From positions 448,001 through 512,000 of the forward strand of contig CBDHDF010000011.1 in NCBI GenBank assembly GCA_965261545.1: a DNA stretch of 64,000 nt. Reading direction: 5' to 3'. The position numbers were made by a program, and so were the translations under genes. This DNA comes from Bdellovibrionales bacterium. GTDB lineage: Bacteria > Bdellovibrionota > Bdellovibrionia > Bdellovibrionales > UBA1609. Of this stretch, positions 1-64,000 are shown one piece after another. Under the pieces are notes generated by a model. It ran no database searches. It saw only the letters and a list, made by a program, of their open reading frames with translations, and had not been told where the DNA came from. Numbering within the stretch: position 1 is the first letter of the stretch; each line of letters begins with the position of its first letter.

Positions 1-471
1 GAGATTTGCAGGCATGTTAAGAAAACGTACACTCCACGCATAAGTAAAGAGTTTCACGAAGTAGCATACTCGATTTCAGTGGTTATTAAAGCAATTCATG
101 AGCTTGAACGAGTGATCGACAAGCTGGCTGAGATTTCACCTGATCGAGGTGAATATTGGCGAAATAAGATTGTCGAGAGTGACGAGGTGCGTACAAAATC
201 ACTTTCAAATGGAGTCGTAGGTTTAGCAGTAACATTTGGTGATTATGCGGTTGTTGAATTTGGCCCTACAGGAAACGCCGCTTATATCTACAAAAGGGAT
301 CAATTCGCAGAATTTATAGCAAAGCGTAGTGATTGGAAAGATAAGGAAATGACTGTATCCTTACCCGGATATACTAGAGATGATGGCACTCTATTCCACA
401 ATGCTTATGGGTGGGTCAATACTTTCGACGCTCTAGTTCAGCATTTGAAAAAATTAAGGAAAGATAAATAA
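1..471 (+). CDS. zorC: 5'-truncated EH_Signature-like protein, probable Zorya ZorC C-terminus
   Basis: Frame is open from base 1. Motif DRGEYW...FGDYAVVEFGPTGNAAYIY resembles the EH_Signature domain. Its stop overlaps the ATG of a SNF2-Mrr gene. Confidence 0.6.
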   Translation, partial: EICRHVKKTYTPRISKEFHEVAYSISVVIKAIHELERVIDKLAEISPDRGEYWRNKIVESDEVRTKSLSNGVVGLAVTFGDYAVVEFGPTGNAAYIYKRDQFAEFIAKRSDWKDKEMTVSLPGYTRDDGTLFHNAYGWVNTFDALVQHLKKLRKDK

Positions 472-3400
472 TGGGAATTTTTGATTTTTTTAAACGAGCA
501 AATTTAAATGTGACCTGGGAAGCTGGTCAACGTGGAATTAGGGTTTTTCTCAAAGAACAAAATGGTAAATCTCTGCTATTACCAATGTCGCAAGAGAGAG
601 GATTGGATCTTTCGAAATGGCAACCTGATGTTGCGCGTACTCTATACGATTTTGACATTGCTGTACGTCAGATTGGAAGCATTTCGGTGGAAACTTCCGA
701 GGAGCAACTGGGTTTTACCCCTGAAGAGTTAGCTGAAAAAAATTGTGGATACGAAAACAGTGGAATTTTCCTTAGTTATAAACTTATTAGTGCCATTCGT
801 TTTGGTGATGCTGAAGAGATCACTAGCATCTCTGAGTCGGATCTTCATTTTCTCAAGATACCCGAGTATGAGGAATTAAGAATCTCATTGTCTTCAACCG
901 GACTGTACAAACACAGTGATTTCAAATTCAAGCTGCATATTCAAGATAAAAGTGGTTCTTCAATAATTGTCAGAGAGACTTTAGGTCATTTTGTCATAAG
1001 TACTTCTGGAAAACGTTATTTTGTAAATCCACTTGTGATAGGACTCATCAGGCGTATCGAGTCACATAAAAAGTTGAGGAAAACAAATAAATACAAGAAA
1101 GATTTGGGTGTGCGAGTCAAAGATTTTTCCGAAGTAAGAGACCTTGCAATGCGAGTTCATGTAAATCTGGATGAGTTTATTTCTTCAGAAGATGCAGTTT
1201 ATCTGGACCATCTTCCCTATGAGTTGGGGAGAGATATCGATGGAGAATTAATTGCGTCTCCTCGAATGCCTATTGATCATCAGGATCACGATAGAACTCT
1301 TGAAAAGCAACTAAATTCTACGAGCAATCTATCAGAGGCCAGTTATTTGAACTTGAAAAATAAGCAAGGAAGTAAAGATACTACAAAACGCGTCTTTCTT
1401 AGTGATTCTATAAAAGACGATAATGAAAAACTTCAGAAATTCAATCGCTTGTCACGAATCCGTAAGGAGACCTTGGCAGAGTCTCCTGAAACTTACTTTG
1501 GTTATTCTCCGCGTGAATATATTGGAGAAAGCTTTTCAGATCGTGTCTCTGGATTTATCGTAGGGAAAGCTAAGTCCAATCGGGCAGATATTAGCGACGG
1601 AAAGGAATGGGGGCAAGGTTTTGAAGAAGAATCTACGATGCTTCGTGCGACAGACAACTCCACAGTTCAAATAAATTATAAGCCACTGCCAGAAGAATAT
1701 GCTGCGATCAAACGATTAATCCCAGAGTTGAAGCACGAAGAAGTTGAGAGTGAAATTGAAAAACGCAGGGAATCGGGAGCATCATTGACACCTCTTCCTA
1801 GGAAGGCAACTCCAACCATTTTTGTCCCAGAGCTGGGTGATGAATACAATAGATCTGAGCTAGAAAGATTTCTAAAACAGGTTGAGGATTCATATCAAGT
1901 TAGTATTGAAGACGAGGAAGCTCCCGTAGCCAGGGAAAAGATCGCTGAAGCAGAAAGAACAGACAACCATATTGTAGAGTGGAACATGTCTCTAGATTCT
2001 GAACTTAAATATATTCCTCTAGTTTCTTTAAAACGTGCTTTACCTAAAGAATCAGCACCACAAAAAGACAAAATAAGTCTTGCCGTCGAAGGTGAGACAA
2101 GAAGAATTGGAAGTCCTCCAACTTGGCATTGGCAATCCATTGATCATGAAGGTTTCTCTTTAGCACCTGGATTCAAGAGCAATGTTAAGCTTTGGCCCCA
2201 CCAAAGAGTGGGGTATGCTTGGCTACGATGGATTTACGAGCATCAATCGTATGGTGATAACCCTCAACATCGAGGTGCTTTGATAGCTGATGATATGGGT
2301 CTTGGGAAAACAGTTCAAGTGATTGCACTTATTTCTTACATTAAGTCGTTGAAGTTCAGACAGTCTAAGCCGATATTAATAATTGCTCCTTTGGGATTAA
2401 TTCGCACAAGTTGGTTGCAGGATGGTTTTGCTTCTTTTCTAGAACCTGATTTCCTAGGCATGAGAGACCCTCAATCATTCAACATGGTACTGAACTTTTC
2501 AGATTGTCCGTACAAGCCTGATTTCTTTTTATCTAAAAGTGAGGCAGAGCGAATCAATGACGAAATGCGTAAAGAAGGAAAGAATATTAATGAGTGCTCA
2601 ATTAGTTTCGAGGTTAAAGATTGTTTGGAGCGTGTAAAAGATTGGTGCTCAGACAAAATTGTCATTACGAGTTACGAGACAGCTAGAAATAGAGGAATTG
2701 CCTTGGCATCTGTCGACTTCTCCCTGGTAATTTTAGATGAAGCGCAAAAGATAAAGAATACAGGGACACTACAATCAAATTCTGTGAAAGCACTGAAGGG
2801 TGACATGTATATTGCAATGACCGGAACTCCTATTGAAAATTCTTTAATGGACCTCTGGGGAATCATGGATTTTGTATTGCCAGATCATCTAGGAACTCAG
2901 ACTGATTTCAGAGAAGCATTTGTAGCAAGAATAAAGGGCTCTCATGCTGGTTCAGAGAAACGCATTGAGGCTCGAAAGGAACTAGAGTCAGCTCTTGAAC
3001 CAGTTTGGTTGAGACGGACCAAGAAAGAGGTTTACAAGGATTCAGCAGAGATTCCTGATATAATTCATTACGATTCAACTCGGGATCCTCATGGAAATAT
3101 TTTGAATAAACATGAAATTGAAATGAGTGAAACACAGGAAGAGAGATATAGGCAGTTTGCAAGCCTCTATGGGACTGATTCTGGAGGGGGGCTCCCTGCG
3201 CTTAGAGCTATGCTAGATGCATGCTCCGCTCCTTGGGGGGCAGATAAAGAAGTGATTTGGAAAAACAAGAGCGAATTATTTCACCTGTGTCCAAAGCTAG
3301 AAGTGCTTATTTCAATCCTTGAAAAAATTAGATCAAATTCAGACGAAGAGGGGAGAAAAGTCATCCTTTTTGCGAATATTCGTTCAATTCAGAGTGACCT

Positions 3401-4313
3401 CGCATACTTTATTTTTGACTGGAACCGCAATACTGGAGGAGAGCATGTCGAAGTAGAAGTATACAATGGCAAGGTGCCAGATAAGAAACGAGGCGAAATT
3501 CTTAGTAGATTTAAATCTGCTCCAGGATTTGCGATAATAATAATTTCTCCAAAAGCAGGTGGACTTGGACTTAATTTAACTGAAGCAAACCATGTCATCC
3601 ATTATACAAGAGAGTGGAATCCTGCTCTTGAGCGGCAGGCTACTGATCGAGCATATCGATTGAAACAAAAGCGGACGGTTCATGTTTACTACCCAACTAC
3701 AATTGGACGAAGTTCATCAAGTCCATCTGCAGAACAACATTTAGCTGAACTTTTGAGAGAAAAAAGAGATATTATGGATGATTTTACAATTTCGTCTGAA
3801 GAATCAAGTCTTGACAAGAATCTTAAGGAACATCTTCAACATGAGTCATCAGAGGATTTTCAAATTTCATCCGACAAATTAGATTTGATTAACGATAAAG
3901 AATTTGAGGCATACATAGCGTGCTTGTTTGAGTTAGTAAGAAATATGGAGACCTATGTGGTTGGAAAATCAAGAGATCGTGGTGCAGACGTGGTATGCTT
4001 AGGATTAGGAGGTGACCAGTGTTTACTAATTCAAGTTAAACACACTTGTTCCAAAAATGAAGCTGGAACCAAGGCAATTCAAGAAATTCGTGGTGCTAAG
4101 TCAGTATACGAAAGTAGCTTAAAGAAAGCATTCTCTTTAGTTGCAGCAACAAATTCTAAGTTTAGTATTGATTCAGAAAATTTAGCATCACAAGGTGATA
4201 AAGTACAGTTAATAGATATTGGTGAAATATCAAAAATGAGCAGAGGGATAAAAATTAATAAGAGTGATTTACGGAAGAAATTAAACTCTAAGCCACCGTT
4301 TAATATTCCGTAA
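471..4313 (+). CDS. zorD: SNF2-family helicase with C-terminal Mrr-like nuclease, Zorya type I ZorD-like
   Basis: ALIADDMGLGKT, LDEAQKIKN, MTGTPIEN, GGLGLNL and WNPALERQATDRAYR helicase motifs. C-terminal EFE...DRGADV...IQVK Mrr-type motif. Confidence 0.75.
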   Translation: MGIFDFFKRANLNVTWEAGQRGIRVFLKEQNGKSLLLPMSQERGLDLSKWQPDVARTLYDFDIAVRQIGSISVETSEEQLGFTPEELAEKNCGYENSGIFLSYKLISAIRFGDAEEITSISESDLHFLKIPEYEELRISLSSTGLYKHSDFKFKLHIQDKSGSSIIVRETLGHFVISTSGKRYFVNPLVIGLIRRIESHKKLRKTNKYKKDLGVRVKDFSEVRDLAMRVHVNLDEFISSEDAVYLDHLPYELGRDIDGELIASPRMPIDHQDHDRTLEKQLNSTSNLSEASYLNLKNKQGSKDTTKRVFLSDSIKDDNEKLQKFNRLSRIRKETLAESPETYFGYSPREYIGESFSDRVSGFIVGKAKSNRADISDGKEWGQGFEEESTMLRATDNSTVQINYKPLPEEYAAIKRLIPELKHEEVESEIEKRRESGASLTPLPRKATPTIFVPELGDEYNRSELERFLKQVEDSYQVSIEDEEAPVAREKIAEAERTDNHIVEWNMSLDSELKYIPLVSLKRALPKESAPQKDKISLAVEGETRRIGSPPTWHWQSIDHEGFSLAPGFKSNVKLWPHQRVGYAWLRWIYEHQSYGDNPQHRGALIADDMGLGKTVQVIALISYIKSLKFRQSKPILIIAPLGLIRTSWLQDGFASFLEPDFLGMRDPQSFNMVLNFSDCPYKPDFFLSKSEAERINDEMRKEGKNINECSISFEVKDCLERVKDWCSDKIVITSYETARNRGIALASVDFSLVILDEAQKIKNTGTLQSNSVKALKGDMYIAMTGTPIENSLMDLWGIMDFVLPDHLGTQTDFREAFVARIKGSHAGSEKRIEARKELESALEPVWLRRTKKEVYKDSAEIPDIIHYDSTRDPHGNILNKHEIEMSETQEERYRQFASLYGTDSGGGLPALRAMLDACSAPWGADKEVIWKNKSELFHLCPKLEVLISILEKIRSNSDEEGRKVILFANIRSIQSDLAYFIFDWNRNTGGEHVEVEVYNGKVPDKKRGEILSRFKSAPGFAIIIISPKAGGLGLNLTEANHVIHYTREWNPALERQATDRAYRLKQKRTVHVYYPTTIGRSSSSPSAEQHLAELLREKRDIMDDFTISSEESSLDKNLKEHLQHESSEDFQISSDKLDLINDKEFEAYIACLFELVRNMETYVVGKSRDRGADVVCLGLGGDQCLLIQVKHTCSKNEAGTKAIQEIRGAKSVYESSLKKAFSLVAATNSKFSIDSENLASQGDKVQLIDIGEISKMSRGIKINKSDLRKKLNSKPPFNIP

Positions 4314-4337
4314 CATTTTTTAGAAAGATGAGGAAAG

Positions 4338-4547
4338 ATGGAAGATTTAGTGGGTGTGGAAAGAGAAGAAAAGAAAGAAATCTTAATCAAAGCGCATCAA
4401 TGGCAACTTGATATGAATCGTCCAATTGAAAAATTAGAAGACGCTAGTCAAATTGAACCTGACTTTGTTTTAAAAGTAAGAAAGTTGTGGCCTGGAGGAT
4501 TAGGTTCGTTTCTGAATGATTTAGCAAGATTTGGTCTTGAATCGTGA
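4338..4547 (+). CDS. small hypothetical protein
   Basis: 69-aa ORF with a GAGGA RBS, co-oriented after zorD. No recognised domain. Confidence 0.35.
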   Translation: MEDLVGVEREEKKEILIKAHQWQLDMNRPIEKLEDASQIEPDFVLKVRKLWPGGLGSFLNDLARFGLES

Positions 4548-4719
4548 GGGCTCTAATCTGTCGAAGACAGAACTAAGAATTAAATCTGGAACCTAGTCTT
4601 AACTTATAAACTTATCTCACAACCATGAATAAGGTAGAAAGAAATTATGTTTGTTGTTTGAAAGAATAATTACAAGTAAGGAAATAAAGTCGAAACTATT
4701 TTTTCTAAAAATTATTTAG

Positions 4720-6984
4720 GTGAAAGAAATGATCTTGAAAATTAAAAATATAAAAAATTTTGGTGTGTTTAATAAAGACTTAATAGACCATCCGTCATTA
4801 GAATTTAAAAGATACAATCTAATTTATGGTTGGAATGCTTCAGGAAAGACGACACTTTCTCGTCTTCTCAGGTGCTTTGAGCTAGAAACAATTCATAGTG
4901 ATTTTCCTAATTCTGAATTTCAACTACAAATGGAAGATAAATCATCGCCCAATCATAAGAATTTAGATAAAATTTCAAATATCAGAGTGTTCAATAAAGA
5001 TTTTATAGATGAAAATATTTTTACGGGAGAAGGTAGAGCCAAACCTATATATTATATAGGAGAAGAAGATATAGAGAAGAAGAAAAAATTAGAAAATCTT
5101 AAAAAAATAAGAGAATGTAAAGAAAACAAGAAAGATTCTAAGCAAAAATATCTTCAAGAAAAAGAAAAAGAAGAAGATAATTTTATTAAATCCAAGTCGA
5201 GTGAAATAAAAAACGTATTAAGAACAGGAGAAAATGATGAATATACAAATTATGATAAATCAAATTTTAAATCTAAAATAAAGCAAATTGACAAAGAAAC
5301 ACATAAAATTTTACCTGAAAATGAGCTTGATCAAAAGAAAATAAGAATTAAACAAAATTTAAAAGGTAATATAGATTTTTTTCAAGAAAAAGACTTATTT
5401 GATGAACAAGATATTAAAGATGTAAATGAGATTTTAGAAAAAGAAGTTATTTCAGAAATTATAGAAAAATTAAAACATAACGAGGATCTTAACAAATGGA
5501 TTAAGGAAGGACTGAGTTTATATAATCAATCTGACAAAAGTATATGCCACTTTTGCGAGCAACCTGTGTCAAAACAAAGGATTGAGTCTTTAGAAAAACA
5601 TTTCAATGATGACTATAAAGACCTCATGTCTAAGGTAGACAGCCAGAAAAAGGTCTTGGAATCAAAAAAAAATAAATCTTCAGAATTAAATAAAGATTCT
5701 TTATATGATGATTTATCCTCAGAATTTGAAGTAAGAAAAAATGAACTAGACAAAGAAATAGAGAAATACAATCAGTTTATAGTTGGAATATCGGATCAGA
5801 TAGATAAGAAGAAAAATAATCCATTTCAAAAAATGAAAAGAATAAACTATAAATATTTTGAAATAAATAATTTAATTCAAAGATGCAACGATTTTATAAA
5901 TAAACATAACGAAAAAACTATGAATTTTAATGCTCAACGATTGAAAGAAAAAAAAGATATTGAAAATCATTTTTTATCTAAATCTCAAGAAGAATATGAA
6001 AATTTTGAGAGCACAATTATCGATTTTGAAAATAATATAAAGAATCTTAAAGATGAAGTTTCCAAGATAGATATAGAGATAAATCAATTATTTCACACAG
6101 AAAGAGATTATAAAATAACAGCCCAAGAAATCAATAAAAAATTGAGAAAATTTTTATACAGAGAAGAGTTGATATTTGAGGCCGCAGAAGAACAGGAGGA
6201 CGGATACTATATCAAGAGGTATCCCAATGGTGAATTTGCAAAATCTCTTAGCGAAGGTGAAAAAACAGCAATTGCTTTGATGTACTTTCTCTCAAAGTTA
6301 AAGGAAGAAAATTTTGATTTATGTAATGGAATTATTGTTATAGATGACCCTATTTCTAGTCTTGATTCCAATTCTATTTATCAAGCCTTCGGTTTTATAA
6401 AATCAGAAATAAGTGATGCAAATCAAATATTTATATTAACTCATAATTTTGATTTCTTTAAAAATGTTAAACACTGGTTTAAAAGGGATTATATGAAGGA
6501 TAAAAGTAAAAGAATGGCAGACCTTTTTATGATAAAGAATTTTTATGAAGAGAAGAAAAGAATGGCAACGGTAAGTCCTCTTGATAATTTATTGAAAAAA
6601 TATAATTCAGAGTATCATTACCTTTTTAAATTACTATATGATTCAAGAGATATGGAATCCTTTGTAGAAGTATATCCACTTCCTAATGTCGCAAGAAAAT
6701 TTATGGAAACTTTCTTGCCTTTTAAGTTTCCTTCAGAAACAAACCATGACAAACTCTTCTCTAAAGCAAAGAAGAAGGTTGGTTTTGACCCTGAAAAAAT
6801 AGAAAAAATAAAAAGATTTATAAATGCTCATTCTCATGCAGATATAGATGAGATGACTGGTTGGGATATAAGCCAATGGAGCGAGGGCAAAGACATTATA
6901 AGGGATATTTTAGACCTTGTTAAAAAGTTAGATGAAGAACATTATGAAGGGCTTTGTAAAGCCTTAAATAAAAGTACGCAGTAG
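4720..6984 (+). CDS. rloC: RloC-like AAA_13/ABC ATPase with zinc hook and HEPN nuclease
   Basis: Walker A YGWNASGKTT, coiled coil with CHFC hook, LSEGEK signature, IDDPISSLD, LTHN, C-terminal RFINAHSH (HEPN-like R-x4-H/R-x6-H). Confidence 0.8.
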   Translation: MKEMILKIKNIKNFGVFNKDLIDHPSLEFKRYNLIYGWNASGKTTLSRLLRCFELETIHSDFPNSEFQLQMEDKSSPNHKNLDKISNIRVFNKDFIDENIFTGEGRAKPIYYIGEEDIEKKKKLENLKKIRECKENKKDSKQKYLQEKEKEEDNFIKSKSSEIKNVLRTGENDEYTNYDKSNFKSKIKQIDKETHKILPENELDQKKIRIKQNLKGNIDFFQEKDLFDEQDIKDVNEILEKEVISEIIEKLKHNEDLNKWIKEGLSLYNQSDKSICHFCEQPVSKQRIESLEKHFNDDYKDLMSKVDSQKKVLESKKNKSSELNKDSLYDDLSSEFEVRKNELDKEIEKYNQFIVGISDQIDKKKNNPFQKMKRINYKYFEINNLIQRCNDFINKHNEKTMNFNAQRLKEKKDIENHFLSKSQEEYENFESTIIDFENNIKNLKDEVSKIDIEINQLFHTERDYKITAQEINKKLRKFLYREELIFEAAEEQEDGYYIKRYPNGEFAKSLSEGEKTAIALMYFLSKLKEENFDLCNGIIVIDDPISSLDSNSIYQAFGFIKSEISDANQIFILTHNFDFFKNVKHWFKRDYMKDKSKRMADLFMIKNFYEEKKRMATVSPLDNLLKKYNSEYHYLFKLLYDSRDMESFVEVYPLPNVARKFMETFLPFKFPSETNHDKLFSKAKKKVGFDPEKIEKIKRFINAHSHADIDEMTGWDISQWSEGKDIIRDILDLVKKLDEEHYEGLCKALNKSTQ

Positions 6985-7095
6985 TAGTGATTTTTTGTCT
7001 TTCTTACACATCATTTATAAAATAAACACCCCTTACATTTCTCTAACCAAGGAGGTTCGCGCCCACCGATTTACTATTACACATGGCAATATAGC

Positions 7096-7416
7096 ATGAT
7101 CTTTCACCCATTATCTTCGATAAGGAGGTCATTATTTCTCATGAAAAATCAAAAAAAGGCGGGAGAGATCAAGACATGCTCTAAGTGCTTCAGAGAGTTG
7201 CATTTAGATCAGTTTTATTCTAAAGGAAATCGCATAGATAGCTGTTGCAAGGCGTGTAAAAAAGCGCAAGTTCGGTCTACATATGTAGCCAGAAAACATC
7301 CCATAAATTTAAGAAAACTCCAAGAGTTTGTTACTATGGCCTGTGAGCTTGAAATGAAAAGGCTCGACCAGATTATCAACCAACTCGATGAAATCATCGA
7401 AAGGAGAACAAGATGA
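7096..7416 (+). CDS. small CxxC...CxxC zinc-finger protein (likely start 7141) coupled to the recombinase
   Basis: CSKC...CKAC. AGGAGG lies before ATG 7141. ATGA overlap with the LSR. Confidence 0.6.
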   Translation: MIFHPLSSIRRSLFLMKNQKKAGEIKTCSKCFRELHLDQFYSKGNRIDSCCKACKKAQVRSTYVARKHPINLRKLQEFVTMACELEMKRLDQIINQLDEIIERRTR

Positions 7417-9323
7417 CAGCAGCCATTGATTACAATCATTTAAAAGATTTACCCGATCATGAGAAGGCCAAAATTGCAGATATTCTTCTCAAAAGTTCAA
7501 GGGGGAATTTGGGAGGAAGGCGTCTATTTCTAGCCAAGCAAAGCACTCCTGAAAATGTTTGTGTGGAGTTTTGGAGGGTGTCTTCGACCGACCAAAGAGA
7601 TGGATTTTCATTAAAAGCCCAAGAAGAGAAGGCCAAGGAGTACAGTGACCTTAACAGCCTTAAGAGTTCCAAAAATTGGTCGGTGAGTGAGTCTGCCTCC
7701 CAGGAGTTTGACCGAAAGAAATTTTTTGAAATGATTGATTATGTCACTGAAAACGGGATTAAGAATGTTGTCTTTGATAAAGTCGATCGAGCTTGTCGTG
7801 GTCTTAGGGCTGCGGTTGTGATTGAGGACCTTATCGAGTCAGGGGTTTGCTTTCATTTTGTCCGAGATAACCTTGTGGTGAACAAGGAGTCTGCCCCCAG
7901 TGAGAAGCTGCGGTTTTATCTCGGAGTTGTCTTGGCTAAGTGGTATATTGATAACTTGAAGTCTGAGATCAAGAAAGGTCTTCATGGCCGCCTTGAAAAT
8001 GGCTACTTCAATGCCAAAGCCCCTGTGGGCTATCGCAATGTTCGCCCTGAGTTTGGAAAAGCCAACCTTGAAGTACACCCAGAGATCGGCCCTTTTATTG
8101 CCGATTGCTTTGAACTCTACAAAACGGGCAATTATTCCAAAAGGGACTTGGAAAAAATTGGTTTGGAGAGAAAAATCAAGTGGATTGTGAAAAGAAGGGT
8201 CTTTGATAAAAACGGAGAAGCCCAGGTGGTGGCTCAAGAAAAGTTTGTCACCCATAAGGCTTTGGAGAGAGTGTTAAGTAACCCTGTCTATTGCCATTAC
8301 AGACGAGTTTCCAAGAGTTCCCCAAATTATAAGAACTGTGGAGGCTCTAATGGTTTTACGGGGTCTAAGAAGGGGCTTACAGGCTCTGAGGGCTCTACAG
8401 ACTCAAGAGGTAGAGGTTCTAGTGGCTCCAAGAGGAGCTGGAAAAGTCCTGGTGGCTTTGAGTATGTGAAAAATGCCAAGTGGCCAGCTTTGATTAGCTT
8501 TGAGACCTTTATGGCTTGCCAGAAGATCCGTGGGATCAGAGCGCAGTCCACCAAGCTCAATTTGGCCGGAAGAGTCTCCAAGCCCCTCATGCAACTTATG
8601 AAGTGCGGGACCTGCGATCACCACATCACGGGGCAGTCTAAGAAAAAAGCATCAGGCAAGATTTATACCTATTATCATTGTGCCAATAAGAGGTGTGAGC
8701 AATACAGTGTGTACACGGAGCAAAGAAGACTCATTGCGCAGTTCTCGGCGGCCTTTGAGCCCTTTCAGCGTTTTACTCCAAAGGCTACGGCTGCCTTTAT
8801 AAAAATGGTGCAAGGTCGTATCAGCCAACTGAGTGGGCACTCCACAGAAAAGGTCAACCAACTTCGAGAAAAGAAAACCCAGCTTCAAGATCGTATGGCA
8901 CAGATTCATGATCTTTATGAAAAGGGCTTACTGAGCCACGAGGAAGCCTTGGAGTTTCAGGCCATAAAAGAACGGGAGCTTGAAAAAATTGGAAAAGATA
9001 TAATGCTTCACGGTATTTCTGTAACGCAAGGTGGAGAAGGGAGTTGGGGAGGCGTATCAGAAGTTCAAGGGGATTGGCGGATTGCGTTAGATCTCATAGA
9101 ACTTTTGAAAACATCTCATGATTTCATGCAGTTAGATGGCTTTGAGGGCCAAAAAGCACGGATCTATAGATCCATGCTCTCGAACCCGACTTTAAAAGAC
9201 GGAACTATTGAATATCGCTATGCAAAATGGTTTGCGGACCTCCTGTTATTGACAGGGGGTCGCAACTGGTGGACGCTCCCAACCGATATGCAGAATCCGA
9301 CCTCAATTCTGAATTTACAATAG
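7413..9323 (+). CDS. large serine recombinase of element A
   Basis: RVSSTDQ catalytic motif, DKVDR, APVGY recombinase domain, CGTC...YYHC zinc ribbon, coiled coil. Reads through TGGTGG (WW) at the att core. Confidence 0.9.
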   Translation: MTAAIDYNHLKDLPDHEKAKIADILLKSSRGNLGGRRLFLAKQSTPENVCVEFWRVSSTDQRDGFSLKAQEEKAKEYSDLNSLKSSKNWSVSESASQEFDRKKFFEMIDYVTENGIKNVVFDKVDRACRGLRAAVVIEDLIESGVCFHFVRDNLVVNKESAPSEKLRFYLGVVLAKWYIDNLKSEIKKGLHGRLENGYFNAKAPVGYRNVRPEFGKANLEVHPEIGPFIADCFELYKTGNYSKRDLEKIGLERKIKWIVKRRVFDKNGEAQVVAQEKFVTHKALERVLSNPVYCHYRRVSKSSPNYKNCGGSNGFTGSKKGLTGSEGSTDSRGRGSSGSKRSWKSPGGFEYVKNAKWPALISFETFMACQKIRGIRAQSTKLNLAGRVSKPLMQLMKCGTCDHHITGQSKKKASGKIYTYYHCANKRCEQYSVYTEQRRLIAQFSAAFEPFQRFTPKATAAFIKMVQGRISQLSGHSTEKVNQLREKKTQLQDRMAQIHDLYEKGLLSHEEALEFQAIKERELEKIGKDIMLHGISVTQGGEGSWGGVSEVQGDWRIALDLIELLKTSHDFMQLDGFEGQKARIYRSMLSNPTLKDGTIEYRYAKWFADLLLLTGGRNWWTLPTDMQNPTSILNLQ

Positions 9324-9874
9324 AATCAACTACTTACATAACTTCCCCCTCCATTTCTAAGGCCGTGCTCAAGGCAAAATATCTTGAAAATCGGCTCTCC
9401 ACGAGGGCCATTTCCCAAGAGTTTGCGTGCTCAAAAACACATATCCGCGACCTACTTATCCGGTACAATATCCCCCTCCGAGAATCATATGCACACCCCC
9501 GCCCCATCTATGGCAACAAGAAAGTCGGCGGAAAGCTCCTTGACCACAAGGCTGAACTAAAGGCAACGGCCACCATCAAAAGCATGTACGAAGAGGAGGG
9601 GCTTCGCCCCACAGCCATTGCAAGACTTCTCGATACCATGAAAGTCCCCACAAGAAAGCAAGGTAAGAGCTGGCACCACGACATGGTCATCACCATTCTC
9701 AAGAGAGAGGGGATTTACAAGCCAACGAGAGCCACACCTCGGACTCCGAGCGGGACACCAAAAATCCAACCAAAAACCAAAGAGAAAATACAAGCAACAA
9801 CTGGCTCCCCCCATGACCCCGATGGGCATGGGGGCTTAACAAAAGGAGAGCAAAATGAATACAGACATCGTTAA
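9266..9874 (+). CDS. left-end ORF with HTH and recombinase-type DNA-binding domain (start uncertain)
   Basis: LSTRAISQEFACSKTHIR (HTH-like) and YG...AIARLL...VPTRKQGKSW...V..IL (recombinase domain-like). Frame is open across the att core. Confidence 0.6.
   Translation: MVDAPNRYAESDLNSEFTIESTTYITSPSISKAVLKAKYLENRLSTRAISQEFACSKTHIRDLLIRYNIPLRESYAHPRPIYGNKKVGGKLLDHKAELKATATIKSMYEEEGLRPTAIARLLDTMKVPTRKQGKSWHHDMVITILKREGIYKPTRATPRTPSGTPKIQPKTKEKIQATTGSPHDPDGHGGLTKGEQNEYRHR
9267..9273. other. att core TGGTGGA at the A/B junction
   Basis: Identical to 22062-22068 and to the tRNA 3' end at 59917-59923. The 0.8-kb left-end repeat begins exactly here. Confidence 0.8.
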
Positions 9875-10031
9875 GGTCATTATGACTATCTTACTACTTC
9901 TAGGCTCAGGCTATGCAGCCCCCACCATTTTCTCAAAGATAGAGCGCATGGCTCTCACTCGGATTGCCAAAGGGCTCTCATCATCAGAGCGATTCGCTGA
10001 GAAGCTTACTGGGAAGAAACTGGATTTTTAG
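9855..10031 (+). CDS. 58-aa membrane/secreted peptide MNTDIVKVIMTILLLLGSGYAAP...
   Basis: AGGAG RBS and hydrophobic N-terminus. Conserved second copy at 22659-22835. Below the ORF-track cutoff. Confidence 0.65.
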   Translation: MNTDIVKVIMTILLLLGSGYAAPTIFSKIERMALTRIAKGLSSSERFAEKLTGKKLDF

Positions 10032-10240
10032 TTTGGGAGGTGAGCGTTAAGGGATTCCTGAACTTTATCTCCTTCCCACAAAGTGCTGTTGCATCACTTA
10101 AAAATCCGGTTTTTTGGTCTGGAAATGAGGTCCATCTTACCTTAGCCCTTGATTTAGTGGGGACCCAGAGGCTATAAACCAACCACAATTCGTTTAAAAA
10201 ACCTCCATTTTTTTTGGAGTTCCAGACATAGGGGACGCAG

Positions 10241-11020
10241 GTGGCTCAGTTCAATGATTGGTGCAAGTCTACAAATACGGTCGTTGGCAATCACAGTCTT
10301 TTTCTTCTTACTGGAGAACCCGGCAAACTGGCGACCGGTATCGAGGCAACCGCGGCAGTCGTGCCGGGTCACTATGCAGCTGAAGAACAGATTTCGCACG
10401 TTTTCGCCCGCCTAGATAAGCCGGCTGCAGCAGCGCTGATCCAAGGAAAACTTCCAACCACTAAGAGGATTCGATCCGGCGATCTGGGAGAAATCTACGC
10501 CACTGAATGGATCGATGCACACAGTGGCGGCTACTTCGCACCGGTCAAACGATTGCGCTGGAAGGATCATCGCAATATGTCGATGCGCGGTGACGATGTG
10601 ATTGCGATACACTTGGATCCAGAGTCTCAACGCCTTCGCTTTCTGAAAACAGAGGCTAAGAGCCGAATCAGGTTGAATAACGATGTTCTTGCAAAGGCTC
10701 GGGCCGGACTGGACAAGGATGACGGTCGCCCATCGGCACACACGCTTACCTTTATTTCGGCCCGGCTCTTCGAATTAGGAAACTTACCGCTTGCTAATGC
10801 CATTGACGAAGCGCAGCTAAAACATGGCATTCCAATCCAAAACGTTCGTCATCTTCTGTTTACCTTTTCCGGTAATGACCCAAACGCACTATTGACCACA
10901 TCGTTGCAAGCCTATCAGGGAAGGATCTCGCAATTGGGCGTCGGCCTTAGAGTTGATAGACATGCACAATTCATCGGCGCCGTTTATGAGCAGGTGATCG
11001 CGAATGCCAACAACGCCTGA
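10241..11020 (+). CDS. hamA: Hachiman HamA (DUF1837-like nuclease)
   Basis: RSGDLGEI...RGDD...TEAKS PD-(D/E)xK-like motifs. Overlaps a Ski2-like helicase. Confidence 0.8.
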   Translation: MAQFNDWCKSTNTVVGNHSLFLLTGEPGKLATGIEATAAVVPGHYAAEEQISHVFARLDKPAAAALIQGKLPTTKRIRSGDLGEIYATEWIDAHSGGYFAPVKRLRWKDHRNMSMRGDDVIAIHLDPESQRLRFLKTEAKSRIRLNNDVLAKARAGLDKDDGRPSAHTLTFISARLFELGNLPLANAIDEAQLKHGIPIQNVRHLLFTFSGNDPNALLTTSLQAYQGRISQLGVGLRVDRHAQFIGAVYEQVIANANNA

Positions 11021-14000
11021 AGCAATCGTAGCTAATATCAAGGAAGCAGTAGCCGCTGGATTCCGGGGCCGGCTCATCGCACGCGGTCAAGCGCGTGCGA
11101 TGATCTGGCGAGATGGCGTTCTTCCACCAGATGCACCGGACTTTTCTCCGCAGCTCAGCTACGATCTTCATTCTTACGGCTACGCCCTGCTGGGGCTCGG
11201 TCTGCGTCTCCGTGAAATGGACGGCGAAGCCGCACAGGCGCGTGTTGCCTTCGAGCAGGCAGCAACTGCGCTTGAGTCCGTCGTGGCCAAGGGTAATCGT
11301 GAAGAGGCCGACCGGGACTTCCACTTCGTCATGGCCGCGGCGAGCTATCATCTCGCTCATCTATCGGCGCGTGCATATTCGCTCCTTACCATCGTCGATG
11401 CCGACGACAACTTCTCGCCGGTTGAACGGGTACTAGCGCTCTTGATGCGTCGGGACATGAACGCTTTCCACACCACGGTCTTAGAATACAGGGTCTCAGG
11501 AGTCGGTAGTGATGAGCAGATCGCCAGGTCCATCCAGGCGTATCTGGGTGAACTCGAAGGGGTTGCCGATCAAGCTCGCGATGCGGATGGGTTTTTGTTT
11601 GACAACCTAACCATCGCGTTGACGGACGTGTTCTTTGCCGCCATGGCTCTGTTCTTATTGGCGGTGGAACGTGGCGAACGCCAGCTGCTTGATCGGGCTC
11701 TAGTCCGACTTCGGGAGAGTCTGAGCATATGCGGCGAAATGAACTTGGTGCCCCATTGGTGGGTCCATCGTGTCGCAATCCATCTCCTGTCCGACCTCTG
11801 GTCGAACACTTTCCACGAGAGGTTGCCGTCCGGTGGAGAGGCTGCCGGCTGGCCTCGCATGCGGAAACTGTTCATCACTTCCTTGCTGCGCCGGTCGAAA
11901 GCGGAAGTCGATCTGTGGCCATCACAGATTGCAGCTGCAGTGCGTGCCGTTGACCAATCGGACGACTTAGTCGTGTCCCTGCCAACCAGTGCGGGGAAGA
12001 CTCGCATAGCGGAGCTGTGCATCCTGCGTTGCCTCTCCGCCGGCAAACGCGTGGTCTTCATGACGCCATTGCGGGCGCTGTCTGCCCAGAATGAAACTAC
12101 GCTTCAGCGAACTTTCGGTCCGCTCGGAAAGACCGTCTCCGCTCTCTATGGCAGCATCGGGGTGAGCGGCTTCGATGAGGACGCAATTCGTGAGCGCGAC
12201 ATCGTCGTCGCTACACCGGAAAAGCTTGACTTCGCACTGCGAAATGATCCGTCGCTGCTCGACAATGTGGGCCTTCTTGTATTCGATGAAGGCCACATGA
12301 TCGGGATTAACGAGCGCGAGGTCCACTATGAGACGCAGATCCAGAGGCTCCTAAGGCGTGCAGATGCGCACGAGCGACGTATTGTTTGCCTTTCAGCAAT
12401 TCTCCCTGATGGAGATCAGATGGACGATTTCACTGCTTGGCTTCGGCGCGACCATCCGGGGGGTCCCATTAAGAACGACTGGAGGCCAACGCGATTGCGG
12501 TTTGGTGAAGTGGTCTGGAATTCACCCTTTGCTCGGCTCAATCTTCGTGTCGGCGAAGAGCGTCCTTGGGTCCAGAGATTCCTTACAGGGTCGACTCCGC
12601 CCAACTTCGTACCCCCGAAACGGAGGCGCAAATGCCTCTTTCCGAACGATCAGCGCGAGCTGTGTCTTGCGACGGCGTGGCGGCTCGTCGCTGAAGGACA
12701 GACGGTTCTGATCTACTGCCCGATGCGCAAAAGTGTCGAGCCGTTCGCCAACGTTATCGTCGAGCTGCACGAGCGCGGTGCACTTCGATCGCTTCTGGAG
12801 GTTGATGCGAATGTGCTGAACACAGCGATGGTGCTCGGCGAGGAATGGCTTGGACCGAACAGTGCCATCCTGAAATGCCTCAAATGTGGTGTTGCCCTGC
12901 ATCATGGCGCCTTGCCGACTGCCTATCGCAAGGAGGTCGAGCGCCTTCTTCAAGAGGGTATATTGAAGGTCACGATATCTTCTCCGACCCTTTCTCAAGG
13001 GCTCAATCTCTCGGCAACAGCCTTAGTGATGCACTCGCTGCACCGCAATCGCAAGCGCATCGAGATATCAGAGTTCCGAAATGTTACTGGCCGAGCCGGT
13101 CGAGCCTATGTCGACATGGAGGGAATCGTGCTCTTCCCAATGTTCGACAAGATTGAGCAGAAGCGGCGCGATTGGGAAGCGCTCATCACTGATATGGGTG
13201 CTCGGAAAATGGAGAGTGGACTTGTCCTGCTCGTGATGGAGCTGCTTAGGCGTATGCAGGCCCGCATCGGCGGCGACTCCACTCTGCTTATGGAGTATGT
13301 GGTGAACAACGCCAAGGCGTGGACCTTCCCGGAGTTGGCCACGGAGGCTCCCAAGGATCGCGAGCGCGCGTTTGCAGACTGGGAACGACACGTTGCTACG
13401 CTTGATACCGCCATCCTGAGTCTGATCGGCGAAAATGATATTCCGGATGACGGGATCGAGGCCGTGCTGGATGACGTCCTCCAGTCGTCCTTGTGGCAGC
13501 GTCGGCTGCTCCGCCGAAACGAACAGGTCCAGCAGGTTCTGAGGGCAGGCCTGCTCTCGCGCAGTAAGTTGATCTGGTCACAGTCTTCTGCGGCGCAGCG
13601 GAGAGGCTACTTTCTTGCCGGCGTCGGATTGAAAACGGGCCATGCCCTTGATGCGATCGCGGTAGAGGCGAATTCGCTCCTGGTGAACGCCAATTCTACG
13701 CTCCTTGCCGGTGATACCGAGATGGCGATCAATGCGATTACTAGTCTTGCCGAGCGGGTTTTTGCTTTCTATCCATTCACGCCATATCCTATGCCAGAAA
13801 ACTGGCGGGATTTGCTATGTGACTGGCTTCTTGGTAAACCGCTGGCAGAGCTTGCTTTCGGACAGGAATCGAAAACTCTCCAGTTTGTTGAGGGCGGTCT
13901 CGTTTATCGTCTGCCGTGGGCCATGGAAGCCGTGCGTGTGCGGGCGGCGGCAAACGGCGACGTCATTGGTGAAAATAACTTGGCGCTCGATGACTATGAG

Positions 14001-14513
14001 CTTGGACTCGCAGTTCCTGCCGTCGAAACTGGGACTATGAACCGCTCGGCTTCGGTCTTGATTCAGGCTGGATTCACCTCAAGACTGGCCGCCATCAAGG
14101 CTGTGACCGACACGGGGGCTACGTTCACGACTGGGAGAGAGCTAAAGTCATGGCTCAACTCGGACGCAGTCGCCGCATGGAGTGCGCAGCCCAATTGGCC
14201 CACTGCTGAGACGAAGATGATGTGGACGAATCTGGTGCGAAGCTTCATGCTGCATGACAATCGCACCTGGAACGAACGCCAGTACTGGTCCGGCGTTGCT
14301 TGGTTTGAAGTCGCTCCTCAGCCCGGCACTCCTGTTCAGCTCTACCTACGGAATGGCCAATGGCTCGTATTGGCGGCTGACGGACTTCCCCTGGGCACAC
14401 TCCAAAACACGATCAATCCAGATCGCTGCGGGCTTATCCATGCGACAGTTTCGAGAGAGGCAGGGAAAATCGACTTAGTGTATTTTGGCCCGGACGACCT
14501 GTCGTCGGAGTAA
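11004..14513 (+). CDS. hamB: Hachiman HamB DEAD/DEAH (Ski2-like) helicase
   Basis: LPTSAGKT, TPEK, DEGH, LSA, HHG, TLSQGLN and GRAGR motifs. 1169 aa, directly after hamA. Confidence 0.85.
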   Translation: MPTTPEAIVANIKEAVAAGFRGRLIARGQARAMIWRDGVLPPDAPDFSPQLSYDLHSYGYALLGLGLRLREMDGEAAQARVAFEQAATALESVVAKGNREEADRDFHFVMAAASYHLAHLSARAYSLLTIVDADDNFSPVERVLALLMRRDMNAFHTTVLEYRVSGVGSDEQIARSIQAYLGELEGVADQARDADGFLFDNLTIALTDVFFAAMALFLLAVERGERQLLDRALVRLRESLSICGEMNLVPHWWVHRVAIHLLSDLWSNTFHERLPSGGEAAGWPRMRKLFITSLLRRSKAEVDLWPSQIAAAVRAVDQSDDLVVSLPTSAGKTRIAELCILRCLSAGKRVVFMTPLRALSAQNETTLQRTFGPLGKTVSALYGSIGVSGFDEDAIRERDIVVATPEKLDFALRNDPSLLDNVGLLVFDEGHMIGINEREVHYETQIQRLLRRADAHERRIVCLSAILPDGDQMDDFTAWLRRDHPGGPIKNDWRPTRLRFGEVVWNSPFARLNLRVGEERPWVQRFLTGSTPPNFVPPKRRRKCLFPNDQRELCLATAWRLVAEGQTVLIYCPMRKSVEPFANVIVELHERGALRSLLEVDANVLNTAMVLGEEWLGPNSAILKCLKCGVALHHGALPTAYRKEVERLLQEGILKVTISSPTLSQGLNLSATALVMHSLHRNRKRIEISEFRNVTGRAGRAYVDMEGIVLFPMFDKIEQKRRDWEALITDMGARKMESGLVLLVMELLRRMQARIGGDSTLLMEYVVNNAKAWTFPELATEAPKDRERAFADWERHVATLDTAILSLIGENDIPDDGIEAVLDDVLQSSLWQRRLLRRNEQVQQVLRAGLLSRSKLIWSQSSAAQRRGYFLAGVGLKTGHALDAIAVEANSLLVNANSTLLAGDTEMAINAITSLAERVFAFYPFTPYPMPENWRDLLCDWLLGKPLAELAFGQESKTLQFVEGGLVYRLPWAMEAVRVRAAANGDVIGENNLALDDYELGLAVPAVETGTMNRSASVLIQAGFTSRLAAIKAVTDTGATFTTGRELKSWLNSDAVAAWSAQPNWPTAETKMMWTNLVRSFMLHDNRTWNERQYWSGVAWFEVAPQPGTPVQLYLRNGQWLVLAADGLPLGTLQNTINPDRCGLIHATVSREAGKIDLVYFGPDDLSSE

Positions 14514-14522
14514 TAAGAATTC

Positions 14523-14618
14523 CAGCAATTCCCGCCGAGATTTTTCCGACTTTGCTTTGAGGAAAAATCTGTGAGTGATAGAGGCTTATTTTAAGAATTT
14601 CTAGATTTTAGTCTTTAC
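14523..14618. mobile_element. solo IS/MITE end
   Basis: Starts with CAGCAATTCCCGCCGA and is a diverged reverse complement of 23135-23229. Confidence 0.75.
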
Positions 14619-14650
14619 CCCCGATGGTGGGTTTGATCCGCACATCGGGG
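14619..14650. terminator. hairpin between convergent genes
   Basis: CCCCGATG...CATCGGGG stem between hamB and the STAND gene stop. Confidence 0.5.
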
Positions 14651-14652
14651 AT

Positions 14653-17600
14653 TTACGGAGACTCTTCCTTTGCCATAACTTTAAGGGTATTTTGATACTG
14701 TGATTCAAGCGAGCAGTTCACAGCTTCGGAAGTTGCAAGAATAAGTTTGGCAATAAAACTAGAATCATTTTTTGGTATCATCAGGATTCCCTTAATGGGA
14801 GGCACTGTCTGCTGTGGCTCAGAAAGACGAAATAACTCTTCATCCACTATTCGTTCCCAGCCAGATCTTTGCCAAGCGGCAAGATAGGGTATGAGTAGAG
14901 ACTTAAAAATAGATTTGTTGACCCATTCAAAGAAGCGCAGTCCTGTCATCCAGAAATTACCCGGTGTTATGTGTTCATTTTGAAAAAATTTTTTGATGCG
15001 GTCCAAGATAATTTTCTCTTGTTGTGTGAGTGATTCCGATTCTTCATTCCAATAATCAAATATAAGCTTACCGGGAAGGAACTTTGTAAATTGATCAGTC
15101 AGAGCAGATTCAAGTTTCGTCATTGCATCTGGTTGTTTTGCTAGAACAGATCGAATGCCATAAGCCAGAATAGTATCTTGCGCTAACTGTTCAGCCACAG
15201 GATCAAACGGTACCTTTTTATCTAATGTTGGTATTTGCCCTCTTTTTGGTTTCGATGTGTTGAGAATTGCATGGGATCGATCGGTCTTCTTTAGCATAGA
15301 ATGATAAATAGTAGCTTCGACATACCTTTTTAAGTGGGCTGCAAACCTAATTGCATCAAGTTTGTTGATATCCATTTCCATCGTTCGTGTACGTAAGCCG
15401 GCTTCTAGTACTGGAATAGGGCCTTTAGTCAGTCGATGTTCAAGTGTAGCTGTGATCCCTACATCAAGGTTAGCTGTGACTTCCGTTTCCGCTAACATGT
15501 ACCAAACACAATCAATATGTCCAAGTGGAAGCTTTCCAATTTCAGGTGAAGGGTTGGGGTTGCTGCAAGTCCCAGCTTCCATTATGATTGGTTTCTCATG
15601 AATGAAATTATTTCTCTCAATACGGGGCTTCATCCATAGTACCGTATGTGGAATGACATGATGACAGTATGTTTGCAGTATCGTCTTTGGCTCAATCCCA
15701 TCTAAAGCTTCCATTGCCTCTGCCATGCATGTTAATGCTCGCTTTATCTCCCCTGTCTCAAAAGCAGCGACTCCTGAATCGGCACCAAGACCAATCGCCA
15801 TAATTCTCATATTGTCGGCTTGGGCTAATTTGGCAGCTTTCTGGGCATCGAGGAACCACTCTTCTGCTTGTGACCACTCATTACATTTTGCCGCACTGAT
15901 GGCTGCCTCACGTAATGTAAAAGCACGACTAACAGGACTATTGCTACCAATTTGATTCACGATGCTACGAAAGATTTTAAGAGCAGATTCATGTTCATCA
16001 TTGCGAAAGTAAACTTTGGCTAGGGCACAACTGAGAATTGGATCTTCTCCTTGAGTCTTTACTGCCTCTTCAAGAACGACCAAAGCACCTTCCTTATCGT
16101 TCTGATATTCATTCAACATAACCGCTTGAGCTACAGAACATTGAAGAGAGATGGGGCGGATACTCCAATTTCGTGTTTTCTCAGCCATTCGTTGATAGCT
16201 TATTGTAGCATCCGCTGCATTGAAAGTTTCTCGACGCTGTTCCGTAGACCAAGGACTATTGATGAATTCAAAATAATCGGAGTAATCTTCATTTCTTGGT
16301 TCTAGCAAGAGGGCTCGTTCGCTCTCATTCAGTTTATCAAGTTTGTTGATGATATGTTCAAGCCGACTTACGGATGTAGGGTCGGCACTTCCAGTATTAA
16401 ATAAAAGACTAAAGAAGTTTGATTTAACCACATCAGTAGTATCTTCAGTATTAGTCATAAAATTTTGAGAAAGGTCATCATTAGTCTCAACCATGTTTTT
16501 AAAACGAAGCAGTAGGTCAACCCAATCATCAAAATAGTTCGCAATACCTCTTGTCTTAAGTACAAGAGGTATTGTGATTGACTCAACATTGTATTTTTCC
16601 TTGTTTTCTGGGATGTTACTAATCTCATTAAAAAATGCTGCCAAAATATCGGAAATTTTTTTTCTATCACCCATTGTGGTTTCTAATCGAAATTGTGCAA
16701 GACGAAGCATTGCAGAAACTAAAGAATTTTCAGGGTAGATTGGTTTATCTGTTCGGCGACAACGAAAGATCAAACAATGTTCCGCAAGCATCTCAAGTTT
16801 GATAGGGTCAGCCTGTAATACACTGTGGACGATTGTGATTAGGCTTTGTATTGACTTGCCTGCCATCGCATGGATCATAATTGAGTCCAAATCAATTACA
16901 TTGACCTTACCATCTTTAAGCATCTGGACGGCAATGGTTTCATGGATTTGCTTTTGCTTACTAGATGACAACATCTTACGCCCAAAACTACTTGCAAGTG
17001 GTGAAACCGTGAATATATCTCTACCGACAGCATCGATCCATGACTCAAGCAGCTGATCCATGCATTCACCAGTTTGGTTGACTTGTGGAGGAATCTCGCC
17101 AATGGTTAATGCTAGTGATCGATTGAAATATCCGATTATAAGGCTAAGTCGATAGAGGAGATTTCGCCTTCCTTCGGGAAGCTCAGAAACCAAACTTCGG
17201 CGTGCTGTATCACGTGCTGCATCGGTGTCATCAGATGAAAAACCACGACTGATGATGTTTTCAATTTCTTTAGCTGGCCACCCCCGTTCCGCTATTCCCA
17301 CTACAAAAGCATGTGTAAGTTGAGGATGACCACCATTTCCTACAACATGAGCAAGGTTTCCCCATTTATCATGATCTCCTCTGTAATTACGGACGAGTTC
17401 ATGCACTTCTTTCTTTGAGAAGTATCGGCAATCGACAACACAGTTTTTATTGAGATTAAGATGATTGAGTGCCTTCAAAGAAGGCTTCCGATAACATGTT
17501 ATAAGTACTTGGCGATTACGCCGACGCAAGGCTTCAATGACACCCATTAATGACAAGACAACATTTGTGTCGTCAAGATGGTTCAGGTCTTCTAAAATCA

Positions 17601-18756
17601 GTATCGACGAAGGTAAACCCCCCAAACGGGCAAAAATCTGGTCGAGTCGATGATGAGTTTTGTTCGCCTTAGTGTTCCGCAAGTTCATTATGAAGGACTT
17701 GTCAAACTGTGCTTTGGCGACCGCTCGTGACACGGTGGTTTTACCAAGCCCACTGCCTCCTATTAGTATGCTCACACCAAAATTCTTGAGAGCGTCAGTT
17801 ACTGCAGATTCAACATCACCTCTGGTAATCATCTTCTGTGGAGAAGGAAGTGTGGAGCCATCAATAAAAAGGTTTGTTTCTATTGTAGAAATACTATTGC
17901 TGGGAGTTTGATTTTCAACTAACCTTTTCGTAGAATTTATGAAAAATCGATTCAAAGCCTCCAGATCATTTCGCTTCACTGAAACTCGTGTCGCATTATC
18001 GATTAATTCATAAAGGTCAGCCCGTGTAAGAACACGATCTCTGGGAGTATTAGCAATGCTCTTTTTTAGCACATGGTGAACTAAGCAATCGGAAAGCCGC
18101 CTTGATTCTTTAGATGGTATATCAAATTTGTCGCGACCCACAACAATCAGACGTGCTTCTAGTTCTTGGTGAAGTATTGAGAAATCTGGCTTACCACAAT
18201 CCCAGTGTATTCTCTCAATAAGGTCACGGCGAAGATTTTCATCATTACGATTCTTGGAGAAGGCTCTCACGGATTCTGAGAACTTGTCACTCTCCAATAT
18301 GTTACGCAGAGGTGTAATCTTTGCCTTCCCCGCTGCAACTTTTTTCCAATATTTTAAACCAGCTACCCCTTTTAGGCCAGTAATAGTCTTTTCTGTTCCT
18401 ATCTCTGATGTCGTAAAGAAATGGAGGTTAACTTGAAGGTCAGGATTTTGAGCGACAAGACCAACAAAATTGGCAACCGTATCGCGGATGTTTTTTCTAT
18501 TCAGTGTAACCGATCCAGAGCCTGCTGTGTCTTTAACCTGAACAGCGGAAAGTGCTTGATTTACTAGGACTGCATAGTCTTCAGCAACCTCCAGAAATAT
18601 CTGACCCTTTTCATCAATATCAACCCACGCAAGTGCTGCCGCTAGAATTTGATAGGCATAACCTCGTAAAGAATGGATAGCCTGATGTTTAGCCTCACCC
18701 TTTGGAACGATATCACCACTAATCGTGCCTGCATTAAAAAACTCATCAGCATTCAT
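14653..18756 (-). CDS. Cap4-like nuclease - STAND NTPase - TPR-like protein (Avs/NLR-like candidate)
   Basis: N-terminal GYAYQ...EVAED...VQVK. Walker A GGSGLGKT, Walker B LILEDL, GGHP(QL), long helical-repeat C-terminus. Confidence 0.7.
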   Translation of the reverse strand: MNADEFFNAGTISGDIVPKGEAKHQAIHSLRGYAYQILAAALAWVDIDEKGQIFLEVAEDYAVLVNQALSAVQVKDTAGSGSVTLNRKNIRDTVANFVGLVAQNPDLQVNLHFFTTSEIGTEKTITGLKGVAGLKYWKKVAAGKAKITPLRNILESDKFSESVRAFSKNRNDENLRRDLIERIHWDCGKPDFSILHQELEARLIVVGRDKFDIPSKESRRLSDCLVHHVLKKSIANTPRDRVLTRADLYELIDNATRVSVKRNDLEALNRFFINSTKRLVENQTPSNSISTIETNLFIDGSTLPSPQKMITRGDVESAVTDALKNFGVSILIGGSGLGKTTVSRAVAKAQFDKSFIMNLRNTKANKTHHRLDQIFARLGGLPSSILILEDLNHLDDTNVVLSLMGVIEALRRRNRQVLITCYRKPSLKALNHLNLNKNCVVDCRYFSKKEVHELVRNYRGDHDKWGNLAHVVGNGGHPQLTHAFVVGIAERGWPAKEIENIISRGFSSDDTDAARDTARRSLVSELPEGRRNLLYRLSLIIGYFNRSLALTIGEIPPQVNQTGECMDQLLESWIDAVGRDIFTVSPLASSFGRKMLSSSKQKQIHETIAVQMLKDGKVNVIDLDSIMIHAMAGKSIQSLITIVHSVLQADPIKLEMLAEHCLIFRCRRTDKPIYPENSLVSAMLRLAQFRLETTMGDRKKISDILAAFFNEISNIPENKEKYNVESITIPLVLKTRGIANYFDDWVDLLLRFKNMVETNDDLSQNFMTNTEDTTDVVKSNFFSLLFNTGSADPTSVSRLEHIINKLDKLNESERALLLEPRNEDYSDYFEFINSPWSTEQRRETFNAADATISYQRMAEKTRNWSIRPISLQCSVAQAVMLNEYQNDKEGALVVLEEAVKTQGEDPILSCALAKVYFRNDEHESALKIFRSIVNQIGSNSPVSRAFTLREAAISAAKCNEWSQAEEWFLDAQKAAKLAQADNMRIMAIGLGADSGVAAFETGEIKRALTCMAEAMEALDGIEPKTILQTYCHHVIPHTVLWMKPRIERNNFIHEKPIIMEAGTCSNPNPSPEIGKLPLGHIDCVWYMLAETEVTANLDVGITATLEHRLTKGPIPVLEAGLRTRTMEMDINKLDAIRFAAHLKRYVEATIYHSMLKKTDRSHAILNTSKPKRGQIPTLDKKVPFDPVAEQLAQDTILAYGIRSVLAKQPDAMTKLESALTDQFTKFLPGKLIFDYWNEESESLTQQEKIILDRIKKFFQNEHITPGNFWMTGLRFFEWVNKSIFKSLLIPYLAAWQRSGWERIVDEELFRLSEPQQTVPPIKGILMIPKNDSSFIAKLILATSEAVNCSLESQYQNTLKVMAKEESP

Positions 18757-19117
18757 TCTTAACGAATCTCCTCACTTTCGGGTTAGACTAAAGATACTCT
18801 CAATTTCTAATATTTTCTTAAAGAATATCTTTTTTTCTAACTTCTTTTCAATTTGATTTGGGTTAAAAAGAAGATCAACGAATATGATTGGATGAGATTT
18901 TTTCTCAAAGGAATCAATGTCTTTTTCTGGACATAAACCAAATTTAACTAATTTTTTAATGTCTCCCAAATCTCCTTTTTTTCGTGAGGGCTCTAACTGG
19001 AGTTCCCCAAAGAAGGTGGAGGGTTTTTTAAGCGAATTTTGCTTAATTTTGTAGTTGATCTCATGGGGTGGTTGCCCCCTGGTAACGAAAACTATAGGCC
19101 CCATGCATCATAAACCC

Positions 19118-19519
19118 TAAATCAAAACACAAACCCAAGCTCCAGGGGCATCTTTCTGATTACCAAAAGTCATCTTACCACCCCATGATTCGATGTCCAG
19201 CTTTGCTGTGTAAAGACCTAGGCCGTGGCCACCTTTTTTTCCGTAGGTGAAGCCTTGGGCACCTATGGGGGAGGGCTTGGTCGCTGAAGCCTGGGCCTTC
19301 GTCTGTGATGCATATGGAAATGGAGTTGTCTTGCTTTTTCATATGGATTTTAATCTCGCCTATGTGATTGTTGTGGTCTATCTCACCTATATGGTCTCTG
19401 TGGCCGTGATCTTTGTGGCTGCTATGGTTGTTGTGGCCACTATAACTGCTGTGGCTGTTATGATTTTTGGAGCTTGAGTGGGAGTCCGGATGGGAGGGGC
19501 TCAGGCTCATGGCTTCAAT
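19118..19519 (-). pseudogene. 3' fragment of a histidine kinase, homolog of 28838-29274
   Basis: IEAMSLSPS...ITDEGPGFSD is nearly identical to the element C kinase. 5'-truncated and frameshifted. Confidence 0.85.
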
Positions 19520-19691
19520 TTTAAAATTTCGTTCTGATAGGTCCCCATTATTACCACTCAGCTGCCAATAACGCATTGGTCAGAAATTATTGATGATGAG
19601 GTACTGGCAGATACTATCATCTTTCGAGTCGCTAAGCAGAGCATCTGTGAATTGGTTGTTGGAGTCAAGCCACGAAGAATTTGCTTCGTGG

Positions 19692-19859
19692 CTACCTCTT
19701 GAAAGGTCCATCTCCAATAGTGGCAGCAATACGGTTCATGAGTGTTTTTTGGAATAAATCATATTTGCTTTCTTCCCAAATTATATGATTGTACTGACGT
19801 GTATCAAAGTGAATTTTTTCTAATACATCCTTTCGACAAGTAAATATCACGGGCTTATG
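19692..19859 (-). pseudogene. C-terminal remnant of a nucleoside 2-deoxyribosyltransferase-like protein
   Basis: Manual translation KPVIFTCRKDVLEKIHFDTRQYNHIIWEE...RIAATIGDGPFKR*. N-terminus absent. Confidence 0.5.
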
Positions 19860-20450
19860 ATGAGGTCGGTCACAGACGGCTGAGTACTGCCAATAGCGTT
19901 GGGTTAAGCAATAGATCAGGACATTGAGATGTAAGTAAAAGGTAACCTACTGCTATTTGGTTGGGTATACAATCCTCCTGGAAGTTTTGGAAATAAGGAT
20001 TTGTAGCAATTATTTCCAAGATTGGACTCCCTTCTTTCAACACATGTGGATTGAGGCTTCTATACCAATTAAAAAATATGTTCATTGCCTTAGTGGTTTC
20101 TTCAAACACTAATTGGTAGGTCCTCATTGTAGTAAGGATACGGATTGCACACTCTTCCCTACTAAATTCACAAGTGTCATTATGGTCCTTATCAGCATGC
20201 TTGGGAATAGGAAGGATAAAAGGTCTTTTTTAGAAATTCGCAAGGCATACCAGTAAAAACTGCAGAGGCCAGCAAAGACTCCAATAGGATTTTTGGACTT
20301 AGTTGGTGGTTTGGAGTGGTGTTGGGCAAAGTTTGAGGAGAAGAATGGGGCCAGAAAAATATGTTGTTTTATGGTGTTGAGACGTACCTCTCCATGGACA
20401 TAGAGGGAGCAGATGATACAGCTCTATGCGTCATTTAGGGTAGTCAGAAG

Positions 20451-21951
20451 TTAAGAAAATGAATCGAAGCTCTCACTTTGTGGTGGGCCTCTAGGAGGCC
20501 ATAGGCTTGGAGGTTGTGAGGTGATGCCGAGATGAGTAAGAATTTTTTCAATGACCTGAGGGTCTTCAATGGAAGAAATGACTTTTATTTTTCCACCACA
20601 CTCATGGCAAGTTTCAATGTCTATATCAAAGACCCTTCTGAGCCTTTGAGCCCAGGTCATTCCTGAAGATTTTTTCTTGTTTGGCCTTGGCTCTGAATCT
20701 TCTAAATCTAAGGTTTCTTCCCTTGAGTTTTCATCGATGGAGGCTTCGATTTGGGGTTGAGGGACGATTGAGGATCGATATTTAAAGTTGGGTGCGAAAA
20801 CTCCGTGGAATCTTGTGAGATTCACTCGTGGTCGAGGGATGAGGGAGGCAAGACGGCTAAGGAAATCAAGGGGGTCCAGAACGATATGAGTGGTTCCATT
20901 GTCATAGGCGGTTTTGAGTTTATAGACGACTTGGCCCCTGGCATTTAATGAAAGCCTTTCTTCACTGAGACTGGGTCTTGAAATATACCGGCATACCCTC
21001 TCTCGCTTTTTTCTCTCATGGGCTCTACATGCGACTCCTCCATGGAGGCTAAAGCTAGAATATTTGGCAAGAAATTCACTGTTAAAATCTTTACCTCTTG
21101 GTGATACAGTGTGAAGAGTCAGTGCTTTTTTCCCTTTGTGGGGACCGAGAGCTATTCTGTAGGTGACTGATGATCCGTGGACTTGGTCCATACTGTCAGA
21201 GGCTTCCATAGCCAGATACTCTTGCCCTGTTTCATCCCTTAAGATGAGTCCCTTTTTTTCTAGGTGCTTGACCACTCTATGAGCTATGCTCACCAAGACG
21301 TGATCCATTTCACTTTGGGTGGGCGAGGTTACGGGATGAAAATGAGGTTTGCCTTCGGGGAATGTGTACACTCCATCCAAATACATCATATGGAAATGAA
21401 TATTGAGGTTGATGCTTCCTCCAAAGCGTTGAATGAAGGTGACAGAGCCTGTCTTGGCTCCTGATTTTTTGGTGAGGCCAGCTTTTGATCAGGTAGGTGG
21501 AAATGGCTCGATGAACGATGGCTAAGACCTCTCCCATGACCTTTGGATTTTTGGCAAAAAGGAATCTTATTTGAAAAGGAAAGCTAAGGACCCATTGTCG
21601 TAGGGGTTTTTGGGGAAAAACTTCATCAACTAAGTGGGCTGCACTTTCAGCCATTCTTCTTGAGCCGCAGCTTGGGCAGAAGCCTCGACGCTTGCAGCTA
21701 AAGGCCACAAGCCTTTCATGGTGGCAAGATTCGCACTGGGTTCTCAAGAAACCATGGGCAAGAATTCCACACTTGAGAAACTCGAATTCTTTTTTAACGA
21801 ACTGGGGAAGACCATTTTCATGCTCATTTTCTATGTGCCGGTAGAAAGTGAGTAGATTTTCTTGAACCAATTTGTAAAGAAGAGTCTTTTCAGGGCGGTG
21901 TCGTTGATATTTGGGAGCGTTGTTAAAGACATGGGGATCAACAAGGGCCAT
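20451..21951 (-). pseudogene. IS91-family transposase, frameshifted near 21485
   Basis: N-terminal half has SCKRRGFCPSCG and RQWVLSFP. The other frame has the HUH motif HFH, RYISRP and RFHGVFAP. Confidence 0.85.
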
Positions 21952-21966
21952 GGCCTTTGTTGGAAG

Positions 21967-21981
21967 GCAAGTTCAATGCCA
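21967..21981 (-). promoter_or_regulatory. sigma54 -24/-12 motif upstream of the IS91 transposase
   Basis: TGGCATTGAACTTGC on the minus strand (GG-N10-GC). Confidence 0.5.
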
Positions 21982-22043
21982 ACTGTGGGTGAGTTATCAA
22001 AAAAAACTTCTGGGAGAAGCCTATGAAGCTATGGAAGACACAG

Positions 22044-22089
22044 TCTGCATATCGGTTGGATTGGTGGACGCTCCCAACCGATATGCAGA
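22044..22089. other. attP-like B/C junction
   Basis: Perfect 16-bp inverted repeat TCTGCATATCGGTTGG / CCAACCGATATGCAGA around a 14-bp spacer containing TGGTGGA. Confidence 0.85.
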
Positions 22090-22678
22090 ATCCGACCTCA
22101 ATTCTGAACTATCAATAGAATCAACCACTTGTATAACTTCTCCCTCCATCTCGGCGACCATGCTCAAGGAAAAATATCTTAAAAATCAGCTCTCCATGAG
22201 GGCCATTTCCAAAGAGCTTGCGTGCTCAAGAACACATATCAGGGACCTACTTGTTAGGTATAATATCCCCCTCAGAAAATCATATGCACACCCCCGTTCC
22301 ATTTATGGCAAGAAGAAAATTGGCGGTAAACTGATTGACCACAAAATTGAGATAAAAACAGCAGCCACCATCAAAAGCATGTATGAAGACGAGGACCTTC
22401 GCCCCACAGCCATTGCAAGACTTCTCAATATCATGAAAGTGCCCACAAGAAAGCAGGGCAAAGGCTGGCACCACGACATGGTCATCACCATCCTCAAGAG
22501 AGAGGGGATTTACAAGCAAACTCGGACGGGAGGACAAACAAGAGGCACATTGAAAACAAAATCAAGAACGAAATCAAAAAACAAAGAGAAAATATCAACA
22601 ACAACTGGCTCCCCCCATAGTCTCGATGGGCATGGGGACCTAACAAAAGGAGAGCAAAATGAATACAGACATCGTTAA
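22061..22678 (+). CDS. left-end HTH/recombinase-domain ORF, in frame with the integrase across att
   Basis: Homolog of 9266-9874. Reads CISVGLV-DAPNRYAES continuously through the junction. Confidence 0.65.
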   Translation: MVDAPNRYAESDLNSELSIESTTCITSPSISATMLKEKYLKNQLSMRAISKELACSRTHIRDLLVRYNIPLRKSYAHPRSIYGKKKIGGKLIDHKIEIKTAATIKSMYEDEDLRPTAIARLLNIMKVPTRKQGKGWHHDMVITILKREGIYKQTRTGGQTRGTLKTKSRTKSKNKEKISTTTGSPHSLDGHGDLTKGEQNEYRHR

Positions 22679-22875
22679 GGTCATTATGACTATTTTATTA
22701 CTCTTGGGCTCAGGCTATGCAGCTCCCACCATTTTTGCAAAAATAGAGCAAATGGCTCTCATTCGAATTGCCAAAGGGCTCTCATCCTCGGAGCGATTCG
22801 CTGAAAAGCTTACTGGGAAGAAACTGAATTTTTAGCTTAGGAGATGGGTGTTAAGGAATTTCTGAACTTTATCTC
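22062..22875 (+). repeat. left-end module, copy 2
   Basis: Diverged direct repeat of 9267-10071. Confidence 0.9.
22659..22835 (+). CDS. 58-aa membrane/secreted peptide, copy 2
   Basis: Same length and RBS as 9855-10031, with mostly synonymous or conservative differences. Confidence 0.65.
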   Translation: MNTDIVKVIMTILLLLGSGYAAPTIFAKIEQMALIRIAKGLSSSERFAEKLTGKKLNF

Positions 22876-22943
22876 TGCACCACCTCTTAGGGCTCCTTCC
22901 TTCCATATTAATACAACGACTCATAATTTTTCTTATAGATTGG

Positions 22944-23313
22944 TTAATTTTTCGTCAGCTCTGACTGGATGGAAAGAGCTTGTAATCGCTGATAGGATGG
23001 CTTTCAAGGTGATAAATATAATGCAATACAGCATTTTCTTGGGGGTCATTTTCCCTGTAAGTCCAGCAATTCCCGCCGAAAGATGGTTTTAGCTACTGTA
23101 GCCTGTTTTAACCTATTTGCTAAAAAATGATTTCGTAAAGACTAAAGTCCAGAAATTCCTAAAATAAGCCCCTACCATTCATAGATTTCTCCTCAAAGCA
23201 AAGCCGAAAAATCTCGGCGGGAATTGCTGCTGTAAGTCAGTCCTAATAGCCAATTACAAAATTTACTAGGAGCATTATTTCTTTCCATCCAGTCAGAGCT
23301 CACGAAAAATTAA
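22944..23313. mobile_element. outer MITE-like element
   Basis: 34-bp inverted repeats with 1 mismatch at 22944-22977 and 23280-23313. Confidence 0.6.
23064..23229. mobile_element. 166-bp MITE with 9-bp target duplication
   Basis: TIR CAGCAATTCCCGCCGA at both ends, flanked by CTGTAAGTC at 23055-23063 and 23230-23238. Confidence 0.85.
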
Positions 23314-23377
23314 AGGTAGGGTGAGCCCATTTTGTCAGATCGCCCTAAATGGCCTGGTTTAACCCGCCCATCGGGGC

Positions 23378-24600
23378 ATATTAGACATTGAACTCCCTCA
23401 ACCTAAACCAGTTCGGGCATCCACTATGTGTAGTGCACGGGCTAAAGTAGATGAAAATATATTTAAAGTTTTGCATGATGAAATTCTTAAACAAGACGGT
23501 ATATCCAATTCTAGTACCTTATGGAAGGGCCATAAGGTTTTCGCAGTGGATGGATCGAAAATAAATTTACCACGTCAACTCGTAGATAATGGGTATCAGC
23601 AACCATGGGAAAAAGCATGGTACCCTCAAGGTCTTGTCAGTTGCCTGTACCAACTACAGTCGAAGATTCCTGTGGATTTTGATCTCTTTGCCCATAACAA
23701 TGAGAGAAAGGCTGCACAAACTCATTTCAAAAAATTGTTTGAAAACGATGTTGTGGTTTATGATCGTGGCTATTATTCCTACGAAATGCTTCATGAGCAT
23801 AAGGTGCGAAGTCTGCATGCGGTGTTTAGGATAAGGAGAAATGCCAACACTGTTTTTGATGAATTTATTAATAATGATCAAAAAGACTCAGTGATCCAAG
23901 TCATTCCTAGCAAGCAAATTCTGAAAGAACTACATAAAAAAAAGCCACAAGACGACTTCAAAGCCTACGCTTTGCGTTTGGTCAAATATAAAATTGGACA
24001 AACTACTTTTGTTCTAGGAACAACCTTAATGGATCAAAAAAAATATTCCATTGATGATCTGGCCAATCTCTATCATTGACGCTGGAGTATAGAGGAACTG
24101 TACAAAATATCCAAAGAACTGATGACCATTGAAGAGTTTCATTCTCAAAGTGAAAGGGGAGTCAAACAAGAATTGTTTGCACACTTCACACTTATCACTC
24201 TGACAAGATTATTTTCCAACTACACGGAAGACCGTCTTAATACATCTCAATCCCATAGTAAAAAACAAACCATGCAGACAAACTTTAAAAACAATTTACT
24301 GACAATTGCAAGAAATATTGAAGGTCTTTTTCTTCAACAAAAGGTAGTGCTTAGTAAAACCCTCAATTGCATCATTACAAATATGAAGACCTGCCGACAA
24401 AGGCTACGTCCGAATAGGCATTACGACCGAGTTTCTAGAAAACCCATCGGAGTATGGAGACCCAGTAAAGAGGTTAGGGGGGCTATGGCCAACGGATAAT
24501 CACATGGATCAAAAAAAAAACTTGGGGTTAGCCCACCCCGGAGGAGTTAGAGGTTCAAATCCTTAACCGAATGGGATCTCTCACTAAACGAATGCCATTG
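23378..24600 (+). pseudogene. IS4-family element, 5'-truncated, transposase with internal stop at 24077-24079
   Basis: AVDGS, YDRGY and LYH*RWSIEE motifs. GCCCATCGGGGC is repeated at 23366-23377 and 24601-24612. Confidence 0.85.
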
Positions 24601-24645
24601 GCCCATCGGGGCGGGTTAAGGTTCATCGAGTTTGAAGAATCTCAG

Positions 24646-27600
24646 TCAAGGAGATTGAGGGTTTGTGGGGTTCGCAGGATTGCTGACATCGATGACGAAG
24701 ACGTCGATATCGGTGCGGCGTGCTTCGGGGAGGCGATCGATCAGCAATTCTTGGAGTCTACCGGGAGTCTTGGGCTGCTCGATGTCATCGGGGTGCCTCT
24801 TCAATTTCTTTTGGGGTAGTACATTTTCTCCAAACCAGAGAACAATATAGACGCCACGGCCTTCTGCACGCCAATCCCGTGTATAGTTTTCGAGTTGGTC
24901 GTTGGCGGCGTTCCATACGTTGGGATGCCACTGCCCCTTGATTTCGGCCGGCAATCCAATGTTATTGCATATCGCAGCGATGTCTACCCGTTTTTGATTG
25001 GGCATATGCATTTCCGGTTCGAATCGGATGGACTCTGGCAATTGCTGCAAAATACATTCGATCATTCTATTGCGGCAGAAGTTTTCGTCCTGCGGTTCGT
25101 CTTTATCTTTCCAGTAAACTTCCCATATATCGGTATTGCTGCCTTGAATTCGTTCTTGGAGTTCTTCCAATCGATCCGCAAAGTAAGATCGCATGTCATC
25201 GATCGTCTCGGGCAAATCGTCCTTCATTACAGCTTGGAGTTCCTTGATCTTGGGCGGAACATAATCGTGGTCTCGCTGGACTCTGTGTTGGAGTGCCAAC
25301 GCATGTTTCAAGCAATTGATGTAGCTTGGAGCGTGGTTATCAATTAACCTTTGTAATGCTTCGGTTGCTTCGGACTGAGGGTGGCCAGCGATGGCGTCGA
25401 TTGCGTCTTGGATGAATTCTGTTGCGTCCCAAGGATTCAGGTTGTCCGGTGTAACTGTAACTGAATTTGACTGGTTGGTTAATGACCACGTTGTACCGAA
25501 GTTCTCGACAATGAAGGCTAATTGGTTTACAGAAAATCTATTGAAGTGGGCATCTCTTCTTTCCGGTGAGACCCGATCACGTATGAACCAAAGAAAGTCT
25601 TGATGGTCTTCTGCCGCTTTTTTAAGTAATGTGCGGTATTTATCGAAGTCAATGTCATAGCCCGCCGACAACCATAGGAGCCTCTCTCTGACTACACCAC
25701 AGCCACTCAATCTAGGGTCGACGGCGCTCGTCGCTAATGGGGAGTTTACCATGATGCGGTCACTTACCAAGTTACGTACTATTTTCAGTTGGGTCTCGTC
25801 GCTCCGGAGGGCACATATAAGTAGGGTCTCCTGGTTGGAGAGGGGCATTGCTTGGTAGCGAGATAGCCAATCGACAGCAAGTCGCCTCGCTAAGTTAGTA
25901 AGGTGAGAGTTATTAGTAAGTCGATATAACTCATTGATATGTTCAGAACCGCATTCAAGTTGAGGTTCAATGCTTGTACAAAAGTGTGTTTCCCAGTCGG
26001 ATTCTTTTTGGAATAGCACCCTTTCAATCTCCTCACTAATATTGTTTCCCATGGTGCTGAAAGTGAACTGTTGCAAAGCCAAAGCCATGTAGGTTGCAAA
26101 AAGCGTGTCTCGATTTACTGCATCAAGTGAATGATTACGGCGAAGCATCTCGGCGACACCGCAGATCATCGGGATTGTGGCATTATCAGACTTGTTATCG
26201 CAGTAAAGTTCAGCAATCTTCGAGGAACTCGGCAGGTCGTCACGTTCAAGCACGCTGATAAAGCCTAACATCACTCGTTCGCCGAGTTCTTCACCGAGAA
26301 AATCATGCATTCGGCTTTCTGGGGATGTGTTAGGGTCAAAAAGTTCATGCCCATTCAAACATGCGTGGTCCAAATAGACGAAGGCCGGTTTAGAAAGAGT
26401 GTAGATATCAACGGTGTCAATATCACTCACCTGCGCTGCAAGATTGTTGCAGTGCTGTTGAAAAACTTGGTCTCGTTTTGCTTTCCTCTCTACTTTTTGC
26501 TCCTTTTGCATGGTTTTCCACTCTGGCTCAGAAACAGGAATATTTATCAATTCATCGAGAATAGTCACTAATTTCTCATTGCCGTTTGCCACCTCTATGG
26601 CAGCTTTGTACACGACAGGCGCAAGGCCATTTTCGGTTTGTCCGAATTGCAAAAGATTGCGCCACATATCCGGGTCAATCGCCCCATTGTCTACACGAGT
26701 TCGCAAGGTTGGTAGAAGATCCGCAATATCTTTGGAATTTGGAAACAAATCCAGACCAGTACTGGGGAGGCGACATACCTTTTTCACAAAATTGTCTGCA
26801 CAGGAAGTCAAACATATATGTTTTTGAAGTGCTTGACGGAGTGCTTTATTGTCGCAGAATATTGAAGCTAACATTTTAACCATGTCACTGCAGTAGTCAA
26901 GGTCTCCGTTCCTCCACACAATCCATGACCATATGCGGCTGGGTTTAATCGTCGAATCAGCTGTGAGAATTTGAGCCATAAGGTAACTCAGAATGTCTAC
27001 GATGAATTGGCGTTTTGATGAATATTTGTTGTCATCGAATAGCGGCTTTGCATGCTTCGCTATGCCGTCAAGCAATGTGGGGAGTTGATTGGTGTTAAAG
27101 TTTTGGAAGACACTGTTAAGTAGGTGCTGAGGTTTGTACGATGCTGATGTGGCATTCGGATTATCCACAAACTTAGCATAATTGATAATAATGTCAATGA
27201 TAATCCTAAGAGACAGTGTGGATGCTTTAATATCAGCGAGGATATCGCCTGCTAACTGTGCAGAATCGGAGTCATTCAGGTTGAGGAGGCTGTTAACTAT
27301 TTCTTCCTGTTTTTTTTGATCAATATTAGTGTGGAGCGCCTTCCAGGCGTACAATCGCGAGTGAAAAGTGCGAGTCTGGTCGAGCATTATATTTTTGAGT
27401 GTCTGCACTAGTTCTTTTTCTTTCGCCAGTTTGGTCCCAGCCATCGCTTCGAGTAGGAGTTCGTTGAACTGCGTGGAGCATTTAGGCGCAATTTCCGAAA
27501 GAATCTCCTCTCGAAGCTCCGACCTCATCAGACCAGAGGCAGAATGCCTACCCCAGCCTTCCAATTTAAAATAGGAGTCTTGCTCGAAAAGTTTTTTGAG

Positions 27601-28761
27601 TCCAAAGAAGAGGGTTCTTGCTTGGCTAAGCTCAAGCCTCTCTGTATCGCCATAGAGTAGAACAGCGTAGGGATCAGCGTCGATGCAACGGCCGGCCAGC
27701 GCACTGCTGAAATGTGCCATCCATGCGTTCAGGCCACGTAGCGAGGTCGGTACACCTTCGTTTTGACGGAAGAGGTTGAATATTCGTTTTTGGGAGAGGC
27801 CATCATCAAAGCAACGTGCAAGCCATTTGGCACCGAGAAACTCTGCGATCACACGGTGAATATGTGAAAATTTGCATTCACTTTGACTTTGAAACAGGCG
27901 AGTTTTAAGCACATCATTTGCCGCTTTGCTGCGCGGAAGTTCTTTGATATCTGATATGTGCAGGAAGCCATCGGGCACATCTGAGTAGGGACCTGTGTAA
28001 ACGCCAGCGCAGTCACATAACAGCTGCATTGCACAGATTGCACCGGTGGCTAAGAGAAGTTCTTCTTTGTTCGTCATTACATGGGGATCTTCGTGATGGT
28101 ACTGATTTTCTTCTTTGAGCATGACACCACAAGCACTATCGAAGAGTTGGGCACGGGTGTTCGGGAGCGGATCTGAATTTTGTGCGACCTCGCCGAGCAT
28201 TCGTAGGGTTAGGGGATTTCCGTAGAGGGCCTCTATCCCACAATGCTCAAGGTGATTCAGGAGAACTTCAGCATCAATCTTCGGAAAATCTAACGACAAG
28301 AAGGAGTACGCATTGTCACGGGTAAAGGGTTGCAGGTGAAGCAGCCTAGGGACTACACCGTAGTCGTCTTTGATCTTGACTCGATCTACAGTCAACCAGT
28401 CGGCCTCACGGCAAGAGAGAACAAATTTGGGGTAGTTCATTGCCGAAAGCTTTTCGAGTACTTTTTCGATCGCGCTGCCGGGCGCAGCAGAAGCAATCTC
28501 GTCAAGCCCATCTATAATAATGACTCTTTGACCTGCGGAGATCAAAGAATCGGGTTTGGGAGTACGGGTGAGTTTGTCAGCGGAGATATACTTCGCACCG
28601 GGTTGTTTACTGAGTGCCTTGGTGAGTACGGTTTTTCCCAGACCTGGGTCACCGAGAATCACAACTGGACAATCAAATTCTCCGATTTTGTCTTGTTCTA
28701 GGGTTGTCCTCTCACACTCAGGGCCATCGTAGGCAAGTGTTCTCATAATTGGGGCGAGCAT
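24646..28761 (-). CDS. NACHT/STAND NTPase with C-terminal PD-(D/E)xK nuclease-like domain (Avs2-like candidate)
   Basis: GDPGLGKT, IIDGLDE, LSCR, GNPLTL. C-terminal EPE...RVDI...EIKGQWH...QL..Y...GVYIVLWFG. Confidence 0.75.
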   Translation of the reverse strand: MLAPIMRTLAYDGPECERTTLEQDKIGEFDCPVVILGDPGLGKTVLTKALSKQPGAKYISADKLTRTPKPDSLISAGQRVIIIDGLDEIASAAPGSAIEKVLEKLSAMNYPKFVLSCREADWLTVDRVKIKDDYGVVPRLLHLQPFTRDNAYSFLSLDFPKIDAEVLLNHLEHCGIEALYGNPLTLRMLGEVAQNSDPLPNTRAQLFDSACGVMLKEENQYHHEDPHVMTNKEELLLATGAICAMQLLCDCAGVYTGPYSDVPDGFLHISDIKELPRSKAANDVLKTRLFQSQSECKFSHIHRVIAEFLGAKWLARCFDDGLSQKRIFNLFRQNEGVPTSLRGLNAWMAHFSSALAGRCIDADPYAVLLYGDTERLELSQARTLFFGLKKLFEQDSYFKLEGWGRHSASGLMRSELREEILSEIAPKCSTQFNELLLEAMAGTKLAKEKELVQTLKNIMLDQTRTFHSRLYAWKALHTNIDQKKQEEIVNSLLNLNDSDSAQLAGDILADIKASTLSLRIIIDIIINYAKFVDNPNATSASYKPQHLLNSVFQNFNTNQLPTLLDGIAKHAKPLFDDNKYSSKRQFIVDILSYLMAQILTADSTIKPSRIWSWIVWRNGDLDYCSDMVKMLASIFCDNKALRQALQKHICLTSCADNFVKKVCRLPSTGLDLFPNSKDIADLLPTLRTRVDNGAIDPDMWRNLLQFGQTENGLAPVVYKAAIEVANGNEKLVTILDELINIPVSEPEWKTMQKEQKVERKAKRDQVFQQHCNNLAAQVSDIDTVDIYTLSKPAFVYLDHACLNGHELFDPNTSPESRMHDFLGEELGERVMLGFISVLERDDLPSSSKIAELYCDNKSDNATIPMICGVAEMLRRNHSLDAVNRDTLFATYMALALQQFTFSTMGNNISEEIERVLFQKESDWETHFCTSIEPQLECGSEHINELYRLTNNSHLTNLARRLAVDWLSRYQAMPLSNQETLLICALRSDETQLKIVRNLVSDRIMVNSPLATSAVDPRLSGCGVVRERLLWLSAGYDIDFDKYRTLLKKAAEDHQDFLWFIRDRVSPERRDAHFNRFSVNQLAFIVENFGTTWSLTNQSNSVTVTPDNLNPWDATEFIQDAIDAIAGHPQSEATEALQRLIDNHAPSYINCLKHALALQHRVQRDHDYVPPKIKELQAVMKDDLPETIDDMRSYFADRLEELQERIQGSNTDIWEVYWKDKDEPQDENFCRNRMIECILQQLPESIRFEPEMHMPNQKRVDIAAICNNIGLPAEIKGQWHPNVWNAANDQLENYTRDWRAEGRGVYIVLWFGENVLPQKKLKRHPDDIEQPKTPGRLQELLIDRLPEARRTDIDVFVIDVSNPANPTNPQSP

Positions 28762-28836
28762 TGGGGAACTCCATTCTGATGTCCTTTTAGTTTATAGGGT
28801 ATAACCATTTTCCATTCTTCTAAATCTTCTTCAAAA

Positions 28837-30336
28837 TTAAATCACAACACAAACCCAAGCTCCATGGGCACCTTTCTGATTACCAAAAGTTATCTTACCA
28901 CCCCATGATTCAATGTCGAGTCTGGCTGTGTAAAGGCCTAGGCCATGGCCGCCTTTTTTTCCGTAGGTGAAGCCTTGAGTGCCTATGTGAGGGAGGGCTT
29001 TGTCGCTGAAACCTGGGCCTTCATCTGTGATGCATATGGAGATGGAGTTGTCTTGCTCTTTCATATGAATTTTAATCTCGCCTATTTGGTCTACCTCTCC
29101 TTCTTTTAGGCTTTTGTGACCTTTGTGGTGACTATGGTGGTTGGTGTGGTCGCTGTGGTCGTGGTCTTTGAGATTGATGTAGCTGTCATGGTCGCCATCG
29201 CTTCCGGAGCTTGATTGGGAGGGGAAGTTTGGACGAAGATCCGTACGGGAGGGACTCAAGCTCATAGCTTCAATAGCATTGTTTAAGATATTGGTGATGG
29301 CAGCCTTAAAATCTATGGGGTCCACTTCTTTTGTGTATGAAGAGGAGAAGGGGCAGGATTGAACTTCTGAGATGACAAGGTCCTGCTTTTGGGAGTTTTG
29401 AAATCGAATTTCAGAGGCGGCTTGCTCAACAAGATTGTAGAGGTTCACTTTGGCAAGTGGTTTGTTTTTCTTGTATTCAAGAGCCTTGGAAACAGATTCT
29501 TCAATCTCTTGTATGGAACCTCTTAGCATCTCTTCTTTTTCTTTGTCAAAGCTATTTCTTAGGAGAGGGAGGATAGTATTTATATTGCTTAGAGGTGTTT
29601 TAATATTGTGAAGCACCTTTTGGGAGATCTCATGGGAGACTTTTTCTCTTGTGCTTTCAGAAACCATCTTTTTCATCTCATCCAGAGCATGGGAAAGATT
29701 CTTGATGGATTTAAAGGATCCCTTAAACTCTTGAGGAACGTTTTTATCAATCTCTCCTTTTTTCAGGAGGCGATTGAGAAGTAAGATAAATCGGTCAAGG
29801 TATAGATTCATTCCAAGTAGTGTCAATACCGTGAGAGCGATGGCGAAGAGGAAGTTCAATGAGAAGACCATGAGAACCTGAGGTGTTCCTAGGGCTCCAA
29901 AGGAATCTAAGGCGAATGTGATCTGAACGAGAAGCCCTTTGTTGATAAAGATACAATAGGCATGTTGGCCACTACCTGATTTGTAATAGGAAGAGGGCAT
30001 GTTAGGATTGCAAATAAATTTTGTTCCTGTGTTGGAGGTGATTTCTTCTTTTGATATGAGGTCATAAAATAAGATGGATTTTATTTTGACGCCCTCGGAT
30101 AGCTCTTTACTAAGAAGCTGCTCCATGACTCTTCGGTAGTTGCCTTCGCCAACATCTCTGGACAAAAGGCTTAAGGCGAGTTCAGATTGAGAAAGAACTG
30201 ATTCTTTGAGCAAGTTCTTTCTTTGAATATGAATAATAAAAAGTGTAAAGGTCAGGTTCAAAATAATAGCTATAAGAATAATCAGAGCAATAAGTTTTTT
30301 CTTACTTAAAGAACTAGGCCACGGGATGAACTTCAC
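28837..30336 (-). CDS. membrane sensor histidine kinase
   Basis: Two TM helices around a periplasmic domain. H-box LHNIKTPL, N-box NILNNAIEA, DEGPGF, GHGLGL. Confidence 0.9.
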   Translation of the reverse strand: MKFIPWPSSLSKKKLIALIILIAIILNLTFTLFIIHIQRKNLLKESVLSQSELALSLLSRDVGEGNYRRVMEQLLSKELSEGVKIKSILFYDLISKEEITSNTGTKFICNPNMPSSYYKSGSGQHAYCIFINKGLLVQITFALDSFGALGTPQVLMVFSLNFLFAIALTVLTLLGMNLYLDRFILLLNRLLKKGEIDKNVPQEFKGSFKSIKNLSHALDEMKKMVSESTREKVSHEISQKVLHNIKTPLSNINTILPLLRNSFDKEKEEMLRGSIQEIEESVSKALEYKKNKPLAKVNLYNLVEQAASEIRFQNSQKQDLVISEVQSCPFSSSYTKEVDPIDFKAAITNILNNAIEAMSLSPSRTDLRPNFPSQSSSGSDGDHDSYINLKDHDHSDHTNHHSHHKGHKSLKEGEVDQIGEIKIHMKEQDNSISICITDEGPGFSDKALPHIGTQGFTYGKKGGHGLGLYTARLDIESWGGKITFGNQKGAHGAWVCVVI

Positions 30337-31336
30337 CTTGCCTCCTTTCCATGATATCTTCTTTTAAAGATCCAGGTTGAAAAGGCCACATATTTTTCTT
30401 AGTCACTTGCACAGAGTAACCAGAAATTCTAAATTCTTTAAGGTGAAATATGTAAATATCGTCTATATGAAAATCACTGATTTTGTAGGTGCTTTTTTTG
30501 AGTTTGGAAAATCCTATTTTTTGAGTGGGAAAATAAGCATTTTGTTGTCTTTCTTCAAAAGCATAAAAATAAAAATGATCCACAAAATGAGTTACATTTT
30601 TAGATTTCCTTTGAGTCCTATCCTTCAATTTGTGAAATTCCCAATAAAATCTCCACGCTTCAAAGAACGCTTTTTCTAAGGATGAATAAATATTCTCATG
30701 ACAACCATATCCAAATATATTGTAAGGCACTTCATTTTGTGATATATGGCAACAAATGACAAAGAGTCCATAATCATTGGGGAGATGATAAAAATGAGAT
30801 TTGAGGTTATTCTTCATTCCTGAAAGAAGATTCAAAAGTCCCCATTTATAGATCCCAGTTATTTCTTGACACTCTTTCTTTCTGAGCCAAAAATCAAGAA
30901 CAACCTGTCTTTCAATGATCTCCCTGTAGGAGTTAAAAATGCCCATCAATGGATCCATGGAGAAACTTAGGCCATTGGAAGACTTTATTTGGTGTGTGTG
31001 GCTCTCAATTTTTTTAGAAAAATCAACCTTCAGCCCATTCATATTTTCATGAGAGATAGGTATTCTTTCAAAAAGTTCCCCAATACATCTCATTTGGGCT
31101 GTTTTTTGATTGTGCCCCTCACCAGTAGATTTGATGGTTTTTTTATTTATAAAAAGTTCACCCATATACCAGAAGAATGGTATAAGTGTTGGGCATCCAT
31201 TTGTATCTTTCATCTTTAATCGATCATCCTGAAGTAGGCAGTCAATGGATTTTTTAACGTCTGTGAAACGATATTTTTCCCCAAGTTTGTCTTTGGCGTC
31301 TGAGAAATGATTCTCTATGAGATGTGACACTCTCAT
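30314..31336 (-). CDS. YcaO-family protein
   Basis: GEG...A...GELFER, SSNG, EIIER and GYG...LEKAFFEA ATP-binding motifs. C-terminal HPVA. Confidence 0.8.
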   Translation of the reverse strand: MRVSHLIENHFSDAKDKLGEKYRFTDVKKSIDCLLQDDRLKMKDTNGCPTLIPFFWYMGELFINKKTIKSTGEGHNQKTAQMRCIGELFERIPISHENMNGLKVDFSKKIESHTHQIKSSNGLSFSMDPLMGIFNSYREIIERQVVLDFWLRKKECQEITGIYKWGLLNLLSGMKNNLKSHFYHLPNDYGLFVICCHISQNEVPYNIFGYGCHENIYSSLEKAFFEAWRFYWEFHKLKDRTQRKSKNVTHFVDHFYFYAFEERQQNAYFPTQKIGFSKLKKSTYKISDFHIDDIYIFHLKEFRISGYSVQVTKKNMWPFQPGSLKEDIMERRQGEVHPVA

Positions 31337-32847
31337 TCCTTATGCCAATCCCATAGGTTGAAGCTGCCATCAAAGTAATTCATCTCTTTGAGTTTATATT
31401 TACCTTTGGCACAGTAAACCATTCTTGTGTGCATGAGAGGCAAGATCATATAATTTTTTAGGAGCCCAAAATGAACCTCTTTAAGGAGGGAGATATATTT
31501 TGATCTATCGATTTCATTTTTTGACTTGTTTAAAAGTTCATTTAACTCTTTGTTGTCAGCGAAGAAGTTAAACAAAGGGTGATTGAATAAATAGATCATT
31601 TCCACAATGGGGTCCAAAGCGCTGACTCCAGAGTATATATACAAAAGGTCATATTCCTTTTTTTGTAAGAGGAGTGAATCACTCTTGGCATCTGAGAAAA
31701 TAATATTTAAATTCACACCAAAATCTTTGAGCTTCTCTTTTATCATAAAAGGTATAGGGCTTTCACCCATAATACTAAGGAGAAGTAAATTTATCTCCAA
31801 TTTCTCTTTTGTGGGCTGTGAATCATATAATTTTTCAATCTTTGATTCTTGAATTCTTGATATATTATTTTTTGTAAAAATTTGATCTGTTCTTTCTGCA
31901 ATTTCTTCATTGATTTTAGTATTTTTAAAGGCTTTCTTGATAAGAGAAAAAATATGTTTTCTTTTATCGTCAGTGTTCATTTTGTCAGAATTAACATTTG
32001 GAAGAAAGAATTCTGTGAGAGCAAATGCGCTGAGGTACTTTTGACCATCCAGATCCAAATATTTGATGCTCTTGGCATAATGGGACCCAACAAGTACGAT
32101 ATCATCTGCTTTACTGTAGTAGTCCATGGCCTCTTGCGTGTCGCCTATTTCAACGATATTGACTTTATCAGGGGAATCATCCCTGAGCAAAGGGTGGGAT
32201 GAGTGTCTTTTTAGGCTCATTTTTTGAGATGTGAAATTTGTTACCTGATAAGGTCCAGATAAATTGCTAAGATTTTCCTTTGAAGGGTTGTCTGGATAAT
32301 CCTTGGGAGCGACACTCATTTCTGGAATACTTAATTTATAGATGAGCGCATTGAGTGGGTTTTTGAGCTTTATTTCTATGGTGTTCCCATTGAGGGTCAT
32401 AGATTCATTAATATCTGCGCTTAACAAGGATTTGTAGATGTCTGAATGCTTCATCTTTGGAGAGGAGATGGCACGCTTCAGGCTCAAGAGAGTATCTTCA
32501 GGGGTAATGGGGGCGCCATCATGAAATATGTATTTACCAGATAAAGATAGGTTGAGGGTCTTTTTATCTTTGGAAAAAGACCAACCATCTGCCAGAGCAG
32601 TCTTTACGTCGGAGTTATTTCCAACTCGAACCACTGTTTCACCAATATTATTCAGTATGAAGATGCTCCAAAGGCTGGCTCCATCGGAGATATTCCACGA
32701 TCTTTCAAAGTGAAGGTTGGGAAAAATCACAGTGAGCTTATCTGGTGAAGAATTTTCTTGGTCATGGTTCTTATGATTCACAATAACTCCAATCAATACA
32801 ATAGCAATAATAGCGCAGACAAGAGTGCCAAGAAAAATTCTTCTCAT
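31333..32847 (-). CDS. family 5 (OppA/DppA-like) solute-binding protein with N-terminal anchor
   Basis: LADGWSFSKDKKT, FHDGAPITPED...SL, SGPY and LPLMH motifs. No permease or ATPase gene nearby. Confidence 0.85.
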   Translation of the reverse strand: MRRIFLGTLVCAIIAIVLIGVIVNHKNHDQENSSPDKLTVIFPNLHFERSWNISDGASLWSIFILNNIGETVVRVGNNSDVKTALADGWSFSKDKKTLNLSLSGKYIFHDGAPITPEDTLLSLKRAISSPKMKHSDIYKSLLSADINESMTLNGNTIEIKLKNPLNALIYKLSIPEMSVAPKDYPDNPSKENLSNLSGPYQVTNFTSQKMSLKRHSSHPLLRDDSPDKVNIVEIGDTQEAMDYYSKADDIVLVGSHYAKSIKYLDLDGQKYLSAFALTEFFLPNVNSDKMNTDDKRKHIFSLIKKAFKNTKINEEIAERTDQIFTKNNISRIQESKIEKLYDSQPTKEKLEINLLLLSIMGESPIPFMIKEKLKDFGVNLNIIFSDAKSDSLLLQKKEYDLLYIYSGVSALDPIVEMIYLFNHPLFNFFADNKELNELLNKSKNEIDRSKYISLLKEVHFGLLKNYMILPLMHTRMVYCAKGKYKLKEMNYFDGSFNLWDWHKE

Positions 32848-33131
32848 TTCTCGTCAAGGCAAACTGTAACTGGACGATTTTCTGCCAACTCAAGTATGGG
32901 TTCAATATGCGATGGATCAACAGGTACGACCTCACTGGTTTCTTCTAGGCAAATTATGATCTCTTTATTTTTATCAAAAATTTGATAGCATCCTGGTTCC
33001 AAAATGTTTATGTCCTCCTCTTGTTCTGAGCCTTGAGATCCTGGGCCTTGAGAATAGCCAGCGTTGGCCAAGAACATAGGGGTTAAGATAAAAGAACCGA
33101 TTGCAAGTAGGCATATTTTTAATATTTTCAT
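32844..33131 (-). CDS. 95-aa secreted protein, candidate peptide precursor
   Basis: GGAGG RBS. Sec-type signal ending ANA, then GYSQGPGSQGS and an acidic region with 3 Cys. ATGA overlap with the SBP gene. Confidence 0.75.
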   Translation of the reverse strand: MKILKICLLAIGSFILTPMFLANAGYSQGPGSQGSEQEEDINILEPGCYQIFDKNKEIIICLEETSEVVPVDPSHIEPILELAENRPVTVCLDEK

Positions 33132-33177
33132 GACTATTCCTCCATATATTATTTTTATTGGTTGTTTGGTTGTTTGT

Positions 33178-34758
33178 TTATTGTTGGTATGTCTTTTCTT
33201 TACTCAATGAAACATTGTATCTATCCATTTTGGATAAAATATTAGATTCCGAGATACCCAAGAGTTGAGCCATCTCTTTTTTGGTCTGACATCTTAGAGA
33301 GGCTTCTTCGAGAAGTTTTTTCTCAAACATTCTCTTGAACTCTTTGATCCCTGGGAATTTTTCAGTTAAAAAACGAGTGGGTAGACTCTCAAAATCCGAG
33401 TATTCAATATACTCGGTGGGTTTTTTGCTATGAAACACAGACTTTCTTGAAACCCCTAAGATAATTTTCCAATTAGAAAAATCCAAAGCCCCATTCCTGT
33501 CAGATTTAGAGCTTATCATAAGTCTTTCAAGGTCATTTCTGATTCCTCGGATGTTAAAGGGTATATTGTCTCGATGGAGATATTCCTTTAAGTCATCGGG
33601 AAGATCTTCATAGGAAAAAATTTTTCTCAGATTCTCTTTCTGAAGGTTATTGATAATAGATTGACAGATATGGGGGATGTCCTCCTTTCGTTCTTCAAGG
33701 GGTGGGAGGGGGATATCAAAGGTGCAGATTCTCGCATATAAATCTTCACGAAATTCCTTTTTCTCCACCATCTCTTTTAGATTTTTGTTTGTGGCAAGGA
33801 TAATGCGGGCCGTAGTGGTGAAATTTTTATTCCCCCCCACGCGGCAAAATTCTCGTTCCTCAATCACCTTTAAGAGCTTGGCTTGAACCTCAAGGCTTGC
33901 TTCTCCAATTTCATCAAGAAACAGGTCCCCACCATTGGCGAGTTCAAAAAGCCCCTGTTTTGCTGTGTTAGCCCCAGTAAAAGCCCCTCGTTCGTGGCCA
34001 AAGAGTGTGCTGTCGGCAAGGTCTTTGGGTATATTTGCCATATTGATATTAAAAAAGGGGCGGTTCTTTTGCTGTAGAAACACAGCTCTCAAAGATCCAA
34101 GTCTCTTAGCTGCCACTGTTTTTCCTAGACCTGACTCACTCAAGAATAAAACAGGTGTGGAGTATTGGGCCAGTGTTTTCAGTTGTATCTCTATGCCTTG
34201 CATAGCTGAAGATTTATAAACATATGCTCCCATGGGCTGTTTATCCATCATTTTTTCTCGAACTCTTTGGAGTTCTAGCTTGGCTTTTTTGAGGGCTTTG
34301 AGAATTTGGGCATTTCTGTATGCCAGATAGTCGGGACTCGTGCTTTTCACAACATATCCACAGGCTCCCATTTGTATGGCCTCCACGGCAAGCCTTGTAT
34401 CATCATGGCCCGTCACCACAAGAATCTGGGTGGCAGGCTGAATATCAAGTATCTCTTGAATGTGCTGCATTCCATCTACATTTATCCCGCGATCATCCAC
34501 GCCGAGGTCACGATCCAATAGGATGACATGCAATGTTTGTCTACGAAGTATTGAGAAGGCATCACTTATGTTTGAAGCTAGGTGAATATTAATTTCATTA
34601 AAGGAAAGCTCCAATTTTTGAAGAAGATCCATCACACTCATTCGGTTCACTTTGAGCGCTGATTCCTCATCATCAATAATGAGGACACTCACTTTAGGAT
34701 CTTTATGCTCATGCTCATGGTTTCTCATTGGGCCAAGCCTCCTGTTAGAAAAATTCAA
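33178..34758 (-). CDS. NtrC-family sigma54-dependent response regulator
   Basis: Receiver (IIDDE, LLD, K), ESGLGKT, intact GAFTGA, FLDEIG, FREDLYAR, C-terminal HTH. Confidence 0.92.
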   Translation of the reverse strand: MNFSNRRLGPMRNHEHEHKDPKVSVLIIDDEESALKVNRMSVMDLLQKLELSFNEINIHLASNISDAFSILRRQTLHVILLDRDLGVDDRGINVDGMQHIQEILDIQPATQILVVTGHDDTRLAVEAIQMGACGYVVKSTSPDYLAYRNAQILKALKKAKLELQRVREKMMDKQPMGAYVYKSSAMQGIEIQLKTLAQYSTPVLFLSESGLGKTVAAKRLGSLRAVFLQQKNRPFFNINMANIPKDLADSTLFGHERGAFTGANTAKQGLFELANGGDLFLDEIGEASLEVQAKLLKVIEEREFCRVGGNKNFTTTARIILATNKNLKEMVEKKEFREDLYARICTFDIPLPPLEERKEDIPHICQSIINNLQKENLRKIFSYEDLPDDLKEYLHRDNIPFNIRGIRNDLERLMISSKSDRNGALDFSNWKIILGVSRKSVFHSKKPTEYIEYSDFESLPTRFLTEKFPGIKEFKRMFEKKLLEEASLRCQTKKEMAQLLGISESNILSKMDRYNVSLSKEKTYQQ

Positions 34759-34820
34759 GAGAAGTCGTTGTTTGGATATTTTTGAAAAATTATTTTATTT
34801 ATTTTTAAAAGTTATTGTTT

Positions 34821-34849
34821 CTTTTATACCTTTCCGGCCTCTTTGTCAA
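34821..34849 (-). promoter_or_regulatory. possible sigma70 promoter for the regulator/YcaO operon
   Basis: TTGACA-N17-TAAAAG on the minus strand. Confidence 0.4.
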
Positions 34850-34890
34850 GAGAAGATCGAGAGAAATTATTACATGCTCTATTTTTGTAT

Positions 34891-34935
34891 ATTCTGAAAA
34901 CAGAACTTTTCAATTATAAATTCTAAAAATAGAAT
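34891..34935. promoter_or_regulatory. tandem palindromes, candidate bEBP enhancer sites
   Basis: ATTCTGAAAACAGAAC (34891-34906) and ATTCTAAAAATAGAAT (34920-34935). Confidence 0.55.
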
Positions 34936-34989
34936 AATTCAAGATATCAAGAATTAAGTATATTCAATAACTTAGCTTATTTTCAGAGT

Positions 34990-35005
34990 TGGCAAGAAAC
35001 ATGCA
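34990..35005 (+). promoter_or_regulatory. sigma54 -24/-12 promoter facing the sigma/transfer operon
   Basis: TGGCAAGAAACATGCA (GG-N10-GC). IHF-like ATTCAATAACTTA at 34962-34974. Confidence 0.65.
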
Positions 35006-35198
35006 ATAGATATTCCTGAAGTCTATTTCTTAGCGACGACATGATTCTTTGTCATATCAGTCTCACTCAAGAAATAAGCGTCGAAGAAAATTTCCCCCCT
35101 ATAAATGGGTATTTGTTAACCCCCTAGAGGGCTACTGTTAACCCCCCCCCGTGTACAATCACCGTATATGAGGGGGTAAAAAAATATAAAGCAGAAAT

Positions 35199-35855
35199 AT
35201 GAATAAATTTTACACACCTGAGATCGTAGCAATGGCATGCAATTTTACAGCATCTCGGTGGAAGGAAGAAAATGAAACCTTAACCCTTCATGCACTGAAG
35301 GCACACTATGTGGAGATATCAATGAAAAAGAACAAGATAAGCCAACCTTGGATGAATCATAAGAATCAATTGAAATCTAACAAAGAGATATTAGAAATAT
35401 GCCCCCATTGGTCAACGGGGCAGTGGGAGGGGTATCTTTCTTCCACTGATGGAAAGCGTACAGAAAGCCTTATGGAGGACGCACACTTTACAGAAAATAC
35501 CTCTCAAGAAGATTATAAGAGCGTCCTCCCCTCGGCTTCAAAAGAGAAGAACCTTAAGCTCCTAAAGGAAACTTTGGGTGAAATTCTCAAACAACTTTCA
35601 GATAACCAAAGGCAAGTCATTCATTGCCTTTTCTGGGAAAACCTTAGCTTTGGTGAGATATCAAAAGAACTTGGCGTCAGTCGAGTGGCCATCCTGCAAA
35701 CAAAAGACCGTGCTCTTAAAAAAATATCTAAACTCTTATTGAAGGAAGTTTCAAGAAGAAATGGAAGCTTTGAGGAGGTGAAAACCAAAAAACAGTGTTT
35801 AAAATCAAAATCTAAAAATTCTTATTCCAATACAGATCCAATGGTAGCCAGCTAG
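35199..35855 (+). CDS. sigma70 region-4 HTH protein
   Basis: LSDNQRQVI...ENLSFGEISKELGVSRVAI...RALKKI. Confidence 0.8.
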   Translation: MNKFYTPEIVAMACNFTASRWKEENETLTLHALKAHYVEISMKKNKISQPWMNHKNQLKSNKEILEICPHWSTGQWEGYLSSTDGKRTESLMEDAHFTENTSQEDYKSVLPSASKEKNLKLLKETLGEILKQLSDNQRQVIHCLFWENLSFGEISKELGVSRVAILQTKDRALKKISKLLLKEVSRRNGSFEEVKTKKQCLKSKSKNSYSNTDPMVAS

Positions 35856-35937
35856 AGGATAAATCAGTTGGCTACAATAAATAAAGGCATAGATAAAAAG
35901 TAACGATTCACCCTTTTCTTCTGGAGGTCATAAATTT

Positions 35938-36207
35938 ATGACTATGAAAACTAGATTTTTAATTGAAGATGATATGATTGTAAGATCACTTGTGAAGCAA
36001 CTTCCTCGCCAACAACGCAAAGCTATTCTGCTTCGCTTTTGGAAGGATTACTCCTTACCTGAAATTGCAATGAACCTAAACATCACCACAAAGAAAGCTT
36101 CTAAATTATTAAAGAAAGGATTGTTGAAAATAAAATTTGGGTGCATAGAGCATCCAAATTTTTTAAAGTCAGCAAAGTGTTCTTTTGGAAGAAATGAAAT
36201 TCACTAA
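35938..36207 (+). CDS. small sigma70 region-4-like protein
   Basis: LPRQQRKAILLRFW..YSLPEIA..LNIT. Confidence 0.7.
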   Translation: MTMKTRFLIEDDMIVRSLVKQLPRQQRKAILLRFWKDYSLPEIAMNLNITTKKASKLLKKGLLKIKFGCIEHPNFLKSAKCSFGRNEIH

Positions 36208-36230
36208 AAATTATTTGAAGGAGATTACCC

Positions 36231-36674
36231 ATGGTAAATGTATTTGATATATTTAAAGGTCACAGGAATAAGGATGGGAAAGTTCAAAGAATCAGAAAAT
36301 TAGGTCATGCCTACTATTGTGAAGATTCTGGCTTCTGCGAAGTCAAGATTCATGGGTCTAGTGACTCACAATATATTTTAGAGGCTGAAAACAGTGTTCT
36401 CAAAGACTATGACTACAATATATTTTACGAGGACCTCGAAAATAAAGATTTGGAACGAGTGGGAGTGGGCTACCTTTTGCATGGGCCTAATGTGGGACTG
36501 GTTCGTCTTGAATGGGATTCTTACGATAACTCTGATGCTTATATCGACTTGTCGCCCTCTTCACCTCATTCCTCCTCTCGATTAGAAAATTCGCAAACCA
36601 TTCAAAATTCTCAAGATCCTCAAGGATCTCAAGAATCTCAAAACTTTGAAATTTTTGTGAAAGAAATTGCCTAG
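36231..36674 (+). CDS. hypothetical protein
   Basis: GAAGGAG RBS. Beta-rich, weakly similar to the next ORF (G.A.Y...G...KI...VG.G). Confidence 0.6.
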   Translation: MVNVFDIFKGHRNKDGKVQRIRKLGHAYYCEDSGFCEVKIHGSSDSQYILEAENSVLKDYDYNIFYEDLENKDLERVGVGYLLHGPNVGLVRLEWDSYDNSDAYIDLSPSSPHSSSRLENSQTIQNSQDPQGSQESQNFEIFVKEIA

Positions 36675-36789
36675 TGATGGGCTCTATCCATCCCTTCCGG
36701 GCGAAAGGTTCAAAGGAAAAAACTAAGACTAAAGCTAAAGCCTATATCAACATCAACTTTAAAAACTATAATTTTATGGAGGCATTGAC

Positions 36790-37188
36790 ATGAGTAACAT
36801 TGACATGAGTAACAAAAAAAATAATCACTCTCTCTCTAAGAAAAGATCAAATGAGGTTCTCATTTTAGGTTGGATGGACCCAAGAAATGATATTGTTCAC
36901 CATGCTGGAGTGGCTTTTTACAATCCAAACTATGGTGAGTATCTCTTAAAGATTGATGAAGAGCCCAATGAGAAGCAATACTTTTTAAAAGCCTTTGAGT
37001 GCAGTGATGATGGGTCCACCAGCTACAGAATGGAACTTGTCATCAAGCGCAAGAATGGCCAATTTCTCAAGCGTAAACTTGTAGGCTTAGGGCATCGCCA
37101 CAAAGGAACTTATGGGAATGTCTTTATTGACTACGGGTCCAAGTTTAAAACTCTTGTGCTGTACCTCAAGGAATATCCATGTGTTTAA
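36790..37188 (+). CDS. hypothetical protein
   Basis: GGAGG RBS. Overlaps the pilin gene start. Confidence 0.6.
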   Translation: MSNIDMSNKKNNHSLSKKRSNEVLILGWMDPRNDIVHHAGVAFYNPNYGEYLLKIDEEPNEKQYFLKAFECSDDGSTSYRMELVIKRKNGQFLKRKLVGLGHRHKGTYGNVFIDYGSKFKTLVLYLKEYPCV

Positions 37189-37481
37189 GAAGCCTAGGAC
37201 TTATATGTCTACTCATGGGAATTTTTCTTTTGTCTAAGGACTTCACCTTGGCAGGTCTAGGGGGCATCGGTTTTGAAAGTCGTATTCAGAGCCTCACTAA
37301 TAGTCTTATATCGGTGATGCTGCCCACCATTGCCATTTTAGGGTTGGTTTACGCCGCTATTCAAGCGGCCATGGGGGATGAGGGAGCAAAAAAGCGAATG
37401 CTCCTCGTGATTGTTGCCTGTATGATTGGTTTTCTTGCCCCTATGATTATTCGCTGGTTTCAATCGGCGGTGGGAGGGTGA
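37179..37481 (+). CDS. VirB2/TrbC-like pilin
   Basis: 100 aa with a signal peptide and two hydrophobic helices, upstream of VirB3/VirB4. Confidence 0.7.
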   Translation: MCLRSLGLICLLMGIFLLSKDFTLAGLGGIGFESRIQSLTNSLISVMLPTIAILGLVYAAIQAAMGDEGAKKRMLLVIVACMIGFLAPMIIRWFQSAVGG

Positions 37482-37612
37482 TAGCAAAAAAAATGACAAA
37501 TGCTAAATGGTGGATGCATCTAGGTGATGGAGATTATTCGTGAGAGGGAGATCATCCGTGAGAGGATAATGAGATATGAATATGATAGAGATCAGGCAAG
37601 GGGGCTTAAATA

Positions 37613-37963
37613 ATGGAGATCAGAAGATCGGAAGTGCACCGAAATCTTGATGCTAAGTTTAAGGTTGGGGGGCTTGAGGCCCTCGACCTTTTTATTTCTC
37701 TTATTCTTGGAGCCATTATGAGCCTTTGTTTTTCTGAAACAATTTTAGAATTTCCCATGGTTTTTGGAATTCCCATGCTGGTTCTTGCCATCTTGTACTT
37801 TGGGAAAAGAGGCAAGCCCGAAGGTTTCCTACTTGATACTCTTCGCTTTTATCTTGAGCCAGGTTTTTTCTCATCGGGGCAAGAGCCAAGGGAAATTTAT
37901 CGGATGAGGAAAAAAATTTATGATAATTCCTCCTACAAAGAAAACCAATGCAAGAAACTGTAA
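37613..37963 (+). CDS. VirB3-like membrane protein
   Basis: Two TM segments, VHRNLD...GGLE N-terminus, directly before VirB4. Confidence 0.6.
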   Translation: MEIRRSEVHRNLDAKFKVGGLEALDLFISLILGAIMSLCFSETILEFPMVFGIPMLVLAILYFGKRGKPEGFLLDTLRFYLEPGFFSSGQEPREIYRMRKKIYDNSSYKENQCKKL

Positions 37964-37984
37964 AACACCAATGCAAAAAAACAA

Positions 37985-40546
37985 ATGAAAGGAAGTCCAA
38001 TGAAAAAAAACCACATGAAAGGAAATCAGAACTCTATGGATGCCCTCGCAAGTGAGTTGGAATTTTGGCACTTTGATGAAGATATAATGGTTTTTAGGGA
38101 TGGGTCCCTTGGGAGCGGCTTCCAGCTCTCAGGCTTTGATATGACCTGCGCCACCAATGAGCAAATCAATCAAATGACCCAGCACCTTGAAGACCTTATG
38201 GTGGCCTCAGAAGAAGGGCTTAAGTTTCAAGTTCTTTACAAACTCTCCCCTTATGTTGAGAAACTTATTGAGGATCACCGAAAGCTGTCTGAGAAAATAG
38301 AAGGACCTTACCAGAGAGTCGTCCAGGCTCGCCTCGGGTTCTATCGTCAAAACCAGATGGAGAAGAAATACTTTTTCCCTGAGATTTACTTCTTTGTTCG
38401 CAGCCAGCCCTTGGGAACTCAAAAACAGGGGCTTTTTTCTTCAAGCCACCACTTTACCTCTCTCCTAGAAAAAGACTTTGAGCAGGGAAAAAGAAAATTT
38501 ATGCGTTCTCTTCATCAGGTGGAGTCTCACCTTGTTTCCGCAGGGCTAAGCCCCAAGCCTTTGGTCCGTGAAGCTTGGTTCCAGCTTATTTTTGAACACC
38601 TCAATTTCGAGAGGTTTGAACGAAGCCCGGAGGGGCGAAGGGAAAAAGTAGACATTCCCCATTATCGTCCACCTAAAACCCTCTTTGACCCTTCCGTAAG
38701 TGAGCAACTCACTCTCACTGATTTCATATGGGATAAAGATGCTATCTCTATGGGAGGCTATAAATTTCGCACACTCAGTCTTGCCACCCTCCCCGAAGGA
38801 CAAACTTGGGCCTCCATGGCTCATGTTTTTTCCACGCTGCCCTTTCACTTTTGGATAAGTCAGTCCATTCATCTCTTGAACCAGAGGAAAGAAAAAGGCT
38901 CCCTAGAACTCAAGAGAAGAATCGCCTACTCCATGGCTTCGGGAAGTCAGAATGTCAGTGACCTTGATTCAGAGAACAAGTTAGGGCAAATAGAAGGGCT
39001 CTTGTCCCATCTTATTGAAGGTTCAGAGAGATTGGTTTCTTCAGACTTTAATGTGATTATTTGGGCAAAATCTCAAGAAGAGCTTGATGATAAAACCGAC
39101 GAGATTTTTAAAACCTTTCGTTTGCTCAACCAAGCTGAGGGATTGCAAGAGACCTTGGCTGGAAAAACAGCTTTTCTTAAATCTCTTCCAGGATGTTGCG
39201 AGGGACTTCGTCACAAGAAGATGAAGTCCAGTAATGCCGCCCACCTTATGCCGGTCTTTGCCAATTGGCGAGGAAACCCAAGGCCCGTATGTCTCCTTCC
39301 CACAAGAGATGGGGAGCTTTTCTCACTGGACCCCTACGCCGAACACCTTCCCTCATGGAATGGCATTGTTTTTGGCTCCTCAGGAAGTGGCAAGAGTTAC
39401 ACGCTGGTTCAACTTATGGCCATGTTCTATGGAAAGGTCACCCGTAGTCCATCGGGAAAAGTTCATAGGCCAAGAATTGTGTGGATTGACAACGGGGCTT
39501 CATCGAAAAGGCTCATTGAAGTTCTAGATGGTGAATTTGTGGATTTTAGCTTGGAGTCGGATTTGTGCCTTAATGTGTTTGACCTCAAGAAGGGGGAAAC
39601 CCAACCAAGTTCCCATAGAGTTCGCACCATCCTCGCCGTGCTTGAAATGATTCTCAAGGATGAAGATCAAAAAAGTCTTGGCAAGAGGGAGAAGGCTCTT
39701 TTAGAAGAGCAGATTTATAAAGTCTATAAAATTCATAGTGAAGAAGAGCGCGAAGAATATGGAGAAGAGCTAAGAAAATTGCCAACACTGTCTGATTTTA
39801 AATCCCTCTTAGATGGTCATCGTGACCCTAAGATGAGGCGGTTTGGAGAAATCCTCTATAGTTGGACAGGTTCTTCATCTTATGGTCACATGCTTGATGG
39901 TTCCACCAATGTGAAGCTCTCAGAAGACCTTGTCTCTGTGGAAGTTCGCCACTTAAATGACTACCCCGACCTTAAGGATGTCATACTTTTGATTTTAACA
40001 TCTTATATTCAAGATGTGGCTTCGTCGGATATCGAAAGGGAGTATCTTCTGATTATTGACGAAGCAGAAAGACTCTTACAATCAGAGCTAGCAAGGCAGG
40101 TGGTTATCACCTGTTATCGCACTTGGCGAAAATTTAAAAGTGGCATTTGGTGTCTGAGTCAGAATTACAAAGACTTTATGATGGATGACTCCCTTAAAGA
40201 CGCTCTGATGACCAACACCACCAATATTATTATCCTTCCTCAGCGTAAAATTGACTGGAATCATTTCCAGCAAACCTTTGACTTCAATGATGTTCAGGTG
40301 GAGCGAATCAAGAGCTTATCCATATGCAAAGGGGAGTACAGTGAAATGTATTACCTTCAAGGAGATAGGGACACCATTTTACGGTTGACTCCCGAACCCT
40401 TGAGTCATTGGTTTTCCACATCCGATGCCAACCACAAGACTCGCATCTCCCATGTCGAGACTGAGTTTCCAGAGATGAGTCAACTGGATGTTTTGGAGTA
40501 TTTGGCTTTTTCACAACCAGAGGGTGAGGAGGCCAAAGAGCCCTGA
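37985..40546 (+). CDS. virB4: VirB4/TraC-like T4SS ATPase
   Basis: 853 aa. GSSGSGKS, IDNGAS, LNVFD, IIDEAE and RK...LSQ motifs. Confidence 0.88.
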   Translation: MKGSPMKKNHMKGNQNSMDALASELEFWHFDEDIMVFRDGSLGSGFQLSGFDMTCATNEQINQMTQHLEDLMVASEEGLKFQVLYKLSPYVEKLIEDHRKLSEKIEGPYQRVVQARLGFYRQNQMEKKYFFPEIYFFVRSQPLGTQKQGLFSSSHHFTSLLEKDFEQGKRKFMRSLHQVESHLVSAGLSPKPLVREAWFQLIFEHLNFERFERSPEGRREKVDIPHYRPPKTLFDPSVSEQLTLTDFIWDKDAISMGGYKFRTLSLATLPEGQTWASMAHVFSTLPFHFWISQSIHLLNQRKEKGSLELKRRIAYSMASGSQNVSDLDSENKLGQIEGLLSHLIEGSERLVSSDFNVIIWAKSQEELDDKTDEIFKTFRLLNQAEGLQETLAGKTAFLKSLPGCCEGLRHKKMKSSNAAHLMPVFANWRGNPRPVCLLPTRDGELFSLDPYAEHLPSWNGIVFGSSGSGKSYTLVQLMAMFYGKVTRSPSGKVHRPRIVWIDNGASSKRLIEVLDGEFVDFSLESDLCLNVFDLKKGETQPSSHRVRTILAVLEMILKDEDQKSLGKREKALLEEQIYKVYKIHSEEEREEYGEELRKLPTLSDFKSLLDGHRDPKMRRFGEILYSWTGSSSYGHMLDGSTNVKLSEDLVSVEVRHLNDYPDLKDVILLILTSYIQDVASSDIEREYLLIIDEAERLLQSELARQVVITCYRTWRKFKSGIWCLSQNYKDFMMDDSLKDALMTNTTNIIILPQRKIDWNHFQQTFDFNDVQVERIKSLSICKGEYSEMYYLQGDRDTILRLTPEPLSHWFSTSDANHKTRISHVETEFPEMSQLDVLEYLAFSQPEGEEAKEP

Positions 40547-40595
40547 AATTCAAGAATATGAAACCAAAAGGTCATGAAGTCAAGGAGTGATGAAC

Positions 40596-41864
40596 TCACT
40601 CTTGCTCCCCATCGATAATGGTCCAGCCCTTTCCCTTTAAGCTTGTACGAGCTGATGCAGCACTGGAGTTATATTTTAATGTGCCCACATTAATTGTATT
40701 ATGTCTTGTTGTAGGTGTGCTTTTGTTGAATTGTATTAGAAATTTTGAATAATTTTCAATGGATAAAGATGAATTTCTAAGGAAACCACTTTGGTTGGAA
40801 ATGTTCGAAAAGTTCCACTTACTTACATCTGGGTTTGCTTGGGTTGCATTGTCAAACATATATTCCATATTTGTGACCTTAGAAATATCCCACTTACTTA
40901 CATCTGGGTTCGCTTGGGTTGCATAATAAAACATATCCTGCATATGTATGACATTGGAAGTATCCCACTCACTTGTATCTGGGTTTGCTTGGGTTGCATC
41001 AAAAAACATAGCTCTCATATCTGTGACCTTGGAAGTATTTCCTCCAAAGACTGTTTTGAGCAAAGAATTGTCTTCAAAAGCATAAGACAAATCTTTCCAT
41101 CCTACATTTCCAAGATCGTTCACCTGAAGTAAACTATCTTTTGAAGAATCCACGTTATTTTGGAATCCCTCACAAAGTCCCATAATTGTGACTGTATACA
41201 CGTTATCGATAAAGTAGGTATGTACCTTATCGGGATCATCAAAAGACGTCACTTCACTGACACCACTGTTATCTCCCCAATCCACAATAAAATCATATTT
41301 TAAATTTGGTTTAAGGGGAAGGGTGAATTTATCTTTACTATCGATAGACCATACTGTTACAAAATGATGGATATCATTGACGACAGCAACACTTTGTGTG
41401 TCCTCTCCATGTGTCACTGTGACCATGATTTCGTCTGATGTTGCTTGGCTCACATCGAAAGCTCCTGTAAAGACATTGGAACTACAAGGCACTTCTACAG
41501 AAGTGATTTGAGGTTCTCCAACAATCACCGACACGTTTCCATTCATATTTGAATCACAGATTCCTTGTATCGTGTAGGACCTTGAATTGGATGAATGAAG
41601 GGAGGCCAATGGTTCATTGATACTTAGTGTGGGGCGCTCACTCGGTATCGGGTTGGAGTTCGACGTGGGAGCCGTGTTTGATGTAGGAGTGGTGCTCGAC
41701 GTGGGAGCCGTGTTCGACGTAGGAGTGGTGCTCGAAGTAGGAGAGGTAACAATACTTTCTTGATTTTGCTTGTCGCTATCGTTCTTCTTGCAACCGATAA
41801 GGATTGTCAAAGATAAGGTGATTAAAATTTCATGGATTGTCTTCATTTTTTTGTTGTTTCTCAT
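40596..41864 (-). CDS. DUF285/BspA-like repeat surface lipoprotein
   Basis: Lipobox-like LIGC, Thr/Ser/Pro linker, FIVDWGD domain, 25-aa repeats WDxSxVTxMxxMF. Confidence 0.85.
   Translation of the reverse strand: MRNNKKMKTIHEILITLSLTILIGCKKNDSDKQNQESIVTSPTSSTTPTSNTAPTSSTTPTSNTAPTSNSNPIPSERPTLSINEPLASLHSSNSRSYTIQGICDSNMNGNVSVIVGEPQITSVEVPCSSNVFTGAFDVSQATSDEIMVTVTHGEDTQSVAVVNDIHHFVTVWSIDSKDKFTLPLKPNLKYDFIVDWGDNSGVSEVTSFDDPDKVHTYFIDNVYTVTIMGLCEGFQNNVDSSKDSLLQVNDLGNVGWKDLSYAFEDNSLLKTVFGGNTSKVTDMRAMFFDATQANPDTSEWDTSNVIHMQDMFYYATQANPDVSKWDISKVTNMEYMFDNATQANPDVSKWNFSNISNQSGFLRNSSLSIENYSKFLIQFNKSTPTTRHNTINVGTLKYNSSAASARTSLKGKGWTIIDGEQE
40815..41040 (-). repeat. 75-bp coding tandem repeats (DUF285-like units)
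   Basis: ATCTGGGTTYGCTTGGGTTGCAT recurs three times with period 75. Confidence 0.85.
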
Positions 41865-42359
41865 TTTCTACCTTGATCTTCAAAGAAGGAACTTGTTCCG
41901 TTACTACTTCTACTAAATAGTTCGGTAAATTGTTTGGTTGAGTGAAGTCAAAGGGGTGTGCTAATAATATACTGTAGAAATTACCGTCCTTTAGTCTAAC
42001 TTAATACTATCAGTTTAAGAAGAATCTACCCACAAGATTGACTCTGCAAGTGCTTTGTATTGAACTTTTAAGGGATTGATGAAAATTTTAAGGCCTTAAA
42101 CCGACAGTGTCGAGCTCAACCTATGACTAAATGCTGATTGAAGAGGGCACAAATTGACGCTGTGGGTATATAATCTACAGTATATCGTTAGCACACCCAG
42201 TCAAAGTATGATGATTTAAGATGAGAAATATGCATAGTAATTTCATTCTAGTACGATTTTTTCCCAAGAAATACGAATCGCCAACAATCAAATAACCAAT
42301 GGAGCAAACCATAACTACACACAACACAACACAACACAATACAATGAAAAGGAGTACAT

Positions 42360-43079
42360 ATGTTTTTTAAGGTAAATATTTTTGGCACCAATATTTTCAT
42401 GATTCTGATCTTTTATATTTCCATCGTTTCTCCACCGGCTTATGCCATTGTTGGGGATTTGGGTGCCGGCTGGGCGCAGGTTCCCTACTTGGTCAAGATA
42501 TTGGATGAGAACCATAAACGCTACCAACAACTCAAGAGGATGATGGATCAATCCCAGAATTCCAGTGACTACCTCCGAGGTATTCACTATGGAATTGAAA
42601 ATATCACGGGACTCATGAGCAGCTTGCCGCTTAAGGATCAGGGAATTCTCAGTGATCTCCGTAGTTTTAATAACTCCATTGAGACGGTTTACCAAGTTTA
42701 TGGCAAGATTCCCAAATCTCCGGAAGAGGCTTTTCACAGGCTTCACGATGAAAGTATCGCTGAATCCCTTATGATGATTGCATCATCCAAGGATTACTCC
42801 AGATCACAGGAGGCAAATTCAAACTCACTCATACAGCAAGCATCTTCATCTTCCCCCAAAGGAGCTGCTAGAGCTACAGCCGTTTCCAATGCCATGATTC
42901 TTGAAAGTATGAGCCAATTGATTCGTCTTCAGAGTCAAAGCCTCAAACTTCAAAGTGAAATGCTGGCTATGAGAAACAAGAAGGAAAAGTCCAGTGTGAG
43001 GTCCTATCAGAAGGTGTCTCAACAATTGAGATCATCTCTTCAGAAGATATCAAGGTCCGATAGGTTCATAAAGTTTTAA
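42360..43079 (+). CDS. VirB5/TrbJ-like secreted helical protein
   Basis: Signal peptide, Gln-rich helices, immediately before a VirB6-like gene. Confidence 0.55.
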   Translation: MFFKVNIFGTNIFMILIFYISIVSPPAYAIVGDLGAGWAQVPYLVKILDENHKRYQQLKRMMDQSQNSSDYLRGIHYGIENITGLMSSLPLKDQGILSDLRSFNNSIETVYQVYGKIPKSPEEAFHRLHDESIAESLMMIASSKDYSRSQEANSNSLIQQASSSSPKGAARATAVSNAMILESMSQLIRLQSQSLKLQSEMLAMRNKKEKSSVRSYQKVSQQLRSSLQKISRSDRFIKF

Positions 43080-44168
43080 ATGTTTGGTTCACTTGCGGGT
43101 ATTGCTAAGGATATTCGGGTAGAAATTTTAGAAATTTATTGGATTCTTTTGATTCCACTTGTTCTCTTACTTGTTATTATGGAGTCTCTTAAAGGGTCTG
43201 GTAACACCGTAGATGTGTTCGATATTCTAAGGCGTGTTGTGGTGTCCATGATTATGCTGTTTTCCCTTGATTACACCATCCATATGATCGGCATGGTGGG
43301 TGATGGTGTGATCGGGAAAATAGATAAGATTGCCAATGTGTGGGAGGTGCTCACTCACCTTGGCCCCAAGGAAAAGGACCTTTCTGGGGGGCTCTTTGAT
43401 TTGAGGGGGCATATTTTATATATCTTCTCTTTGATTTCTTACATTGTCGCCCTTTTGGGTTTCTTTGTGGCCGAAGCTCTCACTCACTTTGTGTGGGTGG
43501 TGTTATTTACCATTTCTCCGTTAATGATTCTTGCCTATGTTCCGAAGTCCACATCCCATATAACGGTTAACTTGTACAAGGGGCTTATCAAAGTAGTGAT
43601 CTGGAAGATCTTATGGACTGTGCTTGGAGTTTTACTTCTTAAATTGGCCATGAGTCCTCAGTTTCATAGCATGGAAGACTTTATTATGTCCATTGTCCTC
43701 AATTTGTGCATTGGACTCAGCATGCTCTTTATTCCCATTGCCACAAGGTCTTTGATTAATGATGGCTTAGAAAGCGCGGCGTCTGCTCTAGCTTCAGCCC
43801 CAGCCATGGCCACAGTGACGGCAGCTAAATTTTATGCCCAAAAATTTGCCAAGCAGGGAATGATTCATACCCTTGGAGCTGGACAGTCTCTAGGGCAATT
43901 TATGGCTAAACCCCTGTCAAGAACCCTTCTTGCAAAGCCAATGGTGGGGCCATGGATGAGACCACTGGCCAACCGAATGGAGAGAATGGCTAAGAAGACA
44001 AATCCTAATAGGGGCGTCAGTGCTAATTTTAATATGAGTACTCCTGCCAATATCAATGCTTCGGCAGAAGAAAGGGCTCAACTTCAGACACACGTCACAA
44101 AACAAGAAGGCATAGAGAGAAAGCAACCACCACCACCTTACATTGATAAAGGGAGACCCCAAGAATGA
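43080..44168 (+). CDS. VirB6/TrbL-like polytopic membrane protein
   Basis: About 6 TM helices, ISPLMIL motif, T4SS context. Confidence 0.65.
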   Translation: MFGSLAGIAKDIRVEILEIYWILLIPLVLLLVIMESLKGSGNTVDVFDILRRVVVSMIMLFSLDYTIHMIGMVGDGVIGKIDKIANVWEVLTHLGPKEKDLSGGLFDLRGHILYIFSLISYIVALLGFFVAEALTHFVWVVLFTISPLMILAYVPKSTSHITVNLYKGLIKVVIWKILWTVLGVLLLKLAMSPQFHSMEDFIMSIVLNLCIGLSMLFIPIATRSLINDGLESAASALASAPAMATVTAAKFYAQKFAKQGMIHTLGAGQSLGQFMAKPLSRTLLAKPMVGPWMRPLANRMERMAKKTNPNRGVSANFNMSTPANINASAEERAQLQTHVTKQEGIERKQPPPPYIDKGRPQE

Positions 44169-44466
44169 TGATCGAAGTTATCATAGAAAAAACCTGTCAG
44201 GATATGGAGTGCAAAATGAAAAGAGCTATAGAGAGAAATCGGGGGAAGCTTGTGGGGACAAAGGGGACAAATGAAGGAAAGTTTGTAGAGAAAAGTTTAG
44301 AAAGAAGCATAAAGACAGACAACAGGAAAATCATGGGGAGAAGCACCGTGAGAGATACTAAGAAATGTACTGGGAAGTGTGTTGAGAGAAGTGCATACAG
44401 AAGTACTAGAAAATTCATGAAAGCATTTGCAGAAAATATCATGAATATTATGAAAATAGGTCTACC

Positions 44467-45039
44467 ATGAGTTCATCCACAGCCATGAGTGCGTGGAAAG
44501 ATATTCATTCTCTATTAAGAACGCATAAGCTTATCAATCTTGGATTGATAGTCATTTGTATTATGCAGGCATTGACAATCGCTCTTCTATATTTGGATGA
44601 CCCTATTGTGGTTATCAAGGAAGGGCGAAAGAAGAGTTATTTGCGAGCCCAAAGGGCTCGTATACCTCTTTCGGAAGAGGATATCAAGAATTTTGTGGAG
44701 GACTTCTTACGCATCCGCTACGAATGGGAGGCCCTTCATCCCAAAGCCATGAGAACAAGCCTCAGCCCTTTGGTGACTGATGGTTTGAATAAGAAGATTT
44801 TTAAATTCCTCGTTCATCTCAAAGAAAATGACTTTAAGGATAAGAAAATATCTCAAGTCATTGTCAACCTCTCTGTGACTGTCACAGAAACAGAGGTGGT
44901 GGCACAATTTGACAAGCTCCTCAGAGTCGAGGGTCTGCCTATACCTGTTCCCACGAGGATCTCCCTAAAACTGATCCAAGATAAATCCAACGCTTGGAAC
45001 CCCATGGGCCTTCTCGTCAATCAAATGTTAGAACATTAA
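44467..45039 (+). CDS. VirB8-like protein
   Basis: Single N-terminal TM, FVEDFLRIRYEW helix, C-terminal NPMGL motif. Confidence 0.7.
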   Translation: MSSSTAMSAWKDIHSLLRTHKLINLGLIVICIMQALTIALLYLDDPIVVIKEGRKKSYLRAQRARIPLSEEDIKNFVEDFLRIRYEWEALHPKAMRTSLSPLVTDGLNKKIFKFLVHLKENDFKDKKISQVIVNLSVTVTETEVVAQFDKLLRVEGLPIPVPTRISLKLIQDKSNAWNPMGLLVNQMLEH

Positions 45040-45175
45040 TTTTATAGATATTGATTTTCATAGAGAAGAGGGGGCTCGATGAGATTAGGTTCCCAGATAT
45101 ACCCAAATTCTCTAGAAGCCAAGGTGGGCCAATGAAATTAGACCCCCTTGAAGCCCAAGGATGGGTGAACAATTG

Positions 45176-45961
45176 CTATGAATCTTGGCATGCTTCCTCG
45201 TCAAAAGTCAGGTCTTCAAAAATTACCCTGTACCACAAGTAGTAAAAACAAATGGAAACAGGTGTGGTGACAAAAATATAGGGTATAACCAGAAAAATGA
45301 AACAAATAAATCCAAAAATAGCGAATAAAATCAATCCGAAAGTAAAGGGTAGAGTATTTTTTAAAATACCTTGTAAGCTTTTAATAAAGGATTTCTTAAA
45401 ACCTATTTCCGGATTAAAATATAAAATGGGATAGATAAATATTAAAATAAAGTGAATCGAGCTAAGAATTAAATTAAAAAAAGAGTTGTAGATCATAGAC
45501 GCAAAGATAGATCCAGAAATAGATTCAGGAGATTTTATCACAAGATCAATCCGATAACCACAATAAAGAAGGAAAGAGACAGCTATCAGAGGAAGAAGTG
45601 GTTTCATGATTTTTTTATCCATCAGGTCAGCGAGAATTTTTTTCATTGAATAGGGTTCTCCCCTTTCCCAATGAAAGGAGCAGATTGTATAAACGATTGT
45701 GATGAGGCTCATAATTAGAGAAGTGATGATAACTTTAATGACTTCCACTAACCAGATTTCGTCTTCTGATAAAAAAGTAGACCACCCCAAAAAGGAATTT
45801 AAAGTAGTGTTTGTAATAAATAGAATGATAAGATCCAAAGATATATCAAGAAGGATGATAAAGGATAGAAGAAGAGAGAGTTTATAATTGACTGTGGCAA
45901 GATCCCAAGCTTTCCATAGTATCTTCCAACCCGTATTCATTGAAACTTTATTTATTTTCAT
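45176..45961 (-). CDS. hypothetical polytopic membrane protein
   Basis: 5-6 hydrophobic segments, AT-rich, antisense to the transfer genes. Confidence 0.7.
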   Translation of the reverse strand: MKINKVSMNTGWKILWKAWDLATVNYKLSLLLSFIILLDISLDLIILFITNTTLNSFLGWSTFLSEDEIWLVEVIKVIITSLIMSLITIVYTICSFHWERGEPYSMKKILADLMDKKIMKPLLPLIAVSFLLYCGYRIDLVIKSPESISGSIFASMIYNSFFNLILSSIHFILIFIYPILYFNPEIGFKKSFIKSLQGILKNTLPFTFGLILFAIFGFICFIFLVIPYIFVTTPVSICFYYLWYRVIFEDLTFDEEACQDS

Positions 45962-46029
45962 TTTGAATGACTTCCTGTGTAACGATTATTTATGTTATCT
46001 CTACCTTAAGAGTTGAAGATATGTATTTT

Positions 46030-46881
46030 TCAACAAAGAGAGTCAACAATTTCATGAACATTTTGTAAATAGCTGCGACCGAATAAATTGAGGTGGTTGA
46101 GAAGGTGGTAGAGTTGGTATATAGGGAGCCTTTGTTCGCTTCCTTCTTCTAGGGGCCACTCTTTTTCGTAGTTTTCATAAAAATCTGGGGAAAATCCTCC
46201 AAATAACTTACACATGGCCAATTCAGCTTCTCGATGACCATAGTAAGTGGCAGGGTCAATAAGGCAAACCTCTCCTTGGGAGTTCACAAGGTAGTTTCCT
46301 CTCCACAAGTCTCCATGGAGAAGGGACGAAGGCTCTGTGGTATCAAGTAAGTTGTGGATATTTGATTTGAGGGAAAGAACCTTTTCTTCCAATTGTTTTT
46401 CAATAGCTCCTTTCTGAACACCTTTAGAGATTTGATAGAGAAGGCGTTTTTCCCAAAAGAACTCAGCCCAAGGCAGCCCCTCTGGGTTGAGATTGATCTG
46501 AGGGGCCAGCCCCAAGAAATTATCTTCGACAAAGCCGCACTGGGGAGAGGTGTGACGATGCAGACAGGCTAGTTTGACTCCAAAATCAGAAAAGAAATTC
46601 TTTTTAGGGGGAGTTGGTTTCATAAAGTCTAGCAAAATAAAATACTCCGTTGCATGAACAACAGAGATTATATCAAGGGCTCCGGTCATTCTTAGTTCAT
46701 TCAAACCTCGTATCTCTTTGAGGAAGGCCGAATTTGCCTCATTTTTATGCTTGAGGAAGTATTTTTTTTGAGAGGTTTGGAGGAGACTTCCTCCAGACAA
46801 GGATTTTGAAGATTCAATTTTTACACCTAAGAAGTCACTGATTTCTTCAAGAAAATTCACCATAATTTTTAAACTCCCCAT
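46030..46881 (-). CDS. fructosamine kinase family protein
   Basis: YFLK, LACLH, PSSLLHGDLWRGN, IDPATYYGHREAELAM, LNHLNLFG. Confidence 0.9.
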   Translation of the reverse strand: MGSLKIMVNFLEEISDFLGVKIESSKSLSGGSLLQTSQKKYFLKHKNEANSAFLKEIRGLNELRMTGALDIISVVHATEYFILLDFMKPTPPKKNFFSDFGVKLACLHRHTSPQCGFVEDNFLGLAPQINLNPEGLPWAEFFWEKRLLYQISKGVQKGAIEKQLEEKVLSLKSNIHNLLDTTEPSSLLHGDLWRGNYLVNSQGEVCLIDPATYYGHREAELAMCKLFGGFSPDFYENYEKEWPLEEGSEQRLPIYQLYHLLNHLNLFGRSYLQNVHEIVDSLC

Positions 46882-46975
46882 CTAAAATCATAGAGATGAA
46901 TCATACAGATAATTTGATGTCTCTCATAACCAAATTATCGCATCAGACCAGAGAAAGGTCAAAGAAAGGATTTTT

Positions 46976-47926
46976 ATGAAAATGACTCATTTAACGACTT
47001 ATCGAATGACCCATGTGATTTACATGAATCATGTGATCCGTATGAACCATGTCACTCATATAATAATTCATTTTATTACTAATAAGATCAATAATATCAC
47101 TCATAATAAGAGGTGGGTCATTGACGCCTCAAGATTTCCTTTGGTTTTTATTTTAGTGCTCATTTTGATTTTTTCAGTCTCAACTGCCTTTTCAAACAAA
47201 ATCAGAACCATAAGAGTGAATGATAGGGAAATGTCTCGAATCCAGTTAAGAATGGGGCGGTCCTCCATTCTTCGCTTTTCTGAAACCCCAAGGAAGGCCG
47301 TCATTGGAAACCAAAATTACCACTCCATTGAGTTTATTGACAATGATCTCACGATCCAACCCTTGGACAAAGTGGAAACCAACCTCTTTGTCTACACTCC
47401 TTATCATACCTATGGTTTCTTGCTCGATGTATGTGACCACTGCCCATATGATGATTTCTTGCATGTCAAATGGAAGCCGAAACCTCTAAAGTTTTTGTCG
47501 GTGCTATCTCATCAGAAGAATCAAAAGGAAGGGGCAAAATCAAAAAAATTGATGCCAAGGTTCCATCCTATTGATATTGATTTAGTACTTCCCATAGGTC
47601 GCTCCCTTTTCGTTAAAATCATTCAAACGATGGTGGCTTCTAAGCCATCATTGCGATCACTACCATCATTGCGCATTATAGATATTCAGATCAAGAACAA
47701 AGGTGTTTCTCACAAAAACATTGAATCCCTCCAAATATGGGCCACAAGAAAGGGAAAACCTTTGAACCCTCAAAGCTATGTAGTGGGCAAAGATCATCTG
47801 AATAACCATGAGAGTTCCAAGGCAAGGCTCTTTATCTCTTCCAAGGAGAAGAAGGCTTTTACACTTCATGTCACCTGTGGAGATGAAAAAGGAAAAATCA
47901 TCATCCAAGGGAAGTACCTCCAATGA
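46976..47926 (+). CDS. VirB9/TrbG(TraK)-like protein (true start uncertain)
   Basis: Signal-like segment, then I.LRMGRSSILRF.E.P...VIG...IQP...TNLFVYT. Overlaps the VirB10-like gene. Confidence 0.65.
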   Translation: MKMTHLTTYRMTHVIYMNHVIRMNHVTHIIIHFITNKINNITHNKRWVIDASRFPLVFILVLILIFSVSTAFSNKIRTIRVNDREMSRIQLRMGRSSILRFSETPRKAVIGNQNYHSIEFIDNDLTIQPLDKVETNLFVYTPYHTYGFLLDVCDHCPYDDFLHVKWKPKPLKFLSVLSHQKNQKEGAKSKKLMPRFHPIDIDLVLPIGRSLFVKIIQTMVASKPSLRSLPSLRIIDIQIKNKGVSHKNIESLQIWATRKGKPLNPQSYVVGKDHLNNHESSKARLFISSKEKKAFTLHVTCGDEKGKIIIQGKYLQ

Positions 47927-49029
47927 AGGTTTTTCAGAAGGTTCTTCATAGGTTGGGTTCGCTTGTTATCAAAAAAGATGGGGGTAAGGATGTTCTTAAT
48001 CAAAGAAAAATCTCTATGGCTGTAAGCACAGTGGTCATTTTGGTTTTTTTCATGACTCTCTTTCTTAAGAGCTGCAAAGACTCCAGCAAATTGATGACAG
48101 TGAACAATGGGACGGCGAAGGCTCTTTTTGCACAGAACGAAAAAGCCCAATCACCCCATAATAAGTCAAGTCATGGCAATATTTCGGTTCATGCCAATAC
48201 GAATACCCATGGCACCAAAGGTTCTCCGGTTGTGAGCCAGCTACTCAAATCTTCGGAAAGCGAAAATTCTTCTACGAAAGGAGAAGAGTCTTCCACACAA
48301 GGGCAAAGGCCGAAAACCTTTCGAAGGGCCATTTCTCAAACAGAAAAAGCTCAAGCAGCGACCTCTCGAAAGCATCATTCTCCCCCTGCCAAGTCAGAAA
48401 CTTTTTCCATAAAGTACAAAGCCCCCCAAGTGATTCGTCGCAAAGTCAGTGAGGGAGGAGTTATGGGTCTTCCCCTAGGAACCCATATTAAGGGAAGGCT
48501 TCTTACTGCCATTGATACACGAGAGACCACACAACTCTACAAGGTGTTGCTTCCTGAAGGTGGGCAAGACAAAAACGGTAGCTTCATTCCTAGAAATTCA
48601 ATTCTCTTTGGAACAGTGAGGTATCCAGGACAGGGAAAAAAAGTTTTTATGGAATTTACAAAAATTCTTCTTCCAAATGGCAGAGAGGGGAAAATTCATG
48701 CCCAAGCACTCCATCCTAAAGATCAATCCCCAGGGCTTGTTGGTGATTTTCATGGTCAAGCCATGAAGAAAATTGCTTCCACATTGGGGCTTGGCGTTTT
48801 ATCTACCATGACCGAGACTTTGACCAAGAAGGAGTTCCATGGCCAAGGGGCTCACCTCACTCCTAGAGCGACAGCCAGAAATGCTTTTTATCAGGGAGTT
48901 TCCAAGGCCAGTCAAATGGAAGCCCAAAGGCGAGCGAATCACATGGGAAAGCAACCTGAATATGTCACCCTGCCAGCAGGGCAAAAAATAATCGTCAACC
49001 TCTTAACAACTTATTATGGTGAAAAATGA
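47923..49029 (+). CDS. VirB10/TrbI-like protein
   Basis: TM, disordered linker, LPLGTHIKGRLLTAIDT...IPRNSILFG...FTKILLPNG...GLVG. Confidence 0.75.
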   Translation: MKVFQKVLHRLGSLVIKKDGGKDVLNQRKISMAVSTVVILVFFMTLFLKSCKDSSKLMTVNNGTAKALFAQNEKAQSPHNKSSHGNISVHANTNTHGTKGSPVVSQLLKSSESENSSTKGEESSTQGQRPKTFRRAISQTEKAQAATSRKHHSPPAKSETFSIKYKAPQVIRRKVSEGGVMGLPLGTHIKGRLLTAIDTRETTQLYKVLLPEGGQDKNGSFIPRNSILFGTVRYPGQGKKVFMEFTKILLPNGREGKIHAQALHPKDQSPGLVGDFHGQAMKKIASTLGLGVLSTMTETLTKKEFHGQGAHLTPRATARNAFYQGVSKASQMEAQRRANHMGKQPEYVTLPAGQKIIVNLLTTYYGEK

Positions 49030-50561
49030 AAAAAAACTATAGTCATAAAAATCAGAAGGGAATTGAAGACTTTGTCATGGTTCTTGGACAAGGTGTTTTT
49101 ATTTTCTCTAAAATTTGTTGGTTTGGAATAAAAAGGGCTCGCGAGGAGAGTCTTGAAATGTTGCTTCGTTTTGCTGCTATAGCCAGTTTTTTGGCAGCTC
49201 TTATTCTTGGAGAACCCAATTATTTGCAGAATGTCATTGAATTTATATGGGGAGATCCACTTCATTTCTACTTCCATCTCTTTTTTACAATGAGTCCCAT
49301 GACTCAATATTGGGTTCTTTTGGGTTTCCTGACTGTCAGTGCACTTGCAGTCATGGGTTTTCCATATTTTCGGAGAAAGATGGCTTTTCAAAAAGCCATT
49401 GAAAGATCAGGACTCAAAACAGCCCTTGGTGAGGTTCCCCAAGTTAAATCTATCATCAGCGTGGGAGAACATCGTTCCAAGGTTATTGTTGAAACCCTCG
49501 GTGTGGGACTCAATAAGTTTGAAACTCAAAGAGACAGTCTCACAGCGGGCTTTCGCCAAACCATTGAGAGCATCATGCTCCACGAGGACAAGGGAAAGGT
49601 TGTGATTGATCTTTGTGAGTGCGATCTACCTAAGATGATTGGTTTTCACGAAATCTATGCCCATATCAAAGAGCCCTACTCCTTTATCATTGGTCAGAGT
49701 TTGAAAGGTCCTATGGTTCAGCCCCTTCGCTCTTTGCCTCACTTGCTCATCTCAGGGGCTACGGGAGGGGGTAAATCTATTTTCTTTCGCACCACCGTTC
49801 TTTCGCTTCTAAAAAGCTCACCCTATCTTCAGGTTTATCTTCTGGACCTCAAGCGTGGGGTTGAAGTCAAAGAATTTGAAGCCCTCCCCAATGTGACCAC
49901 TGCCAAGGATGAGAAGGAGGCCACACATATTTTACAGTCTCTTGTGGAAGAAATGCATCGGCGTTACCACTTTTTAGAAAGTCATGGTTATAAATGCATT
50001 GATCCGTCTAGGGATGAACTCGATTTGATTGTCGTGGGAATTGATGAGGCCGCAGCTCTTTTTGGAAATAAATCCAATGAACTGGCAAGAAAGCACATTG
50101 GCGAATTGGCAAGGCTTGCAAGGGCTTCAGGCATTCATCTTGTGCCCTCCACGCAAAAGCCTGTGAAAGATGCCATTGACACAGAGATATTGGACAATCT
50201 CACAGGGCGTATGACCTTTCGTATGGTGTCCTCAGCAGCATCCAATGTCGCCATGGGAGGGAATCTTGCCAAAAAACTCCCTGCCATTAAGGGGCGAGCC
50301 ATGTGGACCTATGGAAGTCATCACCAAGAAGTGCAAGCACCCTACATTGATGATGAATCACTCAAACAGGAGCTTGAGATTATCCAACAAGAATTCACCG
50401 ATGGTCTTCGCAGGAATTTCCAGCCTCTTTTGGGAAAATCTCGAAAATCGTCTATCACTAAGGCAAGGGAGAAGGGATGTGAGAAGAAAGTTCATGAAAG
50501 TAAAAAGGAGATTCATGGGAATGAGGAGAAGGATGTACAAACAAGTCGGAGGAATCTATAA
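49026..50561 (+). CDS. FtsK/SpoIIIE-type ATPase, probable TcpA-like coupling protein
   Basis: N-terminal TMs. PHLLISGATGGGKS, DLKRGVE, GIDEA, RLARASGIHL..STQKP. Confidence 0.85.
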   Translation: MKKNYSHKNQKGIEDFVMVLGQGVFIFSKICWFGIKRAREESLEMLLRFAAIASFLAALILGEPNYLQNVIEFIWGDPLHFYFHLFFTMSPMTQYWVLLGFLTVSALAVMGFPYFRRKMAFQKAIERSGLKTALGEVPQVKSIISVGEHRSKVIVETLGVGLNKFETQRDSLTAGFRQTIESIMLHEDKGKVVIDLCECDLPKMIGFHEIYAHIKEPYSFIIGQSLKGPMVQPLRSLPHLLISGATGGGKSIFFRTTVLSLLKSSPYLQVYLLDLKRGVEVKEFEALPNVTTAKDEKEATHILQSLVEEMHRRYHFLESHGYKCIDPSRDELDLIVVGIDEAAALFGNKSNELARKHIGELARLARASGIHLVPSTQKPVKDAIDTEILDNLTGRMTFRMVSSAASNVAMGGNLAKKLPAIKGRAMWTYGSHHQEVQAPYIDDESLKQELEIIQQEFTDGLRRNFQPLLGKSRKSSITKAREKGCEKKVHESKKEIHGNEEKDVQTSRRNL

Positions 50562-50565
50562 ATAA

Positions 50566-51432
50566 ATGAAGATAAAACAAAGTCAACTAGAAATGATTCA
50601 GGATCAAATGGAAATGAATCATAAACAAATAGGCATGAACCAAAAACAAATAAAATCCATTCAAAGTCAATTGAAAGAAAGGAGAGGACGACCCAAGGGT
50701 GTTATTCTCACAGAAAGAGATATAAAGATACTTCAATTTATTTTTGAGCATAAAGTTGTAAGTCGAGATCAGATCAACATTTATTTTTTTGATGGTGCCT
50801 CTAAGAGCACAGTTAATGGCAGGCTTAAAAAGATATTTGAACTTGGGCTTATTCAAAGAATGCTTATTGAGCAAGGGAAAAGGGTGATTTACACCTATAG
50901 TCTCACACCCAATGGCTTTAACAAAGTTAAACCCCTCATAGCCTATGGCACCCAAGGAAAAGTGACTAAAAGTTACGCTCCTTTGCACGATATGATTCTC
51001 GTGGATATCAGAAAAGCTTTTGAGTTCAAAGATTCTGTAAAGAACTACTGTACGGAAAATATCCTTCAGAGTTGCCCGAAAATTGCAGATGAGTACCAGG
51101 GGTTTGTCAATCTCAAAAGCGATGGAGTTGTCTGTGTTGAAACCAAAGTGGGTATTTTAAATTTAGCTGTTGAGTTTGATTCCTGTGTAAAGTCTAAGAA
51201 GAGATATCACAAGAAGATAGATGCCTACTACTGGGAATCAAAGGTTCATGGGGTTTTGTATATCTGCGCAACTTCATATGTCTTAAATGCTTTGCATAAA
51301 GTGGAAAGGGAAGTTTCCCAAAAGCACCAATGCTCATCGAAGATATACTTTGCACTTCTGAATGAGATCACTATGGATAAGAAGGAATTGATATTTAGAG
51401 ATATTGAGAATTACATCTTCAGGGTTCGATAG
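50566..51432 (+). CDS. Replic_Relax-family (replication-relaxation) protein, probable relaxase
   Basis: LTERD..IL wHTH start, YSLT..G, HD, SDG, LAVEFD...K...Y..KI..Y. Follows the coupling protein. Confidence 0.7.
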   Translation: MKIKQSQLEMIQDQMEMNHKQIGMNQKQIKSIQSQLKERRGRPKGVILTERDIKILQFIFEHKVVSRDQINIYFFDGASKSTVNGRLKKIFELGLIQRMLIEQGKRVIYTYSLTPNGFNKVKPLIAYGTQGKVTKSYAPLHDMILVDIRKAFEFKDSVKNYCTENILQSCPKIADEYQGFVNLKSDGVVCVETKVGILNLAVEFDSCVKSKKRYHKKIDAYYWESKVHGVLYICATSYVLNALHKVEREVSQKHQCSSKIYFALLNEITMDKKELIFRDIENYIFRVR

Positions 51433-51672
51433 GTTATCTATGGGTCCTGTCGGCACCTACTGTTGAGTACCTGTCACTGAATCCTAGAAAAAATCTGTAA
51501 CCTATTGAAATCATGATAATCTTGCTCTGGAGGCGAAAAGTAGTCATAAGATTTCACATATTCAAATAAAAATCACTTTCGAGAGTCATCTTAAGAGCAT
51601 CTAATAATCACTTACAATTATCTATAGTCATTTTAACAAGGACGAATAACCTTTTAATAAGGAGAAATAACC

Positions 51673-52272
51673 ATGGAGAATAGAATTAAAATTTATTTGA
51701 TAATGGGAAGTCTATTGATATCTTCTTGCGCTTCCACTCAGAAATCTGTGTTTACAGGTATGGGGGTTGGAGCCATGACCGGTGCTGCTACAGGAATTAT
51801 CATCAATAAAAGGAACAAGGAAAAGTGGGCTTTACAGGGCCTTGTCATAGGAGCTACATTGGGAGGTTCTAGTGCTTATGTTGTTCACCACTCCCTGAAG
51901 AAGAGGGATGAAAAAATCAAAAAAGAAACCCTACTCCGGTTTAATGAGTTCATGTCATCCATGTCTTTTGAAGGAGATTCTAGAGGAAGACCAAGACAGA
52001 ACACCAAGGAAAGAGGAGTTAAAGACTTCAAAGTTGCAACTCCTGAAGTCGATAAGAATTGTTCTGATTGGGAGATTAAAGGAAATCGGCTTGTCGAAGG
52101 GCACTGTGTGTGGGTCATCCATGGGCAGTCTTTTTGGCTGCCAGTCTCAGGTCTCTCTTCCTCCTTCCCTTCCACACCATCTGGTTCTCTCCATCCTCCC
52201 CATTCTCCGAGATCACCGAAAACTAGTTGGAAGGCAATGCATCAAAGAGTTCCACAGAAGGCCCACAGATGA
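51673..52272 (+). CDS. glycine-zipper lipoprotein
   Basis: Lipobox ISSC and GxxxGAxxGA repeats. Confidence 0.65.
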   Translation: MENRIKIYLIMGSLLISSCASTQKSVFTGMGVGAMTGAATGIIINKRNKEKWALQGLVIGATLGGSSAYVVHHSLKKRDEKIKKETLLRFNEFMSSMSFEGDSRGRPRQNTKERGVKDFKVATPEVDKNCSDWEIKGNRLVEGHCVWVIHGQSFWLPVSGLSSSFPSTPSGSLHPPHSPRSPKTSWKAMHQRVPQKAHR

Positions 52273-52769
52273 AGGAAGAACATCCAAAAGTCATGGAAAA
52301 GAAGGGTATATTCGAAAAGAATCATCAAGGAGCCATGGAGAAAAGTCAACAAGGAGCCATAGAAAAGAGTCAAAAAGAAAGGATAGAAAGTATAGAGAGT
52401 AATAGGTGTAAGAAAAAGAGTGCTGCCTGTAGAATCCTATTAAATGAGAAATCCTCAGGTTTTCTTGCTCAACTTATTGAGAGATTGAAGGAAGATTCAT
52501 GCAAAACAGATACCTCTAAAGTTGTAAATTCTATTTTAAGAATCTTCTTTCAGAAGTATGAACATTTAGAGCGTGAGCACCTTGTTCATGAATTCTTCGA
52601 TAAGAAAAGCTACCTTAAGAAAATCATCCAAAGTGTTTCCGATGAAGAACTGGATAACTCCATTGAGACCTATTTAGGAAAGGTCAGTCATCATCAGGGG
52701 CATGGGAAGGGAAAGTCAAAACGAAGATCAAAAACTAACGATGGTTCAAATAACAATAAAGACTGTTAA
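52227..52769 (+). CDS. hypothetical protein (likely start 52269)
   Basis: Co-oriented ORF with a repetitive N-terminus and helical core. Confidence 0.5.
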   Translation: MEGNASKSSTEGPQMKEEHPKVMEKKGIFEKNHQGAMEKSQQGAIEKSQKERIESIESNRCKKKSAACRILLNEKSSGFLAQLIERLKEDSCKTDTSKVVNSILRIFFQKYEHLEREHLVHEFFDKKSYLKKIIQSVSDEELDNSIETYLGKVSHHQGHGKGKSKRRSKTNDGSNNNKDC

Positions 52770-52919
52770 AAATCGAATAAATCTGGAGCCTAATGAGAGC
52801 CTGGAATCGAATGAACCTGTAAATTTAATGAATCCAAGAAATCAGAAAATCATATCAACAATGAAGCAATGAACATTTCAAATCTAACAATGAATCTTTC
52901 AAATTAAGGAGTCAACACA

Positions 52920-53870
52920 ATGGATAAACTTATTTTATTAACGATCGTTCTTATATCAATGATACTTTCTTCCTGTGACACATTGGAAGAGGCCCCACGG
53001 AAAGAACCCCAAGAAATCACGAAGGAGGGCATAGAAGGCCCAGAAGGTGCAAAAGAGGGTGAAGGTGAAGATTCTGGGGCAGAGGCCACGGAAGAGCCTG
53101 AAAAGGCCATCATTGACGTTATTTTTGAAAACACGGTGGTGGATCAAGACACTTTCGTGGGTGATGTTAAGGTGGGAGATGAAATCATCATTCACCTTGA
53201 AGGTGGCGTAAAGACAGTGCCAAAGTTCTCAAAAATCTATAGCAAAACGGTGACTTCTTCATGGATCAAGTCTCAATGCGAATTGAGTCACATAAATGTT
53301 TCTCAAAAGAAAGGTGGGAAGGTGCATGACTGCATTGAGATTAAAGAATACGGGGATTGCAATATTTTCCGCCGTGACTATGTTGGCGAGGTAGAATCTC
53401 CTATTGTTGAGTTTGCAAGGGAGTCTGAAAATATTCCCGTATACTTTACCCTTGGAGGAAAGCCTTACAGCCTTGACAAGATCAATTTCCCTGAAGGATC
53501 TTCTGATGAATCTTCTGTCACGGGCTCCCTAAAAATCACTGAGGGAATGGTTCAAGAACCTGGGATGCTTTATCTTCAGCCTGTAAATACATCTGAAGAA
53601 ATAGTAAAGGTTGGTTTTTTGGGCTATGGCCATTGCCCAAACAGAAATAAAAGGGAGTTTCAGATCAGTCCACCCACGGCCCTGCAATTCCATGAAGTGA
53701 GCAACCATGTGAGAAGAAGGTTCCAAGTGAATCTTAGCATCATCAGAAGTCCCAGTCTCAGACCCTCCACCTCCAGCCTCAAACCCAATGAGGGGCAAAA
53801 GAGTTTCCATTTTTCCACTTATGGTAAAGAGCCTTTAATTGAATCATCTCAGGGAGGCTCTCCAGAGTGA
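52920..53870 (+). CDS. hypothetical lipoprotein
   Basis: AAGGAG RBS, lipobox LSSC, acidic linker. Confidence 0.7.
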   Translation: MDKLILLTIVLISMILSSCDTLEEAPRKEPQEITKEGIEGPEGAKEGEGEDSGAEATEEPEKAIIDVIFENTVVDQDTFVGDVKVGDEIIIHLEGGVKTVPKFSKIYSKTVTSSWIKSQCELSHINVSQKKGGKVHDCIEIKEYGDCNIFRRDYVGEVESPIVEFARESENIPVYFTLGGKPYSLDKINFPEGSSDESSVTGSLKITEGMVQEPGMLYLQPVNTSEEIVKVGFLGYGHCPNRNKREFQISPPTALQFHEVSNHVRRRFQVNLSIIRSPSLRPSTSSLKPNEGQKSFHFSTYGKEPLIESSQGGSPE

Positions 53871-54642
53871 TTGACTCAGAGTTTTTCAACATAAAGGTGC
53901 TGTCAATGGCACTCCTGAGTTCAGCAACATTCCCTGGCCAGTCATAAAGCTTCAAAGCTGTAAGAGCGTCTGGTTGTATGCCTATGGTTCTGTTGGGGGG
54001 AGACTTTGCTTTAATAAAAAAATGAATAAGGCTTTCAATATCATCCCTCCTCTCCCTTAGAGGAGGGACCCAAATGGTAGCGAAGCTTAAGATATCCAGT
54101 AATTCTTTTAGGAACGTTCTTTGTGTCACCATCATTTCTAGATCACAGCTCGATGTTGCTATGATTTGGGTATGACATGTGACCTCCTCACTCCTTTCAA
54201 GAGAAAAAAACTTCTTTTTTCTAAGTAACTCTGCCAACTCTTTCTGTGCTCTCAAATCAAGGGAGTCCACGTCATTAAGAAGCAATGTGCTTTTGCCTAA
54301 AACCTCAAGCCAGCCGGGGCTAATAATGAGATAGCCTCTAGGTGCCCCGACATCATACCCCAATAATTCTTCTGTAAAGTTCTGGACAAGAAAATTGGGG
54401 CAATGAACAGAAAAAAGGGGGCTGTATCGGCGGCTGGATTTTTTATGAATGACATGGGCCACTTGCTTTTTGCCAGCCCCTTTTTCCCCTCGAATCAAAA
54501 TCGGAGTATCCATAAGACTGATTTGGTGAATTTCCTTAGAGAGTTGGCTTATTTTCTGAGAAGAACCTATAAGGCTCACCCCAAGGTTATGTTTTGGGGG
54601 AGTTCTTCTTGCTTTTTTGTATAAACCTATAATTTTCTGCAT
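53779..54642 (-). CDS. degenerate sigma54-interaction AAA+ protein with no receiver and no clear HTH
   Basis: LIGSS, GEKGAGK, VPPLRERRDDI and YDWPGNVAEL are kept. GAFTGA is replaced by GAPRGY and Walker B by LLNDV. Confidence 0.8.
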   Translation of the reverse strand: MQKIIGLYKKARRTPPKHNLGVSLIGSSQKISQLSKEIHQISLMDTPILIRGEKGAGKKQVAHVIHKKSSRRYSPLFSVHCPNFLVQNFTEELLGYDVGAPRGYLIISPGWLEVLGKSTLLLNDVDSLDLRAQKELAELLRKKKFFSLERSEEVTCHTQIIATSSCDLEMMVTQRTFLKELLDILSFATIWVPPLRERRDDIESLIHFFIKAKSPPNRTIGIQPDALTALKLYDWPGNVAELRSAIDSTFMLKNSESITLESLPEMIQLKALYHKWKNGNSFAPHWV

Positions 54643-54752
54643 TTTGATGCTCTTATTTTTGGATGACCAAGTATCTTGTTCAATCGACGTGTCAGCTTAT
54701 CAGAAGCGTAAGTTTATGGGATAGAAACAGTGCTATTCGCTTACTCTGAGAC

Positions 54753-54803
54753 GTTCGTCATAGCGAATTTTACACTTAGCACGAAATGTTCGCTATAGCG
54801 AAC
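54753..54803. promoter_or_regulatory. operator pair upstream of an Xre gene
   Basis: Perfect palindrome GTTCGCTATAGCGAAC (54788-54803) and degenerate GTTCGTCATAGCGAAT (54753-54768). Confidence 0.65.
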
Positions 54804-54836
54804 TATAACGCAATGTAGAAGAGATAAGCTTAACCT

Positions 54837-55064
54837 GTGGACGAGATTGATTTAGAAATAAAAAAACTTGAACTTGGCGAAGCCATTGCCGTTTTTAGGA
54901 GAAAAAAAGGGCTTTCTTTGACAAGGTTAGCCTATGAGGCTGGTGTTTCTAAGGGAAATTTATCAGATATTGAAAAAGGCAAAAAAGACCCTAGACTTTC
55001 CTCTTTACTACTCATCGCAAACGGGCTGGATATTTCAGTGTCAGTGCTATTCAAGTCAATTTAA
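54837..55064 (+). CDS. Xre/C-protein-like HTH regulator
   Basis: RRKKGLSLTRLAYEAGVSKGNLSDIEKGKKDP. Confidence 0.85.
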   Translation: MDEIDLEIKKLELGEAIAVFRRKKGLSLTRLAYEAGVSKGNLSDIEKGKKDPRLSSLLLIANGLDISVSVLFKSI

Positions 55065-55166
55065 TTGACACGCTGAGCCTAGATTCAGCTCGGAATAACT
55101 ATTTTGTAGATAAAATAGTCTTTCATACCTACATGAATTCTTCAATAAGCCATTTATTATGTCTAT

Positions 55167-55472
55167 ATGGCGAACCCTAAAAAATTGTCTGCCACCAAAG
55201 GAACCGCTTCACGCCAACGGAAGAATTCATTTGCAAGCAATGAGCTGCGAGTTCTTAAAAGTTTTGGTAGGCAAGTCAACTATGACATATCGCATGATAT
55301 TGACTCCAAGCGTCCAGTAGAGCAGCTTTCTTTTGACGCAGATATATCGCGAGCTGCTATCTATGAAATAACTGCGGGCAGAGGTAACCCCAAGTTAATC
55401 ACTATGTATCGTTTGGCAAGAAGCCTTGGCTATAAAAAGCTAAGTGATTTACTCATATCTTCTGGACTCTAG
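55167..55472 (+). CDS. Xre-like HTH protein
   Basis: EQLSFDADISRAAIYEITAGRGNPKL. Palindrome ACTATTTT-N6-AAAATAGT upstream at 55098-55119. Confidence 0.7.
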   Translation: MANPKKLSATKGTASRQRKNSFASNELRVLKSFGRQVNYDISHDIDSKRPVEQLSFDADISRAAIYEITAGRGNPKLITMYRLARSLGYKKLSDLLISSGL

Positions 55473-55534
55473 TCGATCCGCTCACAAGATAAGATGTGGT
55501 TTCGTAGTTTTATTCCAAGAACAATCTTATTATT

Positions 55535-55771
55535 TCAATAAATAATGGTCATGTAGTTTATGATCTTGCCATTTTCTTCCGTTTCTTTGGGCATACAGTA
55601 TAGATCGTATAATTTTATTGATTTTTTCTTGAGTGCTTCATTTTTCTCTACGAAGATGAGCCGCAATAGACTGTCTTCAAAAGTATTAGATATTATTCTC
55701 TTGTGATGAGATTTTCCACCTATAACGAGCATTTCTAACTCTTTTTTTCTAAGATGGTGCTTGATATGCAT
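55535..55771 (-). CDS. hypothetical protein
   Basis: AGGAGG RBS, 78 aa. Confidence 0.5.
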   Translation of the reverse strand: MHIKHHLRKKELEMLVIGGKSHHKRIISNTFEDSLLRLIFVEKNEALKKKSIKLYDLYCMPKETEENGKIINYMTIIY

Positions 55772-55798
55772 TCTAACCTCCTATGAGTGAAGAATTAA

Positions 55799-56080
55799 TT
55801 ATTTAGAGCCTTCTTTAATATTACCAGATGGCTCTTTAGTCATAGATGAAGCATCGCAACAGGTTCGAAGTATTTCTTCTTGAATAGATAGGTCTTCGGC
55901 AAGAAGCTTTATAAGCTTACCTACCCCAAAGAATTCGTCTGGAGACATACAGCTATGTTGTGATTGAAACTCAAAAAGAGAGCCTAGCCCATTGAATCCA
56001 CTTTGAATCTCAAAGAGTCGGTGACAAATATTCTTAAGTTTATCTTTTGTTAAATGTTCAAATTTTTCCATGGATTCCAT
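55799..56080 (-). CDS. hypothetical protein
   Basis: 93-aa helical ORF co-oriented with 55535-55771. Confidence 0.5.
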   Translation of the reverse strand: MESMEKFEHLTKDKLKNICHRLFEIQSGFNGLGSLFEFQSQHSCMSPDEFFGVGKLIKLLAEDLSIQEEILRTCCDASSMTKEPSGNIKEGSK

Positions 56081-56426
56081 CCGTTATTTTTGAGTGTGGT
56101 TCTTCTGAATGTGGTTGCGGCCATGGCCTACACCCATTTTGGCCGTTTTGAAAAGGGCCAAACTTTATTTTTTTGCCCATCGTCAAAAAAAATCCTCAGA
56201 ATGGGGGTTTTTGAGCCTTCATGCCCCATTAAGTTCATAAGATAGGGGATTTCCCAATCTTCAAGCCCCCATGAACCCAACCCAGTTTTCAATCTATCAC
56301 GGTGCTCTAGCCAACGCAATTTATGAACCCACCTACGGGACCTAACTTAACCCACACCACACCTATGAAGGAGGTATTTCATGATTCATTCAATATTTTT
56401 TTCAATGTCTTTTTTGCAAGAGGCTT

Positions 56427-57512
56427 ATGCTTAACAAAAATATATTAGGGAAAGATTTCTTCAGTGAAGATCATTGCTGGCAATACGAAATGAGAAAAAA
56501 GAACCTCGCCAAGGACCTAAAAATGGTCGGTCTTACTTATAATGAAATGTCTAAACTTCGAGTCTCTCACTTTGATTTTTTCCATGTTTCAAAAAGTAAT
56601 AAAGAAATGTGTAAAAAAGTGAAAGCCTTTATTCTTCACCATGAATGGCTTGGCAAAATGCCCCATCGTCCTACCCATCGCTTTATAGCGACCTACAAAG
56701 GACAATTGGCTGGTGCAATTGTGATGGCCACGCCCAATGCATTTTCTCATCTTTTGGGTAAAGAAAATCGTGACAAAGAGAAGCTTATCAGTCGGGGAGC
56801 TTGTATTTCTTGGAGCCCCAAGAATCTGGCAAGTTCCCTTGTAATGTTTTCTGTCCGCTGGATGGTGAAAAACACTTCCTATCGTTATTTCTCAGCCTAT
56901 TCAGACACTGAAGCCAGAGAGATGGGAACTATCTACCAAGCTTCTAATTTTATTTATCTAGGACAAAATTCAGGGGCACGTTTTGAATATTATGACCCTC
57001 ATGACCCCGAAAAGGGTTGGTTCAGTGACCGGAGGTTTAGAAAAATAAGTAGTTATAAGAAATATGCCCTTGCTCTTGGCATTCATTGGAAGAGTGACTG
57101 GAACAATAGGGATCATATCCATTGGGAGCGAATTCCCGAGGCTCTTGTGACTCAACTTAGAGAAGCCTCAAGAAAATATCAAGCTTGTTGCCAACGTCGT
57201 AGGCTTCCAAGAAAGCATAAGTATGTCTACATCTTAGGAAAGAGCAAAAGGGAGACCAAGAAACTCCTAAAAATCTTTAAGGACAGAAATTCAGAGAAGC
57301 AAAATTTGGTTTATCCCAAATTTCGAGGACCACAAATGAATCAAGGGTTACAAGTGAGCCGAGAGTTACAAATGAATTGGCCTGTTCATATGAAACTCAA
57401 GTTTATGCGGCCGTTCATTTCACAAGACGATGATTCAGAAAATTCAAAAACTTCAGAAACTATGGATGGTGTTATTGACAAAATGGCCGACTCCATGGTG
57501 GCCATAAAGTAA
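56427..57512 (+). CDS. Mom-like (GNAT-fold) DNA modification protein
   Basis: FILHHEWLG, ISRG, KNLAS, AYSD...GTIYQASNFIYLG and RKHKYVY resemble the phage Mu Mom family. Confidence 0.65.
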   Translation: MLNKNILGKDFFSEDHCWQYEMRKKNLAKDLKMVGLTYNEMSKLRVSHFDFFHVSKSNKEMCKKVKAFILHHEWLGKMPHRPTHRFIATYKGQLAGAIVMATPNAFSHLLGKENRDKEKLISRGACISWSPKNLASSLVMFSVRWMVKNTSYRYFSAYSDTEAREMGTIYQASNFIYLGQNSGARFEYYDPHDPEKGWFSDRRFRKISSYKKYALALGIHWKSDWNNRDHIHWERIPEALVTQLREASRKYQACCQRRRLPRKHKYVYILGKSKRETKKLLKIFKDRNSEKQNLVYPKFRGPQMNQGLQVSRELQMNWPVHMKLKFMRPFISQDDDSENSKTSETMDGVIDKMADSMVAIK

Positions 57513-57519
57513 GGCATTT

Positions 57520-58017
57520 GTGGTTGTTCCAAAAAGGAAACCCATAAGCTTCGATTCATCGGGAGGACATTGTCATGCATGGGAAGAGCATTGTCATTCG
57601 CCAGAAAAACGTAGGAACTCGCTGGGAAAATACGACAATTCACCAGAAAAATATGACAACTTATCGAAAAATCATGGCAATTTGTCGGGGAGAAATCAGA
57701 GTTCGGGAAGACATTGCAGAAAGTGCCAAAAATTTAAAGATTGGGAGGGTTTTCACCGAAAACCCTTGGGCCACCAAGGGCGTGACAGCCAGTGCAAGGA
57801 GTGTCGAAAAAAGGCACAAGTCAGGCGAAGAAAAGAAAGAAGGAAAGAAATGCAGAAAATCAAAAAGCAAGAGTATAGGGAAAGGCATATTCACATCAAT
57901 GGTAATGACCTCACTGTGGAAAGTATCATTGTGGGCGAACCAAGCCCGGATCTTCTTGTGGATGTTGCCATGATGATTGCCCACGCCTATCTTTATCGGG
58001 GAGTTCCACATGACTAA
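57520..58017 (+). CDS. CxxC...CxxC zinc-finger protein upstream of the integrase
   Basis: CRKC...F.RK...DSQCKEC, similar to 7096-7416. Confidence 0.6.
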   Translation: MVVPKRKPISFDSSGGHCHAWEEHCHSPEKRRNSLGKYDNSPEKYDNLSKNHGNLSGRNQSSGRHCRKCQKFKDWEGFHRKPLGHQGRDSQCKECRKKAQVRRRKERRKEMQKIKKQEYRERHIHINGNDLTVESIIVGEPSPDLLVDVAMMIAHAYLYRGVPHD

Positions 58018-58025
58018 ACGAGGAG

Positions 58026-59954
58026 TTGCACATGGCTAGAAAAAGAATGAGTCATAGGGAAATGAAAAAACTTGTTTTTAAAGTTGTTGATGACTGTAAA
58101 AGACTTGCTGACAATCATGTTAAAAACTGGAAGCCCACCAATAAGAGTTGGTCCACCATTGAGGGAGCCGTGTATCTGAGACTTTCCGACAATGCCCAAG
58201 TGGCTGTGGAAAGGGGTTCTCTGGAACAACAAATTCACATTGCCGTCTCAGAAGCCCAATATCGTTCGGAACAGGAAAAGATCAACTACAAGATCAGCGA
58301 GTTTTATATTGAACCCGGAGTCACAGGAACCCATGACAATCGGCCCGAGTTTATAAGGTTGCAGCAGAATATTCTCCTTAAGACCCATCAATTTATTATC
58401 TTCAAGGAAATTTCCCGACTGGTGCGAGACCTGGAAATCTGGAAGCGATTTTTCAAGCTCTGCCAAAACCATGATTGTGAAATTTGTCTGCGTGGCCTTC
58501 CATTTAATCCCAATGATCCGGCTTCCATTTTGCAGTTAGATCAACTGGCGGCCTATGCTGAGTTTGAATCACGCACCACTTCCAAGCGCATCAGAGAAAG
58601 CAATCATTCCGCCCTTATCACTTCTGGGAAATTCAATGGAGATTACCCTTTGCTTGGTTTTGACCTTGTGACCAATGAACACGGGGAGGGAACGGGGGTT
58701 TACAAACCCAACCCCAAGGAACTCAAGCAAGTGGAGTGGGTCATGACTTCTTTTCTTCAGGTGGATAAGTATGGAACCCTTCTCAATATATGCAAAGAAC
58801 AAGGTATTCAAAACAAGCACGGAAAACCCTTGAGTCGAAATAGCCTCAAGGCTCTGCTTACCAACCCTCGCTATGTGGGCAAGTGGTATCGCAACCCCCA
58901 TAGTAAGGATAAAAGGCAAGACAAGCTTATGCCCTACGACCGTTATATGGAGGTGAGTTTTGATTATGGCTGTGTCATCAATGAGAGGCTTTGGAGCCAA
59001 GTGCAAGAGAAGGTGCGCAGCATGGACCAGTCACGGGCCAAGGGAGTGAAAAGGTGCTACCCTCTTTCGGGGCTTCTTTTTTTAGAGGATGGTACCCATT
59101 TTATAGGGACTGGTGCCTGGGGGCGTCAATACAAGGCCACTTATTATTACAATGTCTCCCACAAGCTTCGAATACCCACAAAGATTTTTGAGAAGGAAGC
59201 TGAGAAAATGTTATGTCATGTCAAAAATCACTCCAAGGAGTTCCAAGGGGCTCTTGTGAAGCTTACCCAAAAAAAGGATAGCACTTTGGAGAGGATCAAG
59301 GATAAGATGCAAAACATTGAAGAGCAGTTTAAGAAACTTGCCACCCAAAGGGAGCAGCTCGATAAGCGGCTGAACTTCCTCTTGGCGGATGATAGCCATG
59401 GTCGTGGAGGCGGTGGAAGTGAAGGCGATAGTGGTAGTGGTGGCAGTGACGGCTGTAGTAATAGTGGCAGCAGTGGCAATGATGGTAGTCACGGCAATGG
59501 AGACCCTAGCAGTGATGGCCGTGGTGGTAGTGATAGTAGTGATCGCACTACTGGCAATGATGAAAATATGGAAATGGCTCTCGCCTTCAAAGGCGAATAC
59601 AAAAAACAATTTGTGAAGCTAAGAGACCAAGAGCAAGAACTCAACCATCAGAGAGAGAAGATGCGACGGATCCAAGCTCAATTCACAACACCTCTCCCCC
59701 AAAAAGAAGAAGAAAGGCAGAAGTTGGTGAATGACGCTCTCCAGCATGTCCAGAAAAAGGACCTTGTCGCCCTGAGAGCCATTTATCGAAAATTTTTTGA
59801 GAAGATCATCGTAAAACCCTTGGATAGCTCCAGGGTTCAACTGCAATTTGTCTTCAAAGACTCGTCCTCGACCCTTTTTCGCAGGGTTGAGGACGCATTC
59901 TGCATATCGGTTGGAATGGTGGAGGCAACAGGGATCGAACCTGCGACCTCTTGA
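58026..59954 (+). CDS. large serine recombinase (integrase) of element C
   Basis: YLRLS, E.GVTG...RPEF, ISRLVRD, AEFES, LLGF, NPRYVG, YPLSGLL and a coiled coil. Ends antisense within the tRNA (VEATGIEPATS). Confidence 0.92.
   Translation: MHMARKRMSHREMKKLVFKVVDDCKRLADNHVKNWKPTNKSWSTIEGAVYLRLSDNAQVAVERGSLEQQIHIAVSEAQYRSEQEKINYKISEFYIEPGVTGTHDNRPEFIRLQQNILLKTHQFIIFKEISRLVRDLEIWKRFFKLCQNHDCEICLRGLPFNPNDPASILQLDQLAAYAEFESRTTSKRIRESNHSALITSGKFNGDYPLLGFDLVTNEHGEGTGVYKPNPKELKQVEWVMTSFLQVDKYGTLLNICKEQGIQNKHGKPLSRNSLKALLTNPRYVGKWYRNPHSKDKRQDKLMPYDRYMEVSFDYGCVINERLWSQVQEKVRSMDQSRAKGVKRCYPLSGLLFLEDGTHFIGTGAWGRQYKATYYYNVSHKLRIPTKIFEKEAEKMLCHVKNHSKEFQGALVKLTQKKDSTLERIKDKMQNIEEQFKKLATQREQLDKRLNFLLADDSHGRGGGGSEGDSGSGGSDGCSNSGSSGNDGSHGNGDPSSDGRGGSDSSDRTTGNDENMEMALAFKGEYKKQFVKLRDQEQELNHQREKMRRIQAQFTTPLPQKEEERQKLVNDALQHVQKKDLVALRAIYRKFFEKIIVKPLDSSRVQLQFVFKDSSSTLFRRVEDAFCISVGMVEATGIEPATS
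59897..59923. other. right att site of element C
   Basis: ATTCTGCATATCGGTTGG arm plus the TGGTGGA core overlapping the tRNA 3' end. Confidence 0.85.
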
Positions 59955-59992
59955 ATGCAAATCAAGTGCTCTACCAACTGAGCTATGCCCCC
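59917..59992 (-). tRNA. tRNA-Ala(TGC)
   Basis: 76 nt, GGGGGCATAGCTCAGTTGGTAGAGC...TTTGCAT...GTTCGATCC...CTCCACCA. G3:U70 pair and encoded CCA. Confidence 0.97.
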
Positions 59993-60714
59993 ATGCAAAC
60001 CGCAACAAAACGGATAGTTCAATAGCTTAGATGTTTCTGCGTAGAAAATCGCAAGGCTAAGCAAAGGCTTACTTATTTCATGTTCGTGGTGATAACAAGC
60101 GATTGCGCATAGTGTAATTTCTTTTTGAAGAGTTTTTGGCTTTTTTTTTTGACTTCCTTTCTCTCCATGAGTTTAAGTTAATTTCTAAGTAATTATTCAG
60201 GGGGTGTTATTTTAAGTGTTAAGACTCTCTTAATTTTTGATCGGACGCCTTTTGGATACACCTACTTGCACTCAAGTCGAAAATAGAAGGGTTTGACTGT
60301 TTAAGCGTACCCCTCTGAATAATTAAATTTCTAAAAGTATAAATTAAGAACTCGACTTGGTTTATTACTCAAAAAGAAAAAGAATAGGAACGAAATTTAT
60401 ACCTTTAAAAATTTATTGACCTTTCAGATAATCAATGTTAGGACTTTTATTGGTTGTGACTTTTGGATGAAAGTAAAAAGAGAGCAAAAATAAAGAACAT
60501 AAAGAATAAAGAGGCTGGGGGGAAGTATTTTTGTAACAGCTCACATCGTTATTGGTTTCATAGGAAAACCTATGGTTTGCGGTCTTACACTTTTCCTTTT
60601 GTTAGAGGGCAGGGGTGGTGGTTACAGGTTTTTCTTAGGCCTCGAACGAATACTTGACTTAATGCTTTCAGTTAATACTCACTATATTTCAATTAAAACT
60701 CATCACATACGAAG

Positions 60715-60751
60715 TGAGATCTATGGAGCGGCTTGTGCTCCATAGATCTCA
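60715..60751. repeat. 15-bp perfect-stem hairpin
   Basis: TGAGATCTATGGAGC-N7-GCTCCATAGATCTCA. Confidence 0.7.
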
Positions 60752-60860
60752 TAGGTAAGCTTAGGGGGCACCAGCTTTATTCTATATTCTCTTACTAAAA
60801 GAGAGAAACGGGTAAAACGGGTAGGTAAGCTACAGCGTAATAAATTAAATAGAGGGATGT

Positions 60861-62021
60861 ATGGGGCTTCTGAGACCTTTTTTTCGAAATTTTTCTGTTT
60901 TAATCTTTGCTTGGGCGTTAATGACCACGGGCTCTTTAGCGTCAGACGAAAATATCACCAGCTTGCCACCTTCAACCGGCTCTCTTAATGTTATCAACTA
61001 TAATTTATGGCATGATATTGGTCAGGGTATTTTCAAGCGAAAGGGGCTTGATCCACCCAACCATAAAAAACAACGCTTTCAAACTCAGCTTAAAGAGTTG
61101 GAAGAGGCTCGTCCTGATATTTTATTTTTACAAGAACTGAATCCAATTTCATCTTTCTCGAAAAAAATAGCTCAAAAGTTGGGCATGTTTGGTATTTATC
61201 ATGTTACAAACTGTGGAATCTCTGTTTTAGGCTTAGGAATTCCCACTAATTTAAGTATGGGAATTGCTATTCTTGTACGTCCGCCTTTCCAAATTAAAAA
61301 AATCAAGGGATTCAAGCTTAGTGGTCCCTTCGGGTTTTGTCATAATCCTCTTTTTACATTTCAATATGATGAATTTAGGTATGGACTTTTTGCTATGGCA
61401 AGTCATCCAGACTATGGTTCCATGTTGCTAGTGAATACTCACTTTCACCATGGCGTAAAGTGGAGCCCTCAAGTTCGTGAAAAACTTAACACATGGGAAA
61501 GCAATGAAGTTCTTACGAGTGCACAAAGAGTAGAGATCGAAGAAACCATTGATGACTCCAACCTAAGAAGAATGCAGGAGTTACAAAATCTTTTCAATAA
61601 AGTTGAACAACTTCAGAAAGATAATCCGCTTCCTCTTATTTTAGCCGGAGATTTCAATTTCACTGTCCATTCTCTTATTTATAAAGAACTTATTGAAACC
61701 TATCAGCTTCGAAACACTATGTCTACCTACTTTCCCCGTCCGTACACATGGGATCCCTTAAAAAATAAAAAAAATCACCAATATACATCGCTTTTTGGTT
61801 TTTCGGTATCTACCTTTGACATCAAGGAAGTGCAAGATTTCTTTAGGAAATATAATGGGCGCCCAAGACGAATTGATTATATTTTTCTTAGTTCTCAATT
61901 TGAAGAAGTTATCTCCAGTGCTCTTTTTGGCCATAAACCAAGTCTTGATGGCATTATAGGATCCGATCATTTTGAAGTTATTTCAAATCTACATCTAAAA
62001 AAAATAAGTAGAAGTGTATAA
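60861..62021 (+). CDS. secreted endonuclease/exonuclease/phosphatase family protein
   Basis: Signal peptide, NYNL, DILFLQE, NTH, AGDFN, RIDYIF, SDH. Confidence 0.88.
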   Translation: MGLLRPFFRNFSVLIFAWALMTTGSLASDENITSLPPSTGSLNVINYNLWHDIGQGIFKRKGLDPPNHKKQRFQTQLKELEEARPDILFLQELNPISSFSKKIAQKLGMFGIYHVTNCGISVLGLGIPTNLSMGIAILVRPPFQIKKIKGFKLSGPFGFCHNPLFTFQYDEFRYGLFAMASHPDYGSMLLVNTHFHHGVKWSPQVREKLNTWESNEVLTSAQRVEIEETIDDSNLRRMQELQNLFNKVEQLQKDNPLPLILAGDFNFTVHSLIYKELIETYQLRNTMSTYFPRPYTWDPLKNKKNHQYTSLFGFSVSTFDIKEVQDFFRKYNGRPRRIDYIFLSSQFEEVISSALFGHKPSLDGIIGSDHFEVISNLHLKKISRSV

Positions 62022-62179
62022 CAGCATTAGCATATATATGTATGAGAACACGATAAAGCATATGTATGATAGGGTAGGGATAAAAAAGAATCAATGAAAA
62101 AAAGATATGAAATTATGAATGTTCAAAGAGAAATTGATATACATGAGATATATCTATATGGATCTTATAGGAGTGTTTC

Positions 62180-64000
62180 ATGATAAGTTTAGGGGAACAT
62201 TTTAAAGAAGAATTCTCAAATATTATTCAAGAGCGTGGGAAAATTTATCTTAAAGAAAAAAAGATAAAAATTATTGCTCGTGATAATAACTCTATTGTTT
62301 TCGATGTTCATGGCACACAAGAAAACTATACTTGTTATATAGATTGGAAAAAAAATGAAAAGGAACAAGTGCTTTCAGTTTCTTGCCCTTGCCCTCATTA
62401 CAAACAAGGCTATAACTGTAAGCACCTTTGGGCCAGCATACTTTATGGCGATGAAAAGAGAGTTTGGAATAACAACATCACTGGTTCACGTCCCATTTAT
62501 CTCTTGAGAGATAATGAATCTTATAAATTGAAAAATGAGTCTATTCAGAGTGAACCTAGTAATTACAAAACTAAACTTTCCCATGAGGGCCATGAAGATT
62601 ATAAAGGTCAAGAACTACAGTACCTTCCCATCGCAAAAGTTCATCAGATATCCGAACAAGAACCAAAGCCATGGAAACAATGGGCTCAGAGTTTATCTCA
62701 ATCTTCTCTTTCACTCAACAAACAAAGATCCAAATCTTTCCAAGCTTACTACATCATAGATTCTTCAAGCTCTTCAGATTCTTCTCAAAACACATATGAA
62801 TATAAGGTTCCGATCAAGCTTTACTTCCAAGAAGTGGGAAAAGATATGGAAAGTGCCCCTATAAAACTGGGGATTTCTGAGCAAGAGGTTCCCCTTTTTA
62901 AAGATTTCCAAGATAGAGAAATCCTCAAAGTCTTATTTTCATTACTAAAAGAAAACCCCTCAGACTATGGAGACATACCTCCTATTTCGATGGTATTTAT
63001 ACCTCAGAACTTTCAAAATTTACTTCTTTCAAAGATGGTAAGCACTGGACGTCTCTTTTTGGGATCTCTCCATACAGAGCAAGGAAGTTTTTCTACCCCT
63101 CTTAAGCACCAAGAGTCTGTAGGTTCACTATCTGTCGAAGTCATAGAAGTTCCTAGTGGATATCAGGTTACCGGCAAGCTCAATCATCCCATTGAAGAAA
63201 AAGAGTGGGATGTCACAGAGGTTCCTCTTATTACCAAAGAAGGAATCTATGCCACAAATACACATATTGGCCATTTGGATGCTAAGTACTACGATTGGCT
63301 TCAGTTTTTGAGGAGTTTAAAAGGTGAGACCATTACTAAAGATGAGGGGGGCTTTCTTGTTATGACTCTTTCGGCCATTGCTGAGACTCCTCCTATTCAG
63401 TGGCCTGAATCTTTAAAGTGGCGTAAAATTTCTATTCGCCCTCAACCGAAGGTTATCATAGATTATCCAAGCCATGGCTTTTATACAGGTCTATGTGCAC
63501 AAGTAAGATATATGTACGAAGATAAAGATATTGGTCTTCGAATAAAAAATAAATATGTTACAAATGAAGAAAAGAGGATTTTATATCTAAGAGATACATC
63601 CTCTGAAAATGAATATTTACAACAATTGATAGAGTGTGGATTCTCAGATACTCCTCCCTACCTAAGCGATTATGATTTTTGTCTTTCTCAGAGTCAATTT
63701 CTTCCGGCTATTGAAGAGCTAATTGCCAAAGGCTGGGAAGTAGAAGCCTATGGGAGAAAAGTCAAAACAGCCCAGAAATTTAACTTGTCAGTTTCATCTG
63801 GTATAAACTGGTTTGACTTAGATGCCGAAATTGATTTTAACAGTTCTGATTCTAACACATTGTCAGTCACTCTCCCATCTATTCTTGCATCTCTTAAAGC
63901 CGGCCATAAACTTATACCTCTAGGCTCACAAGAGTTTGGTATGATACCTGAGGAATGGCTTGAGAAGTACGTAAAACTTGCAAATATGGGAGAGAGACAT
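62180..64000 (+). CDS. SWIM zinc-finger protein, probably the N-terminal part of a SNF2 helicase (3'-truncated)
   Basis: Manual translation MISLGEHF... after AGGAG. CPCPHYKQGYNCKH SWIM motif, later SSGINWFDL. Runs off the window. Confidence 0.7.
   Translation, partial: MISLGEHFKEEFSNIIQERGKIYLKEKKIKIIARDNNSIVFDVHGTQENYTCYIDWKKNEKEQVLSVSCPCPHYKQGYNCKHLWASILYGDEKRVWNNNITGSRPIYLLRDNESYKLKNESIQSEPSNYKTKLSHEGHEDYKGQELQYLPIAKVHQISEQEPKPWKQWAQSLSQSSLSLNKQRSKSFQAYYIIDSSSSSDSSQNTYEYKVPIKLYFQEVGKDMESAPIKLGISEQEVPLFKDFQDREILKVLFSLLKENPSDYGDIPPISMVFIPQNFQNLLLSKMVSTGRLFLGSLHTEQGSFSTPLKHQESVGSLSVEVIEVPSGYQVTGKLNHPIEEKEWDVTEVPLITKEGIYATNTHIGHLDAKYYDWLQFLRSLKGETITKDEGGFLVMTLSAIAETPPIQWPESLKWRKISIRPQPKVIIDYPSHGFYTGLCAQVRYMYEDKDIGLRIKNKYVTNEEKRILYLRDTSSENEYLQQLIECGFSDTPPYLSDYDFCLSQSQFLPAIEELIAKGWEVEAYGRKVKTAQKFNLSVSSGINWFDLDAEIDFNSSDSNTLSVTLPSILASLKAGHKLIPLGSQEFGMIPEEWLEKYVKLANMGERH

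Follow-up and report, generated by a model that had tools for sequence, protein, structure and literature searches.

A candidate YcaO-peptide signalling operon beside transfer genes of a Bdellovibrionales bacterium

The five-gene operon and its divergent promoter region

The window (the whole 64,000-nt stretch of DNA that was analysed) carries between 28837 and 34758 five co-oriented genes on the minus strand, coding for a kinase, a YcaO protein, a binding protein, a 95-aa protein and a sigma-54 response regulator. In the earlier note the last four were described as overlapping, and the ORFs and their overlaps are indeed there: ATGA overlaps can be read at 32847-32844 and 31336-31333, and the ORF ends of the YcaO and kinase genes give an overlap of 23 nt, as in the paralogous copy L003. 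Facing away from them lie a promoter region and the start of a transfer operon.

28837..30336, minus strand: sensor histidine kinase, 499 aa (Pfam HATPase_c 8.4e-13, weak HisKA 0.0056)
30314..31336, minus strand: compact stand-alone YcaO, 340 aa, without signal peptide (PF02624 6.9e-13, 49 bits)
31333..32847, minus strand: family-5 (OppA/NikA-type) solute-binding protein, 504 aa (SBP_bac_5 6.1e-20)
32844..33131, minus strand: 95-aa exported protein, signal peptide 1-24, no Pfam family
33178..34758, minus strand: NtrC-type response regulator, 526 aa (Response_reg 3.3e-14, Sigma54_activat 1.5e-53, HTH_8 6.8e-4)
34892..34934, no strand: palindromes TTCTGAAAACAGAA (34892-34905) and TTCTAAAAATAGAA (34921-34934), kept in L003, L004 and L034
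34913..34942, minus strand: sigma-70-like site, candidate promoter of the five genes (TTGAAT-18-TATAAT, 10/12 matches)
34963..34974, plus strand: IHF-site-like block TTCAATAACTTA, nearly invariant in the four-locus alignment
34990..35005, plus strand: sigma-54 type -24/-12 promoter TGGCAAGAAACATGCA (TTGGCA-N7-TGCA, alignment of four loci)
35199..36207, plus strand: two proteins with a sigma-70 region-4 HTH only, 35199-35855 and 35938-36207 (Sigma70_r4 2e-11, Sigma70_r4_2 3.9e-10)
36231..40546, plus strand: start of the transfer operon
37179-37481, plus strand: TrbC/VirB2-type pilin (Pfam TrbC 6.7e-6)
37985-40546, plus strand: TraC/VirB4 ATPase (TraC_F_IV, P-loop_TraG; TIGR02746 5.4e-77)

The regulator, in which an intact GAFTGA had been noted, is a complete NtrC-type activator with a receiver domain, an AAA+ sigma-54 activator domain containing this motif (in the context GHERGAFTGA) and a Fis-type HTH, and rpoN is present in the genome. 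The sigma-54 promoter said to face the transfer genes lies 194 nt ahead of the ATG at 35199. It carries two mismatches to the -24/-12 consensus and is by itself not significant, as the window holds 48 such two-mismatch matches against 45 expected; its credibility comes from its conservation in three further loci, the TTGGCA-N7-TGCA element being invariant in the window, L003, L004 and L034. The palindromes upstream and the TTCAATAACTTA block between them and the promoter are kept in the same four loci, whose YcaO proteins are 47-74% identical. The palindrome pattern, which was derived from the 34892-34934 site itself, has four matches in the window (0.58 expected), two of them at that site, and we presume from the sequence that TTCTGAAAACAGAA and TTCTAAAAATAGAA are binding sites of the regulator. 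We take TTCAATAACTTA to resemble the IHF consensus. The sigma-70-like site overlaps the second palindrome and is a weak candidate for the promoter of the five-gene operon, as the region has no more such sites than shuffled sequences.

The two region-4 HTH proteins are likely second-tier regulators, and their homologues hold the equivalent place in L003, L004, L035 and L038. From 36231 onward there follow two genes of unknown function, the pilin, one further such gene and the TraC/VirB4 ATPase.

Recurrence of the gene set

The genome has four YcaO modules, every one adjoining type IV secretion genes, and all four of its PF02624 genes fall inside these modules. One paralogous module, 74% identical, has the identical gene order and overlaps and adjoins a second transfer cluster. 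Across the eight close loci (the window, L003, L004, L005 and L034-L037), a small exported ORF, an SBP_bac_5 protein, a YcaO and a kinase are found in 8/8. In the distant Bdellovibrionota loci, which show at least three gene orders, a kinase lies near the YcaO in 19/23 and a Pfam-recognised SBP_bac_5 in nine. The gene set is thus seen again in all close and most distant loci, which bears out its reading as a conserved unit; its recurrence, in more than one gene order, exceeds chance. The conserved core consists of four genes, those for the small exported protein, the binding protein, the YcaO and the kinase.

The association with transfer, which the earlier note had placed at the centre while naming homologous operons unlinked to transfer genes as evidence against it, gives a mixed picture. 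On the divergent side of the module, L003, L004, L034, L035 and L038 carry homologues of the transfer genes, and L048 and L050 have them close to it, so that linkage to the same type IV secretion genes stands at these loci, whereas L005, L036, L040-L042, L044, L045 and L049 are chromosomal and hold the core cassette with neither the sigma-54 regulator nor transfer genes. Control of an ICE is thus one of the uses to which the cassette is put and does not define it.

The YcaO enzyme and its candidate substrate

The proposed identity of the YcaO was borne out by a PF02624 search: the match is real (cut-off 25.7), spanning only profile positions 111-275 of 325, and the AF2 model (pLDDT 89.4, pTM 0.90) is a complete, compact YcaO fold. 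The sole NCBIfam match is TIGR03604, with 49.4 bits against a cut-off of 219. The solved structures that match best in sequence are McbD (7.2e-5), TruD (1.9e-4) and LynD (5.3e-3), with block 118-242 aligning with the SNG/ELVER region of TruD and LynD, and Foldseek with the model places the M. kandleri and M. jannaschii YcaOs at the top, followed by McbD, EcYcaO and LynD. The blocks GE..ER, SNG, YRE..ER and EKA..E.WR and a C-terminal HP are invariant among 17 sequences. We presume from these features that 30314-31336 codes for an ATP-dependent peptide-backbone-modifying enzyme, and its motifs make it look active. A decayed, non-catalytic protein, kept only as a scaffold or on its way to being lost, could be imagined, given that the Pfam match covers half of the profile and that the protein is shorter than most YcaOs. 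Yet the model is that of a confidently predicted complete fold, the nucleotide/Mg-type motif blocks persist down to 32% identity with the window protein and the reading frames are open, without internal stops, in all loci, and we hold decay to be very improbable.

Which chemistry the enzyme would perform is less clear-cut. The azoline-forming McbD, LynD/TruD and SagD (TIGR03604) are its best sequence matches, and the candidate substrate offers a Cys/Ser/Thr site as theirs do. Unlike these enzymes of about 400-780 aa, the window YcaO has 340 aa, no E1-like or RRE partner or fusion was found for it, and it ends in HP[VI][AG] rather than the PxPxP tail that marks the azoline-forming clade; for these reasons, and with TIGR03604 so far below cut-off, membership of that clade is not established. 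The best fold matches are the thioamide-forming archaeal YcaOs acting on McrA (6ci7/6peu), which like E. coli YcaO are of similar size, with identity to these stand-alone protein-modifying enzymes at 10-14%; the proteins that they modify are housekeeping ones, unlike the exported neighbour proposed as substrate here. A search of the genome revealed no TfuA, which is dispensable for some thioamidating YcaOs.

The candidate substrate is the 95-aa protein, which opens with a Sec-type signal peptide (residues 1-24, ending ANA), contains two Cys in an acidic middle part and bears the motif RPVTVCLDEK at its C terminus. Pro87, followed by x-[T/C], is invariant in 7/7 close homologues, and this C-terminal P-x-[T/C] motif and a Sec signal peptide are common to the small proteins, a signal-peptide-like start being present in 21/21 small ORFs across loci. 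A Cys lies within the last 16 residues in 14/21 of these ORFs, which were chosen by eye and include related loci that are not independent, as against 69/355 other ORFs of the same loci. The remaining 7/21 are without a Cys near the C terminus, and in several other small ORFs the Cys is exchanged for Ser or Thr. On these grounds the 95-aa protein is presumed to be the precursor substrate of the YcaO. We know of no characterised RiPP precursor with a Sec signal peptide; its presence here means that modification would have to precede export.

Instead of the small protein, which would then be an unrelated accessory, the target of the YcaO might be a housekeeping protein or one of its neighbours, the kinase or the binding protein, modified for example by thioamidation. 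Its top fold matches, after all, are protein-thioamidating enzymes of like size working without the RRE or E1-like partner that is also not found here, and E. coli YcaO is reported to thioamidate a ribosomal protein, uL16, possibly in its folded state and without an RRE partner (PMC13063428). We regard such a target as improbable here: the small ORF accompanies the YcaO in 8/8 close loci, no TfuA was found in the genome, a T/C site beside an invariant Pro and Cys-to-Ser/Thr exchanges better suit cyclodehydration, and two distant loci (L052 and L056) carry ThcOx/nitroreductase-type, azoline-oxidase-like genes.

Proposed periplasmic sensing and the proposed circuit

The binding protein was earlier called an orphan, and no permease or ABC ATPase family occurs among the 49 window ORFs (13 + 36) scanned with Pfam. 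Its AF2 model (pLDDT 84.3) has an N-terminal membrane helix at 2-33. The closest solved relative by sequence (3.2e-21) and fold (E 1.2e-31, TM 0.75-0.79) is AapF of Pseudomonas sp. PDC86, with an identity of 18%, the title of whose entry (7kz8/7kz9) describes it as solved with “a signaling molecule HEHEAA”; PrgZ (4faj) matches the binding-protein profile at 4e-11. AapF is the binding component of an importer feeding a cytoplasmic LuxR-type receptor, whereas the window protein has no permease and adjoins a kinase. This kinase has an H-box HNIKTPL, a His-rich insert preceding the ATPase domain and, judging from hydrophobic stretches, two membrane segments flanking a periplasmic stretch of about 120 aa. 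By analogy with other systems, we presume that the binding protein is its co-receptor.

One such system is that of Vibrio, where an autoinducer is sensed by LuxP and LuxQ and relayed via LuxU to LuxO, a sigma-54 activator. It shares with the window a periplasmic binding protein that takes no part in transport, a membrane kinase and an NtrC-type sigma-54 activator as output (the LuxO NCBIfam match of the regulator, 5.9e-66, is below cut-off). However, LuxP belongs to another binding-protein family, its ligand is AI-2, a small non-peptide made from metabolism by LuxS without a gene-encoded precursor, and conjugation has no part in the circuit. Also in Vibrio, the sensor kinase ChiS is under the control of CBP, a family-5 (PF00496) binding protein (PMC8050422), a pairing like that in the window; the ligands of CBP, however, are chitin oligosaccharides, none of them self-made, and the protein works with an ABC transporter as well. 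Closest in logic are the agr system and nisin-type auto-induction, in which a single operon encodes ribosomal precursor, modifying enzyme, kinase and regulator. In staphylococcal agr the precursor AgrD is matured by AgrB, and the modified peptide is the ligand of the kinase AgrC, which acts with the regulator AgrA. That Gram-positive system has a maturation enzyme of another class and direct sensing by the kinase without a binding-protein co-receptor. The window differs further in that its precursor carries a Sec signal peptide and in that the promoter under control points away from the five genes. Element-borne signalling genes also time transfer in pCF10 (cCF10/PrgZ), ICEBs1 (PhrI-RapI) and the Ti plasmid (TraI/TraR), and PrgZ, like the window protein, is an element-encoded family-5 binding protein, there for a pheromone. 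The peptide bound by PrgZ is delivered to the Opp permease and sensed inside the cell, the pCF10 and ICEBs1 peptides are unmodified and the Gram-negative AHL systems such as TraI/TraR use no peptide; in the window, by comparison, the proposed sensing is periplasmic and runs through a kinase to a sigma-54 activator.

The binding protein and kinase could alternatively be a private envelope sensor of an outside cue (a peptide, a metal chelate or a product of prey or recipient), with the modified small protein as its fixed periplasmic co-factor or brake. The nearest characterised relatives of the binding protein do take outside ligands, namely small signals, metal chelates and peptides (AapF with HEHEAA, NikA, CntA and OppA), and the cassette also serves non-ICE outputs. 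The mature small proteins, at 30-190 aa with helical acidic middles, are large for a diffusible pheromone, and among the Pfam-scanned ORFs the operon has no evident outer-membrane exporter, so that sharing of the signal between cells is not assured. We nevertheless consider a private sensor rather unlikely, as it leaves unexplained the presence of a dedicated modifying enzyme and its candidate substrate alongside the receptor at nearly all loci, and that of tailoring and MFS genes, of kinds usual for exported peptides, at L005 and L042. B12-radical-SAM and GNAT genes are found in L005, L054 and L055.

Many azol(in)e peptides act as antibiotics or metallophores, and in lantibiotic clusters two-component systems give auto-induction or immunity. 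The YcaO product could similarly be mainly an antimicrobial, toxin or metal-binding peptide, with the two-component system and binding protein conferring auto-induction or immunity and the transfer linkage reflecting mere cargo. In NCBIfam the binding protein best matches nickel and staphylopine binders, none of them reaching the cut-off, and these matches and the His-rich insert of the window's kinase would suit such a role. It sits poorly with a single candidate modification site per precursor, the lack of an ABC exporter or immunity pump among the ORFs scanned, a conserved promoter facing regulators and transfer genes rather than biosynthetic genes and four copies per genome, each heading a transfer cluster; we think it improbable.

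The reading that we propose, and to which we give about an even chance, is of a self-contained circuit on an ICE whose five genes both make the signal and sense it. In the cytoplasm, the 95-aa pre-protein would be synthesised and the YcaO, with ATP, would activate the backbone amide by the C-terminal P-x-[T/C] site (Thr89/Cys91 in PVTVC), most likely yielding a thiazoline or methyloxazoline. The product would then be exported by Sec and lose residues 1-24 to signal peptidase. In the periplasm, the membrane-anchored, transporter-less binding protein may bind it, whole or trimmed, and relay its ligand state to the adjoining kinase, as in LuxP-LuxQ and CBP-ChiS. The kinase would set the phosphorylation state of the NtrC-type regulator, which would bind the two TTCT-N6-AGAA palindromes and open the sigma-54 promoter at 34990-35005, probably assisted by DNA bending at the TTCAATAACTTA block. 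This promoter would drive expression of both region-4 HTH proteins and of the transfer operon that encodes the pilin and VirB4. What the comparison shows is which genes are present, that they are conserved and that the architecture of the promoter is conserved too. We infer the peptide chemistry, ligand binding and density sensing of this circuit from the sequences, as we do whether cells share the signal and in which direction it would switch transfer.

No description of such a system was found in the literature searched. If the proposed circuit is true, a mobile element in a Bdellovibrio-like bacterium makes and senses a modified exported peptide, probably timing its DNA transfer.

The five-gene module and its conjugative element

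The locus centers on five minus-strand genes, and ORF calling returned all of them with the boundaries that the earlier note had assigned from the sequence alone:

28837-30336, minus strand: sensor histidine kinase (Pfam HATPase_c 8.4e-13, weak HisKA)
30314-31336, minus strand: YcaO (PF02624, 6.9e-13, 49 bits)
31333-32847, minus strand: binding protein (Pfam SBP_bac_5, 6.1e-20)
32844-33131, minus strand: small, putatively exported protein of 95 aa (no Pfam family)
33178-34758, minus strand: response regulator (Pfam receiver, Sigma54_activat 1.5e-53, HTH_8)

Both ATGA overlaps are read directly, and the 23-nt overlap of the YcaO and kinase genes is deduced from the ORF ends and is seen again in a paralogous module of the same genome (L003). 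Three further features described in that note also hold up: the regulator protein retains an intact GAFTGA motif; the 95-aa protein is predicted to be secreted, with an N-terminal Sec-type signal peptide ending in ANA; and the binding protein is an orphan, with no permease or ABC ATPase (BPD_transp, ABC_tran) among the 49 window ORFs scanned. All NCBIfam matches of the module proteins fall below cut-off, including those of the binding protein to nickel and staphylopine binders and those of the regulator to NtrC/LuxO-like models. By its domains the regulator belongs to the NtrC type, combining a receiver, an AAA+ domain with GAFTGA and an HTH, in a genome that has rpoN (221 bits) and a candidate -24/-12 promoter conserved in four loci. 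We regard it as very likely that the five genes form one functional unit. The G+C content drops to 0.33 at 30001-32000, which covers the YcaO and binding-protein genes. The adjoining 2 kb downstream (28001-30000), with most of the kinase gene, have 0.45, and the 4 kb on the upstream side 0.38-0.40.

To the right of the module lie genes for two region-4-only HTH proteins, a TrbC/VirB2 pilin, TraC/VirB4, TrbI and an FtsK-type (FtsK_SpoIIIE) coupling protein, followed further right by a Replic_Relax protein, a large serine recombinase and tRNA-Ala. To the left of the kinase gene is a defence island that includes EruA, HamA with a helicase, and SNF2-Mrr. The flanking features with defined positions are:

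471-4313: SNF2 helicase-Mrr nuclease fusion
4720-6984: AAA_13 protein
7413-9323: serine recombinase of the defence island
10241-14513: HamA and DEAD helicase, Hachiman-like
24646-28761, minus strand: EruA-like NACHT protein of 1371 aa, directly downstream of the kinase (NCBIfam antiphage EruA, 1121 bits against a cut-off of 1000)
58026-59954, plus strand: large serine recombinase, its 3' end overlapping the tRNA gene
59917-59992, minus strand: tRNA-Ala

Taken together, the type IV secretion genes, the coupling protein, the relaxase-type protein and the recombinase at a tRNA gene mark the element, judged by gene content, as an integrative and conjugative element (ICE), and the recombinase/tRNA-Ala overlap (58026-59992) is probably its integration end. 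The genes at 471-14513 form a run resembling a defence island. Embedded in the transfer cluster on the opposite strand are a DUF285 protein (40596-41864, minus) and a fructosamine-kinase-family protein (46030-46881, minus).

The YcaO enzyme and its candidate substrate

The identification of 30314-31336 as a YcaO gene, first made by eye, is borne out by a PF02624 score of 49 bits (cut-off 25.7), with a match that covers only profile positions 111-275 of 325. An AF2 model (pLDDT 89.4, pTM 0.90) displays a whole, compact YcaO domain, and Foldseek aligns it with 6ci7, 6peu, 6gos, 4q85 and 4v1t at E 3e-12 to 1e-6 and TM 0.54-0.64, over some 345-435 columns with gaps counted. The archaeal stand-alone YcaOs 6ci7 and 6peu lead these fold matches, followed by McbD, EcYcaO and LynD; a sequence-profile search matched no solved structures other than those of the azoline formers McbD, TruD and LynD. 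Precomputed PF02624 annotations are present in all 17 homologues. Across an alignment of 17 sequences, with identity to the window protein reaching down to 32%, the blocks GE..ER (86-91), SNG (120-122), E..ER (139-143) and K..E..R (222-229) are invariant, as is a C-terminal HP[VI][AG] motif; the four blocks are candidates for the nucleotide (ATP)/Mg motifs of YcaO. Residues 118-242 align with the corresponding block of TruD and LynD.

The window YcaO cannot be placed in either of two established classes by their diagnostic features. It scores 49.4 bits against the SagD-type cyclodehydratase model TIGR03604, far below that family's cut-off of 219.25; the operon contains no E1-like/Ocin-ThiF partner or fused RRE, and a search of the genome (96.8% complete) for TIGR03882 had no hit. 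An FMN-dependent azoline dehydrogenase, an optional feature of the SagD type, is likewise absent from the window. One SagD-type feature is present, namely Cys, Ser or Thr in the core of an adjacent putative precursor (P-x-[T/C] in 7/7 close small proteins). As for the TfuA-type YcaOs, TfuA (PF07812) was not found in the genome, in a search that detected the Methanosarcina positive control.

The small ORFs taken as partners of the YcaO genes have a hydrophobic N-terminus in 21/21 loci, and those inspected individually have AxA-type cleavage sites. Seven close small proteins align on an invariant Pro, with Thr or Cys always at Pro+2 (PVTVC, PTTFS, PTCIT, PVTVC, PTTIS, PICGP and PICDP), and the distant ones end in TIC, VIC, RTC, PTC or NC motifs or have Ser/Thr at the equivalent place. 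Cys occurs within the last 16 residues of 14 of the 21 small ORFs versus 69 of the 355 remaining ORFs in these loci, an enrichment overstated by the Fisher value of 8e-6, as the small ORFs were picked by eye and the loci are related. Most of these proteins also have an acidic helical D-x3-[IL]-[ED] stretch ahead of the core. Hence, apart from the Sec signal peptide, they look like leader-plus-core precursors. A predicted complex of YcaO and residues 25-95 of the small protein (its mature part), with ATP and two Mg added, scored 0.01, 0.73 and 0.02 in separate runs, made without control complexes.

Phyletic distribution and gene neighborhoods

The window genome has four PF02624 genes, all of them in such modules. 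One (L003) is a 74%-identical paralogue 250 kb away, in which the same five genes recur with the same overlaps, and whose divergent side holds another set of the transfer genes. The other two (L038 and L039) are nearly identical to each other and far more distant from the window copy, and comprise a regulator, a 117-aa exported protein, a binding protein, YcaO and a kinase; L039 is on another contig (C2), whereas L038 covers 436000-448000 of the window's contig, and its module (at about 2666-8947) stops only 3 kb short of the window's left edge. The L038 module is in the opposite orientation and has homologues of the pilin cluster on its divergent side; the defence island is thus flanked by two mirror-image modules.

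Members of the YcaO family proper are rare. A word search of 5.8 billion clusters returned 18, and of the 1.84 billion representatives scanned with HMMER, 18 passed a threshold of E<=1e-30, 61 passed 1e-10 and 692 passed 1e-3. By their source names, homologues come from Bacteriovoracales and Bdellovibrionales MAGs. As a single protein, the window YcaO had no match in the genomes of 60 relatives; its profile matched 29 of 401 genomes of the phylum, six of them strongly. An alignment search of metagenome contigs found no relative, and one of genome contigs recovered only two loci.

The close set consists of eight loci (the window, L003, L004, L005 and L034-L037), and in all eight a small signal-peptide ORF, SBP_bac_5, YcaO and the kinase follow in that order. 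A sigma-54 regulator is present in six, and transfer genes lie on the divergent side in five (L037 being too short to tell). L005 and L036 have neither transfer genes nor the regulator. In two of the close loci, a tandem pair of paralogous binding-protein genes separates the small ORF from YcaO (L034, 10691-13647; L035, 6472-9446), each about 50% identical to the single copy of the window.

Among 23 distant loci (E 1e-13 to 6e-4), the kinase is adjacent to or near YcaO in 19, and a Pfam-recognised SBP_bac_5 occurs in nine; a further five have an ORF of about 500 aa without a Pfam hit at the binding-protein position, and four, seen with 1.5-kb flanks only, showed neither. Gene orders range from SBP-YcaO-HK to YcaO-SBP-HK-regulator and to GNAT plus YcaO beside an OmpR-type pair, a variety that argues for functional coupling of the module genes, as opposed to inherited synteny. 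In distant loci, typical peptide-tailoring genes also accompany YcaO: a ThcOx/nitroreductase protein (L056) and a nitroreductase (L052) are found in two of the 17 distant loci seen with long flanks, B12-radical-SAM and GNAT genes in L005, L054 and L055, and MFS genes in L005 and L042.

Candidate receptor and promoter, and the proposed circuit

The model of the binding protein adopts a cluster-C fold (pLDDT 84.3) with a long hydrophobic N-terminal helix (residues 2-33), in which we see no obvious cleavage site or lipobox; accordingly, we predict that it is membrane-anchored. Sequence (3.2e-21) and fold (E 1.2e-31, TM 0.75-0.79) agree on AapF as its nearest solved relative, a protein with a structure in complex with "a signaling molecule HEHEAA"; NikA, AgaA, OppA and the pheromone binder PrgZ come next. 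The gene displays the genetic hallmarks of a binding-protein-dependent kinase system, standing beside the kinase in an operon conserved in 8/8 close loci and lacking a cognate permease, which makes the two products a candidate co-receptor pair. In CBP-ChiS, a family-5 binding protein is documented to control a kinase (PMC8050422). The receptor wiring proposed here would be the same as in LuxPQ-LuxO and CBP-ChiS. The window kinase has a His-rich insert at residues ~385-415 (DHDHSDHTNHHSHHKGH) ahead of the ATPase domain, which is probably missing from the kinases of L004, L034 and L035 (435-454 aa).

Between the regulator gene and the transfer genes, the intergenic region contains, in order, the palindromes TTCTGAAAACAGAA and TTCTAAAAATAGAA, the block TTCAATAACTTA and then TTGGCAAGAAACATGCA. 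All four elements align in the window, L003, L004 and L034, with diverging flanks, and the full TGGCAC-N5-TTGCA is present in L004 and L034. To judge from the sequence, the elements are arranged in the classic manner of a -24/-12 promoter with a bend site and enhancer sites. As the earlier note had supposed, the putative -24/-12 site (34990-35005, plus strand) points into the transfer genes; it faces the region-4 regulators and the pilin/VirB4 genes and is conserved in these four loci. Sigma-54 consensus matches over the whole window are at chance level (48 versus 45 expected), so that it is solely the conservation of the site that speaks for a promoter; in L035, a clear -24 element is missing from the equivalent place. 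A weak sigma-70-like site overlaps the second palindrome. We consider it probable that the regulator drives the 34990 promoter.

There is no conserved sigma-54 site facing the five-gene operon itself in the window; a minus-strand GG-N10-GC candidate in that position (AGGAATATCTATTGCA) was dropped, as it is not conserved in L003. In L043 and L046, strong -24/-12 sites lie directly upstream of the regulator gene, with a second one toward the divergent gene in L046, and hence auto-induction is predicted for some relatives. In L036, a chromosomal relative with no regulator next to the module, a strong -24/-12 site (TGGCACCTCCGTTGCT, at 8004, minus strand) lies just past the kinase gene and faces a MotA/ExbB-type operon, which hints at a different output of the same cassette. 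At the far end of the window's transfer cluster, a second sigma-54-activator-like AAA+ protein (53779-54642, minus) is devoid of receiver and HTH and has DVGAPRG in place of GAFTGA, and might act on the main regulator as a decoy or poison subunit.

The most likely reading of these observations is a make-and-sense circuit, in which YcaO would modify the pre-protein at its C-terminal P-x-T/C site, Sec would export the modified form, the anchored binding protein and kinase would read the exported product, and the sigma-54 regulator would open the transfer regulon. For this chain as a whole we rate the chances as even. More tentatively, and with the balance somewhat against it, one may envisage a phylum-wide and previously undescribed form of peptide communication in Bdellovibrionota, with the pheromone being a Sec-exported protein in which YcaO has installed one backbone heterocycle, or another amide modification, at the conserved C-terminal P-x-T/C, read by a transporter-less OppA-type protein and a kinase. 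Conjugative elements of these predators would have captured it, four times in this genome, so that donors count each other or recognise element-free neighbors before building the transfer apparatus. The biological use proposed is the same as in pheromone- or AHL-timed conjugation. With agr and nisin auto-induction, the module shares logic only, and Pfam and NCBIfam detect no AgrB- or AgrD-family protein among the ORFs searched.

Self-made peptide signals are well established among Gram-positives, and bacteria that have an outer membrane rarely use them. The known roles of YcaO enzymes are, to our knowledge, in antibiotics, cofactors and protein thioamides, and not in signalling. We found no description of this architecture in the full-text literature searched (YcaO with kinase/binding protein, Bdellovibrio, sigma-54, quorum sensing, ICE or RiPP; Bacteriovorax with conjugation), the scope of which excludes most subscription journals. 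If true, the circuit would extend YcaO chemistry to a new function and would add a new, Sec-exported kind of precursor and a new receptor arrangement of an orphan peptide-binding protein, a kinase and a sigma-54 activator. As a small cassette with a defined promoter output, it is directly testable in a heterologous host. Gene exchange in predatory bacteria has, as far as we know, been little studied, and the module would provide a concrete, testable conjugation switch in these organisms.

Follow-up and report, generated by a model that had tools for sequence, protein, structure and literature searches.

The large serine integrase of an ICE-like element in a Bdellovibrionales genome (Int) and a module at the opposite end of the same element (Ext) are, as their sequences indicate, two halves of one gene with attP inside it. 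On the excised circle, the open reading frame would be continuous, at about 833 aa. By the same layout, integration at a tRNA or tmRNA 3' end would replace Ext by a short antisense-tRNA tail and leave Ext stranded at the far end of the element, usually without a start codon. We hold it to be very probable that the fused Int-Ext isoform is real. The distinct circular and integrated isoforms proposed in the first-pass annotation are strongly implied by the fixity of the frame and by a dyad centred on the core. Coordinates refer to the window, that is, the whole 64,000-nt stretch of DNA analysed.

Attachment sites and tandem elements

Three copies of the core TGGTGGA, at 9267, 22062 and 59917, bound two tandem elements, B and C. 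Element C (22062–59923, 37.9 kb) is ICE-like according to Pfam matches: an integrase, a VirB4-like ATPase, a coupling protein and a relaxase, the genes by which an ICE is recognized, lie between its att sites, and by gene content it is predicted to be conjugative. Its genes include VirB4/TraC-like (37985), TrbI (47923), an FtsK-type coupling protein (49026), Replic_Relax (50566) and Mom (56427). A minus-strand DUF285 repeat protein (40596–41864) with internal repeats of 75 and 18 nt is located amid the conjugation genes.

The right core of element C (attR, 59917–59923, plus strand; predicted crossover around 59921|59922) is the 3' end of tRNA-Ala(TGC) (59917–59992, minus strand), the integration target and the sole tRNA-Ala(TGC) found in the genome. 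The left core (22062–22068, plus strand) is at the junction with element B. In the computed attP, the P arm within the Int coding tail (59882–59914, plus strand) is an inverted repeat of the P' arm (22074–22106, plus strand), which also provides the first Ext codons. The arms are 88% complementary, 30 of 38 positions are symmetric, and the dyad centre falls between core bases 5 and 6. Because this centre is inside TGGTGGA, the crossover is expected within the core, where it would leave the frame unshifted, in agreement with the junction that the first-pass annotation had assumed.

Element B (9267–22068) is an integrase-less island with HamA/HamB, a STAND-type NTPase and an IS91-like transposase at its right end. 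Its left core and Ext copy occupy 9267–9874 (plus strand) and show 76% aa identity to the C copy with the frame open. The B/C junction is indeed in frame, as reported earlier, but it retains only about 38 nt of att arm, since element B lost its integrase beside the IS91-like element; for this reason the junction taken alone is weak evidence. A 255-aa gene at 21911–22678 was considered and rejected, its first 50 codons being IS91-like antisense sequence and att arm.

Element A has a large serine recombinase of its own, distant from Int (7413–9323, plus strand), which also reads through its att core, in another phase, phase 0, and is out of frame with the Ext of element B. The Ext profile gave no Ext partner for it in the genome; some other 3' module may belong to it. 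Contig C2 (43169–48955) holds a near-identical but broken copy of this recombinase, accompanied by a conjugation region of similar kind. A 90% direct repeat (19118–19366 and 28838–29088) and an 87% inverted repeat (14542–14618 and 23135–23211) are common to elements B and C, which suggests related cargo or exchange. Defence genes cluster in the tandem array (471–6984 and 10241–18756): ZorD-like, PDC-S06, HamA/HamB (Hachiman) and a large STAND-type NTPase with an N-terminus weakly similar to LmuA/Cap4.

Contigs of public assemblies from three runs of one sample were compared over 55000–61000. In one run, a contig with a near-identical element departs from the reference directly after 59923, which fits a live junction at this point. 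The 30 letters beyond this branch are not the left end of C, and a 17-base piece of them is absent from the genome. Two runs branch at 58897, where a 15-base piece of the loose end, perhaps an IS end, matches contig C7 near 399800. The two branches are variants, with an interrupted integrase in one case and other DNA at the att site in the other. No attP contig or joint for element C was found in the contigs of the three runs over the range compared.

The integrase and its extension

Int (58026–59954, plus strand; ORF call and Pfam) is the integrated, short form and has 642 aa if counted from TTG at 58026. ATG at 58032, preceded by GAGGAG, is the likelier start and gives 640 aa. Pfam places Resolvase (PF00239) at residues 48–192 (E 5.9e-14) and the Recombinase domain (PF07508) at 230–331 (E 1.2e-10). 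The translation holds a Y-x-R-x-S motif, which we take to be the catalytic serine motif. The domain order is catalytic, recombinase, a cysteine-less zinc-ribbon-like domain with a coiled coil, and a Gly/Ser-rich insert. Int has neither a PF13408 match nor zinc cysteines; the corresponding region aligns with a relative (L053) that does match PF13408. According to the alignment, the short form seems to retain the full canonical architecture of a large serine integrase. Its low-complexity insert of about 57 aa, rich in Gly, Ser and Asp (59400–59560, in the coiled-coil region), is missing from all 25 other aligned integrases. The first-pass annotation had placed the att core inside the integrase ORF, and this holds: the core at 59917–59923 is within Int, which enters antisense tRNA-Ala(TGC) by 12 codons and takes its final residues from there.

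Joining the core at 59917 to that at 22062 gives a computed ORF of 835 aa (832 with the 9267 end), or 833 aa from ATG 58032, while the other two frames of this attP reach a stop within 18 codons. In Int as in the two left-end ORFs, the core starts on the second base of a codon, and both left-end copies keep the frame open, as claimed before. The 835-aa fused ORF of the first-pass annotation thus stands, but the size of its extension needs correction: excision would swap the last 10 Int residues for 203 residues from the left end (22062–22678), and only about 150 of these are conserved, the final 50 or so forming a basic low-complexity tail that is not.

Ext of element C (22064–22678, plus strand) consists of a linker of about 30 aa, an HTH of three helices (about 22154–22258, plus strand), a partial second recombinase domain with a hairpin and three helices (about 22310–22501, plus strand) and the basic tail. 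Its structure model (pLDDT 85.9) and the match of the second domain to the SPbeta integrase recombinase domain (E 2.5e-8) bear out the HTH and second recombinase-type domain recognized earlier. Foldseek with the Ext model returned nothing at E ≤ 0.001, the top rows being serine integrases. AlphaFold run without an alignment on a natural 747-aa fusion gave a pLDDT of 36.5, too low for use.

Conservation of the reading frame in the family

Relatives of Int sit at the 3' ends of tRNA-Ala, Val, His, Asp, Asn, Pro, Met, Leu, Gln, Lys and Arg and of tmRNA. Among those adjoining a tRNA or tmRNA end, 37 of 39 read through the core, with tails of 27–81 aa where measured; 14 Ints were unscored in this count, the RNA gene having been missed for some of them. 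For the frame test, elements with both ends on one contig were used, Ext being the nearest one upstream on the same strand. The phases of Int and Ext were identical in 18 of 18 elements (nine in phase 1, six in phase 2 and three in phase 0). The same was found in all 11 scorable elements of a held-out set of 13 whose Ext was absent from the profile (G346:C19 and G396:C216 were not scorable). Two elements, G375:C20a and G208:C1, were scored by eye as phase 2 on both sides. Taken together, all 29 scorable tRNA/tmRNA-targeting elements, in three phases, have Int and Ext in a common frame at the core, although these elements are kin and the 29 matches are not 29 independent events. The frame conservation among homologs, which the first-pass annotation had put forward as a test, is thereby confirmed.

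The phase differences might be the mere register of the tRNA end, in which case the agreement would be a single 1-in-3 event. This was rejected, as the dyad centre is the same across phases. It is fixed relative to the tRNA end (directly in 15 of 18 elements and in G104 once an unencoded CCA is taken into account; the dyads of G208 and G337 are too weak), whereas the distance from core to HTH is 113, 114 or 115 nt according to phase. Because one is fixed while the other varies, the phase changes are true shifts that were matched on the Int side. The phases are scattered over the Int tree with at least five changes, sister elements of differing phase occur at 100/100 support, and the tree of Ext largely agrees with that of Int. 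G219 has a pair of sister elements in unlike phases: both match the frame of their own Ext, and the junction joining the two is out of frame. If the two sides were uncoupled, the ancestral state and about five matched changes would together have a probability of roughly (1/3)^6, calculated by hand.

The linker from the core to the HTH tyrosine contains a stop in 0 of 55 Ext copies, as against 46 of 54 for the upstream sequence in the same frame; seven Ext matches without the anchor pattern and three without a recognizable core were left out of this count. In 11 disjoint pairs, linker differences number 51, 47 and 86 at codon positions 1, 2 and 3 (chi-square about 15, 2 df, by hand). Being stop-free and having its differences concentrated at the third position, the linker evolves as coding sequence. 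The two window copies taken alone differ in the linker by 4 synonymous and 7 non-synonymous changes and give little purifying signal.

Natural single ORFs in which Ext follows Int were found at five genome loci (657–793 open codons). Among the 150 database matches listed, P0081, P0083 and P0094 are Int-Ext fusions and P0074 and P0061 are fragments; most top rows of that search were HTH-repeat proteins. The fusion at G219 is a tandem junction, and that at G231:C4 shows no clear core. In L204 (G231:C4) and L149:7078, an Ext-like module forms part of a long ORF in which no att core can be seen; these may represent the ancestral state, before the gene was split. Longer homologs were sought in two word-indexed searches, a weak method for such a question, which gave no fusion and one unrelated HTH-repeat protein. 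Some Ext copies are decayed, the HTH tyrosine being replaced by a stop in L155/L156 and L181, and the intact-looking Int of L058 stops 37 nt short of its core.

Ext was found with a single-protein query in 56 of 401 sampled genomes of the phylum, and with the profile in 172 of 401, although some of the weaker matches may be no more than ordinary recombinase domains. Most named Ext relatives are from Bdellovibrionota. Plasmid and phage collections and IMG/VR gave no match to Ext, and single-protein scans were likewise empty. Further family remnants in G000 (C2:6982–7446, C11:272619–273065 and C11:892889–894697) comprise an Ext in which a toxin-antitoxin-like pair has taken the place of the 5' part, a divergent orphan Ext and a tmRNA-type Int with its tail cut by an IS. 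The same genome has near-identical, insertion-sequence-like serine recombinases of 544–575 aa at eight loci (such as C11:547546–549180) and a second multi-copy family of this kind, of 687 aa.

Boxes in the extension DNA

A 9-bp box with the consensus TTTCCTCCA recurs within Ext coding DNA at three places relative to the HTH tyrosine codon, 81/80 nt and 15 nt upstream and 47 nt downstream of it. Element C has three such direct boxes (22093–22101, 22159–22167 and 22221–22229, plus strand) at +27, +93 and +155 from the dyad centre. A box in the P arm (59887–59895, minus strand) is 27 bp from the centre and inverted relative to those of Ext. Two boxes form a hairpin directly 3' of the tRNA (59863–59895, minus strand; z = -3.2), a possible element-supplied terminator.

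Codon usage within the boxes is strongly skewed. CTC accounts for 46 of 50 Leu codons in boxes versus 108 of 512 (21%) elsewhere, TTC for 26 of 26 versus 32 of 104 (31%), and TCC for 31 of 34 versus 75 of 407 (18%). The boxes are thus fixed at the DNA level, since one synonymous codon dominates at three positions. The first box is translated in differing frames across subfamilies. A matrix trained on the middle Ext box alone recovered the inverted box on the Int-side arm, 25–29 bp out, in 14 of 18 elements; it also gave direct boxes at +27–30 in 8 of 18, with 15 hits at +90–99 and 15 at +150–159. In the tmRNA/tRNA-Pro clade (G303, G146, G104), the boxes are weak or missing. The ZD motif of the LI integrase is placed at 16–24 bp in the available text of PMC3783163, and the boxes therefore lie beyond the canonical serine-integrase footprint. 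Int's own zinc-ribbon-like domain could be a box binder.

Possible functions of the two forms

The circle would make the long Int. Its Ext HTH and second recombinase domain would bind the boxes at about -27/+27–30, +93–96 and +155–158 and build an extended attP complex that engages the tRNA-end attB, a site of little symmetry. Integration would then trim Ext and leave an enzyme that looks complete and is weaker or biased towards excision, and this trimming would stabilize the integrated state as an Mx8-like switch. We put the chances as even that the long form is the efficient integrator by means of the boxes and that integration leaves such a weaker or excision-biased enzyme. The short form may be fully active, since it seems to keep the full canonical architecture. 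The end of the integrated int mRNA is complementary to an abundant tRNA, which could lower expression further. A bolder version is that this phylum-wide family steers direction without a separate RDF, the circle form only integrating through the boxes and the chromosomal form only excising, as a two-domain module is gained or lost by recombination; we regard it as unlikely.

Ext might instead fold back on the zinc-ribbon and coiled-coil region of Int as a covalent directionality factor, so that the long form only integrates and the short form excises without an RDF. A predicted complex of Int 325–628 with Ext scored 0.60 against 0.01 for the best control, with at least 76% contact agreement among runs and partner pLDDT of at least 66. 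Among solved complexes, 116 of 157 pass the mark, as do 2 of 215 mismatches; passes with a score no higher than 0.60 comprise just 18 of the 157 but both mismatches, which makes the support weak. The pass may reflect memory of the contacts between recombinase and zinc domains in solved integrases, and it gives no interface. Such folding back is rather unlikely.

It is improbable that the short form is essentially dead and that excision depends on a long form provided by an incoming circle or by an in-frame tandem fusion. Tandem arrays and Ext-only left ends, such as that of element B, are common, chromosomal fusion ORFs exist, and the idea was raised for DsiB in the available text of PMC3146451. 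However, many elements are single and intact at both ends and would on this view have no means of excising, and three tandem junctions (window 9267, G219:C2 near 29457 and G059:C1) join unlike phases out of frame.

Autoregulation alone, with Ext binding boxes in its own coding DNA to limit int on the circle and catalysis equal in both forms, is quite improbable. Ext does have an HTH and the boxes sit within the 3' part of the gene, but they are tied to the crossover (symmetric at ±27–30) and not to a promoter; promoter signals near int numbered 3 against 3.6 expected, the promoter and terminator scan being at chance level.

That Ext is a separate small gene, an RDF or regulator with its own start, and that the common frame is a by-product of att geometry, is very improbable: many stand-alone calls of about 150 aa exist in databases, phase-1 cores contain an in-frame GTG and both window copies have a start at codon 33 (ATG 22160 in C, GTG 9365 in B), but these internal starts, to which the first-pass annotation had rightly drawn attention, are without a Shine-Dalgarno-like sequence, ATG, GTG and TTG are all missing from 19 of 55 Ext copies and no start position is common to the copies, while the linker upstream of any start is constrained as coding sequence, a frame change on one side is accompanied by one on the other, and natural Int-Ext fusions are found.

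The preferred reading, a long integrating form trimmed upon integration, would if true be a new way of controlling serine-integrase direction. It would turn the older suggestion made for DsiB and the rumA ICEs into a defined isoform pair, domain and set of candidate binding sites. Integrase mining based on chromosomes would clone the short form with an attP of about 50 bp and could score such enzymes as dead. One pipeline, as described in the available text of PMC12884075, rejects serine integrases above 800 aa and would drop the 833-aa form.

Comparison with known systems

An att site inside the integrase gene is already published for Mx8, SSV1, the rumA ICEs and DsiB, serine integrases included; the first-pass annotation did not mention these precedents. 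Our literature search, which had most subscription papers outside its coverage, returned no HTH and recombinase-domain module completed across attP, nor an integrase family of this kind. The available text of the 2014 Islander paper (PMC4383910) notes that no serine integrases had been known to occur at tRNA genes, and 'tRNA' is absent from the main text of PMC10083194; the present family inserts at conserved ends of tRNA and tmRNA genes, from which these enzymes were once thought excluded.

DsiB, the serine recombinase of Dehalococcoides ssrA islands, is among the nearest known systems. Its gene always overlaps att at the 3' end, and its authors considered that full function may need the circle or the 3' fragment of a neighbouring island (available text of PMC3146451). 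Both systems, going by that text, have a serine integrase overlapping att, an RNA-gene target, tandem arrays and a Mom homolog nearby. DsiB inserts in the tmRNA T-loop and acts with a DsiA partner, whereas here the acceptor end of many tRNAs and tmRNA is used. No Pfam match to DsiA, RecF-like or ParB genes was found beside int among the scanned ORFs of at least 100 aa. The description of DsiB, as far as available, includes no 3' module, in contrast to the defined HTH and recombinase-domain module here.

In Mx8 and Mx9 (IntP/IntR), attP is in int and integration swaps a 112-aa C-terminus for 13 aa (available portions of PMC6070905 and PMC4701971); the integrated short form of Mx8 is less active, and the system works as a switch (PMC4701971, in part). 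The present system likewise has attP inside int and passes from a long C-terminus to a short one, with 203 versus 10 residues. Mx8 is a phage tyrosine recombinase and the enzyme here belongs to the serine family, which makes it Mx8-like but not a member. A second DNA-binding domain is not described for Mx8 in those portions, whereas Ext would supply such domains here.

For the serine integrases of streptococcal rumA ICEs, the accessible part of PMC4701971 gives attR inside the gene and C-termini that differ between the excised and integrated states, with a functional difference proposed. Unlike the present family, they have a protein-gene target, their 3' ends are exchanged with a change of frame, and no conserved appended domain is reported there. 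The SSV-type archaeal int (SSV1) is interrupted by its own att upon integration, according to the available text of PMC5861418; it is of the tyrosine family and the gene is broken, whereas a canonical full-length integrase stays here. As in LI/A118, Bxb1 and SPbeta, Int has catalytic and recombinase domains and a dyad attP with a predicted central crossover, and it may have a counterpart of their zinc-ribbon domain and coiled coil. It differs from them in having no zinc cysteines, extra domains, boxes past the 16–24 bp ZD window and an attP that is apparently about 190 bp long.
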